The translations under genes were made by a program, and so were the position numbers. From a virus (taxonomy: Duplodnaviria > Caudoviricetes), in the IMG/VR virus record IMGVR_UViG_3300032273_000002, positions 1 to 61,269 of that record: 61,269 nucleotides of DNA; one strand, written 5' to 3'. Under the pieces are notes generated by a model. That model was given only the letters and a program-made list of their open reading frames with translations. It was not told the origin of the DNA and did not search any database. The first letter of the stretch is position 1. Each line of letters begins with the position of its first letter. Shown here in pieces: positions 1-61,269 of the stretch.

Positions 1-115
1 TTTCGTAATACTCCCTGTGCGCACGCATGAGGTGTTCTTCGGCTTCTTTATTTTGATCAATTTTTGTTTCATCCTCGATTTTTCTATAATCGACGTATTC
101 TTTGTCCTCGGGCAT
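1..115 (-). CDS. Hypothetical protein, 3'-truncated by window edge (MPEDKEYVDYRKIEDE...)
   Basis: GAGGAGG SD 7 nt before ATG at 115; frame is open to position 1. Confidence 0.7.
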   Translation of the reverse strand, partial: MPEDKEYVDYRKIEDETKIDQNKEAEEHLMRAHREYYE

Positions 116-128
116 TGCAAACCTCCTC

Positions 129-371
129 TTAAAAAATTTGCTTGTCTAAAAGTATTTGGTATGCCTCTTCGAAAAAGGCGCCAAAAAGCGGCATGTGCGA
201 TCGGTTGGCGTAGAGGCCTTTTTGTAAGATGGGATCCTCGACGGCACTGTAGCACCTGTAGCAAAACGCATAACCAGGTTTTTTTTCATTGCCGCACAGG
301 CACTCTTCGCTGGTTAATGTTTTCCGGTAAAAATCAAAGTCTTCTTGTTTCGCGTTCACCTTTATTTCCAT
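129..371 (-). CDS. Small putative Zn-finger protein
   Basis: AAGGAGG SD; CxC...CxxC motif (CLCG...CYRC). Confidence 0.75.
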   Translation of the reverse strand: MEIKVNAKQEDFDFYRKTLTSEECLCGNEKKPGYAFCYRCYSAVEDPILQKGLYANRSHMPLFGAFFEEAYQILLDKQIF

Positions 372-389
372 GGGGCGCCTCCTTTTGTC

Positions 390-491
390 GTAAAAAAAAG
401 GATGGCAGCGAGCCGGAAGGCATATACAATAAACGGCAGATCAGAACCCTTTTTTGCGCCTCAGGACCCTATGTCCTGGCCCGCCACCATC
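390..491 (-). terminator. Long-stem structured element ending in U8 (terminator, attenuator or sRNA)
   Basis: 14-bp stem gatggtggcgggcc/ggctcgctgccatc (three G-U pairs, complete only on the minus strand), inner hairpin caggac/gtcctg, followed by T8. Confidence 0.65.
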
Positions 492-497
492 ACACAC

Positions 498-680
498 TTA
501 GCGCCGCCGGTACTGATCGATATCGGTGATCTCGTCCATCAGCGCTTTTTTCTTTTCCACATCCCCATATCTGACTTGCGTAACCCCGCGAAGCGTTTTT
601 TTTCGTTTCTTGCGCCGCTGCTCGGCGCTTTCTTCTCTTTCTTTTTTTTTGCCGAAAATTCTTCTGATTGTTTTTCTCAT
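498..680 (-). CDS. Small Lys/Arg-rich hypothetical protein
   Basis: 60-aa ORF MRKTIRRIFGKKKER...; start at ATG 680 preferred over the track start at 758, which lies inside hairpins. Confidence 0.6.
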   Translation of the reverse strand: MRKTIRRIFGKKKEREESAEQRRKKRKKTLRGVTQVRYGDVEKKKALMDEITDIDQYRRR

Positions 681-791
681 GAGGTGCCCCTGCGGTTGGT
701 TAAGTGTGCGGCCGGGGGTGGTGAGTCCCCGGCCGCGAGAGGAGGCCGCTCGGTCCAATTTGGACCTCGAGCCCGCTTTATTGTAGCCGGT

Positions 792-1541
792 TTAGAATAA
801 GATCGGCAAGCTATTATCAACGATGTTGATTTCAAGGTAATCTCTAATCGCTTTTTTATAGTCCAGTTGCCAGTGCAGGTTTTTCACCGGCGATAGCGAA
901 ACCATCGGCTCCTTGTTTTGCATGCTAAGCCGAATGTAATAATTGACCTCGGCGGGCTCGAGCTCGGTGAAGCTGACAAATGGTCGCAAGTTTAAACTGT
1001 TTCTCACCTCGTGAGCCCCCACCCGCACATGGCCTTTTTTCGCGGTAATCGATTGCGAAACACCATCGTCAAGAAAGGCCTGTTGGCTCTCATATACCCA
1101 GCTGCTCAGGGTCTCGACCAAATAGTCACGGTCGCTGCTCTCTGCAAAGAGTGTCAGCAAGTTAATGATCGCCGCCTCCAGTTTATAACTTTGAGGCTCG
1201 AGCGTTGCCACGGTAGCTTTGCCATGCGTGGGACCTGCAGTCGCCTTGGCCATGACGCACACCTCTCGGCGGTTCCACTGGTCGAGTTCCCATACCAAAC
1301 TAACCAGCCAGGGGCTCTCAATATGCAGATATTTCGATCGGTTGGGGTTGTGGTTGTCGGGGTTTGTGTTGATGTATTCGATGAGACTGGTAAGGGTTGA
1401 GACCTCAAGAGCGCTGCTTAGCTCCGTTTTGATCGGCTTGAATCCATGAACCGTTTGGGCGAAATCCTCGCCATTGATTTGGACTATCTCGGGCCGTGTG
1501 TGTTCCAAAACCCACTCGCTGAATTTAACTAAATCTATCAT
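792..1541 (-). CDS. Conserved phage protein (YfdQ/DUF2303-like)
   Basis: 249 aa with motifs TLTSLIEY, DDGVSQSIT and LRPFVSFTELEP; coupled to the upstream gene as in the commonly seen gene pair. Confidence 0.6.
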   Translation of the reverse strand: MIDLVKFSEWVLEHTRPEIVQINGEDFAQTVHGFKPIKTELSSALEVSTLTSLIEYINTNPDNHNPNRSKYLHIESPWLVSLVWELDQWNRREVCVMAKATAGPTHGKATVATLEPQSYKLEAAIINLLTLFAESSDRDYLVETLSSWVYESQQAFLDDGVSQSITAKKGHVRVGAHEVRNSLNLRPFVSFTELEPAEVNYYIRLSMQNKEPMVSLSPVKNLHWQLDYKKAIRDYLEINIVDNSLPILF

Positions 1542-1879
1542 CAGACCTCCTCACGTTTAAATTCTGCCACTTTTAGCTGTAGCTCCTGCTGTTGGTATGC
1601 TTTAAGCATCCGCGCCACCATTTTGCCCCTCTCACGGCCGCAGACAAAGCGACCTTCCCACTCGCGGTTGTCGGCCAATTTTGTTTTAACCCCAACTTTG
1701 ACCACATGCATCCCCGAAACCCTGTCGGGCACGATGGTAAACTCCAGGTTGATGCGCCGGCTCTGATCGCCGGTGTTCGGGTCATCGATGTTCTCGAGCA
1801 CCTTGCCCAGGGCATCGTCGAAGAGCTCGATGGCCGCCTTGATCTCGGTTAAGCTCAAGTGTTGCTCAGATGTAATCAT
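1541..1879 (-). CDS. Conserved phage protein (often labelled 'replication terminator protein', YfdP-like)
   Basis: Motif VLENIDDPNT...RRINLEFTIVP...VKTKLA; GAGGAGG SD. Confidence 0.6.
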   Translation of the reverse strand: MITSEQHLSLTEIKAAIELFDDALGKVLENIDDPNTGDQSRRINLEFTIVPDRVSGMHVVKVGVKTKLADNREWEGRFVCGRERGKMVARMLKAYQQQELQLKVAEFKREEV

Positions 1880-1890
1880 ACAGCCTCCTC

Positions 1891-3228
1891 TCAGTAGTCA
1901 CATTGTTGATGTTTCGCCAAACTCGCAAATTCCATTTGATTCTCGATGAAGAGCAATCTGACCGTTCCTACGGGTCCGTTGCGCTGTTTGGCAAGGATTA
2001 TTTCAGCCGTGTGGCGGTGAGGATCGTTGGGATCGCGGTTGTAGGCCGCACTCCTGAACAACAGCAGGACGTTGTCGGCGTCTTGCTCTAAATCTCCCGA
2101 ATCCCTCAGATCGCTCAGCCGCGGGCGCTTATCGGGGCGCTCCTCACACTTGCGGTTGAGCTGATTTAACACCATAATAGGCACCTTCAATTCTTTGGCC
2201 GCAGCCTTGATCGCTCGGCTGATCTGGCCGATCTCGGTCACTCGGCTGCGCTGGTCATCGCCTGATAAAAATCCCATATAATCAATAATAACGAACTTGA
2301 CGCCTTCCTTCATCACGGCCCGGTGCATTTTCCGGATGAGCTCGCCGTAGTGCATCCTCGGCGTATCGTCGAGAAGAATTGGAAACGTGTGCAGCTCGTT
2401 GGCCGCATTGCTGATATCCTGCCAATCCTGGGGTGACAAACACCCGCTTCGAAAGCGCTGGCTGCTGACCTTGCTCTGCAGGCCAAGCAGGCGGGTGACC
2501 ATCTGGATCCTGGCCATCTCGAGGCTAAAAATCGCGGTCTTAACCTGGTTCTCGCCGAGGTTGCGGGCAATGTTGAGCGCAAGGGCGGTCTTGCCCATCG
2601 AGGGCCGGCCGGCCAAAATCGTCACCTCTCCGGCATGCACCCCGCCGGTCAGCTGGTCCAGATCAGCAAAGCCGGTGGCGATTCCGCCGGTGCCGCCCCG
2701 CTTGGCGACCGCCTCGATGTGCTCGATAGTCTCGTCCAGGACCGTGTCAACGGAAACGAGCTCCCGGGATTGCTGTCCGATATCAACTTGAAGGATTTTG
2801 GCGTAACTTTCGGCCAGCACCTGTTCGGCATTGCCGTTGGCGTTAAATGCCAGCGATGAGATTTCATACGCGGCGGTGATCAGCTGCCTCATCGCGGCTT
2901 TCTGCAGCAACACGTTGGCGTAATGCTCATCGTCTGATGGCAGCGGCACATCGCCCAAAAGCTTGGCGAGCATGGTGACGCCGCCGGCAGCATCCAAGCG
3001 CTTGGTGCGCACCAGGGCCTCTCGCAGTGTGTTGACATCGATCGGATCGCTCCGGACGGTAAGGGCGGTGATAGCGTTGAAAATGATTTGATGTTTGGTC
3101 GCATAAAAATGTTTTGGCCTGAGTTTGCCTAAAAAATAATATCGGGACTCATCGAAGAGCAACGCTGCGGAGAGCACCGATTCTTCAAAATCCAGGTTTT
3201 GTGGTGGTGGTATCCCGTTGTTGATCAT
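1891..3228 (-). CDS. dnaB: Replicative DNA helicase DnaB
   Basis: N-terminal PPQNLDFEESVL; Walker A GRPSMGKT; FSLEM; IIDY; QLNR; DLRDSGDLEQDAD; KQRNGP. Confidence 0.97.
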   Translation of the reverse strand: MINNGIPPPQNLDFEESVLSAALLFDESRYYFLGKLRPKHFYATKHQIIFNAITALTVRSDPIDVNTLREALVRTKRLDAAGGVTMLAKLLGDVPLPSDDEHYANVLLQKAAMRQLITAAYEISSLAFNANGNAEQVLAESYAKILQVDIGQQSRELVSVDTVLDETIEHIEAVAKRGGTGGIATGFADLDQLTGGVHAGEVTILAGRPSMGKTALALNIARNLGENQVKTAIFSLEMARIQMVTRLLGLQSKVSSQRFRSGCLSPQDWQDISNAANELHTFPILLDDTPRMHYGELIRKMHRAVMKEGVKFVIIDYMGFLSGDDQRSRVTEIGQISRAIKAAAKELKVPIMVLNQLNRKCEERPDKRPRLSDLRDSGDLEQDADNVLLLFRSAAYNRDPNDPHRHTAEIILAKQRNGPVGTVRLLFIENQMEFASLAKHQQCDY

Positions 3229-3511
3229 TTATCCTCCATGGCTCAGGGCCTTGATAGGCTGACGCCCAGGTATGCAACGCACCGAGCGATGGGAATTTGC
3301 CGAAGGTGTCCTCCAGCATCAGGTGCTCGGCGGCAAGTTTTAAGTAATAAGGCGTGAATTTTTTTAGATATTTGTAATAGATCCGTTTTGTTTCCTCGGG
3401 CAGCTTGTGCTGATACGAATCCTCGAGCATTTGAATAATCACATCGAATTCCCTGGGCAGGCACCGCGGGTTTGTGACTTTTTGGGGCGGCTGCCAGCCG
3501 TGGGCCATCAT
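3185..3511 (-). CDS. Putative helicase loader/inhibitor (G39P/P-like)
   Basis: Lies between the initiator and dnaB; helical with a KFPSLGAL motif. Likely start is MMAHGW at 3511, because the track start at 3682 overlaps the initiator. Confidence 0.55.
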   Translation of the reverse strand: MMAHGWQPPQKVTNPRCLPREFDVIIQMLEDSYQHKLPEETKRIYYKYLKKFTPYYLKLAAEHLMLEDTFGKFPSLGALHTWASAYQGPEPWRINDQQRDTTTTKPGF

Positions 3512-3533
3512 GATCTCTCTTGCCCGCTCGAAT

Positions 3534-4391
3534 TCACGCTTGTCGTTGTTCGTTCCGGATGATGCCTCTGAGGTATTTTTCGTCGATTTTTCCACCTGGC
3601 TTGTCTCCTTTTTTGAAATTCTTGTCGTTATAGATCTTGATCGCCTTTTCCACTGTCTCTTCGCTGTAAGGTTTCCCGCCATTTTTGGCGCCCGCCAAAG
3701 TCCACTTGACGAGATTCGCCAAGGTGCTCGATAAAATTTGTCCGGATTTTCGGGCCCCGCACATATTCAATACGAGATCCTGGATCGGTTCTTGTTTAAA
3801 TTTTTTAAGGTAATCAGCTTCGGCAGGGTGAAATTTTTCGAATTTTTTAAAAATATCAAAATTGAAAAATGAATTGTCTGGATTCATCCAGACCGGCATG
3901 TCCGAGGTGTCGGACATGTCCTTTTGTTGTTCTATTAATTGTTGTCCTATAATGGTAAAAAATCGCGATTGGTTTTTTCCCGGGTTTTTGATTGGTTTTT
4001 TGATTGGTTTTTTGGATTCGTTTTTATCTTGGTATTTATTATAATTACTGATAGTTATAATCCGCTTTCTATTGGTTTTTTGATTGGTTTTTTGATTGGT
4101 TATTCTATTGGTTGCTATTAACCCCTTGATTCCACTGCGAATTTGCTGTCTTGAGTACCTTTTTTCGACGCCGCGACTTTTCCACTTGAGCGCCTTGCGA
4201 AGCTTTTCGACCGAGGTCAACATTTGGCCGCGTTTGAGCTCCACACCTTCGATGGTGATCGGGCTATGGGTTGCCATCGTGATCAAGTAGCTAAAAATCT
4301 CGCGCTCAACCGGGGTCATTTTTGCGGCACTTTTTCTCCAGAACTTTCTGTAAAAACAGATAAAACCACCACAGCCAGGAGTTATTGACAT
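3534..4391 (-). CDS. Phage replication initiator (lambda O/DnaD-like)
   Basis: GFICFYRK, LKRGQMLTSVEKL, IITISNYNKYQ and C-terminal YLRGIIRN motifs; internal iterons; GAGGAGGT SD before ATG 4391. Confidence 0.85.
   Translation of the reverse strand: MSITPGCGGFICFYRKFWRKSAAKMTPVEREIFSYLITMATHSPITIEGVELKRGQMLTSVEKLRKALKWKSRGVEKRYSRQQIRSGIKGLIATNRITNQKTNQKTNRKRIITISNYNKYQDKNESKKPIKKPIKNPGKNQSRFFTIIGQQLIEQQKDMSDTSDMPVWMNPDNSFFNFDIFKKFEKFHPAEADYLKKFKQEPIQDLVLNMCGARKSGQILSSTLANLVKWTLAGAKNGGKPYSEETVEKAIKIYNDKNFKKGDKPGGKIDEKYLRGIIRNEQRQA
3967..4113. repeat. Iteron array / probable replication origin inside the initiator gene
   Basis: Seven ATTGGTT cores (full unit TGATTGGTTTTT, 12-bp period) in two clusters flanking an AT-rich spacer with TTATAA...TTATAA. 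Confidence 0.85.
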
Positions 4392-4672
4392 ACCCCACCT
4401 CCTCTCGTAAATATGTAATAATTTAGGATGCTTGTCGCGTGTTGCCGGGAAGGAAAAGAATGGTCGCTGCGAAGACAAGCTCTGATAAAAAGCTAATCAA
4501 AATCTTGAGAAAAAATCAAGCGAAAAATGAAAAAAAAATTACCGGTAAGTCGCCCTTAAGTCGGAGGAGCTATACTTAGCTCTCCAGAGCGTCATCACTT
4601 TTAAGGGGTAATGAGTTTTAGGTATTTCGGCAGTAAGATAATGAAGGGGCAGATGTAATGAAGTTGTCCAGA

Positions 4673-4736
4673 GGTTTTATGAATAAAAGATCCAGCTCGA
4701 CCAGGGTTTTATGGATAAAAGATCCGGCTCGACCAG
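4673..4736. repeat. 32-bp tandem duplication of the 3' end of the NinB-like gene
   Basis: ggttttatgaataaaagatccagctcgaccag (4673-4704) versus ggttttatggataaaagatccggctcgaccag (4705-4736); 2 mismatches. Confidence 0.9.
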
Positions 4737-5140
4737 TCTATGCATTGATTTGGGTCTGGAATCGCTAAGTTTAAAAATTCCGCTGCCCATCGCTTGATTT
4801 TTGCGTGATATTTCTCGGCCTCATCTGTCTCGAGGCTGCTGTAGCTTTTAACGATCATCAAGCCGCTTTTCGCATCGACCTCCGAAAGAAACCGAATCTT
4901 TAGTGCGGTGTGCATTTCAGCCTTGGAATCCACACCGGTTTCATCGCAGAGCATCGCTACGATCACCCCAAAATAATAGCGCATTTGGGGCAGCGAGACC
5001 TGTTTGCCTCGCTTGCGCACGATCACCTCGAGCTCGGTCCCATCCCGAAACCTCGACAGGTACGCCGCAAACCGATCTTGCTCTCTAAAATCGAGCTTCT
5101 GTTTGCCTTTAATCTTTTTCGCTTGCCAGATCGGGACCAT
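4709..5140 (-). CDS. NinB/Orf-like recombination-associated protein
   Basis: SLPQMRYYFGVIV...EMHTALKIRFL...SSLETDE...WAAEFLNLAIPDP pattern. Confidence 0.7.
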   Translation of the reverse strand: MVPIWQAKKIKGKQKLDFREQDRFAAYLSRFRDGTELEVIVRKRGKQVSLPQMRYYFGVIVAMLCDETGVDSKAEMHTALKIRFLSEVDAKSGLMIVKSYSSLETDEAEKYHAKIKRWAAEFLNLAIPDPNQCIDWSSRIFYP

Positions 5141-5564
5141 GCTCGTCCTGCTTTATCATGTTCTCCAGCCGCTGGCTGATTTCCCTGTAAACGCGATACC
5201 ACTCGGAGTCCGTATTATAACTTGACTTCTCTATTATAGACATGATCCCCGCGGTTAAGACGTTTGTCAGGATATAGCTCATTAGAGCGTTTTTATCTTT
5301 ATGGTCGTCTACCCGCAGAGAGACAAGGTTGCGCAGCGAGTCAATTAGTTTCCTGGACATCGGCATTACAACCTTGGAGCGGGATTGCACAGATTCTCGA
5401 GCGAATTCGGTAGGGGAAAAATGAATGGCGACATCTTGAGCCAGTAAGGTGCTTAAAAAGATAATCATTTCATTAGAATCAAGTGAGCGAACCAGCTGTT
5501 TGATCAACTCAAAGCGCACATCATTTCGGGAAATGTTAATTATTTGAAATTGGTCTTCGCCCAT
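5109..5564 (-). CDS. Hypothetical protein (lower GC than neighbours)
   Basis: 151-aa ORF overlapping both neighbours in the same operon. Confidence 0.7.
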   Translation of the reverse strand: MGEDQFQIINISRNDVRFELIKQLVRSLDSNEMIIFLSTLLAQDVAIHFSPTEFARESVQSRSKVVMPMSRKLIDSLRNLVSLRVDDHKDKNALMSYILTNVLTAGIMSIIEKSSYNTDSEWYRVYREISQRLENMIKQDEHGPDLASEKD

Positions 5565-5847
5565 TGATTTTTTTCCAATCTACTTTAATCTCGTGGTCTT
5601 CGATTTTCCGGTGACAGCTAAAGCAAACCGTGAAGCAGTTATCAAGCGTATCGCCTCCGCCGGCGCCGCGGCTCTTTGCATGGTGGATCTGCAGGCCCTT
5701 CGGGTCATTGCACATCCGGCAGACCGTACACAGCCAGCTGTCAACCTCATGCACCCACCGTTTGAATTTGCGGTACTGCGCCGCGCTGAGCCGGTTGGCT
5801 CGCTTTGGTACAGCAAAGCCAGACCAATCAACTGGCAGCGGCGGCAT
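5536..5847 (-). CDS. HNH endonuclease
   Basis: CxxC...QIHHAKSRGAGGGDTLDNCFTVCFSCH. Confidence 0.9.
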   Translation of the reverse strand: MPPLPVDWSGFAVPKRANRLSAAQYRKFKRWVHEVDSWLCTVCRMCNDPKGLQIHHAKSRGAGGGDTLDNCFTVCFSCHRKIEDHEIKVDWKKINGRRPISNN

Positions 5848-6115
5848 AGCCTTTTAACCTTTCCCTGATCTGGCGACGAACCGACGTCACCTCATCTTTC
5901 GGACTCATCATATCGGAGACTGAAACCTCGCCTTTTGTCAGCACCTGAATTCTCAGTGCCAGGTTATAGCTGCACCGCCGGTCGCGACTCGGTTTTTTCT
6001 GATTCAACAAAGTGGAGGCCCAGCCCGGGGTGATGTCAAGCAAGAACGCCAGCTCGTTGGTGGTCAACCGAGGCTGCTTCTTTTTCCATTCCATTAATTT
6101 GTTGCTCATTGGCAA
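5828..6115 (-). CDS. Cro-like HTH transcriptional regulator
   Basis: ELAFLLDITPGWASTLLN helix-turn-helix and LALRIQVLTKGEVS (YdaS-like tail); first gene after the leftward promoter; AAGGAG SD. Confidence 0.8.
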   Translation of the reverse strand: MPMSNKLMEWKKKQPRLTTNELAFLLDITPGWASTLLNQKKPSRDRRCSYNLALRIQVLTKGEVSVSDMMSPKDEVTSVRRQIRERLKGYAAAAS

Positions 6116-6144
6116 GCTCCTTTCTATAGAGTTATACGTTTCGC

Positions 6145-6173
6145 ATCGTATTGAAATTTAATCAAGTTGTCAA
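6145..6173 (-). promoter_or_regulatory. Leftward sigma70-type promoter
   Basis: TTGACA-17 nt-TACGAT on the minus strand. Confidence 0.8.
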
Positions 6174-6204
6174 ACAAAAACTTAAGAGCCTCTTTAAAAA
6201 AGTC

Positions 6205-6234
6205 TTGACAAGTTCTGTAGACATGCCGTATGGT
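6205..6234 (+). promoter_or_regulatory. Rightward sigma70-type promoter
   Basis: TTGACA-18 nt-TATGGT, back to back with the leftward promoter. Confidence 0.7.
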
Positions 6235-6323
6235 GAGGGTGGGGATCTATCTTTTAACCGGCAGCAGAAAAGGAGAGGAAATGCAACGATTGGCATCACA
6301 GCGGATGATGGAGGACAAAGCGT

Positions 6324-6557
6324 ATGTCTGAAAAAGAGCTATCAGTTGAGGTGACATGTCAGCAAGTGGTCGTTTTCAGGTCACAGGAGCTCGGTGTTTA
6401 CGATGGCTATAGCAACATTGGCCTGGGCGTCGACATCAACTGCCTGCTCACGGTTGACCCTGTCAGCGATAAAGAGGTAAAGCTTTTTATCGATGTGCCG
6501 GAGAACTGGGAGCAGCCAGTCGAGTTGTCGGAGAACTGTACGGTTTTAACCTGGTAG
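6324..6557 (+). CDS. Hypothetical acidic protein
   Basis: GGAGG SD; 77 aa. Confidence 0.7.
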   Translation: MSEKELSVEVTCQQVVVFRSQELGVYDGYSNIGLGVDINCLLTVDPVSDKEVKLFIDVPENWEQPVELSENCTVLTW

Positions 6558-6575
6558 TGGAGACAAGGAGGTTAA

Positions 6576-6803
6576 GTGAGATTTGAAGACTTTGCCGGCG
6601 GCATGATCGCCGTATCAAGAGAAGTCGTTGACGCGAAACAAGTGGAGCTCACTCGCTTGTTGAATTTATCCAGTGGAGCGATGAGCCAAGTTGAAGGCGG
6701 CATAAAAGGCCTCAGGGCCGAAAAACTATTGATGGCCCTGGATTACCTCGGCGTCGACTTGAACTGGTTTTGGAAGGAATGGAGCATTCACAAATACACA
6801 TGA
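6576..6803 (+). CDS. XRE-family HTH regulator
   Basis: QVELTRLLNLSSGAMSQVEGG...LGVDLNWF; AAGGAGG SD with GTG start. Confidence 0.85.
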   Translation: MRFEDFAGGMIAVSREVVDAKQVELTRLLNLSSGAMSQVEGGIKGLRAEKLLMALDYLGVDLNWFWKEWSIHKYT

Positions 6804-6817
6804 GAGGAGATAACGCG

Positions 6818-7012
6818 ATGGCCCAACATCAGCACCCGATCGAACTCAGAGATGAAATCGAGGATCCCAACTCCATGATGCTGAAGTATTTGGTCAGCTG
6901 TGAGGGATGCTCATGGAAAGGGGTTGCCGGCGATCTGTACGCCGACAAACTTGGCAAAGATAAACTGCTGCGGTGCCCTCTTTGCGGCTCAGCAGGCTGG
7001 ACCTGGGATTAA
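6818..7012 (+). CDS. Small Zn-ribbon protein
   Basis: CEGC...CPLCGS; AGGAG SD before ATG 6818. Confidence 0.7.
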   Translation: MAQHQHPIELRDEIEDPNSMMLKYLVSCEGCSWKGVAGDLYADKLGKDKLLRCPLCGSAGWTWD

Positions 7013-7020
7013 GGAGACAC

Positions 7021-7341
7021 ATGAAATATTTACGACAAAGATTTGTAAGCAGCCAGTTCGGCATGGTCCAGCTTGTTAAAGGCTATTACAAGGGCGGCCA
7101 CATGGCGCTGCGGGTAAACGACACACAAGGGCTGCCGGTTGCTATTTTAACTGTGAGCATCCCCCAGGCCGAGCACCTACTAAAAAGGGGCGAATTTTTT
7201 ATCAAGACCTGGGGCGAGAACAAGACAATCGCCGCAGACGCCTTAAAGTCCGGTCTGTTTAAAAACACCGGATCTGTGGTCGAAGTGGGCAATGTGACCG
7301 CTCAAATCTGGCGCTTCACCAAACCATCTGAAAGGAAATGA
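7021..7341 (+). CDS. Hypothetical protein (DUF4313-like)
   Basis: AILTVSIP...FFIKTWGEN...GLFKNTG pattern; AAGGAG SD before ATG 7021. Confidence 0.6.
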   Translation: MKYLRQRFVSSQFGMVQLVKGYYKGGHMALRVNDTQGLPVAILTVSIPQAEHLLKRGEFFIKTWGENKTIAADALKSGLFKNTGSVVEVGNVTAQIWRFTKPSERK

Positions 7342-7529
7342 TGAAATTCATTAAATGTCACTACATCGCTGCGGGCGAGCATGGCAAGAAGACCAGCACC
7401 CGCACGCTCTGCAGCGTTGGCTACTCGAGAAAACGGCGCTACGATCCCATTTTCTTTTACGTTACAGATGACCTTAGGAAAGTCACTTGTAAACTCTGCC
7501 TTAAAAAGATAGGGCGCTTAAAAGGTTGA
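7338..7529 (+). CDS. Small His/Cys Zn-binding protein
   Basis: H...LC...VTCKLC; overlaps the upstream stop codon. Confidence 0.65.
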   Translation: MMKFIKCHYIAAGEHGKKTSTRTLCSVGYSRKRRYDPIFFYVTDDLRKVTCKLCLKKIGRLKG

Positions 7530-7569
7530 CAGTTTATCGACATTTATATAGGCAAACAAGGAAAGGCAA

Positions 7570-7860
7570 ATGAAAAACAACTGTTATACATGTGAATTCA
7601 GGGGCTCGGTCCCAGGCGATGCGCATAGCTGCTGTCGGCACCCCGATTTAAAGGGCGTAACCGACGACCCGATTTCGGGATTGATCGAAGCGTTATCATC
7701 GGCGCACAGAATTAAATCAGCGGTGCAGGCGGTGGCCGACAAATTTAGGATACAGGCCAATTATCACGGCATCAAGCAGGGCTGGTTTTATTGGCCCTGG
7801 AATTTTGACCCGGTTTGGCTGGAAAACTGCAACGCTTACAAGAGAAAGGAGTCGGCATGA
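7570..7860 (+). CDS. Small Cys-rich phage protein
   Basis: CYTC...GDAHSCCRHP...GWFYWPWNFDPVWLENC; AAGGA SD; TTGACA at 7526. Confidence 0.75.
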   Translation: MKNNCYTCEFRGSVPGDAHSCCRHPDLKGVTDDPISGLIEALSSAHRIKSAVQAVADKFRIQANYHGIKQGWFYWPWNFDPVWLENCNAYKRKESA

Positions 7861-8603
7861 CACTATCGGTTAACAAGAATGTATCCAACTATGTCAGCGA
7901 GGGCGCCGTGCGCCTCATCCCTGCGCCAGAGTGGACGCCTACCTGGCATCCTGTCTCACACGCCACCTTGCTTGATGCCGTTGCTGAGGTCATGGCCAAG
8001 CACGGCATCGGAATCATCAACAAACACTTTAGTATGAACAAATCCGGCACCAGGCTTTTTGCTGCTTATGATTTAGATCTCGGCGACGGCAAGATTGGCT
8101 ATTGCCTGGGGTTTAGGCACGGCATCGACAAGTCGCTAAAGATTTCCTTTGTCGGCGGCACCAGGGTTTTTGTCTGTGACAATCTGTGTCTATTCGGGGA
8201 TTTCATTACTACCAAAATGCATTCGCCCACATTAGACTACGGCACGCTAAAGTATCTCGTTTATCAGGCCTTGAGAAGCGCCTTGAGAGTAATGCGGGAA
8301 CACCATGAGTGGCACCTCCAGCTGCACAACGTCTATGTGCCGCAGCCTGATTTTAAGCAGCTGGTTTTTGACATGGTCGTAAAAGGAGTCTTTGCCGGCA
8401 GCCAAATCAACAACTATTTGTCGTGCTTAGAAGAAGAGAAAAAAATCTACCATGGCACCAGCTTAGACCGCACCACCAGCCTTTATGCGGTACATGGTGC
8501 CGCCACCAGGCTGATGAGGCCCTGGAACCTGCTTCGCACCGCTGAAACAACCCCCAAGCTAAAGGTAATCTGCGACGATTACATAGCCGCTCGCGCTGCC
8601 TGA
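7857..8603 (+). CDS. DUF932-family protein
   Basis: HPVSHATLL...GFRHGIDKS...GTRVFVCDNL...H motif; AAGGAG SD before ATG 7857. Confidence 0.75.
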   Translation: MTLSVNKNVSNYVSEGAVRLIPAPEWTPTWHPVSHATLLDAVAEVMAKHGIGIINKHFSMNKSGTRLFAAYDLDLGDGKIGYCLGFRHGIDKSLKISFVGGTRVFVCDNLCLFGDFITTKMHSPTLDYGTLKYLVYQALRSALRVMREHHEWHLQLHNVYVPQPDFKQLVFDMVVKGVFAGSQINNYLSCLEEEKKIYHGTSLDRTTSLYAVHGAATRLMRPWNLLRTAETTPKLKVICDDYIAARAA

Positions 8604-8686
8604 TTGGCTTTCCTTATAGTCCACGGCCGAGCCGCATCCAAGGCTCGGCCAAATCCTTAAACCACTTGAGAGAAGGGAGCTTACAA

Positions 8687-9484
8687 ATGGAAGCATCCAC
8701 AAAAAAAGGCTACATTTCCTACGTTAGAAAAGCAATTTTGGCCTCAGGGAAAACCACCGTCACCTCCGGTGACATTGAACAAATGCTATACTCCTCCGAC
8801 CTCAGCGGCTGGAGCAAGAAGACGATCACCAACATCATCACCTACTTGCGGCCGAGGATCTTAGAGGGCACCGGCGAGAAAAAAGGCAATCTGACCATTT
8901 ACAAAGTCGACTGTGAAACTCTGGCGAAAGAAGTAGAAGAGACAAAAAACCGCAAAATCCCAACTGTAGCTGCCCCAAAAACTGCCAGCAAAAAATACAA
9001 AAAACGCAGTGAGTCGCTGTTCACCCCGAGGTCCGCCGAGCTGAGAATAGAGGCAATTCAAAGCGAGCACAAGATCGAAATCGATAATTTAAAGAAACAG
9101 CACCAGTACCAAATCAGTGAGCTTGAAAATAAACTGCTCGAGCAGATGTGCGCCGTCGAGGACCTGGAAAAGCAGGTAAAAACCGTCGAAAGCGGTTTCG
9201 ATGTCGATTTTGTCACCCTTGGAAAAGCGGTTTATCGCGCTCACGAGGAGCTGCTCAAACAGCACAATGAAGTGGAGGCCGCGGCCCGCGACAATGAAGC
9301 AAAATGGAAGAAGATGCGCAGCGAGGACCGCTCCACGATCGGAAACCTCCAGGGCAAAGTCGAAAGGCACGAGCGCGAACTTAAGATCCTGCGCGAGCGC
9401 ATGGGCCAGGCCAACGGCAAACCAAATATGAGCGTTTTTAATTCACCGCGAGTCAAACTTAGAAAAAGAGAGGAGACACAATGA
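8687..9484 (+). CDS. Hypothetical coiled-coil protein, possible N-terminal winged helix
   Basis: Heptad-rich C-terminal half; GGGAG SD before ATG 8687. Confidence 0.75.
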   Translation: MEASTKKGYISYVRKAILASGKTTVTSGDIEQMLYSSDLSGWSKKTITNIITYLRPRILEGTGEKKGNLTIYKVDCETLAKEVEETKNRKIPTVAAPKTASKKYKKRSESLFTPRSAELRIEAIQSEHKIEIDNLKKQHQYQISELENKLLEQMCAVEDLEKQVKTVESGFDVDFVTLGKAVYRAHEELLKQHNEVEAAARDNEAKWKKMRSEDRSTIGNLQGKVERHERELKILRERMGQANGKPNMSVFNSPRVKLRKREETQ

Positions 9485-10002
9485 TAACAAACACCGATGA
9501 CCGGTCATCCCGGCCAAGCTGCTTGTACGTGATGCTTGTGCTCGCTTTTTTATCCGCAGTGGCCATCACCATTACTTGGGCCATCCCTGCCACAGCTGAC
9601 GATGAGTGCAATAATATCATATGCTATTACGAGATGCTCGATGCAGCCAATGCAAGGGTGCAGCAACTGCTGCCACCGCCAGCACCGCGAAAGGCCAAGC
9701 CCCGCATCATCTACCGGGTGCCCACCCCGCCGCTGCAGCCAAACGGATCCTATTACACCGACGAGCAGTTGGCCGAGTCCAACAAGACCAGGTACAACGC
9801 CAGCGGCAAACAGCAGATCCAGCGCCATGTCACCAGCTGGCGCTCACCGCTGCAGCGCTATCGAAACCAGCCCGGGGTGTATAGCTCCGGCTACCTGGGA
9901 CCGCTGCCGCAGGGCCCAGTCGATGGCCCTTACTGTCCGGAAGGATTCAACTGTTTTTATGACCTGAAAGAGTATCGCAGAGGCACTGCCTACGGCAGAT
10001 AA
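9481..10002 (+). CDS. Membrane-anchored or exported Pro-rich protein
   Basis: Hydrophobic segment LYVMLVLAFLSAVAITITWAIPA; GAGGAG SD. Confidence 0.7.
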   Translation: MITNTDDRSSRPSCLYVMLVLAFLSAVAITITWAIPATADDECNNIICYYEMLDAANARVQQLLPPPAPRKAKPRIIYRVPTPPLQPNGSYYTDEQLAESNKTRYNASGKQQIQRHVTSWRSPLQRYRNQPGVYSSGYLGPLPQGPVDGPYCPEGFNCFYDLKEYRRGTAYGR

Positions 10003-10029
10003 CTATTAACGCAAGCAAGGAGGTGAAAG

Positions 10030-10962
10030 GTGGAAGGAGTAACAGAAAAAAAGTTTTTGTTGATTCGGAGCACCGTACGCGGTTTATACGACATGCAGAA
10101 TCTGAGGATTTCGATCGGCAACCGCGTTGTTGCTAATTTTCGGTCCAAACTCGGCCTTGAAATAGGCGAGAAAGACGATGCGAAAAAGAAAAAGCTCATT
10201 AAAAAGGTCGTCGGTGATTACGAGCTTCTCACCGAGGGCCTGGCCAATCTGCCAACCCCAAGCCGGTTTAAACCTGGTGAGATAATCGATGATTACACCG
10301 AGCTGGTGCTCGTTCACCATTTCGTGCTGCTGAGAAGGCAGGAACAAAGCGCCATGAGCCGGCTGCCCTATGTGCTCGATCCTGTATCAATCTTTCATTG
10401 GTTGATAGAGCAGCCAGGCGTTGGCCCGCAAATGGCTGGCGTGATCATAAGCGAGATCAATATCGAGAAGGCGACAAACCCCTCGAGCATGTGGAAATAT
10501 TGCGGACTGGATGTCCACGAGGACGGCACCGCCCGCAGCCGGCGCAAGGAGCACCAGGTTGAGCGCGAATACGTCGACCGTCATGGGGAAGTAAAGAAAA
10601 AAATGGGGCTCTCCTACAAGCCCTGGTTAAAGGCAAAGCTGCTCAAAGTTTTGGGGGCATCGCTTCTGCGGGCCACCGGCAAGAACCGCAGCAAGCCTCA
10701 CAAGTACTCAGAGATCTACGACAATTACCGCCATCGGCTCGAAAACCATCCGAAACACAAGGACAAGACCGATGGCCACAAGCATGCCATGGCCAACCGC
10801 TACATGGTTAAAGAATTCATGAAAGACCTGTACGTGGCATGGCGCCAGATAGAAGGGCTGCCGGTTTCCGAAGAGTATTCGGTGGCCAAGCTCGGCATCG
10901 TCCACAGCAAGAAAAGCAAAAGCGTCAAGAAAGGCAAACCCCATGATCAAGCCCCGCTTTAA
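10030..10962 (+). CDS. IS110-related coiled-coil + Nop-domain protein lacking RuvC (TasA-like RNA-binding protein)
   Basis: YDMQNLRISIGNR coiled coil; PGVGPQMAGVIISEI...NPSSMWKYCGL (Transposase_20-like); YKPWLKAKL; GHKHAMANRYMVKEFMKDLYVAWR. No N-terminal DEDD domain. AAGGAGGT SD. Confidence 0.8.
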   Translation: MEGVTEKKFLLIRSTVRGLYDMQNLRISIGNRVVANFRSKLGLEIGEKDDAKKKKLIKKVVGDYELLTEGLANLPTPSRFKPGEIIDDYTELVLVHHFVLLRRQEQSAMSRLPYVLDPVSIFHWLIEQPGVGPQMAGVIISEINIEKATNPSSMWKYCGLDVHEDGTARSRRKEHQVEREYVDRHGEVKKKMGLSYKPWLKAKLLKVLGASLLRATGKNRSKPHKYSEIYDNYRHRLENHPKHKDKTDGHKHAMANRYMVKEFMKDLYVAWRQIEGLPVSEEYSVAKLGIVHSKKSKSVKKGKPHDQAPL

Positions 10963-11500
10963 ATATCCATCGGTCACAGAGGTCCTCCAGCCGTACGTGG
11001 ACTTTAGCATGGTCAGATCCGACGTATTAAAAGCCGCTCAGCTGCGAGGCACCACTGTGCATGCGATTATCGCAAGATATTTACAGTTCGGGCTTGCGCT
11101 AAACATCGATGAGCGATATCAGGGCTACCTGGAATCGTTCAAACGCTGGCATAGCCAGGAGGTCGAGGAGGTGCTGGCCGTAGAAGAGCGCATCTTCAAC
11201 GATGTGTATCGCGTCTGCGGCCAGCTCGACCTGGTTGTCAGGCTGCGGCGATACCCCGAAAACATGCCGATTGTCGTAGACATCAAAACGCCCATAATGT
11301 CGCAAAAGACATGGGCGGCTCAGGTGGCCGCGTACAAGTTTTTATATGAGCAAAACAGGGGTGTTGTCACCGGCATCCCTGCCTCACTGCAAGTTGACGC
11401 TGGTGGCCGCAAGGCGAAGTTTCGGCCGGTCGACAGTCACAAAGAGGCAATTCGGTACTGGATGGAAGCCCTTGATTGTTTCCATTATTTTTTCAGTTAA
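10943..11500 (+). CDS. PD-(D/E)XK exonuclease (lambda Exo/Cas4-like)
   Basis: PSVTEVL, RGTTVH, E...GQLDL...VDIKT...QVAAY. Confidence 0.9.
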   Translation: MIKPRFKYPSVTEVLQPYVDFSMVRSDVLKAAQLRGTTVHAIIARYLQFGLALNIDERYQGYLESFKRWHSQEVEEVLAVEERIFNDVYRVCGQLDLVVRLRRYPENMPIVVDIKTPIMSQKTWAAQVAAYKFLYEQNRGVVTGIPASLQVDAGGRKAKFRPVDSHKEAIRYWMEALDCFHYFFS

Positions 11501-11520
11501 CCTTAACAGAGGAGGCTTTT

Positions 11521-12249
11521 ATGGCAAAACGCAAGTATGATTTTAGCAGTCTTAACAGTGATTCAGCCCCGCCAGCGGAAGGTAAAAAATCCGAAGGCCT
11601 TTTTGTTACCGTTTTTGATACAGCAGATGCGATCGCGCAGTTCACCATGCACGAAGCCCGCATCAAGCAGATGCACGAAGAGGCGCTCGCCTTTGAGTAC
11701 AAAGACGATGATGCTCAGGTCATAGGCACGGCCCGGGCGGCCAACGCTCAAAAAGCAGTTAAAGTGCTAAGGGTACTGCATGACAAAATCGCCTTGCCGC
11801 ATAAGACCTTTACAAAAGCGGTCGGTGGTGTTTTTAAGAGATATGAAGCGATGATCAAAAATGATGTGATCGAGATCTACCGCAGCAAAGACGAGGTTTA
11901 CACCGCACAAAAGCGGGTCAGGGAGCGAGCGGAGCTTGAAAAAAAGCGCAAGGCCCAAGAGGCGGTGCAAAAAAAGCTAAAAGAAGAATCCGAGCGCCTG
12001 GGCATGGAAGCGCCCACTTTCAACATGCCGCAAGTAAGAGAAGAAAAAGCGGCAATGGTAAAAACAGAAAAAGGCGGTCGGTATCAAAAAGATGATATTG
12101 TGATCACAATCGAAGACCTGAATAAAATTCCGCGAAAATATTTAAAATGCACGCCTATCATGTCCTTGATCAAAGCCGAGATAAATACCGGCAAACAGAT
12201 TCCTGGTGTGAGCTCTAAGAAAGTGAAGAAGAGCGTTTTTTTAACCTAA
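11521..12249 (+). CDS. Coiled-coil recombination-module protein (Gp157-like C-terminus)
   Basis: EDLNKIPRKYL...IKAEINTGKQIPGV; GAGGAGG SD before ATG 11521. Confidence 0.65.
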   Translation: MAKRKYDFSSLNSDSAPPAEGKKSEGLFVTVFDTADAIAQFTMHEARIKQMHEEALAFEYKDDDAQVIGTARAANAQKAVKVLRVLHDKIALPHKTFTKAVGGVFKRYEAMIKNDVIEIYRSKDEVYTAQKRVRERAELEKKRKAQEAVQKKLKEESERLGMEAPTFNMPQVREEKAAMVKTEKGGRYQKDDIVITIEDLNKIPRKYLKCTPIMSLIKAEINTGKQIPGVSSKKVKKSVFLT

Positions 12250-12276
12250 CAGGTTAACAAAAAAGAGGAGGTACGC

Positions 12277-13839
12277 ATGGCCGAAAATCAAGAAAAGGAA
12301 AAAAAAGCGTTGATCAGCCAACAGCAGTTATGGCTGAAAGTTGAACTGGACGACAAGCTGATGCCCATGCCCAAAAACATGGCCGAGATGTATTTTATCT
12401 GCCAACACTTCTCGCGCTCTGAGATGGTCAAGAAAGTGTACCGCGACGAACCGGAAAAGATGATGGTGGCCTGGATCCTGGGCAATCAAATCGGGCTTAA
12501 TTTTTTTGGAGCCATGAAATGGATCGCTGTCATTGAAGGCAATCCGAGTGTTTACGGTGACGGCGCCCTTTCTTTGATCCGCAAATCCGGCAAGCTCGAA
12601 TGGATAAAAGAGAAAGTCGTTGGCTCCGGTGATGACAGGGTGGCAAGCTGCCTCATAAAACGCAAGGGCGAGCCCGCCGATGTCATCTATTCGAACACTT
12701 TCAGCGTCGAAGACGCCATACTGGCCGGCCTGTGGGGAAACGTGAATAAACCACCTTGGCAAAAATACCCGAAACGGATGCTCGTTATGAGAGCCAGGTC
12801 GCTGTCGATGCGAGATGGTTTCTCCGATATCCTTGAGGGCATCGGCATCCTTGAGGAAGAGCAGGAAATCTACGAGCAAACTGTTGTGGGCAAAACAGAG
12901 GATGAACCCCAAGAGGCTGTTTCCGATGTCCTCTATTCAGAAGGCGAGCTCGTTGATGCCGAATATGAAGAAAAAGCGCCAGAGAGCGAGCCTGTCTCGC
13001 CGCCGGCGCAGTCCACCACCGGCGAGGAGCTTGCGCCCGAGAGCGCCACCGAACCCACCACCGACTCGGTGAGGAGCTTGAGCCCGGAAGCGCCAAGCAT
13101 CACCAAGCAGTTCGAAAAGATCATGGAGGGTTATAATTTGACCGAGCGGCAGGCCGAAGCGCTGCCAGTGTTTATTAAAAATGCCATGAACGCCTGGGAT
13201 GCAACAGTAACCGAGATCATGGAAGCCTCTATGGAGCCAGATCAGATAGAAGGTTTTATCGCCAACTTGAAAGAATTTGCCAAGAGCAACTTCAAAAAGC
13301 CGGAGGATTCAGAGCCGGAGGGCGACAAGAGCCAAGACACGAGCTTTTGGAAGAACCGCAACAACTGGATCAACCTGCGCGAGAAAGGCTTTACCGAGGC
13401 CGTGTCAGAGCACCTGACGGCACTCGATTCAATGCCAGATGATTTCATCTATAATGAGATTTGGGCCAAGTGGCGCCGCATCTTCGATACCGATGAGCAG
13501 AGGAGACAGTCGCCATTTCCGCTAATGTCCCGGGTAATCCGATTCATGCAGAAACACAAGATCGATCCAAAGCAGCTAGTTGATGGCGGCAGCCCCGATG
13601 AAACGCCACCTGTAACCGGTGGCCCAATATTGCCTGAGCGCAGTCACATTCCCGATAGCATCCGCGACTTGAAACACGCGATCGCAACCGAGCTTGAATG
13701 TGACGCTGAGCTCGTCCACAGGATGAGCGATGAGCTCGGTATCCCGGTCAACTCAATGAATATCAAATATTGTCAGATACTTTTAAAGGCTATTTATGAG
13801 CAATACGGAATCGATCCCGAAACCATTGACCAAGACTAA
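12277..13839 (+). CDS. recT: RecT-like single-strand annealing protein with long acidic C-terminal extension
   Basis: IAVIEGNPSVYGDG...PWQKYPKRML..RARSLSMRDGFSDILEG; located next to the exonuclease. Confidence 0.75.
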   Translation: MAENQEKEKKALISQQQLWLKVELDDKLMPMPKNMAEMYFICQHFSRSEMVKKVYRDEPEKMMVAWILGNQIGLNFFGAMKWIAVIEGNPSVYGDGALSLIRKSGKLEWIKEKVVGSGDDRVASCLIKRKGEPADVIYSNTFSVEDAILAGLWGNVNKPPWQKYPKRMLVMRARSLSMRDGFSDILEGIGILEEEQEIYEQTVVGKTEDEPQEAVSDVLYSEGELVDAEYEEKAPESEPVSPPAQSTTGEELAPESATEPTTDSVRSLSPEAPSITKQFEKIMEGYNLTERQAEALPVFIKNAMNAWDATVTEIMEASMEPDQIEGFIANLKEFAKSNFKKPEDSEPEGDKSQDTSFWKNRNNWINLREKGFTEAVSEHLTALDSMPDDFIYNEIWAKWRRIFDTDEQRRQSPFPLMSRVIRFMQKHKIDPKQLVDGGSPDETPPVTGGPILPERSHIPDSIRDLKHAIATELECDAELVHRMSDELGIPVNSMNIKYCQILLKAIYEQYGIDPETIDQD

Positions 13840-13984
13840 ATGCCCGATGTGCCAGAGCGATAAAATAGGCTCCTATGGACCTGACATCAACACAAAGAGT
13901 TGGGATAATCGCAACAAGTGCTATCGCAAAGGAGGCTTCCGTAGGCGGGTGTGTCTGGATTGCGGGTTTAAATTCCTGATTTAA
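13796..13984 (+). CDS. Small Zn-ribbon protein (NrdR N-terminus-like)
   Basis: KCPMC...RRRVCLDCGFKF. Confidence 0.7.
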   Translation: MSNTESIPKPLTKTKCPMCQSDKIGSYGPDINTKSWDNRNKCYRKGGFRRRVCLDCGFKFLI

Positions 13985-13987
13985 CCG

Positions 13988-14097
13988 TTGACACATCTGC
14001 TGGCCATCGTTTATTATTTACATGTTTGCCTTTATTTGTGTTGCGATTCCTTTCTCTATAAGCCTGGGCTCTTCGGAGCCCGGGCTTGCTTTTTTTC
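13988..14097 (+). ncRNA. Candidate sRNA 1 (promoter, about 75-nt RNA, intrinsic terminator)
   Basis: TTGACA(13988)-18-TATTAT(14012); U/C-rich body; 12-bp stem aagcctgggctc-ttcg-gagcccgggctt followed by a T-run. Confidence 0.55.
14060..14097 (+). terminator. Rho-independent terminator
   Basis: cUUCGg tetraloop hairpin followed by T7. Confidence 0.9.
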
Positions 14098-14257
14098 TTG
14101 ACACGCTGTTAAAAGTATTATTTAAAAATAGTCGGATCCCTCATGTGGCACCCCTGCCACAGAGCTTCTCCCCATAGAGCTCTCTGCGGTTGGATCCATC
14201 CTCGCAAGGTGCGGTCGACTCTTTGCTGCGAAGATACTCGGCCGCACCTTTTTTTTT
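14098..14257 (+). ncRNA. Candidate sRNA 2 (multi-stem RNA with C-rich loops plus terminator)
   Basis: TTGACA at 14098 with an AT-rich -10 region; stems ggatcc/ggatcc, tgtggca-cccc-tgccaca and agagct/agctct; 13-bp terminator stem 14206-14250 plus T-run. Confidence 0.6.
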
Positions 14258-14356
14258 ACCAACCCTCACGCCTGATGTCGATTTCCTGGCGAGATCGCGG
14301 TTTGCGTGATATACGGCATGCGCCGGCCACTGATCGTTTAAATTTGAGCCTCTGAG

Positions 14357-14812
14357 CTATTTTGGCTTGCGGATCTGGCCCACCACATTGGACACCCCAT
14401 AGTAGCCGAAATAAAAAAACACGACAATCAAGACCATGTTGGCCTCCTGGCCAAGCAACGCCAAGGTGATGTCCAGAGTTTTGTCCCAAACATTAACCCC
14501 GTTAACGATTTTGGGGTATAATGCCCCAAGAAGCGTGAACAAGATGGCGATGTTAGTGTGCAGCACGAAAACGCCGACAACAAAACAAGCGATTATTCTG
14601 CGGGTAATCGATCGGGGCGTGTACTCGTCCTGCAGCTTTAAGATCATCTCCCTGATCGATTTATTGTTTGATTGGAGATAGGCGGCCTTTTCCTCACTGG
14701 TATAAACCGCCGCATCTATTCCCTTGCCGATCCAGTCAATGGTGTTGTTGACCGTTTTTGCGGTTTCCTCAAACGCCTTAGGCGTACCAAACATCCAGCT
14801 CCAAAACCCCAT
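14357..14812 (-). CDS. Putative holin (two TM segments)
   Basis: Hydrophobic IIACFVVGVFVLHTNIAILFTLLG and MVLIVVFFYFGYYG segments; follows the endolysin; AAGGAG SD before ATG 14812. Confidence 0.65.
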   Translation of the reverse strand: MGFWSWMFGTPKAFEETAKTVNNTIDWIGKGIDAAVYTSEEKAAYLQSNNKSIREMILKLQDEYTPRSITRRIIACFVVGVFVLHTNIAILFTLLGALYPKIVNGVNVWDKTLDITLALLGQEANMVLIVVFFYFGYYGVSNVVGQIRKPK

Positions 14813-14819
14813 ATGCGCT

Positions 14820-14981
14820 CTACTCCTTTTTGCGGCAATCCTCACATTTTAAGAATATCGGCTGCTTGCTGTCGTATTCGGCGATACTCATCGTTGTTCG
14901 CCGCCCGCATCTACAGCAGGACAAGTAGTAACAGTTCTCGCCCTGGCTGTAGAAAAGGGCAGCTAAGCTGTCCAATCCCAT
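14820..14981 (-). CDS. 53-aa Zn-finger protein (not in ORF track)
   Basis: MGLDSLAALFYSQGENCYYLSCCRC...KCEDCRKKE; AAGGAG SD; fills the gap between endolysin and holin. Confidence 0.6.
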   Translation of the reverse strand: MGLDSLAALFYSQGENCYYLSCCRCGRRTTMSIAEYDSKQPIFLKCEDCRKKE

Positions 14982-15388
14982 TTGGATTTCTCCTTGAAAA
15001 GAAACAGAGGGTCTATCCGCTCGACTTGCAGATGGATATGGGGTTGCATTGGCGGCCCGTATTTTTTGGTTACGTCTTGGGCATAGGCGATCACATCCCC
15101 CATCTTGTAGTTAATGTGGAACGCGACAACCGCCACCACATAAAACAGGCACAGCTCAATGGCATGCACGCCATCAACACCTTCGATATGCAGGCCCTCG
15201 TAGCGCAGATCCTCTGCATATGGATAGCGTTTCCGTACAACCATGCCACTGGTTATCGGCATATAGATATCTTGCCCAGGTGCGCACAGAAAATCCACTC
15301 CGCGGTGCCGGCGCCGGCCGCGTCTGGCGTTAAAGTGGCCATCGCCGGCGTTATCAGATCTGACCCCCTGTCGTGTCGGTGATATCAT
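14963..15388 (-). CDS. M23-family (LECT2-like) peptidase, probable endolysin
   Basis: HRGVD (HxxxD) and HIH (HxH) motifs; RSDNAGDGHFNARR N-terminus; ATG 15388 coupled to the upstream TAA. Confidence 0.85.
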   Translation of the reverse strand: MISPTRQGVRSDNAGDGHFNARRGRRRHRGVDFLCAPGQDIYMPITSGMVVRKRYPYAEDLRYEGLHIEGVDGVHAIELCLFYVVAVVAFHINYKMGDVIAYAQDVTKKYGPPMQPHIHLQVERIDPLFLFKEKSKWDWTA

Positions 15389-15792
15389 TAGGTTCCTGTG
15401 TCGACAGCCCCTGGCTTCTGGATAACCCCAAAGAGCCACCAGCCACCAGCCACCCCCTCGACGTTCGAATCATTCTTATCGATTGACTCGGCGTACTCAG
15501 AGCATTTTCTGTCTTCGTCCTGCCCAACACAGGCCCTGACCTTTAAAATGTTGTGCCCCGAGAAAACAGTGGTGACGACCTGCGTCTGCGCTGTCTCACC
15601 CCTGGCCATGACAGCCTCTCTGACCGGAGAATAGTTCTCCCACTCATAGACAACCGGGTCAGCGTGCGTGACCGGATCCCAGGCAAACGTCGCCTGAGAT
15701 CCTGACGCCAGCCAATATGTTTCCCATGAAACATGGTCGCCAATCGCATAGGTCATCGCCAACATGTACAGTGCGACCAGCAAGTTGATCAT
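15388..15792 (-). CDS. Signal-peptide-bearing FN3-like protein
   Basis: Hydrophobic N-terminus; TFAWDPV...YE...KVRAC...CSEY pattern. Confidence 0.65.
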   Translation of the reverse strand: MINLLVALYMLAMTYAIGDHVSWETYWLASGSQATFAWDPVTHADPVVYEWENYSPVREAVMARGETAQTQVVTTVFSGHNILKVRACVGQDEDRKCSEYAESIDKNDSNVEGVAGGWWLFGVIQKPGAVDTGT

Positions 15793-15892
15793 TTCGGCTC
15801 TACTCCTATTGTAATAAGATTTTTGTTTTTGATAGTGATCGTAACCTTATTTTTCTCCAGAAAAGCATTTAGGGCCACTAGCCAGATGTCGA

Positions 15893-16219
15893 TCAAATCC
15901 TTACAATTTCGATCGGCCCAGGGGCATCCGGCGCCGTAAAATCCAGCGTCACATCAGCCGTGGACATGGCCGACTCATTGCCGGCATCATCTACCGCTGT
16001 GATGCCAATCGAAAAGGTATCATCGGCCGCTTGGAAGTTGGGCAGCTCCGATACTGATGCGGCGATCTTACCATCAGTGCCGGTTGCCGGCAGACCCAGG
16101 TCAATCGTGTTTGACGAGTAGTCCAGTGTTTGACCCTGCGGCACATAATACATTTTGTAGCCGGTGACATCCTCTGATGCTGACGGTGGAAACTTAACAA
16201 TGACCTCTTTGATCAACAT
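15893..16219 (-). CDS. FN3-like domain protein
   Basis: DVTGYKMYY...ITAVDDAGNESAMS...DFTAPDAP. Confidence 0.75.
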   Translation of the reverse strand: MLIKEVIVKFPPSASEDVTGYKMYYVPQGQTLDYSSNTIDLGLPATGTDGKIAASVSELPNFQAADDTFSIGITAVDDAGNESAMSTADVTLDFTAPDAPGPIEIVRI

Positions 16220-16674
16220 TACATACCTCCGTTAGGGTTGCCACTCACGTGGCGGGTTTGTTGGATGTGACGCTCGACCTTTATCTCGACATCTTTAACT
16301 GATTGCTTAAGCTCCTTGCTGTATTCTGTTAAATTGCGTGTCTCGATGGCAATATTGTTGGTCAATACCGCAACAGCCTTGTCTACCTGGTGGATGCCGT
16401 TGTAGACAAAGCCCAGGATGCTGATGGTGATGGCGATAAACAGATAGAAAATCTTTTTCTCCACACGCCCTTTTAAATCCCCCTCTATTATGCCGTGCTC
16501 CCGGGTGCGCATTTCTTCGCGGTCCTTTGTGTCCAGGCGCATTTCCTTAAGCATCTCGGTGTGATCATTAAGAACTTTCTCGTGCTTGGGGTGGCAGTTG
16601 CAGTGCTGCAAGACCAGCATCTTGCGCCGCTCGACCCCTGAATACTCAGGACTTTCAATATGTGGCTCGGCCAT
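16219..16674 (-). CDS. Single-TM coiled-coil protein (lysis-associated)
   Basis: IFYLFIAITISILGFVY transmembrane segment flanked by coiled coils. Confidence 0.7.
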   Translation of the reverse strand: MAEPHIESPEYSGVERRKMLVLQHCNCHPKHEKVLNDHTEMLKEMRLDTKDREEMRTREHGIIEGDLKGRVEKKIFYLFIAITISILGFVYNGIHQVDKAVAVLTNNIAIETRNLTEYSKELKQSVKDVEIKVERHIQQTRHVSGNPNGGM

Positions 16675-16683
16675 GGTTTCCCC

Positions 16684-17235
16684 CTATTCATGCTCGATGA
16701 AAAGGCGGACACCAAAGGTCTTGGCAGTGGAATTTGCAAACGTGATTTTGATGATATCATTCTCCTCGAAATAGAGGCGATTGACCTCATCGTAGAATTC
16801 CGCCCAGTTGGTTTCCGTATTAAAATCGTGGCTATCGGCCGTCACATCAAAGTCAGCGCCGCGGTTAGAATCGCAAACGATGCTCATCAGTTCGCTGACG
16901 CCAACCCCCGCGCTGAGCTTTGCTGCAATGCCAGCCACCCAGCCGGGACGTTTCATTAGGCTGCCGCTCACCCAGGTCTCGGTGCCGGCCAGGGTCTCTG
17001 CGACATACTTGGCCTCGATGTCGAAACTGTTGGTGGCAACGGCCTTGAGCTCGTGATTGCCATCGTAGTTGCCTGTGCCGGAAATATAGACATGTGACCC
17101 GGCTTTCAGGCCGTGGGCAGTGTCAGGCAACCGCACGATCCCGTTTCCCTGGTCTGTGACCGCAGCACCGTTGAAGGTGCCGTTGGCCGCTGCAGCGCCG
17201 TTGAAGATCAGCTGACTCGGTACGTTTGCTCTCAT
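16684..17235 (-). CDS. Putative virion structural protein
   Basis: AHGLKAGSHVYISGTGNYDG beta-domain motif; late operon context. Confidence 0.65.
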   Translation of the reverse strand: MRANVPSQLIFNGAAAANGTFNGAAVTDQGNGIVRLPDTAHGLKAGSHVYISGTGNYDGNHELKAVATNSFDIEAKYVAETLAGTETWVSGSLMKRPGWVAGIAAKLSAGVGVSELMSIVCDSNRGADFDVTADSHDFNTETNWAEFYDEVNRLYFEENDIIKITFANSTAKTFGVRLFIEHE

Positions 17236-17236
17236 C

Positions 17237-20200
17237 TCATTCCCCCAATCGCATTTCGTTTAAGGTTTTGGGTTTGTGCTCGACTTTTGGCCAGGGCAGC
17301 TCTCTGGCCAGGCCGCTTTTGTAGGTCCTATGATACCACTGTTCGGCCAGCTCGAGAACCTGCATTTGATGCGGGCTTAGCATCCCGCGGAACTGATTGC
17401 GGTATTTACTGGTTACCCTGTTGAGCGGGTGAGCGCGAGCGATCGATTGTGTCATGCCTTTTTGTGTGCCGCCCAGCTCAACATACTTTTTAAGGTATCG
17501 CTCGGCTGAGGGCAGATCGCCATACTTGAGGGCCTGACGGTAGTAGTACATGGCGTTTGATTTATCGCTCGGGCTGTAGCTGCTGCCGCCGATGCCCTCG
17601 TCGACTTTTTCCATAAATTCAAAGGTCCAGCTGATGGTCTGATAATATGCCATCTCGCCGGGATCGTTGTTGTAAACGGCCATCGAGGTGATATCAAACC
17701 ACAGCCGCTCGGCTGCCGTGCTGCCGCGCCGCGGCTTGCCGGAGACAATGCGGTAGGGCCGCTCGAGGGAAAAAAGCCGGAAGATCTCACCGACCTGGTC
17801 GCGCACCGGCCGGCTCTCGAAGGGGCCTTCCGGATAAAAACTCTGACCGCTGGCAAGGGTATAGAGCAGCTTGGGCCCCGGCCGCAGCCCCTGGAAATAC
17901 TTTCGCACAGGCGCCTTCGCTGTCTCTGTGATCCACTCGCCAGGCGCTGTTCTGCCCTTTGCGAGATCGCGAACGTCCTGCGGCAGGTCCTCGCCACCAA
18001 ACCAGGCCAGCGCATCGGAGAAGGCGCCCTGGATGCGAAGGGTCCGGATGCTGCCATCGGATCGGCGCCCCAGGATAAGGTGCATTTGCCGGCGCTGCTG
18101 TTCGGGCAGCTCTTTTTCCTCGTCAGAGAAAAACGTCATATTCCAAAGATTCACAAGGGCCATAAAGGATACCATCTTTATCCCCAGGGCCGCTGTCTTC
18201 CAGGTGGCTTTTTTACCCAGGGCCACTGGAATCAATTTGGTGCTTTTGCCCTCGTGTTTCATGTTGGCTATCAGGCGCACGTACCGGGGCGCATTGACCT
18301 CAAGCCAGCTGTAAAATGGGACCATGTGCCGCCGGAGCCATTGGCCGGCATCGGAGATGTTGCCATAGTCGCCGATAAGATCCCGCCCCAGCTTGGCGGC
18401 TTTCTCGTCCAGGTCCTCGATCGCATCGACCTCTGAGCGCCGGCTGGCGCCATAGACCGCGGCCCCTTCGGCAAGCTGGTCCTTGAAAAACCGCCAGGCA
18501 GCCAGCCGCAGGATGTTCTCGCGCAGCGCGGTGATGTTCTTCGGCCGGGTCCAAAAGGTGTGTTTCAACCCGCGGCCGATGCGCTGAAACATCGAGGGGT
18601 CGCTGAAGGCCTCCAGGGCCTCCTCGTAGGTCAGGGACTGCGAGAGCTCGCTGAGCTCCTGGACGCTCCAGCCGGATCCGATCACCCCCAGGCGCCTGGC
18701 CAGCTCGAGCTCTTTTATTGTCTCGTCGCTAATCGCCTTCGGCCGGCCCCATTTTACAGCTCTGAGCGCCTTTTCGGTCCAGGTGACTTTGCCCTTGCTG
18801 CGATACTCGCGCACAAGATCACGCATCGCGGCGCCAAAATAGGCCCCCTGCAGCCGCGGGTCATAGGCAAAGGCGATGTCCATGTCACCGGAAAAGTTGT
18901 TCGCATTGTACTTGAAAACCCGCATCGGGTTGATCAGCGTCCACTGCTTCCAGCGGCCCAAAAATTTAGCCGACCATTTTGCCATCCAATGATTGTCTGC
19001 GACAGTTTTGCCGTAATTGTCCAGCGTGCGGGCGAGATCGTTAGGGATATACCACTCGGGATCCTTGCCCTTTAGCCAGACCTCGCGCATCTTCGCCTCG
19101 CCAATGGCGATGTCGCCGCTGGCGATCTTATCGATCATGCGGTCGGTGATGGTGGTGGCCTTGTACCACACCGAGCCAATCGCCGGTTTCCAGGGCACGT
19201 AGCCTTCGGGCAGAAACTCTTTCCATTCACGTTTCTCGCCGGTCTCCCGCTCGTGGCTCTTGGCCAGCTCCTTGGCCCGCTCGGTGTAATCGGCAATATT
19301 TTTGATGCGGTTGAGCGAGCCCAGGGTCTCGAGCTGCAAAAACGCCTGGGCGATGACCTCGTATTCAGCCTGTGCGTAGTCGGTGTTGTAGTCCGCCAGA
19401 GAGCCGGTTCTGGCCAGCTGCCAGCCCTTCTTGCGGTATTCCAGCCGGCGCTGCGAAAGGCCCGCGCCCAGGTAGTATTGATCGCCCTCGCTGGTCAGCG
19501 CCCGATACTTTAACACCTGGTGGTGGAAATACCGGTCGTCCTCGAGCACCTTCTCATCCAATATGTGGTGCTTGACCAGCAGCTGCTTGAGCCGCCGATT
19601 AAACAGATCCCTGCGAGCCAGGGCGCTTGCGACCAGTCGATCGCCGTTCGCCTGGTCCGTAACGTACTTGTGGTATGTGCGGACCTCAGCTTCCGTTTTA
19701 AATCCAAATGGATATCTCTCATCCTTTTCGGCATCCGGCCTAAGCAGTCCGGAATCGATGTCCTTGATCATATCGTCCATGATCAGGGCCATCCGGAAGG
19801 CCGTATACTGTTTGGGCTTTAGACCGTGCAAGATGTTGGTTATAACCGAGCCGGCCCGCCTGGCCGCGTTTTCTCCGACCTCCTGGTGGAGCCTGAGCAC
19901 GTTTAAAACGGATCCATAGTTTTTGGGGTCGAGTTCGGCGTAGCTTCGCGTAAATGTGTTTTTGGCCTCGGTCATCAGCTTCCGGATGCGCTCTACGACC
20001 GGCGGCTCCTTGAGGCCCCCGGGTTGCTCGATCCGCTTGCGGGTCTTTTCGTCAAGGGCATCGAGCACGTTCTCTGCCATGTCATTCTCGCCCGCCTCTG
20101 GCGGCATGGTGGCCTCGAGCATCTGGATGTATTGATCGACAACCGGTCGCAGCTGCGGGTTGCTCTCGATGCCCTTTTTGGCCGAAAACATCGGCGTGAA

Positions 20201-23200
20201 TTTGCGCTTGCCGATGGCAACGACCTCATCGCCGATGCGGAATTGCTCGGGCGCCCCGTACAAATCGGTATACTGGCGCCTTAAAACCCGCAGAGGCACA
20301 TCGTCATCGCTGTGGCGCTCCAGGAACTCGTGATAAAACGGGACGCCGGTCTCTCTGATGCTAAGCGCCTCCAGGGCCTCGGGAGTGGCGACCGCCTCAA
20401 GCTGCTCGCGATACAACGCACTGACCCTGGCCGGCTGCAGGCGGCTTGGTTTGGCCGAAAATAGCGGCATGCCTTCTGACGCTTTTTGTCGCATCTTGTC
20501 GGTAACATCGATTGCCGATACGCTCAGCGGATCCCGGTAACCTTCAAACTCAAGAAAACCATGAAGGACGGTTTCGTAGGCATCCTGATATGAATCGAAG
20601 ATCAGGCTGGTGTAACCGCCTGCGTAAAAAGGGGAGTCTGTATCATCACTCTCTTTGACCCTAAAGACCCCTGTTTCGACCTCTTCGATTTGGCTGACGA
20701 TTTGATCGTGCGAGGGCACATATGAAATGGCTGAACTGTCTTTGGGCGACTTAGAGACAACTATCCGGTGGACCTTCGCATTGCCCCAGGATTTTTTGTT
20801 AAACATCCGGTTGACGTTGTTGGTCAGCATCTTGTCGTAAAATATTTTCATGCCGGCGCCACCGATGTGCAGGTCGCTGCCCGAGAACGTCCAGTCTGTC
20901 CCTTCTGAATCCTCAAAGACTTTGCGGGTCAATTCCTTGCCAATAACTCCCTCGAGCTCGTTGCCTTTAAAGGCGCCGACATCTTTCCACAGACCCTCCT
21001 GGCGGGTGCGCACTTTCACTTCGTATTTATCAACGTCTAATTTCGTGACCACCACACGGTCGGTATAGGTGCCCAGGCGATAGCGTTGGGCCTGGATGTG
21101 CCCAGGCGTCCAGGCGATGCGATCAAAACCGTGGACGGCCGCCCACCTGACCATGCGCTTGAACCCGAGCATCATCCAGGTGTTGGCGCCTTTCCAAGGG
21201 GCCTCGGGCACAGCAGAAGCATCATACCCCTCTCTTGCTTCGATAGCCTCTATCCGGTAAATATCCTTCTGTGCTTCCGGCAGAGCTTCAAATGGGGTGT
21301 TGCTGACAGTGCCGTAAATATGTTGATTGTAATATTCGTGGGCTATTTGGTCGAGAGCCTCTTGCCGGTAAATATCCTGCTTTTCTTCCGGCAGAGCTTC
21401 AAATGGGGTGTTGCTGACAGTGCCGTAAATATTTTCATTGTAATATTTAAGGACATACTCCTCATCGGAGAGGTCCATTTTTTCCGGATCGAAATAGCCA
21501 TGCTTGTGGCCCTGCTCGTGCCAGTCGCTTTGGATCTCTTCGATAAACAAAACCCTCTTGCCGTTGGCATCGTAGCGCTCGTTAAAGCGCACATGCAAAA
21601 TTGGATTGGTGGTATCAAGCCCGCGATTGGACCAGTGGTCGTATCCAGCAGCTGGCTCAAAGCTGCCTATTTGCCGGCCAGAATACTCGGGCATTCCCTC
21701 TATCTTGGCCATATTATGCTCGAGCCCGGCCTCGAGCTTTTGTTTTTGTGCAAGCAATGGCGCCGCCTCCCGCCACGCTGCAGGGCTCCTTGTCGCCTCC
21801 GATACCCACTCATCCTCATAAGACGGATGCCGGGTGATATTGGCCGTAAACGTGTCATCGCGCTCTGCGATTTCGCGGAGATCGCGTTCGATATCTCTTA
21901 TCAGCTCTTTGGCAAGTTCGATCTCATACTCCAGATCGTTAAATTCTTTCCACTCTTTGTCGGTACGAGAGACAAGCGTGGGATTAATCGACATGATCAG
22001 CTCGGTGTATCGGTCTCCACCGTGGACCTGGTAATCCGCGTATTGCGGACTGCTCTCACCCTCATCGAATTCATCTTCGGCATTTTGTTTGTAGTAGCTA
22101 AGGGAATATATTTCACGAACAGTAGGAGGAAATTCGGCTCGGTCTGCATACAACTCATCAACGTCTGCGAGAAGCGAATCCAACAGGGAGTCATCGTTCC
22201 GGTTTACATAATCATGAACGGCGTCGTCGTATTGCTCTTGAAGAGCATCAAATTTTTTTCGTGTGATGGTGCCGTTGTTTAGCAGCGCGGATGTAAAATC
22301 GTCCCAATCATCTGCTAATTGATCAACGACGGCACGGCGCAGATCGGTATAGTCTGCGGTGCTCAGCACCTCCTCTTCGAGATATAAGCTGCCAGAATCG
22401 ACAATGTCGAGGACTTCTTCTTTGGTGATTTTCCCTCCTCCGGCATCCTTTGGTTTAAAGCCTGGAAAAAGCGGGTCGGCTGCCGCCGTTGGCTTCTCGA
22501 GTTCCTCTGGCAGTGAGGACCACTCGAGCTCTTCGGCCTTGAACTCTTTTCCGGCCCAGGCCTTGATCATCTTGTACATGTTTTCCCTGGTGCTCTTATT
22601 TGGCAGCTTCTTGGCCAAGACGTTGCGCATCTGCGAGTACCAGCCGGCCTGTTTTGCCGAAAACATAATATCAGCATTTGTGGTGTTAAACGTGCCGCGG
22701 TTAAACACCGACTTTATCTGCGTGGGCTCAAAGACCACATAAGAGTCTTGAACTTTGTCGGACTCCTCGAGAGCCTTTTTTCTGGCGTAGATCTCAGAGC
22801 GGCGCTCTTCGTTGTCGGGCGAAACAGCATCGAGCTCGGCCATGATCGCGGCCATGCCCTCGATCTCACCCGAATTTTTATAGACGAGACCGTCATAGCC
22901 CTTGCTTTCTAAAAGCCGGATTACTTCCTCGGTAAACTCGGCCTGCAGGATTTCCAGGTCCTTGTCTATATCGTCGCCGGTGCCTTCCATCTGCTCTTCT
23001 ATGTGCATCAGTTGTGACTCGTAGCTGGCGAGCTCCTGAATCTGCCTTTCAGAGAATTTTTTTGTTTTTTCAAGTATAAAAGGCATATTGTACACATCCC
23101 AGGCGCCGGGATCATCAACCCTCAGCGGCTTTTCGATTTTCAGAAAAACCGGATAGATCCGCTGGCCCATAACGCCGGACATGTCCAGCCGGCTTTTGTA

Positions 23201-26200
23201 TGCCAGCCGGTCGTTCGCCTGCTCTTTGGTGCCAAAGTGAATCCCGATATCTCTTGGGCTGCGCCTAAAGCGTGTGAAGTCATCGACGCTGTCGGTGCCA
23301 TGGTAGACCACCCGCGGGTTGCCTTTTTTGTCCACCACCCTGGAGTCGCCAAACCACTGCGCAAACACCGGATTGCTCCGGAGCCTGGCCGCCGAAGACT
23401 TCTCCGACAGCGGCACCTGGCGCTTTTGCGAGGCGATCAAAACATCTCTCTTGCCTTCGGCCTGGCGCACATCCGCGAAGTGCTCACGCAGTTGCGCTCT
23501 AACCAACCTCAGGGCGGTCTTGTGGCTCATGCGCTGCAGGAATCCTTCACGCGAGGCGGCCGGCATGTTGACCACCAGGCGGCCGCCTTTGCGCGAGGTC
23601 GCCGCCACGAGCTGCGCCATGGTGGTGTTAAACGATGACGGTGAATTCTGGACGTTCAATACGTTCGATGCGGCAACGATGTCATATTTGCGCTCAAGAG
23701 CATTGGCGTCATGCGCATCGGGATCGAGGTTCTCGCCGAAGTCATATGCCGTGACCTGTGCGCCGAGCTTGCGCAGTTGATCGAGGTGCGGCAGCTGGCC
23801 ATCCTCGTTTGGTTTGCCGGCACCGTAATCAAGGATCCGGTCACCGCTGCTGGCGATCGCGGCCACAGCCTGGGGCACCGCCTCCGTTAGTCTTTCACTG
23901 GAGGCCACCTTATCGCTTTTATTGGCAACGCGGATATCCTCATTGTTATAAGCGGCATCGTTGCCGCGGCTCTTGACGCTGAACTGCAGCAGCTTGGCGT
24001 CCTCTGGACCGATCAAACGGCCATCGGCAAGCTGCTGGCCGGCCTTGATGGCGATTGGCGCCTGTATCTCGCCACCGCGCAGGTACACATGCGCCATCAC
24101 GGCCTGGTCATGCACCCACTGCAAAAAGTCGTAGTGTTCTTGGGCGGCTTCATAATCAGTGGTTCTTCCTTGGCTCTGCTCCCTTAGATCGTAGAGAAGG
24201 ATGTCACTTTTCTTCCCCTTCTTAAAAGCCTTCATCTGCTTTCTTAGTTTTTTCATCGAATCGCGAATAATCTCAATCGCGGAGACAAGATACCCCTGTA
24301 TGGTAGGCTCCAGCATGATGTTGTTTGGATCGAGGCCGAGCTCCCGCTTGGCTCGGGCGACCAGCGCCAGCTTTTCTTCTCGGCTTCTTGTCCCTGGGCC
24401 ATGTTTTTTCATGATGAACTCTCCGAGGCTCATCGGATCCGCGCCGGAGAGAAAGGTTAAAATAGGGGAAATCTTTTTGGGAAGCTTTGGGTCCTTAATA
24501 GACCAAAGCTTGCCTTTCGTATCGACGCCAAATTCGCGAAAAGCGGTCATGCACCCGCGCTGACTCAATGCGCACTGGCGACAGCTCGATATAAAATGCC
24601 GCTCGCCGGCATCGCAAGGACAGCTGATCTCGCGCAGCTTCGGATTTTCGAGCGCATAGTGCAGCTCCTTCTCTGCGGCCAGAATCAACCCCAGGGCCTT
24701 GTCCTTTTGCAGCGCCTCCATGGTCGCCACCTCCTCGAGCGAGGTGAACAAAAAGGCGTTTGAAATACCGTGCTTGTGCATGTTCTCGACCAAAAAATCG
24801 TGCCCGTAAACTCCGTAGAGCATTTGATCGAGCGAGCCCATCCGCAGAAACGGGGCCGCGGCCGTGCTGATCAGCTCGCGCAGCATCTCATGATGCCGAC
24901 TGAAGATATGGATCGGCCGGTCGGCAACTTTGGCCAGTTTGTTGTAACCCTTTATCTGCTCGATGGTGGTCAAATCGCCTGAGCCCTGCAGCCGGATGAA
25001 CAAAAGCTCCGGCCGTTTCATCTTGCGAGCCTCATCCGCCAGGCGAACCGCCCATTTGTCCGGATCCATCAAAATGGCCAGCTGGTTCCGAAACGCTTTG
25101 TTGATGGTGTCTTGCCGCAGCATATTTGAGGCGGCATAGCACACAATGCACTGCTCGGTCGGATCGCACGTTGCCAACAGAAAGTCAGCCGATCTAATCG
25201 CTTTGGCATTCTCGGTAAGCAGCGGTTTGCCCGCCTCGTCCACTGGCACCAGCAAATTGCCATTGCGCATGAATTGGCCAAATTTGACAAAGGTCTCGCC
25301 GGCAGATTTAATCCGATTGCCCGCCTCATCTTTTCCCGGCGAGCGGAAGCTGAGGCCTCTGGCCTTCGCCATCTCCTTGAGGTTGTATTTTTCGTTGAGC
25401 AGCTCGTGCGCCTCGCCGGATTCAACCACACGGTAGATGTCTATGAGCAGATCGCTCGGCACGATGCTGCGGGCGGGCTTCCGGCCGGCACCTGGCACCT
25501 CGATCGCACGCTCTGAAGGCCCGAATAGGATTTCGAAGATCTGGAGCTCTCGAGCCAACCGGTTGTTCACGATAAAAAACCGAGTCTCGTGGAAGGGCAT
25601 ATCTTTCCACTTTTTCTCTGCGTAGCGCCGTTTGGCATCGAAGAAGATCTGCGGGTTTGACGCCTCTGCAACGCTCATCAAATCGATGCCCTGCTCGATG
25701 CGCCGGTCCAGCTCTTCGCTGCTCGGCTTAGCCTCCATAACGCTTTTCAGCGCCGCAGCCTTTTTCGTGGAAAGCAGGACCTCATCCTTGTTTAGCTTCC
25801 CGTAGTCTCCTCCAACGGTAAACTGCCACAGATCAGGCAAGGCGTTTTGGTCTCGCTGGCTGATGCCAGAGGCGATGTAATCGTGCAACGCCACATCAGA
25901 GCCCAGGGCCCCTCTGAGGCCACGTATAAAATCGGTTCGGCTATTTATCTTCTTCTGAAGATGCTTGTCACCTGCTGGCCCTGGCGCAGCTTCGATGAAA
26001 AAAATCATTCCTTGAGCACTCGTCTTTTCAAGGACCTTGAGAATCTCAACTGCGCCTTGCTTAACCGTTAATCCCTTGGGATATTCGTAAAAGCCGAGCA
26101 CTTGATTTTGGGCATTTAATAGTAAAAAACCCTCTGCATCTGCACCAAACAGATCTTTTTTCACCGAGATGGCAGCCTGAGAATTGTTGACCGCCGGCCC

Positions 26201-28138
26201 GGGTTTGTTCAAACTAAAAACCCGCTCGCGAATGTTGAGCTTTTTCTTTCTCACCGCCGCAGGAATGCTTTCAGGCGTAGTGGTTGTCGAGGTGACGCCG
26301 GCGTTGATAACGACATACTTCGTGCCACCAATGACAATCGGCACCAACTCGATGTCGGCCAGATTCAATGCCACATCAATGGCCCGCATTAGTTCGATAT
26401 CTTGTACCGAGGCTGTGGGGTCCTGGCTGGGGTGATTGTGCGCCGCGTATACCCTGGCGGCCCCGGTGGACATCACGTAGCCAGCCATGGAAGCCACTTC
26501 CGCAGGAGCGGCTCGCGAGGTCCCTTTGACATACCGGTGGACTTCAAGGATCTTGCCCTTTTCGTTAACGGCAACCAAATACAAATTTTCCTGGGCATGT
26601 TTGCGGATATGCGCCATCAGGCTGGCGGCCTCTGCCGGTGTGCGGGCGTAGAGACTTTTCGCTTTAAGCGATCCGGTGGTCACCATCCGCGTGGTCGTGC
26701 TCGCCTGCAGGCCTTCGATATCGCTTTGCCTCGTCGGCTGTTTGAACGAAACGCTTTTCGCGGCCGCGGTTTCCGCCTCGCCTATCTTGGCAATCGGCTT
26801 CCAGGACTCGGGGCTGTAGATGTTGTCGGAATCAACCGCCTTGACCTCTGCAGGCTTGTAGCCCCTGCCGGCAACAACCTGGCCACCGGTGATGCGGCGC
26901 AGGACCTCGGCCCAAAACTCGTTTTTTTCATCTAAAGGATCAAGTGCCCGGTCGATTAGATACTCCAACGGATCGGCGCTGGTTCTTATCTCTTCAACCG
27001 AGACCTCGAGATCGCGTTTAATTTCGGACCTGACCTCCTTGAGCTTTTCATCGTAGCTCATCTCATCGACCGGCTTACGGCCCATCTGCCTGCGCAAAAC
27101 GGGCTCAAGGCCGTGTTCAGAGCCCTTATAAAACCGGTCGATGATTTTCTTTGCAACCGAGGGCACCGCCATTACATTCTCGAGCTCGCCGCGCACCTTT
27201 ACGCTGAAGGTTGCGACATCTTCCGGAAAACTCGCAGGCGGCTGACGTTCGCCTTTAGCGCCCGGGCGTGCGCCAAACGCCCCTCGATGCCTAACTCGTT
27301 GAGCCTCAGCTCCTTTAGGAGAGCGGATGCCCTGGCGCTCCCTTTCTTCCTTCTCATCTTGTAGTCTTTCGTCGGCTGTATTGTACTGGTCTCCGATGCC
27401 ATAGCTGACTCCTATGCCTGACACGCTTATGCGATCTCCCCGTTCATAGGCCGTGCCATCCTTTAATGTGCGGGGTTGGTTTATAGTGAATTCAACCCTG
27501 ATGTCATTTTCCGACTGCCCGCGGATCGTTTCCGCCACGGCTCTGGCGGAAGATTCCCCTTTGACCAACAAGCCTATTTCTTCACCGCCGAGCCGGTAGG
27601 CCGGCACCGGCTGCTCCTGCAAAATGGCGCCCACCTCGCGCAGGACCTTATCGCCCACCTGATGACCCAGGGCATCGTTAAACCAGGAGAAGTTGTCCAG
27701 ATCTACCATGATGACCAAGCGCCGGTCTTTGGGATCCAGCTGCTCATCCTTGGCGAGCTCCTCAAAAAAACCGGCCCGCGTGCCGATGCCCATCAGCTCG
27801 TCGGTGTAGAGCTTGTTGATCAGCTCGCGGATAATCTCTCTGGCCTCTTCGGGATCCTTGACCTTCGCGGCAATGCTCTCGTACATTTGCCTGGTCCGCG
27901 CAGAGCCGATGCGGCGCTCTTGCTCGGGCGCCTTTGCAACCGCAGCGTTAATCTGCCGCAGCACCTGGTTGTATTCACCCTCTTGCTCGGTTATCCATTC
28001 ATTGGCGACCGTGCTGTCGGCCTCACCCTGGCTCATCCCCTGGTCAACGACATACGCTTTTGCTCGCCTGGTAAGGTAAGCGGCCTCCGCCGGTGGTATC
28101 TTCAATGCCTTGAGGCAATACGCGAGTGATTTTCCCAT
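17237..28138 (-). CDS. 3633-aa large polyvalent (probable virion-ejected) protein: GGDEF, JAB/RadC x2, GP88-like, SAM-MTase, ART-PolyVal, EEIQSDW domain, LPD38-like C-terminus
   Basis: DLDNFSWFND..GHQVGD..RLGGEEI; HNHPSQDPTASVQD; CDPTEQCIVCYA..RLQGSGD; LDYGAG..SNVLNV; WFGDS..YHGT..GYDG..VVFEPTQIKS; FIEEIQSDW; DYG..VPFYSW. Confidence 0.9.
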   Translation of the reverse strand: MGKSLAYCLKALKIPPAEAAYLTRRAKAYVVDQGMSQGEADSTVANEWITEQEGEYNQVLRQINAAVAKAPEQERRIGSARTRQMYESIAAKVKDPEEAREIIRELINKLYTDELMGIGTRAGFFEELAKDEQLDPKDRRLVIMVDLDNFSWFNDALGHQVGDKVLREVGAILQEQPVPAYRLGGEEIGLLVKGESSARAVAETIRGQSENDIRVEFTINQPRTLKDGTAYERGDRISVSGIGVSYGIGDQYNTADERLQDEKEERERQGIRSPKGAEAQRVRHRGAFGARPGAKGERQPPASFPEDVATFSVKVRGELENVMAVPSVAKKIIDRFYKGSEHGLEPVLRRQMGRKPVDEMSYDEKLKEVRSEIKRDLEVSVEEIRTSADPLEYLIDRALDPLDEKNEFWAEVLRRITGGQVVAGRGYKPAEVKAVDSDNIYSPESWKPIAKIGEAETAAAKSVSFKQPTRQSDIEGLQASTTTRMVTTGSLKAKSLYARTPAEAASLMAHIRKHAQENLYLVAVNEKGKILEVHRYVKGTSRAAPAEVASMAGYVMSTGAARVYAAHNHPSQDPTASVQDIELMRAIDVALNLADIELVPIVIGGTKYVVINAGVTSTTTTPESIPAAVRKKKLNIRERVFSLNKPGPAVNNSQAAISVKKDLFGADAEGFLLLNAQNQVLGFYEYPKGLTVKQGAVEILKVLEKTSAQGMIFFIEAAPGPAGDKHLQKKINSRTDFIRGLRGALGSDVALHDYIASGISQRDQNALPDLWQFTVGGDYGKLNKDEVLLSTKKAAALKSVMEAKPSSEELDRRIEQGIDLMSVAEASNPQIFFDAKRRYAEKKWKDMPFHETRFFIVNNRLARELQIFEILFGPSERAIEVPGAGRKPARSIVPSDLLIDIYRVVESGEAHELLNEKYNLKEMAKARGLSFRSPGKDEAGNRIKSAGETFVKFGQFMRNGNLLVPVDEAGKPLLTENAKAIRSADFLLATCDPTEQCIVCYAASNMLRQDTINKAFRNQLAILMDPDKWAVRLADEARKMKRPELLFIRLQGSGDLTTIEQIKGYNKLAKVADRPIHIFSRHHEMLRELISTAAAPFLRMGSLDQMLYGVYGHDFLVENMHKHGISNAFLFTSLEEVATMEALQKDKALGLILAAEKELHYALENPKLREISCPCDAGERHFISSCRQCALSQRGCMTAFREFGVDTKGKLWSIKDPKLPKKISPILTFLSGADPMSLGEFIMKKHGPGTRSREEKLALVARAKRELGLDPNNIMLEPTIQGYLVSAIEIIRDSMKKLRKQMKAFKKGKKSDILLYDLREQSQGRTTDYEAAQEHYDFLQWVHDQAVMAHVYLRGGEIQAPIAIKAGQQLADGRLIGPEDAKLLQFSVKSRGNDAAYNNEDIRVANKSDKVASSERLTEAVPQAVAAIASSGDRILDYGAGKPNEDGQLPHLDQLRKLGAQVTAYDFGENLDPDAHDANALERKYDIVAASNVLNVQNSPSSFNTTMAQLVAATSRKGGRLVVNMPAASREGFLQRMSHKTALRLVRAQLREHFADVRQAEGKRDVLIASQKRQVPLSEKSSAARLRSNPVFAQWFGDSRVVDKKGNPRVVYHGTDSVDDFTRFRRSPRDIGIHFGTKEQANDRLAYKSRLDMSGVMGQRIYPVFLKIEKPLRVDDPGAWDVYNMPFILEKTKKFSERQIQELASYESQLMHIEEQMEGTGDDIDKDLEILQAEFTEEVIRLLESKGYDGLVYKNSGEIEGMAAIMAELDAVSPDNEERRSEIYARKKALEESDKVQDSYVVFEPTQIKSVFNRGTFNTTNADIMFSAKQAGWYSQMRNVLAKKLPNKSTRENMYKMIKAWAGKEFKAEELEWSSLPEELEKPTAAADPLFPGFKPKDAGGGKITKEEVLDIVDSGSLYLEEEVLSTADYTDLRRAVVDQLADDWDDFTSALLNNGTITRKKFDALQEQYDDAVHDYVNRNDDSLLDSLLADVDELYADRAEFPPTVREIYSLSYYKQNAEDEFDEGESSPQYADYQVHGGDRYTELIMSINPTLVSRTDKEWKEFNDLEYEIELAKELIRDIERDLREIAERDDTFTANITRHPSYEDEWVSEATRSPAAWREAAPLLAQKQKLEAGLEHNMAKIEGMPEYSGRQIGSFEPAAGYDHWSNRGLDTTNPILHVRFNERYDANGKRVLFIEEIQSDWHEQGHKHGYFDPEKMDLSDEEYVLKYYNENIYGTVSNTPFEALPEEKQDIYRQEALDQIAHEYYNQHIYGTVSNTPFEALPEAQKDIYRIEAIEAREGYDASAVPEAPWKGANTWMMLGFKRMVRWAAVHGFDRIAWTPGHIQAQRYRLGTYTDRVVVTKLDVDKYEVKVRTRQEGLWKDVGAFKGNELEGVIGKELTRKVFEDSEGTDWTFSGSDLHIGGAGMKIFYDKMLTNNVNRMFNKKSWGNAKVHRIVVSKSPKDSSAISYVPSHDQIVSQIEEVETGVFRVKESDDTDSPFYAGGYTSLIFDSYQDAYETVLHGFLEFEGYRDPLSVSAIDVTDKMRQKASEGMPLFSAKPSRLQPARVSALYREQLEAVATPEALEALSIRETGVPFYHEFLERHSDDDVPLRVLRRQYTDLYGAPEQFRIGDEVVAIGKRKFTPMFSAKKGIESNPQLRPVVDQYIQMLEATMPPEAGENDMAENVLDALDEKTRKRIEQPGGLKEPPVVERIRKLMTEAKNTFTRSYAELDPKNYGSVLNVLRLHQEVGENAARRAGSVITNILHGLKPKQYTAFRMALIMDDMIKDIDSGLLRPDAEKDERYPFGFKTEAEVRTYHKYVTDQANGDRLVASALARRDLFNRRLKQLLVKHHILDEKVLEDDRYFHHQVLKYRALTSEGDQYYLGAGLSQRRLEYRKKGWQLARTGSLADYNTDYAQAEYEVIAQAFLQLETLGSLNRIKNIADYTERAKELAKSHERETGEKREWKEFLPEGYVPWKPAIGSVWYKATTITDRMIDKIASGDIAIGEAKMREVWLKGKDPEWYIPNDLARTLDNYGKTVADNHWMAKWSAKFLGRWKQWTLINPMRVFKYNANNFSGDMDIAFAYDPRLQGAYFGAAMRDLVREYRSKGKVTWTEKALRAVKWGRPKAISDETIKELELARRLGVIGSGWSVQELSELSQSLTYEEALEAFSDPSMFQRIGRGLKHTFWTRPKNITALRENILRLAAWRFFKDQLAEGAAVYGASRRSEVDAIEDLDEKAAKLGRDLIGDYGNISDAGQWLRRHMVPFYSWLEVNAPRYVRLIANMKHEGKSTKLIPVALGKKATWKTAALGIKMVSFMALVNLWNMTFFSDEEKELPEQQRRQMHLILGRRSDGSIRTLRIQGAFSDALAWFGGEDLPQDVRDLAKGRTAPGEWITETAKAPVRKYFQGLRPGPKLLYTLASGQSFYPEGPFESRPVRDQVGEIFRLFSLERPYRIVSGKPRRGSTAAERLWFDITSMAVYNNDPGEMAYYQTISWTFEFMEKVDEGIGGSSYSPSDKSNAMYYYRQALKYGDLPSAERYLKKYVELGGTQKGMTQSIARAHPLNRVTSKYRNQFRGMLSPHQMQVLELAEQWYHRTYKSGLARELPWPKVEHKPKTLNEMRLGE
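21246..21447. repeat. 111-bp-period in-frame duplication within the polyvalent gene
   Basis: 48-bp identical core at 21274-21321 and 21385-21432; encodes YYNxxIYGTVSNTPFEALPE..DIYR twice. Confidence 0.92.
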
Positions 28139-28410
28139 TAATCAAGTGCTCCAGACTTGGCTATTGCTATCAGTATTTGGATGAATTCATCATCATCCTT
28201 GCGGATAAAATCTTGCCCAGCTCTCGTAAACTGCCAGCTGACATCCCGCTCGGTGGTCACCGCCCCGGCGTATCCACCACCACCGCCGGTAAGCGCTACC
28301 GCCGGGACCGAAACCGGCAGCTCTGCGTAGTTGCCCACACGGCCATAAAGCGGAAAACTGCCGATAGGCATTGCAAGCTGCGGGTGCTGTCCTGAGCTTA
28401 AAGGCGTCAT
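28138..28410 (-). CDS. Small structural-module protein (GGGGG linker, DDDE-hydrophobic C-terminus)
   Basis: 90 aa, translationally coupled on both sides. Confidence 0.65.
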   Translation of the reverse strand: MTPLSSGQHPQLAMPIGSFPLYGRVGNYAELPVSVPAVALTGGGGGYAGAVTTERDVSWQFTRAGQDFIRKDDDEFIQILIAIAKSGALD

Positions 28411-29696
28411 GCATTTAGCACTACGCTGGTGCGGTTGCCGTTATCATCAACGGTCATCACCACACGGTTGGTGTCATCGTTTGTGTTTCTGAAACTGATC
28501 GTCGATGTGCCCCCGCCGGCGGCCTTGCCGACCGCAGCGGCCAGAACTGACTGCAGCGCCTGGCGAACGGTGATGCCGGTCTCAAGCGCCTCGCCCATCA
28601 GCGCATCTTTAATGCTGACCGGATTTGTCAGGTAAACAGTGTTAACGCTGGCGGTGCCGGTCGTGTAGTCCTCCACAATACCGGTGCCGATGATGTTGAC
28701 AGTCCCTGCTGTAATGCTCGAGGCGAGCAGGATCCAGCCGGCATTAAGGCTGGCGTTCGCCTGGTCGCTCCCGCTTTTGTTTTCCCACTGGATGTACCCG
28801 TTGAAATTTTGCATGACCAGGGTTTGCCCGCTTCCCCCCAGGTCTATCCTTGGAGGGCTGCCCAAAAGACTTCCGGCCCAGCAGTCGAGAAAATACGCCG
28901 CCGCGCCCCCGCCAAGCGTTATTACGCCGTTCAGAATGCATAGCTCCACATACCCCGATATATAGGTTAAATCGCCGATCGCGCAGTTTTTCACCTTGGC
29001 GTTGCCGTCGAGCACGCCGGTGAGGGTACACTCGTAAAATTCGCAGTCCAGCACATCGGCGCCGGTCTCAACGGTGATTGTGCTTTTGCCGGCCGACTCT
29101 CCGATAAGCACCTTGTCTGCGACATCATCGCCGGTTGTCAGCGTCAAATCACCGACGATAAAAAACTGGGTCAGGCCTCTGACCCCAGCGATCAGGCTGG
29201 CATCGGTCATATTATTAGACGGCTGTTGCGGGGTGCCGATCGGAAAAACAGTGCCGCTTGCGGCCTTTCCCGATGCGTTGTCCACATCAACTGTGACCCC
29301 GCCGTTAAAGGACGAATATTCAATTTGGGCATTTGAGATCAGGCCGGCCGCGTTGTTGACGATCAGCGAGACCTGGTTGGCCACTTTCCGGTCGCTCAAG
29401 TTGTGATTGGCGCCGACACAGTTAACGGTGTACTGGCCGTCTTCGAATTCGACCGTATACGGGGCCAGGACCTCAACGATGCGAGCGTAGGTCAAGCCTG
29501 CAAGCGCCACCTCTGTATTGTGGCTATGGGTTTTGTACAGAAAAACGCCATAGTCCGGATCGTCCTCGAGGCTCTTGAGCTCAAGCCGAAATGCGTTCAC
29601 GTTGAGCTCTCTGACCTCCGGCGACGACTGGGTGAGCGTCATGTCCGCTTTCGGCACATAAATCACATATGTTAAGGGATTGATCGAGATCGCCAC
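28407..29696 (-). CDS. Putative virion fibre/spike protein (beta-helix-like)
   Basis: G/T/N/V-rich; C-terminal ITVRQAL...DDNGNRT domain. Confidence 0.7.
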   Translation of the reverse strand: MAISINPLTYVIYVPKADMTLTQSSPEVRELNVNAFRLELKSLEDDPDYGVFLYKTHSHNTEVALAGLTYARIVEVLAPYTVEFEDGQYTVNCVGANHNLSDRKVANQVSLIVNNAAGLISNAQIEYSSFNGGVTVDVDNASGKAASGTVFPIGTPQQPSNNMTDASLIAGVRGLTQFFIVGDLTLTTGDDVADKVLIGESAGKSTITVETGADVLDCEFYECTLTGVLDGNAKVKNCAIGDLTYISGYVELCILNGVITLGGGAAAYFLDCWAGSLLGSPPRIDLGGSGQTLVMQNFNGYIQWENKSGSDQANASLNAGWILLASSITAGTVNIIGTGIVEDYTTGTASVNTVYLTNPVSIKDALMGEALETGITVRQALQSVLAAAVGKAAGGGTSTISFRNTNDDTNRVVMTVDDNGNRTSVVLNA

Positions 29697-29698
29697 AA

Positions 29699-29977
29699 TT
29701 ATCCCTTTCCGTTGCTGTAGCTGGCAGTGCCCCGGGCATAAAACAGCTGCTGCAAGCTGGCCAACTGCTTTCGCATTTGTTGGAGCTGAGCGTCCTGAGC
29801 GATCACCTTGTTCTGCAGGGCATCATGCATTTGACGCAATTCCAGGAGCATCTTTCGGGTCTCGTTGGTAAAAGAGATGACCGTCTGCACGTTTCGCCGG
29901 GTCACCTCCTCGGCCGCTTTGACTTTTTCTACTTCTCCCGCCTGTATCTTTCGTTCAATATTATTCATCGGCCACAA
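29699..29977 (-). CDS. Small coiled-coil protein
   Basis: 92 aa with heptad pattern, inside the operon. Confidence 0.65.
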   Translation of the reverse strand: MWPMNNIERKIQAGEVEKVKAAEEVTRRNVQTVISFTNETRKMLLELRQMHDALQNKVIAQDAQLQQMRKQLASLQQLFYARGTASYSNGKG

Positions 29978-31841
29978 GCACAGCGGTCGCCGTTAGACCG
30001 TCAGCAGAATCGACGGCACCGGAGATCGCTCCTTCCTTGTAGTATGGGCTTGCAGAGCTCTTCCTGGCCCATCCGGTTATCGGTTGGTCGCTGGAATATA
30101 CCCTGCTTGTACTCTTCACGCCGTTGGAATCGGTCAAGCCGTACAGGGCGACAAAGGTCGAGGTGATCGTCCCGGTCGGGCTGGCACCTGGGGTGCTGCC
30201 CATGGTGTAGCTGTATTTGTTGGTTGGGTCGGCGCCATCTAACGTGATCTGAAACACACCCTCGTTGGCCGGCACGGTGCCGCCGTAGATTTGCACATAA
30301 TCGTTGGTGGCCATGCCGTGACCGGTGTGCGTTACTGTCGCCGTGGTGCCGCTGTTTGAGATCGTCACCGTGTCTTCGAATGGAAACGGGCCAGTGCCGT
30401 CTTTGGCTTGCACGTAGACCCGGGCGTTTTCGATAGCCACCCCGGCAGCGGTCGTCACGGTAGCCTTTACGGTTACCGGATCGTTGACGATGGTCACCGC
30501 GGCCCCGGCTGACTTGTAGGTCATGTTGCCCGAGCACCCCACACAGTTGATGGTGTAGCTGTTGCCGGTGTTGGAATCCGAGATATAAAATGTGGAGTTG
30601 GTCTGAGCGTTAGTGGCGGCGAAATCGCTTCCCACATCCAAGCCCCTGATCGTCATCGAGGCAGGGCAGGTCGAGCCAAACTCAATCGCATGGTGACTGT
30701 TGGTGCCCTCGGAGACCGTCAGGTTGTCCAGGTAGCCGTCAGGATCGACGTTGACATCCCAATCGATAGCGCTGGCATCGGCAGCCACTGTCGAGTTGAG
30801 CACATTGGATCCGTTGAGCTTGCCGCCTGCAACCGTCACCAAGCCGCAGCCATTCCATGTGCAGTTTAAAAACTCACTGGCAGATCCACCGAAAGTAAAA
30901 GTGGACATATCAAAGAACTGACAGCTATCAAGGTTCATATCGGCGTTGTTGTTCATCACCAGGCGGCCTGGGGATTGGGTGCCGAGAGCCTTAAAGATTA
31001 CATTGGTCCAGGTAACAACGGTGCTGGCGTTATTTACCTCTATCGTGTTGAAATTCGTTAAGCAGTTTATGGTATCGTCAACCAGGATAAAGACGTTCTC
31101 GTCTTCCATTTCAAGAGCATTGGAGGACGTCCCGAGCTGCATCCGGCCCTTCCATAAATACCCACCGCCGTATGCACTAAAAAGTCCCCAACGGTTATAC
31201 CCATCGGTGGCATCGTTGGCATCGTTTTTTGCAGCCGCATCGGCAAAGTTGGCATAGCCATCACCGGAGCTGCCATACTGAAAAATGATGCTGCCCCGGC
31301 CGTAACGAAAGCCGTCTATCTTGAAGGGTTGGCCTTTGGCCGGGCCGGCAGCGGTCACATCGATGGCCATGCCTGCGTATCGGTATGTGGTGCCAGTGCC
31401 AGTTCCATTGCGATACTCATAGGTGCGGACTGTGGGATGAATCGCATAATTCCACCAGCCGCCAGCAGGGTTCGGTGACTTATCAACACCGCCGGCTTTC
31501 CAGGCATCCCAGTTGGTGTACGATTGCCCTATGACCGCACGCACACCGCCATTGGTGTAGCTATCCAGGATGCCTCCCGCATCAAATTTGAACCACATAA
31601 AAATGGCGCCGTCTGTTGGGATAGTGACACCACTTCCAGCGTCCATGCCAAGAGATTGGAGCTCACCGACTTTTAATGAACAGGAGGCGCTGATGTGGTA
31701 GCTGCCTTGGATGATATCGTCTGAGTCTTGATAAGACTCAGGGCCACCGTCCTCCATATTGACGAATTCATCGCAATCGCCGGAGGCGCTTTCACACAAA
31801 TTGAAGGTGCTAAGATCAGTCGTGTATGTCGGAGCGGCCAT
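29961..31841 (-). CDS. Putative virion fibre/spike protein
   Basis: 626 aa, S/T/G/N-rich; beta-helix-like middle; ATVTHTGHGM and GWARKSS C-terminal motifs. Confidence 0.7.
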   Translation of the reverse strand: MAAPTYTTDLSTFNLCESASGDCDEFVNMEDGGPESYQDSDDIIQGSYHISASCSLKVGELQSLGMDAGSGVTIPTDGAIFMWFKFDAGGILDSYTNGGVRAVIGQSYTNWDAWKAGGVDKSPNPAGGWWNYAIHPTVRTYEYRNGTGTGTTYRYAGMAIDVTAAGPAKGQPFKIDGFRYGRGSIIFQYGSSGDGYANFADAAAKNDANDATDGYNRWGLFSAYGGGYLWKGRMQLGTSSNALEMEDENVFILVDDTINCLTNFNTIEVNNASTVVTWTNVIFKALGTQSPGRLVMNNNADMNLDSCQFFDMSTFTFGGSASEFLNCTWNGCGLVTVAGGKLNGSNVLNSTVAADASAIDWDVNVDPDGYLDNLTVSEGTNSHHAIEFGSTCPASMTIRGLDVGSDFAATNAQTNSTFYISDSNTGNSYTINCVGCSGNMTYKSAGAAVTIVNDPVTVKATVTTAAGVAIENARVYVQAKDGTGPFPFEDTVTISNSGTTATVTHTGHGMATNDYVQIYGGTVPANEGVFQITLDGADPTNKYSYTMGSTPGASPTGTITSTFVALYGLTDSNGVKSTSRVYSSDQPITGWARKSSASPYYKEGAISGAVDSADGLTATAVLVADE

Positions 31842-32286
31842 GTGTTTTCTCTTTCCACTCTATGACTTGTTGAATCTCTTCCATAATAGCCTGACGGCTC
31901 CAGCCCTTCGGGATAAACATTTCCGAATCATTTCTCGTTTTAAGCACCAGCGGGCGGCCCTTGCTGCGAAGAATTGAGATAACCCTCAATATCCTTTTAT
32001 GCTTCCAGGCATCCGGCCTGGAGGCCTCAACGGATATCAGAATTGTTTCGACGCCTGGCAGGGCCTCAAACATAACCTTGCACCGGCTTGGTTGCAGAGG
32101 ATCCGGCCAGCTCTCAGCTCTCCAAAAGCAGTTAAACCCCAGGCAAACCTCCGGCCTGTGGTCGTGAATCGTGCAGCCACCGCCAGATGTGCCTGGCCTG
32201 CAGTGAGGACACCACTGTCCTGCAGCCGCAAGGCCAGGGACATCGAGCAGTTTGCAACACAGCGAACAGGCTCCGCAGTCATTCAT
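31816..32286 (-). CDS. YkgJ/CxxCxxCC-family metal-cluster protein
   Basis: CGACSLCC...CPHC...CTIHDHRPEVCLGFNCFW. Confidence 0.85.
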   Translation of the reverse strand: MNDCGACSLCCKLLDVPGLAAAGQWCPHCRPGTSGGGCTIHDHRPEVCLGFNCFWRAESWPDPLQPSRCKVMFEALPGVETILISVEASRPDAWKHKRILRVISILRSKGRPLVLKTRNDSEMFIPKGWSRQAIMEEIQQVIEWKEKTHGRSDIHD

Positions 32287-35033
32287 TAGGTATCGCTTGT
32301 CCGAATGGCTGAAATGCTTTGATTGCTGCTACCAAAGCTCCACTCTGAAATAAACTGCTTGATCGGCGATGTACCGCCATCGCGTACAAGCAGGGTTAGA
32401 TCCAGGGCGTTATCGTAAACCGCTTGGAATTCAAGAGAGGTGGCCTTGGCAAGCAGGTCTATGTAGGTGAGATAAACCGTGTTGCCAATCGCCGCGGTAT
32501 CGGTCAGGCCGGAGCCGTTGAACGCGATATTGTCAGGGGTGATGGTGTGAGTTCCGCCACCGGCTGCCGTTGTAATATTGACAGCTGTTCCGTTGGCAGC
32601 GTCTTCCAGGCTTGCGGCAAGCTTGATGTTGTCCGCATCGGAGTAGATCACATAGTAGGTAGTTGCCAGCGCCAGCGGCGAGGGCAGCGTGCCGGTTGTG
32701 GTGAGCGTCACCGGCATCTGGTCTTTAAACAAATGCCCTGTGATCTCGATCTCCTCTGTGCCTGTGTCCACATCGGCGTCGACAAAGGTGTCGGCACCGA
32801 CCAGGGTAAAGGTGTCGGAAGGATCATCGTAGGACGAGTAATTGACTCGAATGTGAAATCCCTCGTCGTTGATTACCCGCAGAGTTCCGGCGTTGGGGGA
32901 GCTGCCAGGAATAGCGTTGACAACGATTGCGCTTTCAGCGGCACCGCTAAGCGCTGTGGTCAAATGCATCTGGCCCACATAGCAATAATTGCCGGCGCTG
33001 GCCTGGTTGCCACCGGAGAAGTCAGTCGAGGTGATCGTGAAGGTGTCACCACCAGTGTCATAGGTGCTATAGGCGACCGTGACGACGCTGCCGTCATCTT
33101 TCAAAATGTCGATATAGCCGGAGCTGGCCAAATATGCATCGATGTCGGCATCGGCGAGATCCTCGTTGACCGCCACCGATGTGGTCGTGCCGCTGGTCAA
33201 ATCACTGGCAAGGGTAAAGTGCGCCCTGCCCATGGTCGGATCCCCATTGATGTCAACCGTTGTGCCGTCCCAGGGCGCAACAAACACATAATCCTGACCG
33301 ACGACCACACCCGAGACCGTGTTGGTGACCGTGTTGGGCGGCGTGATCTGCGTATCGGTCAAATCAAAGACCTTGTCCGCGGAGGTCAGCTTGGCATTGT
33401 CGATGCCGACGCCGTAACCGCCAATGATCGCCGTACCGGTTGAAACCCCGATATACGGTGTGCTGATGGTTCGCTGGGTCAACGCGAGCACGCTGACCTC
33501 GATGGTAACAGAGGCGGTGTGATCGGCAGCCGTCAAATCGGTGCCCCCGTAGTGGCACAGGGCCTGGTCCGCGGCCATCGTGCCCTTGATCACCTGGACG
33601 TACAGGTAATCATTTGTGGCGTCATGGGCGAGCACGTGCAGCACCCCGCCACCGGTGACCGCAGTCGGCGCTGACGAGGTTACCGCCGAGGCGCCGGAGC
33701 TTTGACCGACAAATGTTTCGGTGTTTCCCACCGTGCCCTCGGTGACATCAACGATCAGCGAGAGGTCAGTACCGTCAATCGACAGGACCCGGCCCTTCCA
33801 TGCGGGAGTGGATGAGTTTTCGTGAACGGCTTCTCCGAGCGTGAACGGTCCACTGGTAACAGACCCATGATCGACATATGTACCCCACACCAGCATGTCG
33901 TAATCACTGATAGAGATACCGCCTGCCTCAGTGTCGTAGCCCACAGAGTGAGTGACACCTCGAAATACTTCGCCGTTAAGCCCATGTACGGTATAGCCTG
34001 ATCCATCCTCGGTTTCTCCTTTGGCCCGTTCGTAAAGATCATTAATATCGTGGGTGTTGATCCAGGACAGCTTGCCGAAATAGTCCTCGTTGGTGCCGTT
34101 GTCATCCACATCGAACTGCTCGAAGCCGAGATCCTCGCCACTGAAATCCGTATCCCATGTGGTGCCGATCACCGTCGTGTTGCCGGTCGTGCAGTTAAGA
34201 TCGCCGGTGTCAACCAGGGCCAATACGTTGTTGCCCCGGGAGGTGCCGTTGATGCGAAATTCGCTGTACGTGTTTCCCATCCGGCGGCAGATGCCGATCA
34301 AGCGCCGGCCATCGATGTCGCAGTCATCTTCACGAACCTTGACCAAAAATCGATGCGAAATGCCCTGGGTGCTGTTCGGGCAAAGCGGCTTGCCGATTAG
34401 ATACGTGTCGCTGGTGGTAAAGCCCTCTGCAGATGTGCCGCCGTGCAGCTCACCGGAGGCAAACGTCAAGGTGTCGTCAGTGTGCGACAGCACGATGCCC
34501 CGGCTGCCATCCCTGACGCCACCGTGGGTATTAACCACTGAATAACCGACCAGGCTCATCCCTGCGAAGGCGCCGGTGTCCACCAGTGTCGTGGTGCTGC
34601 CGCCAGTGGCGGTGCCACCAAGGTTGTAATTCCAAAAATCGTCCGAGATGATAGCACCATCCTGCAGGATCTGCAGCTGGACATCGTCGTTGCCGAAGTT
34701 TACGATGCCATCCCAAATTTCAGCGCCGTCGTTTTGGATAATAGAGCCGTCGTACAGGTGCTCGGCGGCAGCGGCGTTGATATTGTAGCCGTTGATGAGC
34801 GTGATGATGTTGTCCGTACTTCTGACAGAAGGATTGAGCATGGCGATGTAAACCTCATCATTTGTGCTCGCCGGCTCTTGGTCGTCAGCTAGTTCTTGCA
34901 GCCACCGGTGCAGCTCAATCACAGTGGCATAAGACGGTGAGGCCCCGTTGTGATCGTGACCCCCATAGCGAATGTTTCCTGTCTGACTGTCAACCGTCCA
35001 ATCGGCAGCAACCAGTTCATACGTGATGGCCAT
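32286..35033 (-). CDS. Large acidic virion structural protein
   Basis: 915 aa, D/T/G-rich beta domains, including a TGHLF...GTLPSPL...YYVI...IKLAAS module; AAGGAG SD. Confidence 0.75.
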   Translation of the reverse strand: MAITYELVAADWTVDSQTGNIRYGGHDHNGASPSYATVIELHRWLQELADDQEPASTNDEVYIAMLNPSVRSTDNIITLINGYNINAAAAEHLYDGSIIQNDGAEIWDGIVNFGNDDVQLQILQDGAIISDDFWNYNLGGTATGGSTTTLVDTGAFAGMSLVGYSVVNTHGGVRDGSRGIVLSHTDDTLTFASGELHGGTSAEGFTTSDTYLIGKPLCPNSTQGISHRFLVKVREDDCDIDGRRLIGICRRMGNTYSEFRINGTSRGNNVLALVDTGDLNCTTGNTTVIGTTWDTDFSGEDLGFEQFDVDDNGTNEDYFGKLSWINTHDINDLYERAKGETEDGSGYTVHGLNGEVFRGVTHSVGYDTEAGGISISDYDMLVWGTYVDHGSVTSGPFTLGEAVHENSSTPAWKGRVLSIDGTDLSLIVDVTEGTVGNTETFVGQSSGASAVTSSAPTAVTGGGVLHVLAHDATNDYLYVQVIKGTMAADQALCHYGGTDLTAADHTASVTIEVSVLALTQRTISTPYIGVSTGTAIIGGYGVGIDNAKLTSADKVFDLTDTQITPPNTVTNTVSGVVVGQDYVFVAPWDGTTVDINGDPTMGRAHFTLASDLTSGTTTSVAVNEDLADADIDAYLASSGYIDILKDDGSVVTVAYSTYDTGGDTFTITSTDFSGGNQASAGNYCYVGQMHLTTALSGAAESAIVVNAIPGSSPNAGTLRVINDEGFHIRVNYSSYDDPSDTFTLVGADTFVDADVDTGTEEIEITGHLFKDQMPVTLTTTGTLPSPLALATTYYVIYSDADNIKLAASLEDAANGTAVNITTAAGGGTHTITPDNIAFNGSGLTDTAAIGNTVYLTYIDLLAKATSLEFQAVYDNALDLTLLVRDGGTSPIKQFISEWSFGSSNQSISAIRTSDT

Positions 35034-35045
35034 TTTCTATTCTCC

Positions 35046-35615
35046 TTAATTTTCTCGGGTTAAGGTTGCATGATCGATAATCCCCTGCGGGCTCCTGACG
35101 ACATCTACTTTCCACTTTCTGGCCGGCTCGGGCATATCCACTGTCACCGGCGTCGGATTAACGGTGATCACCGGCTCACGCATCTCCGATATTTTCGAAA
35201 CAAACTGATCGAGCACGGCTTGCATCTTTTTCTCCGGACTCGATTTATTGGATTCGTTCGCCAGCATCGCCACGGCCTTGGCCAACCGATCAGTCGACTC
35301 TGCGCCCAAGTGCTCGGGCTTAAGGCTGGCGATCGCAGCGTTCATGCTGGCGCTTTGCGCTGCCATGGCCTCTGAGATCTTGGTTGCAAACCGGCTCAAG
35401 GCCTCCAGCTGACGCTCGTCATCGACTGCCTCCAGCGCCGATTTGATTGACTGCATCGTTGCGAGCTGTTCGGCGTGCATGGTCCGCACGATTTCAGTCA
35501 GTTGCTCCAGGGCCTCTAGCTGCAAGTCGACTTCGGGCTCAGGCGGTGCGTTTAAGCGCTCGAAGTCCTTAGCATCGGCGAGCTTGCCGAGTTCGTCTGT
35601 ATTAAGCACCCGCAT
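35046..35615 (-). CDS. Coiled-coil protein with C-terminal KWKVDVVRSPQG motif
   Basis: Likely start MRVLNT at 35615 (GGAG upstream); the track extension to 35777 overlaps the upstream gene. Confidence 0.65.
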   Translation of the reverse strand: MRVLNTDELGKLADAKDFERLNAPPEPEVDLQLEALEQLTEIVRTMHAEQLATMQSIKSALEAVDDERQLEALSRFATKISEAMAAQSASMNAAIASLKPEHLGAESTDRLAKAVAMLANESNKSSPEKKMQAVLDQFVSKISEMREPVITVNPTPVTVDMPEPARKWKVDVVRSPQGIIDHATLTREN

Positions 35616-37929
35616 TAATGCACTCCAATACCTGGTAGTATTTTTCGATGGTGCCCTCGAGCTCGGTAAGGGCCTCGCGAGGATCGGCATCGATCTTGAC
35701 CATTTGGCCGGATTCGGCATGGATGGCGGTGACCTTGACCTTGCCAGCCCGGGGCATCCGGTAGATGGTATCCTCAACGGCTTTGACTTTGGCCTCGGTC
35801 ACCACCTTGCCCTGCCGGCGTTTGGCTTCCGCGTAAGCATCGGCGATGGCCTGCTCGACTTTCTCCATGCGCTTGACATCGGCCATGCTGCCGACGCCAA
35901 CCTTAAGTGCAGATTTCACCCGTTCGATCAGGGCGCTGACAATTTTGCGCAGCTTCGCGAAAGCATCCGGCGCCCGCTGGTTGAGCTCCTTCCAAAAACT
36001 CGGGCGAGTAAAGGCACGGCCGGCGATATCGCTGCCGAATTCCTTTTTGATGCCCTCAGCGTCGAGCTCAGGAAGGGCAGCAGCTCTGCGGTCCTGTTGA
36101 ATGGCGGCGACATATTGCTGATAATTGGCGGTGTCGGCCATGACCACATCCATGGCCTTGTCCCACAAATCCGGATGCTTCACCGAGAGCTCGTGAAAAC
36201 TTTCATGCCCCAGGACAAACAGATCAGGCTCCGCGGCGTTCTCGTTGATAAAAATGCGCCCGCTCTTCTCGTTATAAAAACCGTTGACCCGGTCGGCCGG
36301 CGAGTCGTACTTGGCTTTGTAAAAAGTGACCTTGGAGTCGATCGCATCGGCAACGGCATGCACGTAGGTCTGCGACCTGGTGGTTTTGCTTTCTGCAACC
36401 TGCTGCAGGTCAAATGCCGGCGTCACTCGCTTCAGCGAGCTCATGCTCGAGATCTCACCGCCCTGGCCCTTGGGCAGCTTCACCTCTTCTTGTTTGGCGG
36501 CCGCTTTCTTGGGCGCTTTCTTGGCGGCTTTCTTCGCCTTGACGGCGTATCGTTTTTCAATATCCTTTTTGAGCTCGGGGAATCGCGCCGCGACGACCTT
36601 GGCCTCTTCTTCTGTGAGATCACCGGTCATTTGGTCCAGGATCATCTCGGTGGCTGCCGCCTCTTTTTTCTCGCCAACCGTTTTGGTTTCCGCTTCCGTT
36701 TCGCCAGGCTCAACGATCTTGGTTTTGTCGGTCAGCGCAAAGCCCAGTTGCCCCTCAGGGCCTGGCAAGGGCTCGATCGGACCCTTGACCTGGCGTTCGC
36801 CTTCGGCAGCCGCAGGCGGCCTCTCAGTGCCTGTGACCGCGTCGGCTGCGACCTGCCCGCCCTTGATCATCGCACCGCCGATCGGAAACAGCGCCCCGCC
36901 GACAGCACCGACAAGACCCGCGTACCCGGCTTTTTTTGTTTGCTCCCAGGTGGCCCACACGTTTTTGGACCGCTCGAGGATCTCGACTGCCGAGGCGTTG
37001 GGATCCTTGGCGTACTCTTCAGAGACAACCGACCACTGCTCCTGGGTAATTTCCTCCAGGCCTTCGGCCGCTGCGCTCTCGGCAAGGTTTTCGACAAATC
37101 TTTTGACGCCAGCTCTGACGCCAACCCGCCTGGCGGCCATGCCGGCCACTGCCCCCAGGGCCTTCAGATTAACGATGTTGCCTACGGTTTCCACTGCCGC
37201 ATTTGGCAGCGCATCTAAAAGAGCAGCGTTCCAGGCCGTGTCACTATCGATGCCCTGCGCCTCGAACTCCGCGGCTCTGGCGCCGGCGATCTGAGAGACA
37301 GCCACCGCGTAGCCGATGGCCGGGTTGGCCGCGGTGGCCACCATCGTCGGGGCAAAGCGAGCCATGCCGGTCACGGCCTGCTCGAAGATTTGGCCCGGGA
37401 CGGATTCGAAGATATTGACCTCGGTGAGCTCGGGCATGGACGCGGCGAATTCCTCCACGTTTGCAACCGCCTCGGCAGTCTCCCTGTCGAAGCGCTCGAG
37501 CATGGCCTGGCCGTATTTGTTGTCCGCATTGATATAGGTGGAGCGCAGCTTGTTGACCTGCTCGTCCTGCTTGCCGATAAACCTGGCGATGTCAGCGATG
37601 CCCTGTGAGCTGGATTGATAAACGGCTCTGCCCAGGCGCACGACTTTTGACTCGGGATCGGCAATGCCGGAGGGGTCCTCGGACATCAAGTAAGCATCGA
37701 CAGTCTCCTGGTTGGTGGCCTTGATGTTGCTGACCATGTCAGGAACGCTCATGTAATCGTAAGCGCTCGGAGGAACAGGCTCAGCAGCAGGGGCAGACTC
37801 ATCGCCGATGCCGTAATAATCCAGAATGTTCCCGCCGGAGGGCTGATTGTCGCTGTAGTCACCGACATCGGCAGAAGCGCTGCCGTCAGATTCGCTGATG
37901 CCGTAATAATCAAGAATGTTACCAGCCAT
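35602..37929 (-). CDS. Internal virion/ejection protein with zincin metallopeptidase (MPTase-like) domain
   Basis: Ala/Gly-rich membrane-like helices and AEGLEEITQE motif; NGFY...IFIN...LGHESFH...KEFGSD (HExxH at 36193-36207 plus a downstream E). Confidence 0.8.
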   Translation of the reverse strand: MAGNILDYYGISESDGSASADVGDYSDNQPSGGNILDYYGIGDESAPAAEPVPPSAYDYMSVPDMVSNIKATNQETVDAYLMSEDPSGIADPESKVVRLGRAVYQSSSQGIADIARFIGKQDEQVNKLRSTYINADNKYGQAMLERFDRETAEAVANVEEFAASMPELTEVNIFESVPGQIFEQAVTGMARFAPTMVATAANPAIGYAVAVSQIAGARAAEFEAQGIDSDTAWNAALLDALPNAAVETVGNIVNLKALGAVAGMAARRVGVRAGVKRFVENLAESAAAEGLEEITQEQWSVVSEEYAKDPNASAVEILERSKNVWATWEQTKKAGYAGLVGAVGGALFPIGGAMIKGGQVAADAVTGTERPPAAAEGERQVKGPIEPLPGPEGQLGFALTDKTKIVEPGETEAETKTVGEKKEAAATEMILDQMTGDLTEEEAKVVAARFPELKKDIEKRYAVKAKKAAKKAPKKAAAKQEEVKLPKGQGGEISSMSSLKRVTPAFDLQQVAESKTTRSQTYVHAVADAIDSKVTFYKAKYDSPADRVNGFYNEKSGRIFINENAAEPDLFVLGHESFHELSVKHPDLWDKAMDVVMADTANYQQYVAAIQQDRRAAALPELDAEGIKKEFGSDIAGRAFTRPSFWKELNQRAPDAFAKLRKIVSALIERVKSALKVGVGSMADVKRMEKVEQAIADAYAEAKRRQGKVVTEAKVKAVEDTIYRMPRAGKVKVTAIHAESGQMVKIDADPREALTELEGTIEKYYQVLECINAGA

Positions 37930-37931
37930 AT

Positions 37932-39041
37932 TTATTTCCTGGGAGCTTCGGTGTTGTAGCCGTCGTTTTCCAGCATCTGCAGGGTCGCCCGATAGTCGTT
38001 GCCAGTTAGTGACAGATATTGCTCAATAATCGCTCTTGTTGGGTGGCCCTTTGTCCGCGGGCCAGGTTTGGGGATAAACGGCTGTTTGCTTTGTTTCTGT
38101 TTCTTTTTAACGACCTCGGACTTTTCTTCTTCGGCAATGTCACCCAAGGCCTTTTGTATTACCAACATCTTTTGTTTAAGCGCCGTGGTGTCGGTGCCGG
38201 AATATGCGTTCTGGATCTGCTGCTGGGTCTCGAGCATCTCAGAGTAGAGGTCAAGCTTGCGCTTGGGCCGCTCCTGCTTTTCTTTGCGCCGAGCCTCGGT
38301 TTCGGCTTTTGCCTCTTTGTAGAGTTTCTCGTGTTTTGCTTCCAGCTTCTCCATTTGCTTTTCGCGCCTGGCGGCCTGGCGATCGTATTCGCCCATGATC
38401 TCTTTCATTTCGGCAACCTTGAACTCGGTTGCCGCTTTGAGCTTGTCGAACACCCGGGAGCGTTCATTCTTAACGAAATCTGCTCGCTGTTTGTCCTCGA
38501 GGTCATGCCACATCGGCCCCATGGTTGCCTGGCGATATTTTTCGTACTCGCGCTGGAAGTGCCCGGGATCGACATTGTCGAGCTCTTCCATAGGATCGAA
38601 CTTGTACGGATCGTTGCCGCCGAATTTCCGGTTGATGACCTCGGTCTTAAACGCCAGCCGCTCACTGGCAAAATCCATCGGCTGTGTGCGCTGCTGCCCA
38701 TAGTCTTGCATGGCCTGGCTGGCATCTGCGATTTTTCCCGGCGGCATCTCGCGGCGCTGCATGGGATCCTGATCGAAGATCAGCGGCTTTTCTTCGCTGA
38801 GCGATCGATTTAGATTCGTTGTCTGGCCAGGGCCTTGCTGGAGGGTGGCCGAGGCGGCTTCGATATCGGCCAGCTCCGGATTGTCGATAAACGCCTGTAG
38901 CTTCGGGTTGGTCACTTCCTCACCGCTCTCATCGATCGTCGGTGAGAAGTTTCGCTCGAGCTGCCCGAGGTCAACGACATTGCCTGACCTGTCGACAATG
39001 ACCTGGTTGTCGCGATATTTGGTATCTCGTAGAGTCGCCAT
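37932..39041 (-). CDS. Putative internal virion/ejection protein
   Basis: 369 aa, charged and helical; position between the nozzle/fibre genes and the large ejection gene. Confidence 0.6.
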   Translation of the reverse strand: MATLRDTKYRDNQVIVDRSGNVVDLGQLERNFSPTIDESGEEVTNPKLQAFIDNPELADIEAASATLQQGPGQTTNLNRSLSEEKPLIFDQDPMQRREMPPGKIADASQAMQDYGQQRTQPMDFASERLAFKTEVINRKFGGNDPYKFDPMEELDNVDPGHFQREYEKYRQATMGPMWHDLEDKQRADFVKNERSRVFDKLKAATEFKVAEMKEIMGEYDRQAARREKQMEKLEAKHEKLYKEAKAETEARRKEKQERPKRKLDLYSEMLETQQQIQNAYSGTDTTALKQKMLVIQKALGDIAEEEKSEVVKKKQKQSKQPFIPKPGPRTKGHPTRAIIEQYLSLTGNDYRATLQMLENDGYNTEAPRK

Positions 39042-39053
39042 CAGTTGTCCTTT

Positions 39054-39800
39054 TTACGAATAGTTGCGAACGTCAAAGGGACCGTATTCACCGGCTGCAT
39101 ACCGTTGCTTCGCTTTTTGGATGCCATAGTCAGGGCTCCATCCAGATGGACCCATCTGCCGCGGGTTCGAAGGCTGGCTGGTCACGCCCATGCCTGAGCC
39201 ACCTGTACCGCCTGTGCCGCCCGAGCTGCCCGAGTCATATCCAGTTGTCGTCTGCGTGGTCCTCGTGGTTCCCATTTTGCTAAACATCTGCCACAGGTTG
39301 TTGTATTCAGCCATCTTGGCCTGGTTGGTCGCGTTGAAGTTCGCCATGCGCTCGTTGTACATGTTCTGGTATTTGTTTCCATACTCGTTGACGGCCCCCT
39401 GCTGAGCGCTGGCCAAAATCGAGCCCAATCCGGATCCGTATCCGCGCAGGGCCTCGCGCACGGTCATGCGCCGCACGTTCGGATTCTCGTAATTTCTGCC
39501 GATTGACTGCAGGGTCACATCGCGCAGCCGGCGGATGTTGGGACCCGCCATGCGCTGTCGGTTTCGGGCAACCTCTGACTCATTCCACTCAGGCGCAGCA
39601 AATGTTGACATCTCGGGGCGCACTGGCGTCTGGCCCGTTGGGGTCCAGGTCTGCTCGGATACGGATCTCGAGGAGCTCGTCTGCCCGGTGCCGCCAGGTA
39701 GCGCCTGACCGCCACCAGTTTTGGCCCGGTGTACCGGCAGATTCATCCTGGCCGATCGTTGACGAAATTCCTCGGCGTCTGCTGCTATGTTGATCGGCAT
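39054..39800 (-). CDS. Putative small ejection/pilot protein
   Basis: G/S/T/Q/N-rich low complexity; first gene of the ejection trio. Confidence 0.6.
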   Translation of the reverse strand: MPINIAADAEEFRQRSARMNLPVHRAKTGGGQALPGGTGQTSSSRSVSEQTWTPTGQTPVRPEMSTFAAPEWNESEVARNRQRMAGPNIRRLRDVTLQSIGRNYENPNVRRMTVREALRGYGSGLGSILASAQQGAVNEYGNKYQNMYNERMANFNATNQAKMAEYNNLWQMFSKMGTTRTTQTTTGYDSGSSGGTGGTGGSGMGVTSQPSNPRQMGPSGWSPDYGIQKAKQRYAAGEYGPFDVRNYS

Positions 39801-39817
39801 CTTTTGTCTCCTTCCTG

Positions 39818-40315
39818 TTAATCCACTTCTTTTATTTTTGGCGGGGCCATGCTGATGATCTCTTCTTCATACACCTCATCGGGCACCATAATCGGCCGGG
39901 GATCGTTTAGCCTGGTGTAGGTCAGGTTGAGCTTTTTTACCCACTGGAGAACACTCTTTTTGCTCAGCTCCTCGAAGCCGCACTCGATAATTTTGGTGCA
40001 GCGCCATATCGACTTCCAGCCCCCGGGAAGCTGGTTGCCTGGCTGCGTGTTGACATGCTCCAGGCTCATGATCTGGCCGCAGTCAGGGCATTTCAGGGAG
40101 TTCTTTTTCCACAGCTCAGCAACCTCATGGTGGATCTTGATCTGCTTGGTTTGATAATATTTCCGGGCCGCGATGCACTGCATGGCATGATCGAGCGCAA
40201 TGCCCTTGTCGTGCAGCTGCCGGAGATACGTGAAAACATCCTGCTGAAACCGCCACGTAAACGCCTGGGTCTTTTTAAAAAAATCAACGACATCGCCTTC
40301 TGCTAATTCGGACAA
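39818..40315 (-). CDS. Zn-ribbon-containing hypothetical protein
   Basis: CPDCG...WRCTKIIECG. Confidence 0.7.
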   Translation of the reverse strand: MSELAEGDVVDFFKKTQAFTWRFQQDVFTYLRQLHDKGIALDHAMQCIAARKYYQTKQIKIHHEVAELWKKNSLKCPDCGQIMSLEHVNTQPGNQLPGGWKSIWRCTKIIECGFEELSKKSVLQWVKKLNLTYTRLNDPRPIMVPDEVYEEEIISMAPPKIKEVD

Positions 40316-41517
40316 CCGTATACCTCCGCATAAATGCGGTCCTGGACGCAGATGTCACCAGCACCGCCGCAATACTGCCAGCATGGAAAAGAGTGGCCGT
40401 AGCCAGTGCCTGGCCCGATCTGGCACGACGGTGCCGCGCACCCATCACCGCAGCACAGCGCACCGCACACCGAGGCAACCCGCATGACGTCACTTAAATA
40501 CAAACAGGGGTACGTGCCGCGATAATCGGTTCCGATGCAAGTGTCATCAGAATAATTGGTGTACTCGCGGCTGCACGAGCACTGGCAGCCGCCAGCGTTA
40601 AGCTGCACACTTGAGTCGACCGAATGCCACTCGCCGTTGTTGGCAACGCCAACCGCGCCGGTGGCCTCGTCCTCGCACGAATCGGTGACCGTGATAAAAA
40701 TGGTGCCGCATGCATTCTCGGTTGTATAGAGTACATTAGAGCGGCCACTGGTCACAGCCGCCGACAGTGAGCATCCCGAGCCGCTGTCTCCACACTGATC
40801 GATTTCCCAAGCAAACGGGCCCACACCATCGAGGATATGCACCGGGATAGTATCGCCAGCATTGATTGTGCCGGCCGTGTTTTGCGTGTCCCAGGAGACA
40901 TCGTCAGCCTCCTCGCAGGGCGTACAATCATAGCACTCGGTAATCATGATGGAGTCGTGAGAGCCCTTAACGGCGCCAGCCCTCATGGACACATCGATTT
41001 CCAGCGCACCGGGCGGATCCTCGCCGGCGGTGATTGACAACCGCGCCGCGGTGCCCATGAGCTGAACCGCAACGGAGAAGTCTTTGGAGGCCAGCCGAGC
41101 AAAGGACAGCGACACGGCCGTGATCTCGTGCGAGCACTCAACGATGGCGCTGCGGGTGTCGTTCTCGCAGTAGCACCCCGAGGCCGTGCAATAAAAGACA
41201 GTCAAGCTCGGCCATCCGAAGGGCTCGCCTGGGTCCTGGGGATCGCTGGGAACGCTCGGAAAGTCCCAGGAGCTTGGCGGATCGAATATCGCCGGCGGAA
41301 AGCCTGGCGGATTCCACAAAAAGGTTTCCATCTCGTGATAGTCATCTTCCAGGTACGGCTTTTCGAGCGCAGACCAGGAGGCTTTAAAACTCTCGTCGTA
41401 CATAAAGACGGTCTTTTTGCGCATCAAATCCCGAAAGCCGTCATCATCGCTGCCGCGATACAGCTTGCGCCCATAGTCCCGGGCCGCGTCATCGTACTTG
41501 TCGTCGATCGAGCTCAT
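40303..41517 (-). CDS. Cys-rich putative tail/structural protein
   Basis: 404 aa; Ig-like middle (DGVGPFAWEI...ITVTDSC); very Cys-rich C-terminus. Confidence 0.7.
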   Translation of the reverse strand: MSSIDDKYDDAARDYGRKLYRGSDDDGFRDLMRKKTVFMYDESFKASWSALEKPYLEDDYHEMETFLWNPPGFPPAIFDPPSSWDFPSVPSDPQDPGEPFGWPSLTVFYCTASGCYCENDTRSAIVECSHEITAVSLSFARLASKDFSVAVQLMGTAARLSITAGEDPPGALEIDVSMRAGAVKGSHDSIMITECYDCTPCEEADDVSWDTQNTAGTINAGDTIPVHILDGVGPFAWEIDQCGDSGSGCSLSAAVTSGRSNVLYTTENACGTIFITVTDSCEDEATGAVGVANNGEWHSVDSSVQLNAGGCQCSCSREYTNYSDDTCIGTDYRGTYPCLYLSDVMRVASVCGALCCGDGCAAPSCQIGPGTGYGHSFPCWQYCGGAGDICVQDRIYAEVYGCPN

Positions 41518-41936
41518 TAGGCAGCTTCCGCATCGAGCAGGCCATCAGCGCTAAACACCAGCGCCAGGTTTTCAGCCGAAGGGCTTCTGACGGCCGAGAA
41601 CTGAAACAGGCAACAAAGCCGGTTGGAGCTCGAGCTGTCGTAGACCACCGCATAGTAAATGTTGCTGCCGGTTAAGCTGGTCCATACAGCCGGATCGTCA
41701 AAGTCAAGCTTTGTCACCCCCGAAGACTCGGAGAGCGACACATTGGAAATGGTCTTGCCGCCGGCCGTGTACCCGGTGGCATCGCATTCATAGGTGCTGA
41801 CCTCGCTCCAAAGCTCATCGGTCGAATCAGGGGTGTAAGTATTTTTGACCAGCGCAATCTTAAAGACATCGCTGCTCAGATCGATGTTGCCGTTCATCAC
41901 GTGGAGCGGGAACTTATCAAAAATCAAATCCGCCAT
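41517..41936 (-). CDS. Conserved small tail/fibre-associated protein
   Basis: IDLSSDVFKIALV...GYTAGG...DFDD..WT...YAVVYD motif. Confidence 0.7.
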   Translation of the reverse strand: MADLIFDKFPLHVMNGNIDLSSDVFKIALVKNTYTPDSTDELWSEVSTYECDATGYTAGGKTISNVSLSESSGVTKLDFDDPAVWTSLTGSNIYYAVVYDSSSSNRLCCLFQFSAVRSPSAENLALVFSADGLLDAEAA

Positions 41937-44900
41937 TATTCTTTCTCCTGAAAGGCAAAGGCCTCTGCGGCTGCCAGCCGCGGACCCGCGCCGCTGGCAC
42001 TCGCTATCCCTGGTCGTGTCCCTGTTGCCGAGGCAATCCTGGGCCGTGAACCTGCGGCAGCGATCATCTTTGTGATATTGCCGATATAGTTCTCGGCCAG
42101 CGCAGAGGCCGTAAAGGTGATGCGGCCGGCCTTGGCCAGGTCTTCTTGGATTGACAGTTCGTCGTCAAGGGCGTTAACCGAAAAGGTAATCCTGCCGGCT
42201 TTAGACAGGTTTTCCGTTATCGTTATATTGTACGGCTCATATTCTGTGGCGCCCCAGGCCCCCAGGTTGTCGACCAGCGTATAATAGGTAGCCTTGAGCC
42301 ATGCATCGGGGCGCTCGTAATCAGAGAACCGGGCCTCGCTTGCCTCTCCTGCAAAGTAATAGGGCGATGAGTCGTTTGTGAAGCCGACCGAGGCCCTGTC
42401 AACGCCGGTCGGAAATGTTACCGATGTCGTATCGGTTTGTTTGTTGCTTCCGTTTGTAAGGATAGAGCGCTCCGTAGCGCTGACGCCGACACCGGCAAGG
42501 TGGCAAAAAACGTCATCGGTCAAAAGCGTCGTGCCGTCTTTCGTGTAGCTTGTTGTGGCGTAGTGATTTAACCGTGCATAGCCATCTTCAATATGCACCA
42601 GCACCTGCTGATCGGCTGCCGAGTTGTCGGCCAGGCCCATAGCTGGCCCGGTAGCCGTAGAGGCAACGACATTGGCAGGGCCAGCGACCTCGAGAGTATA
42701 GGGGTACGCCGTGATCAGCGCCACCGAAGTGGTCACCCCATCGTCGCTGCCATCAAAGTCGAGGCCTTTGCCAGGCTCAGAGTCGATCAGGTCGGTATCG
42801 GTCATCGAGCCGGTCGATGTTAGGTTGTTTTCGCCGGCCGTCGAGTCGAGCATTTGCGGAGAAGTGCCAGAGGGGTCCTGGCTTAAATGGTAGACACCAA
42901 CGAAGTTGTCATCCCATACCCGCTGAGCGATATGCTCGCCGGTGTCACCGACCCAGCCCTGATCCGGCTGGTCGTTGTCGTAATATAAAAAGAGCAAGGC
43001 GCCGTAATCCGAGTCAATCCGCGGCACCTTGACATGCAGTACCGCCTTTTCCGTTGAGCTGTCCCACGTGTCGATTTCGGCCGGCAGCAGCCGCCCCTGG
43101 GCATCGCCCACAGCCACTCTTTTATAATTGGCGCCCACCTCATCGAATATGTCAGTGATGTCAGTCGAGCCGGTTCCGGCCGCCGAGTCGAGCACTATGG
43201 CGATCGGAAAGTCTGTTAGATCGGCATCGATGTTCGTTGCTGGAATAACAAACGGTTTGCGATTGTTCCAGCCGGTCGGCCACTGGTTGGTAAGCTCGCC
43301 GGTAGAAAAGTGAAGCAGCTCGTCCATCAGCGTGGAATATGTGGCCCCGATCCAAGCCGCGCTCAGAGCGACGTTATAGGTCAACCGGAGCTCTCCAATC
43401 CGGCCCTGGAAATAATTACTGGCGGCACTGGCATGCTTTCCAATCGTGGGCAAAGCGCCATCATCGGTTCGAATGTTGCCCACAGAAGCGTTGGTGTCCT
43501 CGTCGATCCAGGAGCCATCCTCGTAGGCGTCCATGTGGGTCAGCGTGTCTCTGGCCATCGCGTTGTGGTGCCACAGGCCGTCATCGATATCCGCTCCGGC
43601 TGTTTGGATAGCAAGCGAATCACCGCCAGTGTCTCGCATGTAATGGCTGATTTTGTTGGTAGGCTGGACAATAAGTTCAACATAGTTGTCGGTGTCGGAG
43701 CCATAGTCGTTATAGATCCGGCCGGCAGCGGAGGTGTAGTCTTTCGAGGTTAAGTAAAAAACCTCGTAAGTATAATCGTATTGATCTGGATCAAGCAGGT
43801 TGCTGTTTGGAATGGTGATGTAGTCATCCGACCCATCGAAATCCAGGGCCATGCCCTTGGGCGACTCGACCAAATCGTTGGAATCCATCGAGCCGTAGAA
43901 GGTGCCGTCGTGACCGTTGGAGGTCGAGTCCAGCAGAGAGCCGGAGGGATCCTGGCACATATGGTAGACCGCTTCGAAGCCGGCGGTGTCCCATACATAC
44001 TCGGCGGCAGTGGCGCCGGTCACGCCGATATAGGTGCTGTTATCGGACTGGCTGGAATCAAAGTAAAGATAGAAAACCGTGTCGGCCGAAGATGAGATCG
44101 AGGGCAAGAGCACATGCACCTCGCCCCTTTCGCTGGTCGTGTTCCAATAGGCGATCTCTGCGTATGTCTGCGTGAGCCCATCATCGGTGGTCACCGCCAT
44201 CTTGAGGTTGTTTGCGCCCAGCTCATCAAAGATCGCCGTCACATCATGGCTATTTGTGCCACTGGCATCCGAGATCAGCACGGCCACAGGAAAGTTTGTC
44301 AGGCTCGAGGAGATCTTGGACGAGTCGATGGTCAGCTTTATCCGCTTGGCCCAGCTGCCCAGCCAACTGTCTTGGGTTTCGAAGGTGGTATCGTAGCTAA
44401 GAAGCGTGTCGAACAGAGAGTAATAAGTCGCCTTCATCCAGGCGTCTTCACGATACAGGAAGGTAACACGAATCTCGTCCAGCTCACCGCTCCAGTTTGA
44501 CCAAGAGCTGGTAATCGCATTGCTACCAAAATACTTTGATCCAGTGCTGGAGAGGTCGTCCACGTTGGTCGCTGCGGTTGTGGAGGTCACATCGTCTGCC
44601 GCATTGACCCACACATCCAAATCATTGCTATTGAGCCTGTCAAACCGACCACCGACATAATACCATGTTGTGCCATCCCTGGTGAGTGTCGTATCGCCGG
44701 TCGGCTCTGCGGAGTCGGTGCCGTCGCCCACCCAGAAGTGGGCGGTGTTGTCTGAGTGGAACCCCAGGATGAAACCGCCCTGGCCGGTAGTCCTGGTATC
44801 GACAATCGTATCCATAACACTGGCGGTATCAGAGTTGACGACGGCCTCCACGGTCAGGTCATATGCGGTCGTACAGTCTAAGGTGTCGTTATCCGGCACC

Positions 44901-47587
44901 GTAAACTCATCGTCGGTGCCATCCAAATCCCAGGCCTTGCCGGCCTTGCCGTCGACATAATCGCCGGTTAACATGGTGCCGGCTGCCGTGCCATGGTTCT
45001 CGTTCTTTGTGGAGTCCATGGCCTGTGGCGCTGTGCCGGATGGATCATCTGACATATGCCATACGGCCTGGTACTCGTTCCAGATCAGGAATGTGACCGA
45101 ATCACCGATCCCACCAACGTACTCGTTGTTGTCCGGTACATCGGCCGAGAAGTATAGATACAGATAGGTCGTATCGCTGCTGCTGATATTCGGCACCCTT
45201 GCATGCAGCACGGCTCTCTCGTTGGTATCATCCCAAAGGTCGACCTCGATGGGCAGTTGCGTGCGCCCATCTGCCAGGGTGATGGCCAGCTTTTTGTGAT
45301 TGGCGCCGATCTCATCGAAAACTGGCGTCATGTCATCAGTGCCGGTGCCGCAACTTGAGGAGAGATGCACGGTCAGCGGGAAATAATCCAGCGCCCCATC
45401 GATGTTGGTGGAAGGAATCGTGATTTTGCTGCGCTTGGTGAAGCCGCGCAGCCAGCCTGTGCCGGCGAAGGTTTCAACCGTAGACCAGGCGCCGAGGGCA
45501 TCGGTTGTTGTATAATAGGTTGTTTCCTGCCAAGCGGTTGTCCTGATATTTTCGTCTGTGGATATGCGGATTTCGCCGATGATACCCGTGAACCAGTTTG
45601 TGCTGTTATTGTTTGAACCTATCCAGTGCCCACCGCCATCGACAGTTGTGATCGTACCGTCTATTACGATGCGAGCCCAAACATCGTTTGCAACCGTGAT
45701 CGTCCCAGCCTCGGCTACTCCATCGACCCACTGGGCGTTGGTGGTGCCTTGCGCCAAGATGCACTGCCCAGTGGTTCCGGCATAAGTATCGGTCTCGATA
45801 ATAATGCCATCTTTGTCGCCGCCATAGCCACCCGAAAAGGCAACCGCCGATTGGCTGTCATACAAAGCCGTCCGTTTAAAAGCTATCTCAACACAGTACC
45901 TCATAGAGGCAGTACCGTTAAAAGCAGTTGAGATGTAATCGCTACTGCCATTAAACTCGATGCCTTTCCCAAAATCGGCATCCACCAGGTCGCCGGCCCC
46001 AAGAGATCCATTGGCAGTCCCGTGATAGCTGCCGGCGCTGTCCTTCATGGCCGATGCGCCGCCGGATGGATCCTGCGAAAGGTGCCACACAGCAAGATAC
46101 TCGCTCCACACATTTTGCACTACCGCATCGCCGGGATCCCCCACATACCCGTCATTGTCGGCCTTGGCCGCATCGAAATAAAGATAGAGGATCGTGTCGG
46201 TGTCGCCATCGACATGCGGCACCTTGGTGTGGAGCACCGCGCTCTCGGCGCTCTCATCCCAGGTGTCCACCTCGACAAAGAGCTGCCGGATGCCGGTGTG
46301 GTCGGTCACAGCGATCTTGTGGCTGTTTGCGCCCAGGGCATCGAAGATGGCGGTCAGATCAGAGGTGCCGGTGCCGGCGGTGGCGCTTAAAACAAGGGCA
46401 ACGGGGAAATCAGTCAGGTCGGCATCGACCAGGGAGCTGTCGATGGTAAAGGCGATCCGGCTCTGCCAGTCGGAGAGCCAGCTGCCTGCCGGCGCTTCGC
46501 TGATGGCCTCGATGGCGGACCAGGCGCCCAGGGAATCGTCCAGGGTGTAATAGGTGGCCTTGATCCAGGCGGCTGATCGGGCCACGCCCATCGAGATCCG
46601 CACTTCGGAGATGAGATCCTCGTAAAGGTTCTGAACAACCGCACTCTTTTGCTGGCCAATGGCCGGCACATAGCCCCCGGTAACATCTATCGTCCCGAGG
46701 CTTGCGTTTGAATCTGTCCGGATCAGTCCTCCGTCAAGATAAAGCGCTGCTGCTGTCCCGCTTCGCGTCATGCAGGCATGATGCCAGCCATCGTCGTTAA
46801 CCGTCGCACCATACCCGTTCATATCAATCGCGTTCGCATCCCCATCCCGAACGTACCCACGCAGCTTATTATCTGTATAAACATTGACCATATAAAGGTT
46901 ATCGGTATCGGAGCCGTAGTGCCCGAGCAAACACCCCTCGGCAGCGCTATAGTTCTTATTTGTCTTGAAAAAGAAATCGAGAGTAAACGTCCCGGTCCCG
47001 GGAGAAAAAGCCGCATTGTCAGGCAAAAGGATACCGTCATTTGACCCATCAAAGTCAATGGCCTTGCCAGGCGTACCGCTCACCAGATCACCGGAGGTCA
47101 TAGTGCCGGTGCTGGTGCCGTGGAGCACGTTTTCGGTCGAGTCCTTGATCTGCGGTGCCGTACCACTTGGGTCCTGCCCCATATGATAGACGCCAACGTA
47201 GTTGTCGTCCCAAACCATCTTGCCGGCATCGGATCCAGTGGCCCCGATATAACCGTTGCCCACTCCATCGGGGTCGAAATAGACATAGAGGCAGGTGGCC
47301 TGGCTTGATAAGATGTTCGGCACCCTGACATGCAAGACGCCGTTTTCGTTGTCCACATCCCACAGATCAACCTCGGTCCACAGCGGTGTCCGCTCGTCTG
47401 CCCCGCAAACGGCGATCTTGCTCCAATCGGCGCCAACGGCGTCAAAGATTTTCGTGACATCGTCGCTGCCGGTGCCAGCCGTGCTGTTGAAAAACAGCGC
47501 TACGGGAAAGTCGGCCAGGGCCGCATCTACGTTGGTGCTTGAGATCTCGAACTTAAAGCGGTAGCGATAGCTTTTAAACCAGGGCAT
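41936..47587 (-). CDS. 1883-aa fibre/adhesin with five tandem DUF2341 + LamG (ConA-like) units
   Basis: Five repeats of W..W..R..ITI.S..D..L.DFP / LY.YFD / VYH.SQDPSG / DFDGSDD / E.RIS...AW.KATYY.L. Confidence 0.88.
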   Translation of the reverse strand: MPWFKSYRYRFKFEISSTNVDAALADFPVALFFNSTAGTGSDDVTKIFDAVGADWSKIAVCGADERTPLWTEVDLWDVDNENGVLHVRVPNILSSQATCLYVYFDPDGVGNGYIGATGSDAGKMVWDDNYVGVYHMGQDPSGTAPQIKDSTENVLHGTSTGTMTSGDLVSGTPGKAIDFDGSNDGILLPDNAAFSPGTGTFTLDFFFKTNKNYSAAEGCLLGHYGSDTDNLYMVNVYTDNKLRGYVRDGDANAIDMNGYGATVNDDGWHHACMTRSGTAAALYLDGGLIRTDSNASLGTIDVTGGYVPAIGQQKSAVVQNLYEDLISEVRISMGVARSAAWIKATYYTLDDSLGAWSAIEAISEAPAGSWLSDWQSRIAFTIDSSLVDADLTDFPVALVLSATAGTGTSDLTAIFDALGANSHKIAVTDHTGIRQLFVEVDTWDESAESAVLHTKVPHVDGDTDTILYLYFDAAKADNDGYVGDPGDAVVQNVWSEYLAVWHLSQDPSGGASAMKDSAGSYHGTANGSLGAGDLVDADFGKGIEFNGSSDYISTAFNGTASMRYCVEIAFKRTALYDSQSAVAFSGGYGGDKDGIIIETDTYAGTTGQCILAQGTTNAQWVDGVAEAGTITVANDVWARIVIDGTITTVDGGGHWIGSNNNSTNWFTGIIGEIRISTDENIRTTAWQETTYYTTTDALGAWSTVETFAGTGWLRGFTKRSKITIPSTNIDGALDYFPLTVHLSSSCGTGTDDMTPVFDEIGANHKKLAITLADGRTQLPIEVDLWDDTNERAVLHARVPNISSSDTTYLYLYFSADVPDNNEYVGGIGDSVTFLIWNEYQAVWHMSDDPSGTAPQAMDSTKNENHGTAAGTMLTGDYVDGKAGKAWDLDGTDDEFTVPDNDTLDCTTAYDLTVEAVVNSDTASVMDTIVDTRTTGQGGFILGFHSDNTAHFWVGDGTDSAEPTGDTTLTRDGTTWYYVGGRFDRLNSNDLDVWVNAADDVTSTTAATNVDDLSSTGSKYFGSNAITSSWSNWSGELDEIRVTFLYREDAWMKATYYSLFDTLLSYDTTFETQDSWLGSWAKRIKLTIDSSKISSSLTNFPVAVLISDASGTNSHDVTAIFDELGANNLKMAVTTDDGLTQTYAEIAYWNTTSERGEVHVLLPSISSSADTVFYLYFDSSQSDNSTYIGVTGATAAEYVWDTAGFEAVYHMCQDPSGSLLDSTSNGHDGTFYGSMDSNDLVESPKGMALDFDGSDDYITIPNSNLLDPDQYDYTYEVFYLTSKDYTSAAGRIYNDYGSDTDNYVELIVQPTNKISHYMRDTGGDSLAIQTAGADIDDGLWHHNAMARDTLTHMDAYEDGSWIDEDTNASVGNIRTDDGALPTIGKHASAASNYFQGRIGELRLTYNVALSAAWIGATYSTLMDELLHFSTGELTNQWPTGWNNRKPFVIPATNIDADLTDFPIAIVLDSAAGTGSTDITDIFDEVGANYKRVAVGDAQGRLLPAEIDTWDSSTEKAVLHVKVPRIDSDYGALLFLYYDNDQPDQGWVGDTGEHIAQRVWDDNFVGVYHLSQDPSGTSPQMLDSTAGENNLTSTGSMTDTDLIDSEPGKGLDFDGSDDGVTTSVALITAYPYTLEVAGPANVVASTATGPAMGLADNSAADQQVLVHIEDGYARLNHYATTSYTKDGTTLLTDDVFCHLAGVGVSATERSILTNGSNKQTDTTSVTFPTGVDRASVGFTNDSSPYYFAGEASEARFSDYERPDAWLKATYYTLVDNLGAWGATEYEPYNITITENLSKAGRITFSVNALDDELSIQEDLAKAGRITFTASALAENYIGNITKMIAAAGSRPRIASATGTRPGIASASGAGPRLAAAEAFAFQEKE

Positions 47588-47594
47588 CTTTTGC

Positions 47595-47942
47595 CTATGG
47601 CGTTTTGTAGGTCAGTGGGTTAATTGGGAAATCAACGACATCACGCAGCGGCTTGCCGGCACCCCACCGCGGGCTCGTGTACGTGCCTTCGAAGGTCACG
47701 TATCGTTTAACAGGACCTCTGCCGAATATTTCCAGGTCGTCGCCTTCAAGCGGCAGCAGCTCGGAGGCCAGCGGTGTGGTGATCGTGACATTGAGCCGGC
47801 TGTTAACCACATTGTTGTCGATGTCATGCAGCGTCCAGGCCATCGTATCGGGTGCTACCGAATTGCCCTGCTCGTCTTCCCAGTCGACGCGGATCTCATA
47901 GGTGCTTAGCTCAATGGCGGGTTCTTGGATTGATATTGGCAT
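47595..47942 (-). CDS. Small Ig-like structural protein
   Basis: 115 aa, beta-rich; tail context. Confidence 0.65.
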   Translation of the reverse strand: MPISIQEPAIELSTYEIRVDWEDEQGNSVAPDTMAWTLHDIDNNVVNSRLNVTITTPLASELLPLEGDDLEIFGRGPVKRYVTFEGTYTSPRWGAGKPLRDVVDFPINPLTYKTP

Positions 47943-48084
47943 TGCGCTTATCCTTTTTGAGTATGCCGTGCTCGGCCGGCCGGATTATCGTTTTGGGTGG
48001 CTCGCCAGGCTCGATTTCTTTGGTATCGAAAAACTGCCGCTTCCACGGCTTGGTCACATCGGTGATGATCTGTTTAGAGGCCAT
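47911..48084 (-). CDS. 57-aa hypothetical protein (not in ORF track)
   Basis: MASKQIITDVTKPWKRQFFD...; AAGGAG SD; fills an operon gap. Confidence 0.5.
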   Translation of the reverse strand: MASKQIITDVTKPWKRQFFDTKEIEPGEPPKTIIRPAEHGILKKDKRNANINPRTRH

Positions 48085-50488
48085 AGTTTATCCAACTCCT
48101 TAACCCGAGATCGATCAGCGTAAAGCCAGCTGACTTCTCCCCGTTGCGAAACCTGAGCGTCGGCTGCTGGCTCTCGAGCAGCACCGGCAAGTTGTGCCGG
48201 CACGTTGCATTGGCGCCTTGCTTCGAGATCATGCTCACCGGAATGGCACCGATCTCAACATCGTTGTCGAGCATCGTCACAATCAACGTGCCGTTGGTGC
48301 GGGCCTCAAGACGCAAGACGATATCGGCCACCTGCACAACCTGGCCTTTGTAACCAAGCTGCAGGTCGACATAGGCATCGATGCCCTCGAGCACATCGTT
48401 CAAACCGTAATTGGATTGATACACCTGGCCGTCATCGATGCCGCCCACAACCTGGACGACAGCCGCCTGGCCGGAGTCGCCACTGACCTCGGTCATGCAG
48501 CTGAGCTCCTGGGAGGGAGTGTCAAAGGTCCAGGTGCGATCGGTGAGATCGTAAACGGGAAACACGTTGCACTCGGTGGCCGTGGCGCCACTGACCAGCC
48601 CGATCCGGATGACCCCATAGGCGCTGTCGTATTTAAGCCAGTGTCGCTGCTCGTAGCCGCGGCGGATGCACTCGGTCTCTGAGCTGTCGAAATAATTGCG
48701 GATGTCATCGCTGATGACCTGGACCGAGCGGCCATCGGTGGCACACACCCCGTAGCGAGAGATCCAAAAAGCCACGGTTTTCACGGCCTCGTCGGTGCGG
48801 GTGGCCACCGTGACACCGTCAATGACATCGATCGATTTGTTGTTCATGGCCCCGATCTGGCTGGAGAGAACGAGCTTGCCGAAGGTCTCGGGGCTGTAGC
48901 CTTCGAACAGGGTCACGCAGCCACCCTCGACGCCCTGCTCTTGCTGCCAAACCATCAATTCATTGTGGAATTTGCGAGCCCCTACAACACGGTTGGCTCT
49001 GCCGTCGCCGGCCTTCAGGATCCCGAAGTCAGCACCGTTTAGCACCATCGGAGAGTTGGTGCGAGACACATACAGATAGGCGCCCCACAGATCGAAGCTG
49101 TACACGGCCCTGTCCTTCCAGGCCGCGCAGCATCTGCCGTTGCCGAGCTCGGATATGTTGAAATAGGGCATGTACATCAGCGCCGGCTCGAAGTCGGCCG
49201 CCAGGGCGCTATCGAAAATAATCTCGTACCAGTAGGCCTGGTATTGGGAGGAAAACATCTGCCGCGGCATCACATCTGTTTGCCGGCCGAAGGTCATCCA
49301 CCCGGTGTGCGTCAGCCCTTCTGTGCCGTCGTTCACTGTGCCGACGCTCTGCCAGCTGTGGCCGTCCCAATACTTTAATGAGGTCAGGTCAACGTCTGCG
49401 GTCGTTGAGCACGGTATGCTGCCGACATCCCAGTACAAACCCTCGATCGGATCTGTGCATGCGACATATATTTTTCTGCCGGAGGGAAGGGCATTCAAAT
49501 CGATAGCAGAGGCGCCGAAGGTAGAATAATTGGTATCGGCCTGCTCGACCTGGACCTCGACACCGTACTGAGGGATGCCATCCCATATGTTGCGGATGTC
49601 CTGAAAGCCGGCTTGGTATTTAAGTGCCGTGATCTCGACCTCGGCATCCAGGGCGGCGCTGACCCGCAGTTGATACCAAAACTTGTTCTGGCCGTATTGA
49701 TATTTGTCCTGCTCATCGGTTGGTGCCGTCCAGCTCATAGATCCGGATTGTGCAAGCGTTGCTCCTGCCGATTCGGTTCCATCTGTAAGTCCGGACACCT
49801 GGCTCCAGGCACCGTTCCAATAGTACAGTGACGCTGTAGCAGCGCTTGCGTTTGCAGCGCCAACTGTCCAATCGAGAGCTGTAACAGGCACAGGCGTACC
49901 AATAAACACACAGCCAAAGCCAGCAAAGTTAGGCAAGCTGTCCAGTACAGCAGACGTTGTCGATCGGCCATCAGACACCTCTACGCTATAATCCTGCCCC
50001 TCAGTCGGGACGTTATCTGGAGCGGCGGTGCCCTTGTAAACGATACAGTTCTCGACGAAAGAATCTTCCCCGCTGTAGATTTGGTGCTGATCAACACCAT
50101 TGCTGTAGAGCATCAAATCCAAAATCGTCGCGAAGCTTGCGGGGATCTGGCTGGCGCTGCCGTCGTGCGCCTCCGAGCCAAAGGTGCCGGTTGTCACCGT
50201 TGGCGGCAAACTGGTTGCAACCAGCAGGTCACCGTCGCTCATTTGTGCAAAAAATTTGTTAAAATCAACCCGCGTCTTCTGGAATTCATACAGGTTCTCG
50301 ACACGGTTGCTTCCATCGGCTGTGGTGTGCAACTTCCTTTGTCCAGGGCGTTTCTTTATCCCGGGATGTGTGTTGCGCACGTTTTGGGCCCAGCTGTACC
50401 CGCCAAACGGCAGCAGCCCGGTTTCGATCGCTGTAATGGCGCCGCCGCGAAAAGGCGTGCCCTCCATTGTGGTCAATTTGGTCAGCAT
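48074..50488 (-). CDS. Tail nozzle / DNA stabilisation protein (P22 gp10 / T7 gp12-like)
   Basis: About 800 aa, beta-propeller-like; FRGG...AQNV...IKKRPG N-terminal motif; follows the adaptor. Start at ATG 50488 is inferred. Confidence 0.75.
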   Translation of the reverse strand: MLTKLTTMEGTPFRGGAITAIETGLLPFGGYSWAQNVRNTHPGIKKRPGQRKLHTTADGSNRVENLYEFQKTRVDFNKFFAQMSDGDLLVATSLPPTVTTGTFGSEAHDGSASQIPASFATILDLMLYSNGVDQHQIYSGEDSFVENCIVYKGTAAPDNVPTEGQDYSVEVSDGRSTTSAVLDSLPNFAGFGCVFIGTPVPVTALDWTVGAANASAATASLYYWNGAWSQVSGLTDGTESAGATLAQSGSMSWTAPTDEQDKYQYGQNKFWYQLRVSAALDAEVEITALKYQAGFQDIRNIWDGIPQYGVEVQVEQADTNYSTFGASAIDLNALPSGRKIYVACTDPIEGLYWDVGSIPCSTTADVDLTSLKYWDGHSWQSVGTVNDGTEGLTHTGWMTFGRQTDVMPRQMFSSQYQAYWYEIIFDSALAADFEPALMYMPYFNISELGNGRCCAAWKDRAVYSFDLWGAYLYVSRTNSPMVLNGADFGILKAGDGRANRVVGARKFHNELMVWQQEQGVEGGCVTLFEGYSPETFGKLVLSSQIGAMNNKSIDVIDGVTVATRTDEAVKTVAFWISRYGVCATDGRSVQVISDDIRNYFDSSETECIRRGYEQRHWLKYDSAYGVIRIGLVSGATATECNVFPVYDLTDRTWTFDTPSQELSCMTEVSGDSGQAAVVQVVGGIDDGQVYQSNYGLNDVLEGIDAYVDLQLGYKGQVVQVADIVLRLEARTNGTLIVTMLDNDVEIGAIPVSMISKQGANATCRHNLPVLLESQQPTLRFRNGEKSAGFTLIDLGLRSWINYGL

Positions 50489-50492
50489 GAGG

Positions 50493-51368
50493 TTACTCCG
50501 CAACGATGCCCCAGCTGCGAGCGGCTGGGGCAAAATCTGAGAATACCGTTTCGATGTCAACGTCTTCCTGGCCGTCACTCCAGGCCTGGAAGGTCGTGAC
50601 TAATTCATCATTGAATAGGTCCATGTCCGCTTTAGTGGCCTTGCTCTTGACCAGCGCGGAGGTCGTCCGGATGTTTAAAAGGGCTTTTTTTGCAATCAGG
50701 TGGTGAAAGACTTCCGGCAGATCCGAGACCAATCCGTAAAAATCGGCTTTAGACGAATTGTTGGTGATGGTGGCCACCCGCGTCGTGCCAACATAGTCGC
50801 TGATTTGATCGAAGATGTTCTCGTTAACATTCTCAACGATCATTCCGTTGTAATAATCATCGATGCGAACAGCGAAGCGCTCATCGAGGGTGATCTCAGC
50901 GGTGCCGGCAGTCGAGTTGCGGCCGGCGTGAATGTTCCTGGGCTTTTTGCGATACCATAGCGTGTAGGTGTCGGTCACGCCGGATTTGTCCAGGACCAGG
51001 TTGCTGCCCTTGTGATAATACAGGCGCTTGGAACCACCGCCGGAGGTTGATCGGGTCAGGTTGTCCTGGCGGACCCGCTCGACTTTGCGCAGCCGGTCAT
51101 CGAGAAAAACAACCAGCCCTCCATAGTCGTTGGGCAGCGCATACTCGCTGTCGACGCCAACGATCTCGGCTTTTTCAATAAAATAGCCTGGAGACCTATT
51201 AAGCGCCAGGCTATAGAGGTAAAGCTGAGCCGAGTTGATTTCATCCATCAACAGTTCATTCGGATGGGTGGTTGCCCCCTGCATCCCTGTTTGGATAGGA
51301 TCCGAATATTCGCTTAAACCATAGCGGACTTTCTTCAAGATTTCATAGGCATTGGAGTAGGTCGGCAT
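50493..51368 (-). CDS. Head-tail adaptor (T7 gp11 / P22 gp4-like)
   Basis: ILKKVRY...LMDEINSAQ...EYALPNDY...LPEVFHHLI pattern. Confidence 0.75.
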   Translation of the reverse strand: MPTYSNAYEILKKVRYGLSEYSDPIQTGMQGATTHPNELLMDEINSAQLYLYSLALNRSPGYFIEKAEIVGVDSEYALPNDYGGLVVFLDDRLRKVERVRQDNLTRSTSGGGSKRLYYHKGSNLVLDKSGVTDTYTLWYRKKPRNIHAGRNSTAGTAEITLDERFAVRIDDYYNGMIVENVNENIFDQISDYVGTTRVATITNNSSKADFYGLVSDLPEVFHHLIAKKALLNIRTTSALVKSKATKADMDLFNDELVTTFQAWSDGQEDVDIETVFSDFAPAARSWGIVAE

Positions 51369-51395
51369 TTATCCCCCAATGCACCGGCCGCGAGA

Positions 51396-52151
51396 TCAAA
51401 CTGACGGCTGCTCCTCAGGGAACGGCCGATTGTACAGGCTGATATATTTGTCTTTTATCTCGACCTGGATCTCAGGCGGTGCAGTTTGAATTTTGTCCCA
51501 GTTGCGCCCGATCCAGCCTTCGAAGCGATCTGTGCCAAGATATTTGTAGCCGAGTTCTTTCCGAATCTCTATCAGTTCAACGGCATGCTGCTCCTGGTCG
51601 CCATTGTCACCTGACACCTGAGCCTCAGTGTTGCCCTGCAGAAGAGACATGAGTTTGTCGAGCTGTGCTTGCATGGTAGACATCTGCCCCTGCATTGCAT
51701 TTAAATCACGGTCCTTTTTGGCAAGCAGGTCATCTTTGGCAGCCACCTCCTGTTTCAAGCCGGCCAGCTTCTCTACCTGTTCGTCACCGAAAACATATGG
51801 CTCCAGAAGCTTGATGCCGAGCTCCTCGGCATATTCGCTTATTTTCGCGGTTGGCTCCAGGTAGGGCAGTTTGCTGGTGGCCCGCGCCTCGTTTTGCTGA
51901 TTGTGGCGCATGACCTGCCGGCGTTTGAACTCCAGGTTTTTCTTGCGGCCGTTGGCCGCTTTGCGCTCCTCGACATCGCCCTGATCGCCATACTCCAGAG
52001 CGACCAGGCCGCGGTTGTCCAAATTGGCAAGCAAATGCCGTCCGCGGTTGTCGTCGACCTTAAGCTTTGTGCCGGGTTTGAGCACGGTCAGCTGGCCGAT
52101 ATAGGTGTATTCCATGGTCTCATTTGTCGGATTGAACAAAACAATCGCCAT
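51396..52151 (-). CDS. Hypothetical coiled-coil protein
   Basis: 251 aa; AAGGAG SD. Confidence 0.75.
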   Translation of the reverse strand: MAIVLFNPTNETMEYTYIGQLTVLKPGTKLKVDDNRGRHLLANLDNRGLVALEYGDQGDVEERKAANGRKKNLEFKRRQVMRHNQQNEARATSKLPYLEPTAKISEYAEELGIKLLEPYVFGDEQVEKLAGLKQEVAAKDDLLAKKDRDLNAMQGQMSTMQAQLDKLMSLLQGNTEAQVSGDNGDQEQHAVELIEIRKELGYKYLGTDRFEGWIGRNWDKIQTAPPEIQVEIKDKYISLYNRPFPEEQPSV

Positions 52152-52172
52152 ATCTCACACTCCTTTAGCTTT

Positions 52173-52646
52173 TCATGCGCTCAGGTTGCCTAAGGTCGCA
52201 TGAAACCTTTTGTCGGTCACTTTGAAAGCCTCTGTTTTCGGTTTAGGCGTAATCCGGCGAAAGGCCGAATTGCACTTGCTGGCGCCCATGGCACGGCCGA
52301 ATACATTCATCAGTTGGATTTTATCGTCCTTGGTCATGTCGCGAAAATTCTCACGAGAGCGCCGCCGGCACTGGTCCCGGTAGTCTTGCATGTACTTGGT
52401 CACCATCGATAGGCGATCTTTAAGCCGCATGTTCTCCAGGTCCCACCGCTGCAGAAACTCGACATCGCTTTGCCGCGGGCGCCTGAACTGCTGGTCCTCG
52501 GTTTCGATGACGGTAAGCGGCAGCGGCTCTCCGTAGCCACGGTCATAGGTGATAACAAAGCGCTCAAGAGACCACTGGAAACTGCAATCAAGTCTCTGAT
52601 CTAAACACTTCAGGGATCTCATGAATGATTTGTCGGCACGGTACAT
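52173..52646 (-). CDS. Conserved hypothetical phage protein
   Basis: 157 aa; AGGAGG SD; F...LK.LD.RL...W motif. Confidence 0.7.
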   Translation of the reverse strand: MYRADKSFMRSLKCLDQRLDCSFQWSLERFVITYDRGYGEPLPLTVIETEDQQFRRPRQSDVEFLQRWDLENMRLKDRLSMVTKYMQDYRDQCRRRSRENFRDMTKDDKIQLMNVFGRAMGASKCNSAFRRITPKPKTEAFKVTDKRFHATLGNLSA

Positions 52647-53343
52647 CCGGCGTTCCTCCTATCTCTCGATACATATAGCCCCGCGGGTTGTCGGCCGTGT
52701 TCAGCTGACAGTTAACGCGGAGGGTTTGAAGGTCCTGCTCAAAGCCAAAGAAACTGAGCACCTTGCTCTGGCCCTCGAGCGTGTTGAGGGCATCTAGCCA
52801 ATCGATAACCATCACGTTGTCAGGGGCTCGCTTGCGCCAGTACTCACAGCGCTCGTAATACTCATCCCAATAGGCGCCGATCGCCTCGGCCTTCGGCAAA
52901 TCGAATTGAGGAAAACTCTCTCTGAATTGGATCGGCGAGCTGTTGGTTGAATTGAAAATCGGCCACTGGTCGTCCCAGTGAGCGCTGTCCTCGCGGGTCC
53001 AGTAGTTTTCAGTCGGCCAGTGCTTTAGAAACGAGGCGATGACCTCTTCGCGTGGACGCCGCAGCGCAACGAACTTGACGTCTTTGAGCATCCTCATGGC
53101 CAGGGCGATGTAACAGCACCAGCTATAAGATGAGATGGCGAAATACTCCTGGCCGCTCCACTCATCGCACAGGTGCCGCAGGGTCCAGTAATACCAGGCA
53201 CAGGCATCGCCAGGCGGATCCCAGGGCAGCGGATAGCCCTCGTGGCGCACATGTACATGACTGCCCTGAGACTGCAGTATCCGGTAAAAGCTCCAGGTGC
53301 CGCATCTACCGGTGCCCAGTACAATTCGAAACTTCGGCATCAT
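52588..53343 (-). CDS. Sulfotransferase-family (P-loop-like) protein
   Basis: LGTGRCGT (5'-PSB-like loop), HE, and LRRPREEVIASF (3'-PB-like R...S motif). Confidence 0.75.
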   Translation of the reverse strand: MMPKFRIVLGTGRCGTWSFYRILQSQGSHVHVRHEGYPLPWDPPGDACAWYYWTLRHLCDEWSGQEYFAISSYSWCCYIALAMRMLKDVKFVALRRPREEVIASFLKHWPTENYWTREDSAHWDDQWPIFNSTNSSPIQFRESFPQFDLPKAEAIGAYWDEYYERCEYWRKRAPDNVMVIDWLDALNTLEGQSKVLSFFGFEQDLQTLRVNCQLNTADNPRGYMYREIGGTPDVPCRQIIHEIPEVFRSET

Positions 53344-53609
53344 CCTGGCAACATCGCAATCAGATTGGCAATCTCGCCAACCGGCAGAAACCGCTCGGTG
53401 GCCTTGTTGTCCTTGTCGTAAAAGGTGATGATCAGGCCGGCCCTGGCGTTTTTGATTGCCATCGTCTTCATGCCGTCATCGCCACGGAAAACCGTGTCGA
53501 TGGTGCCGTCCTCATCTTGCATGCGCAAATCGCGAAAAACCGTAGGTGTGGCTACGGTCTCCTCGACTGATACGCTTTTTTCTTCAACGTCGTTTTTCTT
53601 CTTGGCCAT
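53340..53609 (-). CDS. Hypothetical protein
   Basis: AAGGAGG SD before ATG 53609 (MAKKKND...). Confidence 0.7.
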   Translation of the reverse strand: MAKKKNDVEEKSVSVEETVATPTVFRDLRMQDEDGTIDTVFRGDDGMKTMAIKNARAGLIITFYDKDNKATERFLPVGEIANLIAMLPG

Positions 53610-53736
53610 CAGTGCCTCCTTGTTTGTGGTTTTTCGGTGAGGCAAGGCGGTTCGATTAGCAACATACACCTCCGCGCCCTTTACCTGTTGCCACGGCCCC
53701 ACTATCGTATAGGCCTCTCTGCGGCGATACGGTCGG

Positions 53737-54342
53737 TTAATACAGGCTGCGGCCCTCCAGGGAGGTCAGCGTCGTGTCTCTCATCTGAGAGTCACCGGTG
53801 GCCTTGACGGTGTAGGCCAGCTCGATACCCCACAGGGTAATCTCGTTTGCGCCGGCACTGCCCAGGCCATTGCATTCAACAGCCATGTTGAGAAAGACAT
53901 CGGTAGAAACGAAGATACCGCTGGAGGTCTTCTGCCAGCTGGTTTTCTCCATCGCATCTGCCGTGGCGGCCACCGCCAGCGCCGGAAAGGTCAACGAGGC
54001 ATCCGGTGTCGCGGTCGATGCGGTCAAAGCCTCCAGCCCCAACCCCTTTAAGGTCACGAGCCAGTCAGGATTATCGGTATCGGTTGTGCCGTGACTGAAC
54101 CAAATGCGAGCGGCCAGCGGCATGTCACGATCCAGATCGTAAGGGATCTTAAGCAGGTCGTGAATGGCATCACCGGTAGCACCAACCTGCAGGCCAGCTA
54201 GCTGAGCCGCAGCAACAGGCTCCTGGTAGATGGCAGCGCCAGCACCAAGGGCTGCGGCTTGGGTCGCGTCCCAGCCGGCCATGTCCTGAACGGCCCGAAA
54301 TAGTCTTTTTACATTCCATGCAATAGCTTTGTCTTTTATCAT
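53737..54342 (-). CDS. Putative capsid decoration/minor head protein
   Basis: 201 aa, Ala/Thr-rich beta protein directly after the major capsid gene; AAGGAG SD. Confidence 0.6.
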   Translation of the reverse strand: MIKDKAIAWNVKRLFRAVQDMAGWDATQAAALGAGAAIYQEPVAAAQLAGLQVGATGDAIHDLLKIPYDLDRDMPLAARIWFSHGTTDTDNPDWLVTLKGLGLEALTASTATPDASLTFPALAVAATADAMEKTSWQKTSSGIFVSTDVFLNMAVECNGLGSAGANEITLWGIELAYTVKATGDSQMRDTTLTSLEGRSLY

Positions 54343-54497
54343 CGAATTGCTCCTTGATAGTTAGCCCCTGCCGTTTCGAGCAGGATACTTGGAGGGTTAA
54401 AGGCCGAGGGGCGGCAAGTGTGCCCCCCGACCATTATAAAGGAGGAGAAGAATACTATGGCAAACGGTCACGCGGTTTTAAGGCGCAATCGATATAC

Positions 54498-55811
54498 CTA
54501 CGAGTACAGACCAGGCTCCACCAGGTCTTTGACCAGCACCAGGCTATTGCGGTCTTCAGTGCCGAGGTTGGTGTAGAGCCTCAGGAACTGATCCCACTCA
54601 TCGTAGCCGGCACGCTGGTGAATTTGCTGGTCCAGGTTGCCCCAGCCGATCGGGGTCATCTCGAATTTCTCGATGGCGCCGTCCGGATGAAGGAATATCT
54701 TCCCCGGGGTTGCCAGCGGATCGATGACCATGCGGATGCTGCCGTCGCCGGCTGCAAACGTCAGCTCTTCGTAACCGCCCTTGAACGTGCCAGGTGAAAA
54801 GCGCACATCCGGAGCGAGCTGGTTGAAATACTTCCTGCGCTGACCCAGGCCCATTCTCATGACCCCAGGCTTTTTACCGGCGCGAACTCGCATGACGTCC
54901 ACGGCCTGCAGCAGCAGATCGAGGCTGAGCTCGCGGTCAACGCCAGAGTTGCCCAGGATACCGGCTCTCCAGCGAGGATATGAGGCCACCGTGATGTCTT
55001 CGAATGAGGCCAGAAGCGTGCCGTCATCGAAAATGCCGTCCATACCTGTGATCTCCACAGGCGTGTCGGTGGTGGCAAACGCGGCATCACGAGCACCGTA
55101 GCGCACCATTTGACTGGCGGCCGGGATCGTACCGGTGCCCACTGTATACGAGCGAGCGGCAACCAACGGGTGAAGGGCCTGAAAGTCAGAGCTGAGGGCC
55201 TCCATGGTAATGGTCTTGGTTACCGGGTTGATGGATTGAATGCGCTGCGCCACCACATTTTGGTCGACGGCGCCGGCGCTGTTGTAGAAGTCAACGATCA
55301 TTCCCTCGATGGCCCGCATGACGCCCAGGTTGTTGTCACAAACAACGTCATAGGCCGAGCCGGTGGCCGGAGTGGCAACCGCGGAATTGTAAGCAATCAG
55401 ACCGAAGCCATCGCCCCAGGCCTGACGGTTCATGTCATTGACAAGTGCGGTGTAGATATCGTCGACGGCATCGGCCAGGCCATCGACAAAGGCCGCCGGA
55501 TCACTCTTGGCGGCTTCGATCATGGGACCGGTCAACCGGAGCGTGCCGTAGATGTATCGCGGCACCACCGTCGCGTTGTCATATTTCCCCGCCAACGGTT
55601 CCGGCAATGGGCTTGATTCCGCCCGCGCCCCAATGCCCTGCGCCCGCGCATAGCGGATCGCAAACTTGTAGCCGAGCCCCCGCGGCGACCGGCCGCTTCG
55701 GGGAAACTGGTTATAGGTGAGTTGTTCATCGGCAAACTGATTGCTGATGCCCGAGCCGTAAACGGTTTTCAGCGTATCGGCAATGTTTGTAAGATCGTGG
55801 TAAGCACTCAT
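54498..55811 (-). CDS. Major capsid protein (HK97 fold)
   Basis: 437 aa after the scaffold; LKTVYG, RYIYGTLRLTG, NRQAWGDG.G, GMDGI and GGYEEL motifs typical of this capsid family. Confidence 0.85.
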   Translation of the reverse strand: MSAYHDLTNIADTLKTVYGSGISNQFADEQLTYNQFPRSGRSPRGLGYKFAIRYARAQGIGARAESSPLPEPLAGKYDNATVVPRYIYGTLRLTGPMIEAAKSDPAAFVDGLADAVDDIYTALVNDMNRQAWGDGFGLIAYNSAVATPATGSAYDVVCDNNLGVMRAIEGMIVDFYNSAGAVDQNVVAQRIQSINPVTKTITMEALSSDFQALHPLVAARSYTVGTGTIPAASQMVRYGARDAAFATTDTPVEITGMDGIFDDGTLLASFEDITVASYPRWRAGILGNSGVDRELSLDLLLQAVDVMRVRAGKKPGVMRMGLGQRRKYFNQLAPDVRFSPGTFKGGYEELTFAAGDGSIRMVIDPLATPGKIFLHPDGAIEKFEMTPIGWGNLDQQIHQRAGYDEWDQFLRLYTNLGTEDRNSLVLVKDLVEPGLYS

Positions 55812-55832
55812 GATGGAAAGACCCCTTATCTG

Positions 55833-56675
55833 TTAGCGCCGGCCAGTGAGCGCATCGAGCAACTGCTTTTTTGCGATCGTTCTGGCATCGCGCAGGTTTT
55901 TAGGTTGGACCTCTCCAGTATCAGACCCTGGTTCAACGCCCCTGTTCATCGGGGGCAGCTTGTCGCCGGCTTTGCCAGATTCCGCCTTGCGCCGGCCGTT
56001 TTTCTCATAGTCCTCAATGATCGAATCCTTGAGGGCCTGGTAATCCTTGGCCGCGGTGTGAATCAGCTTGGTAATGCCTTTGCTATCGGTAAGCTCGATG
56101 TCGTGAATGGGGTTGTTAACCCCTAAATACTTCTTCACGAATTTCGCCTCGGGCTTCGTGAGCTCTTCGAGGCCATCTACCGATTTGGACACATAGCTGT
56201 TGAAGTTTTTAATGGCCTTGCGGTCTTCGGCCGCCTGGAGCTTTGCCTGCTCATCGAGCTGGCGCTCCTGGTCCCGCTTGTTGATCTCCCGCTCGAGCCT
56301 CTCAATGGTCTGCTCTGGAGTTTCGGTTTCACGCCGTTTGGATTCTTCTGCTCGCTGCCAGTCCGCTTTGATCTTGGCCAGGGCTTTCTTGTTGGCCAAT
56401 AGCTCTTCGACATCTTCGGTCCCGAGTTTTTCTTTCAGACTCGATAGGTTTCCGATGAAATCATCGAGCTCCTCAGCTGAACCAAGCTGGTACTTGTCGA
56501 GCAGATCAGTGATTTGTTCCTGGGTCTTTCCGGACCCTGAACTGTCTTTGGTTTTTGCATCTGCATCCTTGCTTGCGGCACTATCGTCAGCAGCTGATTT
56601 GCCTTCTGCCGATGCGCCATCGCCGGTCTTGTCTGTGACATCCGCTGTGGTGTCGTCTACTACCTCTGTGCCCAT
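55833..56675 (-). CDS. Capsid scaffolding protein
   Basis: Acidic disordered N-terminus, coiled coil, C-terminal PKNLRDAR helix; GGAGGTG SD before ATG 56675. Confidence 0.75.
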   Translation of the reverse strand: MGTEVVDDTTADVTDKTGDGASAEGKSAADDSAASKDADAKTKDSSGSGKTQEQITDLLDKYQLGSAEELDDFIGNLSSLKEKLGTEDVEELLANKKALAKIKADWQRAEESKRRETETPEQTIERLEREINKRDQERQLDEQAKLQAAEDRKAIKNFNSYVSKSVDGLEELTKPEAKFVKKYLGVNNPIHDIELTDSKGITKLIHTAAKDYQALKDSIIEDYEKNGRRKAESGKAGDKLPPMNRGVEPGSDTGEVQPKNLRDARTIAKKQLLDALTGRR

Positions 56676-56735
56676 GATCACCTCCATTTGATTGACTCAA
56701 GCGTCACTGGGGTTGCCACGTTACGCTGGAGCCAT

Positions 56736-56787
56736 GACGAAAAAAAGGGATCCTCAAGGCGAGCTCGCGGATCCCTTTTTATTCGTC
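56736..56787. terminator. Bidirectional terminator-like hairpin upstream of the scaffold gene
   Basis: gacgaaaaaaagggatcc...ggatccctttttattcgtc inverted repeat with A/T runs. Confidence 0.75.
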
Positions 56788-56849
56788 GTTGGAGCCGGCA
56801 GCCGCGGGCCAGGCGGGCCGGCAAAATTGTGAGTGTGTGTTTTTAGCCT

Positions 56850-57095
56850 CTAAACAGCTCTATAGATTCCATACTCATATTGTGGCATTTGCTTGCCGGG
56901 AAATTGTTTCGGGTCCACATAAACCTTTTTTGTCGGTTTATACAGGCCGACGATGACCTCTTTGAGACTGTGCTTGTCGAAGACCGGGACCTTGCGGCAG
57001 AACTTCGGCTCAACTCGCAAGATAACGCCAATCAAATACGCACGCTTCTCGTGAGAATATAAAAAGTTTTTGCGTCGGTTTATTTCAACCTTCAC
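56850..57095 (-). CDS. Small basic hypothetical protein
   Basis: GTG start at 57095 overlapping the upstream TGA; GAGG SD. Confidence 0.55.
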   Translation of the reverse strand: MKVEINRRKNFLYSHEKRAYLIGVILRVEPKFCRKVPVFDKHSLKEVIVGLYKPTKKVYVDPKQFPGKQMPQYEYGIYRAV

Positions 57096-57280
57096 GCTGC
57101 AGCCTCTCGCTTTTCTTTGCAAATGGCTTTTGCAAACACCTCCAGGCGAAGTGTCGCGTTGCGGCAGGGCCGATCCGGCAGGCCGTACTCGCAGAACAGG
57201 CCCCATTTTTTAAAGCCGCGGCATTTATCTTGTTGATACATATTGCATACACATTGGGCAGTGAATCTGATCTCACGCAT
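57092..57280 (-). CDS. Small Cys-rich protein
   Basis: 62 aa with 6 Cys; immediately after the portal. Confidence 0.55.
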   Translation of the reverse strand: MREIRFTAQCVCNMYQQDKCRGFKKWGLFCEYGLPDRPCRNATLRLEVFAKAICKEKREAAA

Positions 57281-57285
57281 GGTTG

Positions 57286-59463
57286 CTACATCCCTGGGAC
57301 CGCGCCCTGACCCTCCCCTGCCGCTGGCGCGATATCTTGCGGTATATTAGGTGGCTGCGTAGCCTCAGTCATGGCGGCTTGTGCTTGCGCAGCTCGCTGC
57401 TGCTCCTCGAGCATCTGCAACTCCATCATGCTTTTGTGCTCCTGGGCATGGCCAACCAAAATAGCCTTTGCCTCATCGCTTAAATTCCGGAACTCAGGGC
57501 TTAACAAAAACTTGCGATGCACCTCAAAGTGTACCATGTGATCGTCGAAAACAAAAAGCTCATCTTCGGAGAGCACCACCGGCTCGGCAACCGTAGGATC
57601 GGCCATTGCCATCTCTTGCACTTCTTCGGGCGGCAGGCCGGCAGTGATCGGATTGGCGATCGACAAAAAAACGCCCGGGATGATAGGCACCTCCTGCTCG
57701 CCAATACGGGTATAGATCTTAACCACCTCAAAGCCGTCCTCTTCGGTGTTGGCCACCTTGGTGTTTTCCATCGAGGCCCGCTCCAGGTCAACGGAGGTTT
57801 TATCCTTGAATCCGGACAGCCCCATGCGCTTTAGCAGCTCGTCGCGGAACTCGGGCTCCAGCTCGCTTTGAGAGCTGAAAAAGCCGACCTTGACCAGCTC
57901 CAACATCATTTGCGTTTGCCCCACCCGGGTAGAGGCCAACCCGCTGGCCAGCTCCAGGCGCACATCGGTGTTGTCTCTCAGATCTGCCGACTTGAAGGCC
58001 CTGACCTCAACACCATGGCCGCGGCCGCTCACCTTGATCATGCGCTCATCGGTGTAAATATCGGAGGCCAATATGATGCGCTTGCGGTATGTCCTTTTGT
58101 GGGACCGAAAAAACCTGGTGATATCGGGGAAGTGTCCTTGCTCGGCCGCATCTCTTAATATGTCGACCATGATGCCGGAGGCGTTTCCGGTTGGCGCATT
58201 GCCCCTGAGCACATTTTTGGGATCGCCGGCGACATCCTGGATCGAGGCCCTGTGGATTGCTCGCTCCTCGAGCACTTGCTGTGGATACGGAGTGCCGGCC
58301 TCAATCGATGGTTTCTGCCCGCCACTGGTCAGTGGGTCATAGCGGACCACCAGCAGATGCTGGCCATCGGCGGTGCTGCGCTTTATCCTCGCCGAGGATC
58401 CCAAAAAGACAATCGGCCTGGCCAGAGATTTCCGGTTCATCTCCAGGTCGCGATCGATCTCATTGATCGTGTTCTGCGGGCTGATTAAATCATCGACCGC
58501 GGAATCCGGCCAGAAGCGACCGGGCACATAATGATAGCGGTAGTCGGTGGCTGTGTAGTACCAGGCCACAGTGCCCTGGGATTTTTGGACAGGAATCGGC
58601 AGCCGGTCAACGGAGAACGCCAGGGTGTCACCGGTGACCCCTACATACCTGCCGTCCGGATAGCTCTTGCAGGGCGCGAACTCGAACTCCTTGAAGATCA
58701 CCAGGTCGTCTTCTTCGTCGCTGAACTCGACCATGTTCTCATAGCCGGTGCCCTTCCAGGGGCTCACGGTGGCCACCAGCTTGGCCAGCTTCTTCTCGTA
58801 GTTGATGACCGGCTCGTCTTTGGCGTCTTTATTGACTTTGATCTTGAAGGTGTCCTCGACCCACTCGCGATCTTTCAGGCTTTTGAACCCGATCCAGGGT
58901 TTGAGCATGATGTCATCGCCGACGCTCGGGCATGTGAAGTTAAATGGCGACCAGTTGAAACTGCATACCTCGCTTTGCTTGGTCGGCCCGCCGGTCTTCG
59001 GATCCATGCCCCACTCATTGTCACCAACCACCGGGATGGTGCGCATCAGCCCCAGGCCGCATAAGATCATCCAAATGGCGACCTTTTCGGTCTCATCGCG
59101 AAACGCCTCGTCGTTTTCCGCATCCATGTGGCGCAGCAAAAACTCCCCCATCTTGCTTGCGTCCCGGTCCTCCTGGTCCATAGAGTTGGGCCATATTTTT
59201 ACGCTAAAATCTTTATTGAGGATGAGGGCTTTCATGCTTCGGACATGGTCGCGGATGATATTTGAGACCGGTGTGGGGGCGAGCTCAGTGGGCTTGATGC
59301 GGCGAAAGGTGCCAGTGCTGATGATCCAATCCAGCCACTGCTCGCCGACATAATAGAGCACATTGCGGAACCAGGTGCGCTCTCGAATCACAATGCTTGG
59401 ATCTTTGATACGGCTGAACGAATCGTTTGCCAACCGTATCAGCTGCTGATCGGTGTGTCTCAT
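57286..59463 (-). CDS. Portal protein (P22-like)
   Basis: 725 aa; YYVGEQW, NIIR, PGRFW..S.VDDLISPQ..IN, ASG..V, DDH.VH..H motifs; Gln/Ala tail. Confidence 0.9.
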   Translation of the reverse strand: MRHTDQQLIRLANDSFSRIKDPSIVIRERTWFRNVLYYVGEQWLDWIISTGTFRRIKPTELAPTPVSNIIRDHVRSMKALILNKDFSVKIWPNSMDQEDRDASKMGEFLLRHMDAENDEAFRDETEKVAIWMILCGLGLMRTIPVVGDNEWGMDPKTGGPTKQSEVCSFNWSPFNFTCPSVGDDIMLKPWIGFKSLKDREWVEDTFKIKVNKDAKDEPVINYEKKLAKLVATVSPWKGTGYENMVEFSDEEDDLVIFKEFEFAPCKSYPDGRYVGVTGDTLAFSVDRLPIPVQKSQGTVAWYYTATDYRYHYVPGRFWPDSAVDDLISPQNTINEIDRDLEMNRKSLARPIVFLGSSARIKRSTADGQHLLVVRYDPLTSGGQKPSIEAGTPYPQQVLEERAIHRASIQDVAGDPKNVLRGNAPTGNASGIMVDILRDAAEQGHFPDITRFFRSHKRTYRKRIILASDIYTDERMIKVSGRGHGVEVRAFKSADLRDNTDVRLELASGLASTRVGQTQMMLELVKVGFFSSQSELEPEFRDELLKRMGLSGFKDKTSVDLERASMENTKVANTEEDGFEVVKIYTRIGEQEVPIIPGVFLSIANPITAGLPPEEVQEMAMADPTVAEPVVLSEDELFVFDDHMVHFEVHRKFLLSPEFRNLSDEAKAILVGHAQEHKSMMELQMLEEQQRAAQAQAAMTEATQPPNIPQDIAPAAGEGQGAVPGM

Positions 59464-59621
59464 CGGCGAGCTCTCCTTTTAGATGGCTTCCAGCCGTGCT
59501 CAACTGCGTTTAAAAGCCGCTGCTGTGCTTTTGCCTTCCGGAGAGTGGTGCCTTTTGAGTGGGTTTGATTGGGCGTTGAGACTTGGTATCGTGAGCCGCG
59601 TTTGCGGATCTTTGCCGGCAT
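59460..59621 (-). CDS. 53-aa highly basic protein (not in ORF track)
   Basis: MPAKIRKRGSRYQVSTPNQTHSKGTTLRKAKAQQRLLNAVEHGWKPSKRRARR; GGGAG SD; ATGA overlap with the portal. Confidence 0.7.
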   Translation of the reverse strand: MPAKIRKRGSRYQVSTPNQTHSKGTTLRKAKAQQRLLNAVEHGWKPSKRRARR

Positions 59622-59640
59622 AGCTCTCCCTTTGCTTGCT

Positions 59641-59925
59641 TTAAGCTACTCGGACCCGATCGCTTGCGGACTCACCGCCGACAGCTCCAAAGACCTCTTC
59701 GGCGTCAATCCCTTCTTGGGTCAATTTGTCTACCGCGTCAGCTACAGTAACCGGTGCGCTGCGGCGGGTCAATCTTTTTACGTTGGCATATTCAATGGCA
59801 TCGCGTGACATCAGGCGATCGATGAGGTCTCGCTCACGTTGATCGAAAACTCGTTGTCGCCAGACAATGAAGGCCAGTGTTGCGAATAATACAATGCACA
59901 GAATGATTTCGTCAATCATTTTCAA
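59641..59925 (-). CDS. Small N-terminal TM protein
   Basis: IILCIVLFATLAFIVW followed by ERDLIDRLMSRD. Confidence 0.7.
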   Translation of the reverse strand: MKMIDEIILCIVLFATLAFIVWRQRVFDQRERDLIDRLMSRDAIEYANVKRLTRRSAPVTVADAVDKLTQEGIDAEEVFGAVGGESASDRVRVA

Positions 59926-60119
59926 CCTTTCTCAATGCCCCCGGGCTTCTCCAAAGTTTGCTTTGCGCTCCAAGCTTTTTCGAGCCGCTCGGCCTTGACC
60001 TTATAGGTGTTGACGGCAGCAAGCACCTTCTTGCGCCATCGCCGGAAATAAAGAACCGTGCCAATAATGCCTACCGTTATTCCTGCAAAAAATGCTGCGG
60101 AGATCCATCCCCAATCCAT
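59922..60119 (-). CDS. Small TM protein
   Basis: ISAAFFAGITVGIIGTVLYF. Confidence 0.65.
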   Translation of the reverse strand: MDWGWISAAFFAGITVGIIGTVLYFRRWRKKVLAAVNTYKVKAERLEKAWSAKQTLEKPGGIEKG

Positions 60120-60143
60120 ATCGCACCCCTTTTTTTAATCTTG

Positions 60144-60446
60144 TTACGTCGGTTGATCATATAGATAGTGATACGTGTATTCAGACAATTTGTGATCGCC
60201 GCACCAGTCGGTGTTATAGACCACCGGCCAGCCGCGCAGCGATGGTGCATGGCGCCTGCAGCGGCCGAGATCGTAGTTCTTCGGCGGCACTGGCCCTGGC
60301 ATTAAACCCGGGGGATGGTCCTGGCTCTGTGTATCAGGTGCCTTGCCCCCCAGGGAATACATCGGCACCGGCTTGGGCACATAAAATCTGCATGTTTTGC
60401 AAACCATTCGCGATAGTCGATCGGCCCAGTTGTCATGAAGCTCCAT
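60144..60446 (-). CDS. Cys-motif protein (CxxC...GRCRR..P...WP.V...DWCG)
   Basis: Four-Cys motif; AAGGAG SD. Confidence 0.7.
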   Translation of the reverse strand: MELHDNWADRLSRMVCKTCRFYVPKPVPMYSLGGKAPDTQSQDHPPGLMPGPVPPKNYDLGRCRRHAPSLRGWPVVYNTDWCGDHKLSEYTYHYLYDQPT

Positions 60447-60460
60447 GGCTCTCTCCTTTC

Positions 60461-60793
60461 TTATCTTTTTACCAGGCTATTCACCCAGTGGTTAAATGAC
60501 GCCCTGGTCCGCTGTCGCTCCTCGATCGTATCGAATTCGTTCTCCAGGCAGCGCGGCTTCCAGCCGGCCAGCGAACACAGGATCGCCATGCCCTCAAAAT
60601 ACCGGCCGCAATGATGAATCAACACAACGGCCCTGCAGATCCGCTGTTGTACAGACCAGGGCACGCCTATTCGGCCCTTTACCTTGGCGCTGTTCTTGAC
60701 CAGGGTTTTTAGCTCTTTTGTCTCAACATCAAACAGCCTCTCGATTTGCTGCGTGTGCTCATCTTCGTAGGCGTCCATCATAGTTCCTCCCAC
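60461..60793 (-). CDS. Hypothetical protein
   Basis: About 105-110 aa ORF after the terminase; GGAGG SD suggests a start near 60781. Confidence 0.6.
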   Translation of the reverse strand: MGGTMMDAYEDEHTQQIERLFDVETKELKTLVKNSAKVKGRIGVPWSVQQRICRAVVLIHHCGRYFEGMAILCSLAGWKPRCLENEFDTIEERQRTRASFNHWVNSLVKR

Positions 60794-61269
60794 CCCTGCT
60801 CAGAGGATAGATCATCATTAACGGTGGCAAAGCTGCCCTCGAGCCGGCGTTTTTCTTCCCATGCTGCCCTTGCGGCCGGCTCAAGCTGCGCCTCTTTGGC
60901 TGCGATCTTTGCGGCGTTTATCTCGGCAGCGATGGCCTCAACATCCAGGTTGATCGGCCTGGCCATGCACAGCAACGCCGCCTCGTCATAACAGTGGTCC
61001 TCGAGATCGGTGTCGACATCTTCCACGTTGTGCTCATCGTGGGTCAGCGCCGGTACTGTCCGGATGAAATCTTTGCAAGTCTCATAAACCACCATCATCG
61101 GCATTCCCTCGCTGCCATCGGGATTCACCGGGATGCGCAGGCGCTCATGGAACTGGCGAACCTTAAGTGTGCGGTTCGGATCGCCTTTTTGCAAGTTGAT
61201 TATGCCGCATCCGGCCAGAACCTCGGCCGTGCTCTTGCCCTGGCCGCCACCCTGGTAGTCGGGTTTTTT
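60778..61269 (-). CDS. terL: Terminase large subunit, C-terminal nuclease domain (5'-truncated)
   Basis: Frame is open to the window edge; C..FIRTVPAL..D....EDVDT..EDHCYDE motif; upstream of the portal. Confidence 0.9.
   Translation of the reverse strand, partial: KKPDYQGGGQGKSTAEVLAGCGIINLQKGDPNRTLKVRQFHERLRIPVNPDGSEGMPMMVVYETCKDFIRTVPALTHDEHNVEDVDTDLEDHCYDEAALLCMARPINLDVEAIAAEINAAKIAAKEAQLEPAARAAWEEKRRLEGSFATVNDDLSSEQGWEEL

Follow-up and report, generated by a model that had tools for sequence, protein, structure and literature searches.

Can a short peptide that recurs between the enzyme domains of a giant phage protein be read as the place at which that protein is cut apart, and does the same phage encode the protease? 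The locus that raises this question lies in IMG/VR virus record IMGVR_UViG_3300032273_000002, which is about 95% complete and whose 61,269 nucleotides, taken as a whole, are the window analysed here. Within it, gene P0001 encodes a 3633-aa polyvalent (multi-effector) protein (Table 1). The gene shares its strand with the genes for a P22-like portal and a major head protein and with ORFs that are large and tail- or ejection-like, and follows them downstream; in this P22-like podovirus it closes the late block of structural and ejection genes on the downstream side.

Four enzyme domains of P0001 were recognised by Pfam: GGDEF (residues 111-208), RadC (500-609), Methyltransf_23 (1423-1534; 30.6 bits, over the cut-off with module 4 scanned alone), and ART-PolyVal (1603-1813, aligned to model positions 1-135 of 140). 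A preliminary description of the locus had named GGDEF, methyltransferase, and ART domains as well as a GP88-like domain and a pair of JAB domains. The GP88 match (residues 990-1095) is weak, at 21.8 bits against a cut-off of 24.4, and the second member of the JAB pair was not recognised by Pfam. With four Pfam domains above cut-off and GP88 weakly matched, the protein has the many effector-type domains (2-15 in one chain) that mark polyvalent proteins. Its C-terminal core is common to 50 giant proteins and 110 IMG/VR stretches. The core gave no Pfam match at E <= 1, the LPD38 and LPD39 models included, and resembles LPD38/LPD39 clusters by language-model features only (score 0.97, to clusters of which 61-96% carry LPD38). 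In the phage collection neither the P0001 gene, searched as DNA, nor the core, searched as protein, had a match, and the hits of the N-terminal 2563 aa, in 14 records, were confined to single ART or GGDEF cassettes. Searches for related loci with the core alone, or with the 775-aa protein described below, found none.

Table 1. Features of the window, with the junction tetrapeptides that end modules 1 to 7 of P0001
Feature	Coordinates	Strand	Basis
P0001, 3633-aa polyvalent protein	17237..28138	(-)	ORF translation and Pfam
Module 1, aa 1-314: GGDEF nucleotide cyclase (GGEEI motif), low-complexity end; FSVK 311-314 (27197-27208)	27197..28138	(-)	Pfam GGDEF 6e-17
Module 2, aa 315-792: RadC-like JAB (HNHPS...D) and second unrecognised region; LSTK 789-792 (25763-25774)	25763..27196	(-)	Pfam RadC 4.7e-20
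Module 3, aa 793-1389: Cys-rich, weak GP88 match; FSVK 1386-1389 (23972-23983)	23972..25762	(-)	Pfam GP88 1.9e-4, below cut-off
Module 4, aa 1390-1580: class I methyltransferase; LSEK 1577-1580 (23399-23410)	23399..23971	(-)	Pfam Methyltransf_23 3.3e-7
Module 5, aa 1581-1829: ART-PolyVal ADP-ribosyltransferase; FSAK 1826-1829 (22652-22663)	22652..23398	(-)	Pfam 1.8e-19
Module 6, aa 1830-2563: WYSQM...EEIQSDW (2200-2206)...GMPLFSAK cassette; FSAK 2560-2563 (20450-20461)	20450..22651	(-)	no Pfam match
Module 7, aa 2564-2654: small, 91 aa; FSAK 2651-2654 (20177-20188)	20177..20449	(-)	motif positions; no Pfam match
Module 8, aa 2655-3633: conserved ~980-aa C-terminal core	17240..20176	(-)	family comparison; no Pfam match
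775-aa protein: N-terminal GNILDYYGI x2 and hydrophobic stretches, C-terminal zincin-like domain	35602..37929	(-)	sequence
Zincin-like (gluzincin-type) domain, aa 508-723	35761..36408	(-)	conservation, AF2 and structural neighbours
HESFH at residue 575 (H575, E576, H579)	36193-36207	(-)	
Candidate third ligand E630	36040-36042	(-)	
Major head protein	54498-55811	(-)	head module 54498..59463
284-aa ORF (scaffold, a guess from position)	55833-56687	(-)	no family match
P22-like portal	57286-59463	(-)	head module 54498..59463

Seven [FL]SxK linkers had been reported in P0001, and there are exactly seven, each where the preliminary description had placed it. From composition 1.8 would be expected, and a count of 7 is reached in a fraction of 0.0026 of 5000 shuffles. 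Narrower forms are more strongly enriched: 5 FSxK against 0.53 expected (shuffle fraction 0.0004), 5 FS[AV]K against 0.08, and 3 FSAK against 0.05 (0 of 5000 shuffles for each of the last two). The rough consensus is G-x-P-[LM]-[FL]-S-[VA]-K. Every site falls outside the Pfam envelopes; the FSAK of module 5, for instance, lies about 8 residues beyond the projected end of the ART-PolyVal Pfam model. Elsewhere in the window, among 72 further called ORFs, there is a single FSVK (portal, residue 86) and a single LSVK (775-aa protein, residue 581). Endpoints of BLAST HSPs clustered at only 4 of the 7 sites, including residues 1824-1838 at the end of module 5; 24 of 203 endpoints fell within 12 aa of a site compared with 9.5 expected (P = 0.088). 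A scan for natural splits, that is, for ORFs starting or ending at the motif, returned spurious small ORFs only. At the DNA level, all three FSAK sites are encoded as TTTTCGGC[A/C]AAA, a sharing already described, and both FSVK sites as TTCAGCGT[A/C]AAG. The DNA common to the three FSAK sites is TTTTCGGCMAAA and that common to the two FSVK sites is TTCAGCGTMAAG; identity between sites is limited to 12 nt.

The same motif was found in relatives. FSVK, LSVK or FSAK ranked first in 6 of 50 family members and fourth in one, P0001. P0005 has the same cassettes in a changed order: each has [FL]S[VAI]K at its flanks, and the breakpoints of the rearrangement coincide with the motif; module 2 of P0001 is where the breakpoint against P0005 lies. 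Pairwise alignments show indels directly adjoining the motif. In another relative, L078, the six FS[VL]K sites use the serine codons AGC (three times), TCT, TCC, and AGT; serine codons drawn from both boxes indicate that selection acts on the peptide. The closest relative, P0003, is colinear with P0001 and reads FSVE, FSLE, LSVQ, LSVE, and FSVP at five alignable orthologous sites; a sixth site is rearranged (LLQFSSPLK), and one had no alignment. P0003 has 7 [FL]S[AVLI][EQ] tetrapeptides against 0.81 expected (1 of 5000 shuffles) and 0 of the [KR] form against 0.92, the reverse of P0001, in which the [KR] form occurs 6 times (1.07 expected) and the [EQ] form once (0.95 expected). A more distant relative, L022, has FSLD six times and [FL]S[AVLI][EQD] 10 times, against 1.19 expected. 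Such simultaneous change at many unrelated cassettes argues for one common reader. These comparisons support the view that the motif stands at the borders of cassettes and that selection acts on it as a peptide, and likewise that it shifts in concert between lineages, giving K/R, E/Q, and D dialects.

Two candidates for a reader within the polyprotein itself were rejected. The HEQGH at residue 2207, in module 6, is not a conserved HExxH, its relatives having HQEGR; and the RadC/JAB domain is absent from the precomputed Pfam domains of the motif-rich P0007 and P0008. A further candidate is the one proposed earlier, an HExxH domain in a separate gene 7.5 kb upstream of P0001, whose 775-aa product is probably ejection-protein-like. 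The domain was indeed found there. H575, E576, H579, and E630 are invariant in 33 sequences, and in the AF2 model of the domain (pLDDT 86.6, pTM 0.84) both HExxH and E630 fall in predicted helices, at model positions 70-85 and 125-141. Its structural neighbours, at Z <= 5.9, are mostly zincins: lethal-factor-like domains, PprI/IrrE, PPEP, M32, thermolysin, and ArdC. Foldseek against the PDB gave no match at E <= 0.001 (best E 0.035), a PDB profile search gave no significant match, and the domain had no Pfam match at E <= 1; across the 33 members Pfam returned single weak matches only, to M48, DUF6782, M91, YgjP-like, and M78. The domain is matched by 604 cluster representatives, and of the best 150, 100 reach a length of 1500 aa or more. 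Judged by conservation, a confident model, and structural neighbours of modest score, the trans-encoded HExxH domain is probably a genuine zincin-like module and a candidate peptidase. A complex prediction for the domain with Zn and a 46-aa junction peptide scored 0.01 and gave no answer.

The zincin domain also ties the two genes together. It matches an internal module of P0005, P0010, P0007, P0008, P0011, and P0025 (E 1e-59 to 3e-13), and the zincin lies inside the polyprotein in five close relatives and one more distant. In a relative's record (L011/L046) it is encoded in trans, as in the window, where no gene other than that for the 775-aa protein matches the polyprotein family. Boundary position, selection on the peptide, concerted dialects, and fusion of the zincin in relatives together make a cleavage site with its cognate protease the best reading. 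The zincin as that protease is further supported by the result that no prohead protease, nor any protease family, was recognised when 30 ORFs of the window were compared with PHROGs and 10 of these with Pfam as well; the sole ORF scanned between the portal and capsid genes, 284 aa long, had no family match.

We therefore favour, at about even odds, the explanation that the motif is the recognition and cleavage site between cassettes and is cut by the zincin of the co-encoded 775-aa protein. Both proteins would be packaged in the virion, and the zincin would cut the polyprotein at the junction motif either in the capsid or after ejection. Zincins commonly prefer a hydrophobic P1' residue. A cut before F or L would be compatible with that preference, the exact bond and the timing being our conjecture. 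Up to eight fragments would result: GGDEF, RadC/JAB, GP88-like, methyltransferase, ADP-ribosyltransferase, two unassigned modules, and the conserved core. The earlier figure of about seven separate enzymes is too high, since four of the eight fragments have Pfam-recognised enzyme domains, one is weakly GP88-like, and three, including the ~980-aa core, have no Pfam match. A stronger version of the proposal, in which protease and site co-evolve so that a private protease in each lineage frees its own effectors (dialects FS[VA]K, FS[ML]R, [FL]S[VL][E/Q], and FSLD), is considerably more doubtful. Under this version, if the cut comes before F or L, each freed effector would have at its N-terminus a residue that is destabilising in the bacterial N-degron pathway, and the injected enzymes would carry their own short lifetime. 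Zincins of the K/R dialect have HE[S/T]xH and a D-x-x-N-G strand that are absent in D/E and motif-poor lineages, a post hoc observation on a small sample.

The first alternative keeps the motif as a cleavage or recognition site and gives it another reader: a protease of the host, a further phage protease that escaped recognition, or a partner that does not cut at all, for instance a chaperone or packaging factor bound at each cassette junction. The zincin would then be an effector, a cell-wall enzyme or an ejection enzyme. The dialects call for a common reader without naming one, and many ORFs of the window are without annotation. Ejection proteins of other podoviruses do carry peptidoglycan-directed metallopeptidases, as in cyanophage A4 gp28 (M23), and Iyer et al. 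(2017, PMC5512222) also weigh MPTases as effectors acting on host proteins. Co-occurrence bears on this alternative from both sides. All motif-rich polyproteins of known status have a zincin, in cis or in trans (P0001, P0007, P0008, P0010, P0061, L022, and L058; P0003 and P0013, on contigs too short or not retrievable, are outside this set, a metagenome scan having yielded a 2.2-kb fragment for the contig of P0013). The zincin-fused P0005 joins them only once the LS form is counted. Counting the cassette part only, loci with a close zincin have 19 motifs against 2.49 expected, whereas the count falls to 2, with 4.19 expected, in eleven records that have no zincin and are at least 90% complete. 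On the other side, several zincin-bearing polyproteins are not enriched for the motif, with 0 in L004, L026, L068, L069, and L053 and 1 each in L023, L033, and L038; and among 96 zincin-bearing giant proteins FS.[KR] occurs 81 times against 64, only a 1.26-fold excess. On the core tree the co-occurrence amounts to only 3-4 independent contrasts, for which a sign test was not significant, and the association is inseparable from shared ancestry. A host protease, for its part, would leave the switch from K to E or D unexplained unless the hosts differ likewise. We regard another reader as unlikely.

A second alternative is structural: the motif would be a conserved cap or strand at cassette ends that keeps the folding of the domains independent, and the polyprotein would act as one intact chain, as the N4 virion RNA polymerase does. 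In many members the conserved C-terminus of the module-6 cassette includes P[LM]FS. In an unrelated giant protein of a Pseudomonas phage, FS follows the conserved ART tail, and the cassette is flanked by FSR without overall enrichment, which suggests that the cassette may bring some of the motif along with it; on the opposite side, the one stand-alone ART examined, from Tenacibaculum phage pT24, ends without FS. The site flanks are not clearly disordered by composition (polarity 0.61 upstream against 0.58 at random positions; downstream not significant), and a structure model of P0001 residues 1375-1900, spanning three junctions and built on a 12-row alignment, had a mean pLDDT of 46.8, too low to place the motifs in or out of linkers. 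Transfer of such proteins without processing has precedents in N4 vRNAP, ArdC, and TraC1 (Iyer et al. 2017, PMC5512222). Against a cap stand the occurrence of one tetrapeptide behind at least six unrelated folds and the indels that directly adjoin it. Independent caps, moreover, would not be expected to change their fourth residue (K, E/Q or D) in concert over the cassettes of one protein. The structural explanation strikes us as improbable.

The preliminary description had also allowed the linker to be a recombination joint, and as a rival to cleavage this would make the motif the footprint of DNA microhomology for cassette shuffling, with no peptide function; although the sites share DNA words, the chance of three sites having the same F, S, and K codons is about 0.006 (post hoc, from the codon usage of the gene), and cassette order varies among relatives with breakpoints at the motif, this is very improbable, because identity stops at 12 nt and the serine codons of relatives come from both boxes, which single silent changes do not interconvert, while the differences between dialects are in the amino acids and consistent in charge, and breakpoints would fall at the motif just as readily if selection removed every joint that loses it. 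Of the two roles suggested for the linker, comparison thus favours the cleavage site.

Phages and conjugative elements widely encode polyvalent proteins, whose cutting into separate effectors after delivery has been proposed since 2017. If the cleavage reading is correct, the fragments of many giant phage proteins could be delimited from sequence by means of the motif, and the 604 cluster representatives would add a new, un-curated zincin family. For testing this reading the locus and its relatives are concrete and inexpensive material, with a defined tetrapeptide, a predicted catalytic glutamate (E576), natural dialects, and both fused and split arrangements. In the available parts of the literature searched on polyvalent proteins, no cleavage site or matched protease-site pair was found described.

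The closest known systems are the phage polyvalent proteins of Iyer et al. (2017, PMC5512222), for which processing by a zincin-like MPTase was proposed. As there, a giant multi-effector protein (ART-PolyVal, RadC, GGDEF, methyltransferase) is encoded beside virion genes, and a zincin with HExxH and a downstream Glu is fused or adjacent. The main text of that study names no cleavage site, and the words 'linker' and 'boundaries' occur in it 0 times. Here, unlike in the systems as presented there, a defined junction tetrapeptide has lineage dialects, and the zincin, which matched no Pfam family above cut-off, sits in trans, on an ejection-like protein with its own gene. Podovirus phi24B provides another large polyvalent protein, gp47 (2811 aa), with LPD5, LPD1, and LPD38 domains and a MuF-C metallopeptidase domain; it is abundant in virions by proteomics and is proposed to be an ejection protein (bioRxiv 10.64898/2026.04.10.717836). 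The accessible part of that report mentions no junction motif or processing for gp47. The likeness of the window core to LPD38 clusters is a language-model lead only, and the core has no detectable sequence match in the phage collection. For virion packaging of such proteins gp47 is the only precedent; the window protein is that of an uncultivated phage. The Dar proteins of phage P1 (DdrB, DarA) are packaged in the head, act against host defence, and are proteolytically processed, with the C-terminal MPTase of DdrB proposed to cut DdrB (Iyer et al. 2017, PMC5512222). They differ, as described in that source, in being smaller and cut once, with no repeated inter-cassette site.

Prohead proteases cut capsid-internal proteins at short motifs: T4 gp21 at L/I-x-E, its substrates including Alt, an injected ADP-ribosyltransferase, and phiKZ gp175 at S/A/G-x-E. 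The proposed arrangement is similar in that a short linear motif is repeated in packaged proteins and one phage protease would be its reader. The T4 and phiKZ enzymes are head-maturation proteases of the herpesvirus-assemblin type, whereas the P22-like head module of the window has no recognised prohead protease and the candidate is a zincin. Bacterial secreted multi-effector toxins of the MARTX type free their effectors at inter-domain linkers by means of their own cysteine protease domain. The phage system shows no homology to MARTX, would be delivered by a different route, and would use a zincin in place of a cysteine protease; the likeness is one of concept, a single polypeptide that carries several enzymes together with what we propose is a built-in protease.

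The polyvalent protein P0001 was the product of the final large ORF in a minus-strand block that began at a P22-like portal and ran through the major head protein, a 1883-aa lectin-domain protein, and several large ORFs lacking annotation; its start and the stop of the ORF upstream shared one base. The probable role of the lectin-domain protein is that of a tail fibre or receptor-binding protein. DnaB-like, DnaD-like, and RecT-like functions were encoded by the plus-strand and left-hand genes of the window. The window spans the entire IMG/VR virus record (61,269 bases), whose completeness was estimated at about 95%. No large terminase subunit was seen adjoining the portal, upstream of which lay only small ORFs (59460-61269 and 1-530); the linear, incomplete record may lack the terminase at its ends, or the gene may have gone unrecognised. 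Within P0001, residues 1830-2563 (the EEIQSDW cassette), 2564-2654, and the C-terminal 979 matched no Pfam family at E ≤ 1.

Features of the window and of P0001 (P0001 domains in residues, others in window positions)
Feature	Position	Strand	Basis or remark
P0001, 3633-aa protein	17237-28138	minus	ORF call
GGDEF	P0001 residues 111-208	minus	Pfam
RadC-like JAB	P0001 residues 500-609	minus	Pfam
GP88, weak match	P0001 residues 990-1095	minus	Pfam, 21.8 bits against a cut-off of 24.4
Methyltransf_23	P0001 residues 1423-1534	minus	Pfam
ART-PolyVal	P0001 residues 1603-1813	minus	Pfam
775-aa protein	35602-37929	minus	HESFH at residue 575
1883-aa protein	41936-47587	minus	three Laminin_G_3/ConA-like lectin stretches and a DUF2341 domain
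Major head protein	54498-55811	minus	late block
P22-like portal	57286-59463	minus	late block
310-aa ORF	10030-10962	plus	amid early/replication genes; PHROG match annotated transposase, 5.8e-34

The preliminary description had placed seven [FL]SxK tetrapeptides at the cassette boundaries of P0001; all seven were found exactly there, and the protein contained no others. This enrichment is far beyond chance: 1.8 sites were expected, and a fraction of 0.0026 of 5000 shuffles gave seven or more, while FS[AV]K occurred five times (0.08 expected) and FSAK three times (0.05 expected), counts reached in 0 of 5000 shuffles each. The remaining 72 called ORFs of the window held one FSVK (portal, residue 86) and one LSVK, the latter directly C-terminal to the HExxH of the 775-aa protein; by a rough estimate the pair is at chance level, and the portal site was not read as meaningful.

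A search with the core, the conserved C-terminal part of P0001, recovered 50 giant proteins of 2058-6001 aa that share it but carry highly varied N-terminal cassettes (Strawberry-notch and SNF2 helicases, N12 methylases, RadC, ART-PolyVal, GGDEF, LPD domains, and others); a scan of IMG/VR added 110 stretches, of which 80 were kept as loci. Language-model features likened the core to clusters carrying LPD38 or LPD39 (score 0.97), which is only a lead; the LPD38-containing polyvalent protein phi24B gp47 is described as abundant in virions (bioRxiv 10.64898/2026.04.10.717836). FS[AV]K occurred 34 times across the 50 proteins (3.6 expected), and FSVK, LSVK, or FSAK was the most enriched tetrapeptide in six of them (P0002, P0005, P0007, P0008, P0010, and P0013) and the fourth in P0001. 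Judged from sequence, the sites in these relatives lie at the ends of cassettes, following the conserved ART tail (N-x-G-x-F...I-[MRL]-[FL]S.K) or the ...GMP[LM] terminus of the EEIQSDW cassette, or preceding the ART start (FKKWF) or, immediately, the core. The consensus over 45 sites was G(-4), P(-2), L/M(-1), F/L, S, V/A, K, with flanks of nearly average composition. An AlphaFold model of P0001 residues 1375-1900 (pLDDT 46.8) was too poor to show motif exposure. Module 6 of P0001 opens with a mini-module of about 60 residues, WYSQM...LPxK...EELEW (aa 1830-1887, window 22480-22651), which was 50-56% identical in otherwise different giants (P0006-P0010, P0069, P0070, P0132, P0133, L023, L033, L058, and L078) and almost always started a few residues past a junction motif.

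Whether domain gain or loss among homologues falls at the motif had been put forward as a check. In P0005 the cassettes of P0001 are reordered and ART occurs in a second copy; [FL]S[VAI]K flanks each cassette, and rearrangement breakpoints between the two proteins lie at the motif. The cruder boundary test, on BLAST HSP endpoints between P0001 and the family, placed 24 of 203 within 12 residues of a motif (9.5 expected; P = 0.088, not significant overall), with clustering at four sites but not at the other three.

Part of the motif may travel with the ART cassette, since a 4947-aa protein of Pseudomonas phage vB_PaeM_USP_18, unrelated and lacking overall enrichment, has an ART cassette between FSRD and FSRS. 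The one stand-alone ART examined, from Tenacibaculum phage pT24, ended without the motif. The 4947-aa protein (MT491207.1, 28440-43283; a cultivated 63-kb phage) occupies the same genome position as P0001, after several large unannotated late ORFs and before holin and lysozyme, and combines ART-PolyVal with two HExxH motifs that do not match the zincin family of the window. A 2040-aa 'lysis protein' of Caulobacter phage Jess A (MK942064.1) has ART-PolyVal and, immediately after it, an HExxH module (LHEAGHH); no FS junction motif separates the two.

The fourth position of the motif varied by lineage. P0003, the nearest relative by core (54% identity) and colinear with P0001, had FSVE, FSLE, LSVQ, LSVE, and FSVP at the alignable orthologous junctions; a sixth was rearranged (LLQFSSPLK) and one site was unaligned. 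Its [FL]S[AVLI][EQ] count was 7 against 0.81 expected (1 of 5000 shuffles) and that of the [KR] form 0 against 0.92, the opposite of P0001 ([KR] 6 against 1.07; [EQ] 1 against 0.95). The more distant L022 had FSLD six times and ten [FL]S[AVLI][EQD] sites (1.19 expected), L038 had FSLE, FSLA, and FSLD, and P0011 and L011 used FS[ML]R. When one position changes in concert at many junctions that follow unrelated folds, independent domain caps would be a difficult explanation; the pattern points to a single common reader.

A role of the linker as a DNA recombination joint, also proposed earlier, was not supported as stated. The three FSAK sites do share DNA, as had been claimed (TTTTCGGCMAAA in all three), and both FSVK sites of P0001 share TTCAGCGTMAAG; the chance that every F, S, and K codon agrees among three FSAK sites was estimated post hoc, from gene codon usage, at about 0.006, and local duplication or gene conversion may be the source. 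Identity between sites nevertheless ended at 12 nt, and codon sharing among three sites is too little to establish the motif as a recombination signal. In L078 (the locus of P0007), the Ser of the six FS[VL]K sites was encoded by AGC in three and by TCT, TCC, and AGT in one each; because these two codon boxes are not interconvertible by silent changes, selection acts on the peptide.

The HExxH domain that the preliminary description assigned to a separate gene was present and was read as a putative gluzincin-type zincin. H575, E576, H579, and E630 were invariant in an alignment of 33 sequences (G550, G574, D634, and F645 nearly so), and the AlphaFold model (pLDDT 86.6, pTM 0.84) made both motifs helical. 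Its structural neighbours were mostly zinc peptidases (lethal-factor-like domains, PprI/IrrE, Pro-Pro endopeptidases, M32 carboxypeptidases, thermolysin, and ArdC), at modest scores (Z ≤ 5.9; best Foldseek E 0.035). Pfam did not place the window domain and gave weak matches in single members of the 33 (M48, DUF6782, M91, YgjP-like, M78); a PDB profile search returned nothing significant. The domain fits the MPTase description in Iyer et al. 2017 (PMC5512222), and its family is uncurated. HMMER found 604 cluster representatives at E ≤ 0.001, and 100 of the best 150 were at least 1500 aa long. Residues ~506-712 of the 775-aa protein, alone among the other window genes, matched the core family, as an internal module in six members: P0005 (E 1.3e-59), P0010 and P0007 (E ~2.5e-26), P0008 (E 4.5e-24), P0011 (E 9.8e-22), and P0025 (E 2.7e-13). 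In these fused relatives all FS.[KR]-type sites lay downstream of the zincin module except FSAR at P0010 residue 241; cuts at these downstream sites would release an N-terminal piece that may compare with the separate 775-aa protein.

The N-terminus of that protein (window 37780-37929) carries GNILDYYGI twice in its first 45 residues, then Ala/Gly-rich hydrophobic stretches; its N-terminal 500 aa are common to the stand-alone relatives P0052, P0053, and P0064 and to the 2362-aa P0054. The L022 polyprotein has two zincin copies (residues 567-755 and 1604-1754) alongside its FSLD junctions. In a small, post hoc sample, zincins of the K/R dialect had HE[S/T]xH and an upstream D-x-x-N-G strand (window, P0005, P0007, P0008, P0010, P0011, P0061, L058, and L082), and those of D/E-dialect and motif-poor members had a hydrophobic residue after HE and no Asp (L022, L038, L004, L023, L026, L033, L068, and L069). 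Among other candidate proteases, HEQGH within the polyprotein was ruled out (motif not conserved), as was RadC: two motif-rich proteins, P0007 and P0008, do not have it among their precomputed Pfam domains. The ORFs between and around the window head genes included no recognised prohead protease.

The zincin was sought in the records of 55 of the 80 loci and found in 13 (5 of 17 among records at least 90% complete); in the record shared by L011 and L046 it lies on a separate 1214-aa ORF, the same trans arrangement that the window shows. When the last 1000 aa were cut off and FS[AVLI][KRDEQ] was counted in the cassettes alone, loci with a close zincin had 19 motifs against 2.49 expected (five loci, two pairs near-duplicates), those with a distant zincin 10 against 4.09 (seven from L022), eleven near-complete zincin-free records 2 against 4.19, and the remaining loci 13 against 14.26. 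Among the 50 core proteins, FS.[KR] numbered 28 in the six zincin-fused (6.1 expected) and 54 in the other 42 (35.5 expected). On the core tree, motif-rich members fell in a few neighbouring clades, leaving 3-4 independent contrasts and a non-significant sign test; several zincin-bearing lineages lacked enrichment, and over 96 zincin-bearing giants FS.[KR] was enriched only 1.26-fold.

The best-supported reading, to which we give about an even chance, is that the effector cassettes are separated by protease sites, which the motif marks and the co-encoded zincin recognises; that the protein is packaged and cleaved, and at which bond, is what we infer. The earlier count of about seven separate enzymes was not upheld as stated. 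Our literature searches on polyvalent-protein cleavage and virions, LPD38, and metallopeptidase ejection proteins found no described junction motif, and a term search of the main text of Iyer et al. 2017 (PMC5512222) found 'linker' and 'boundaries' zero times. Processing of polyvalent proteins by MPTase was proposed in that paper, and the protease-site reading is a specific, testable variant of this known proposal.
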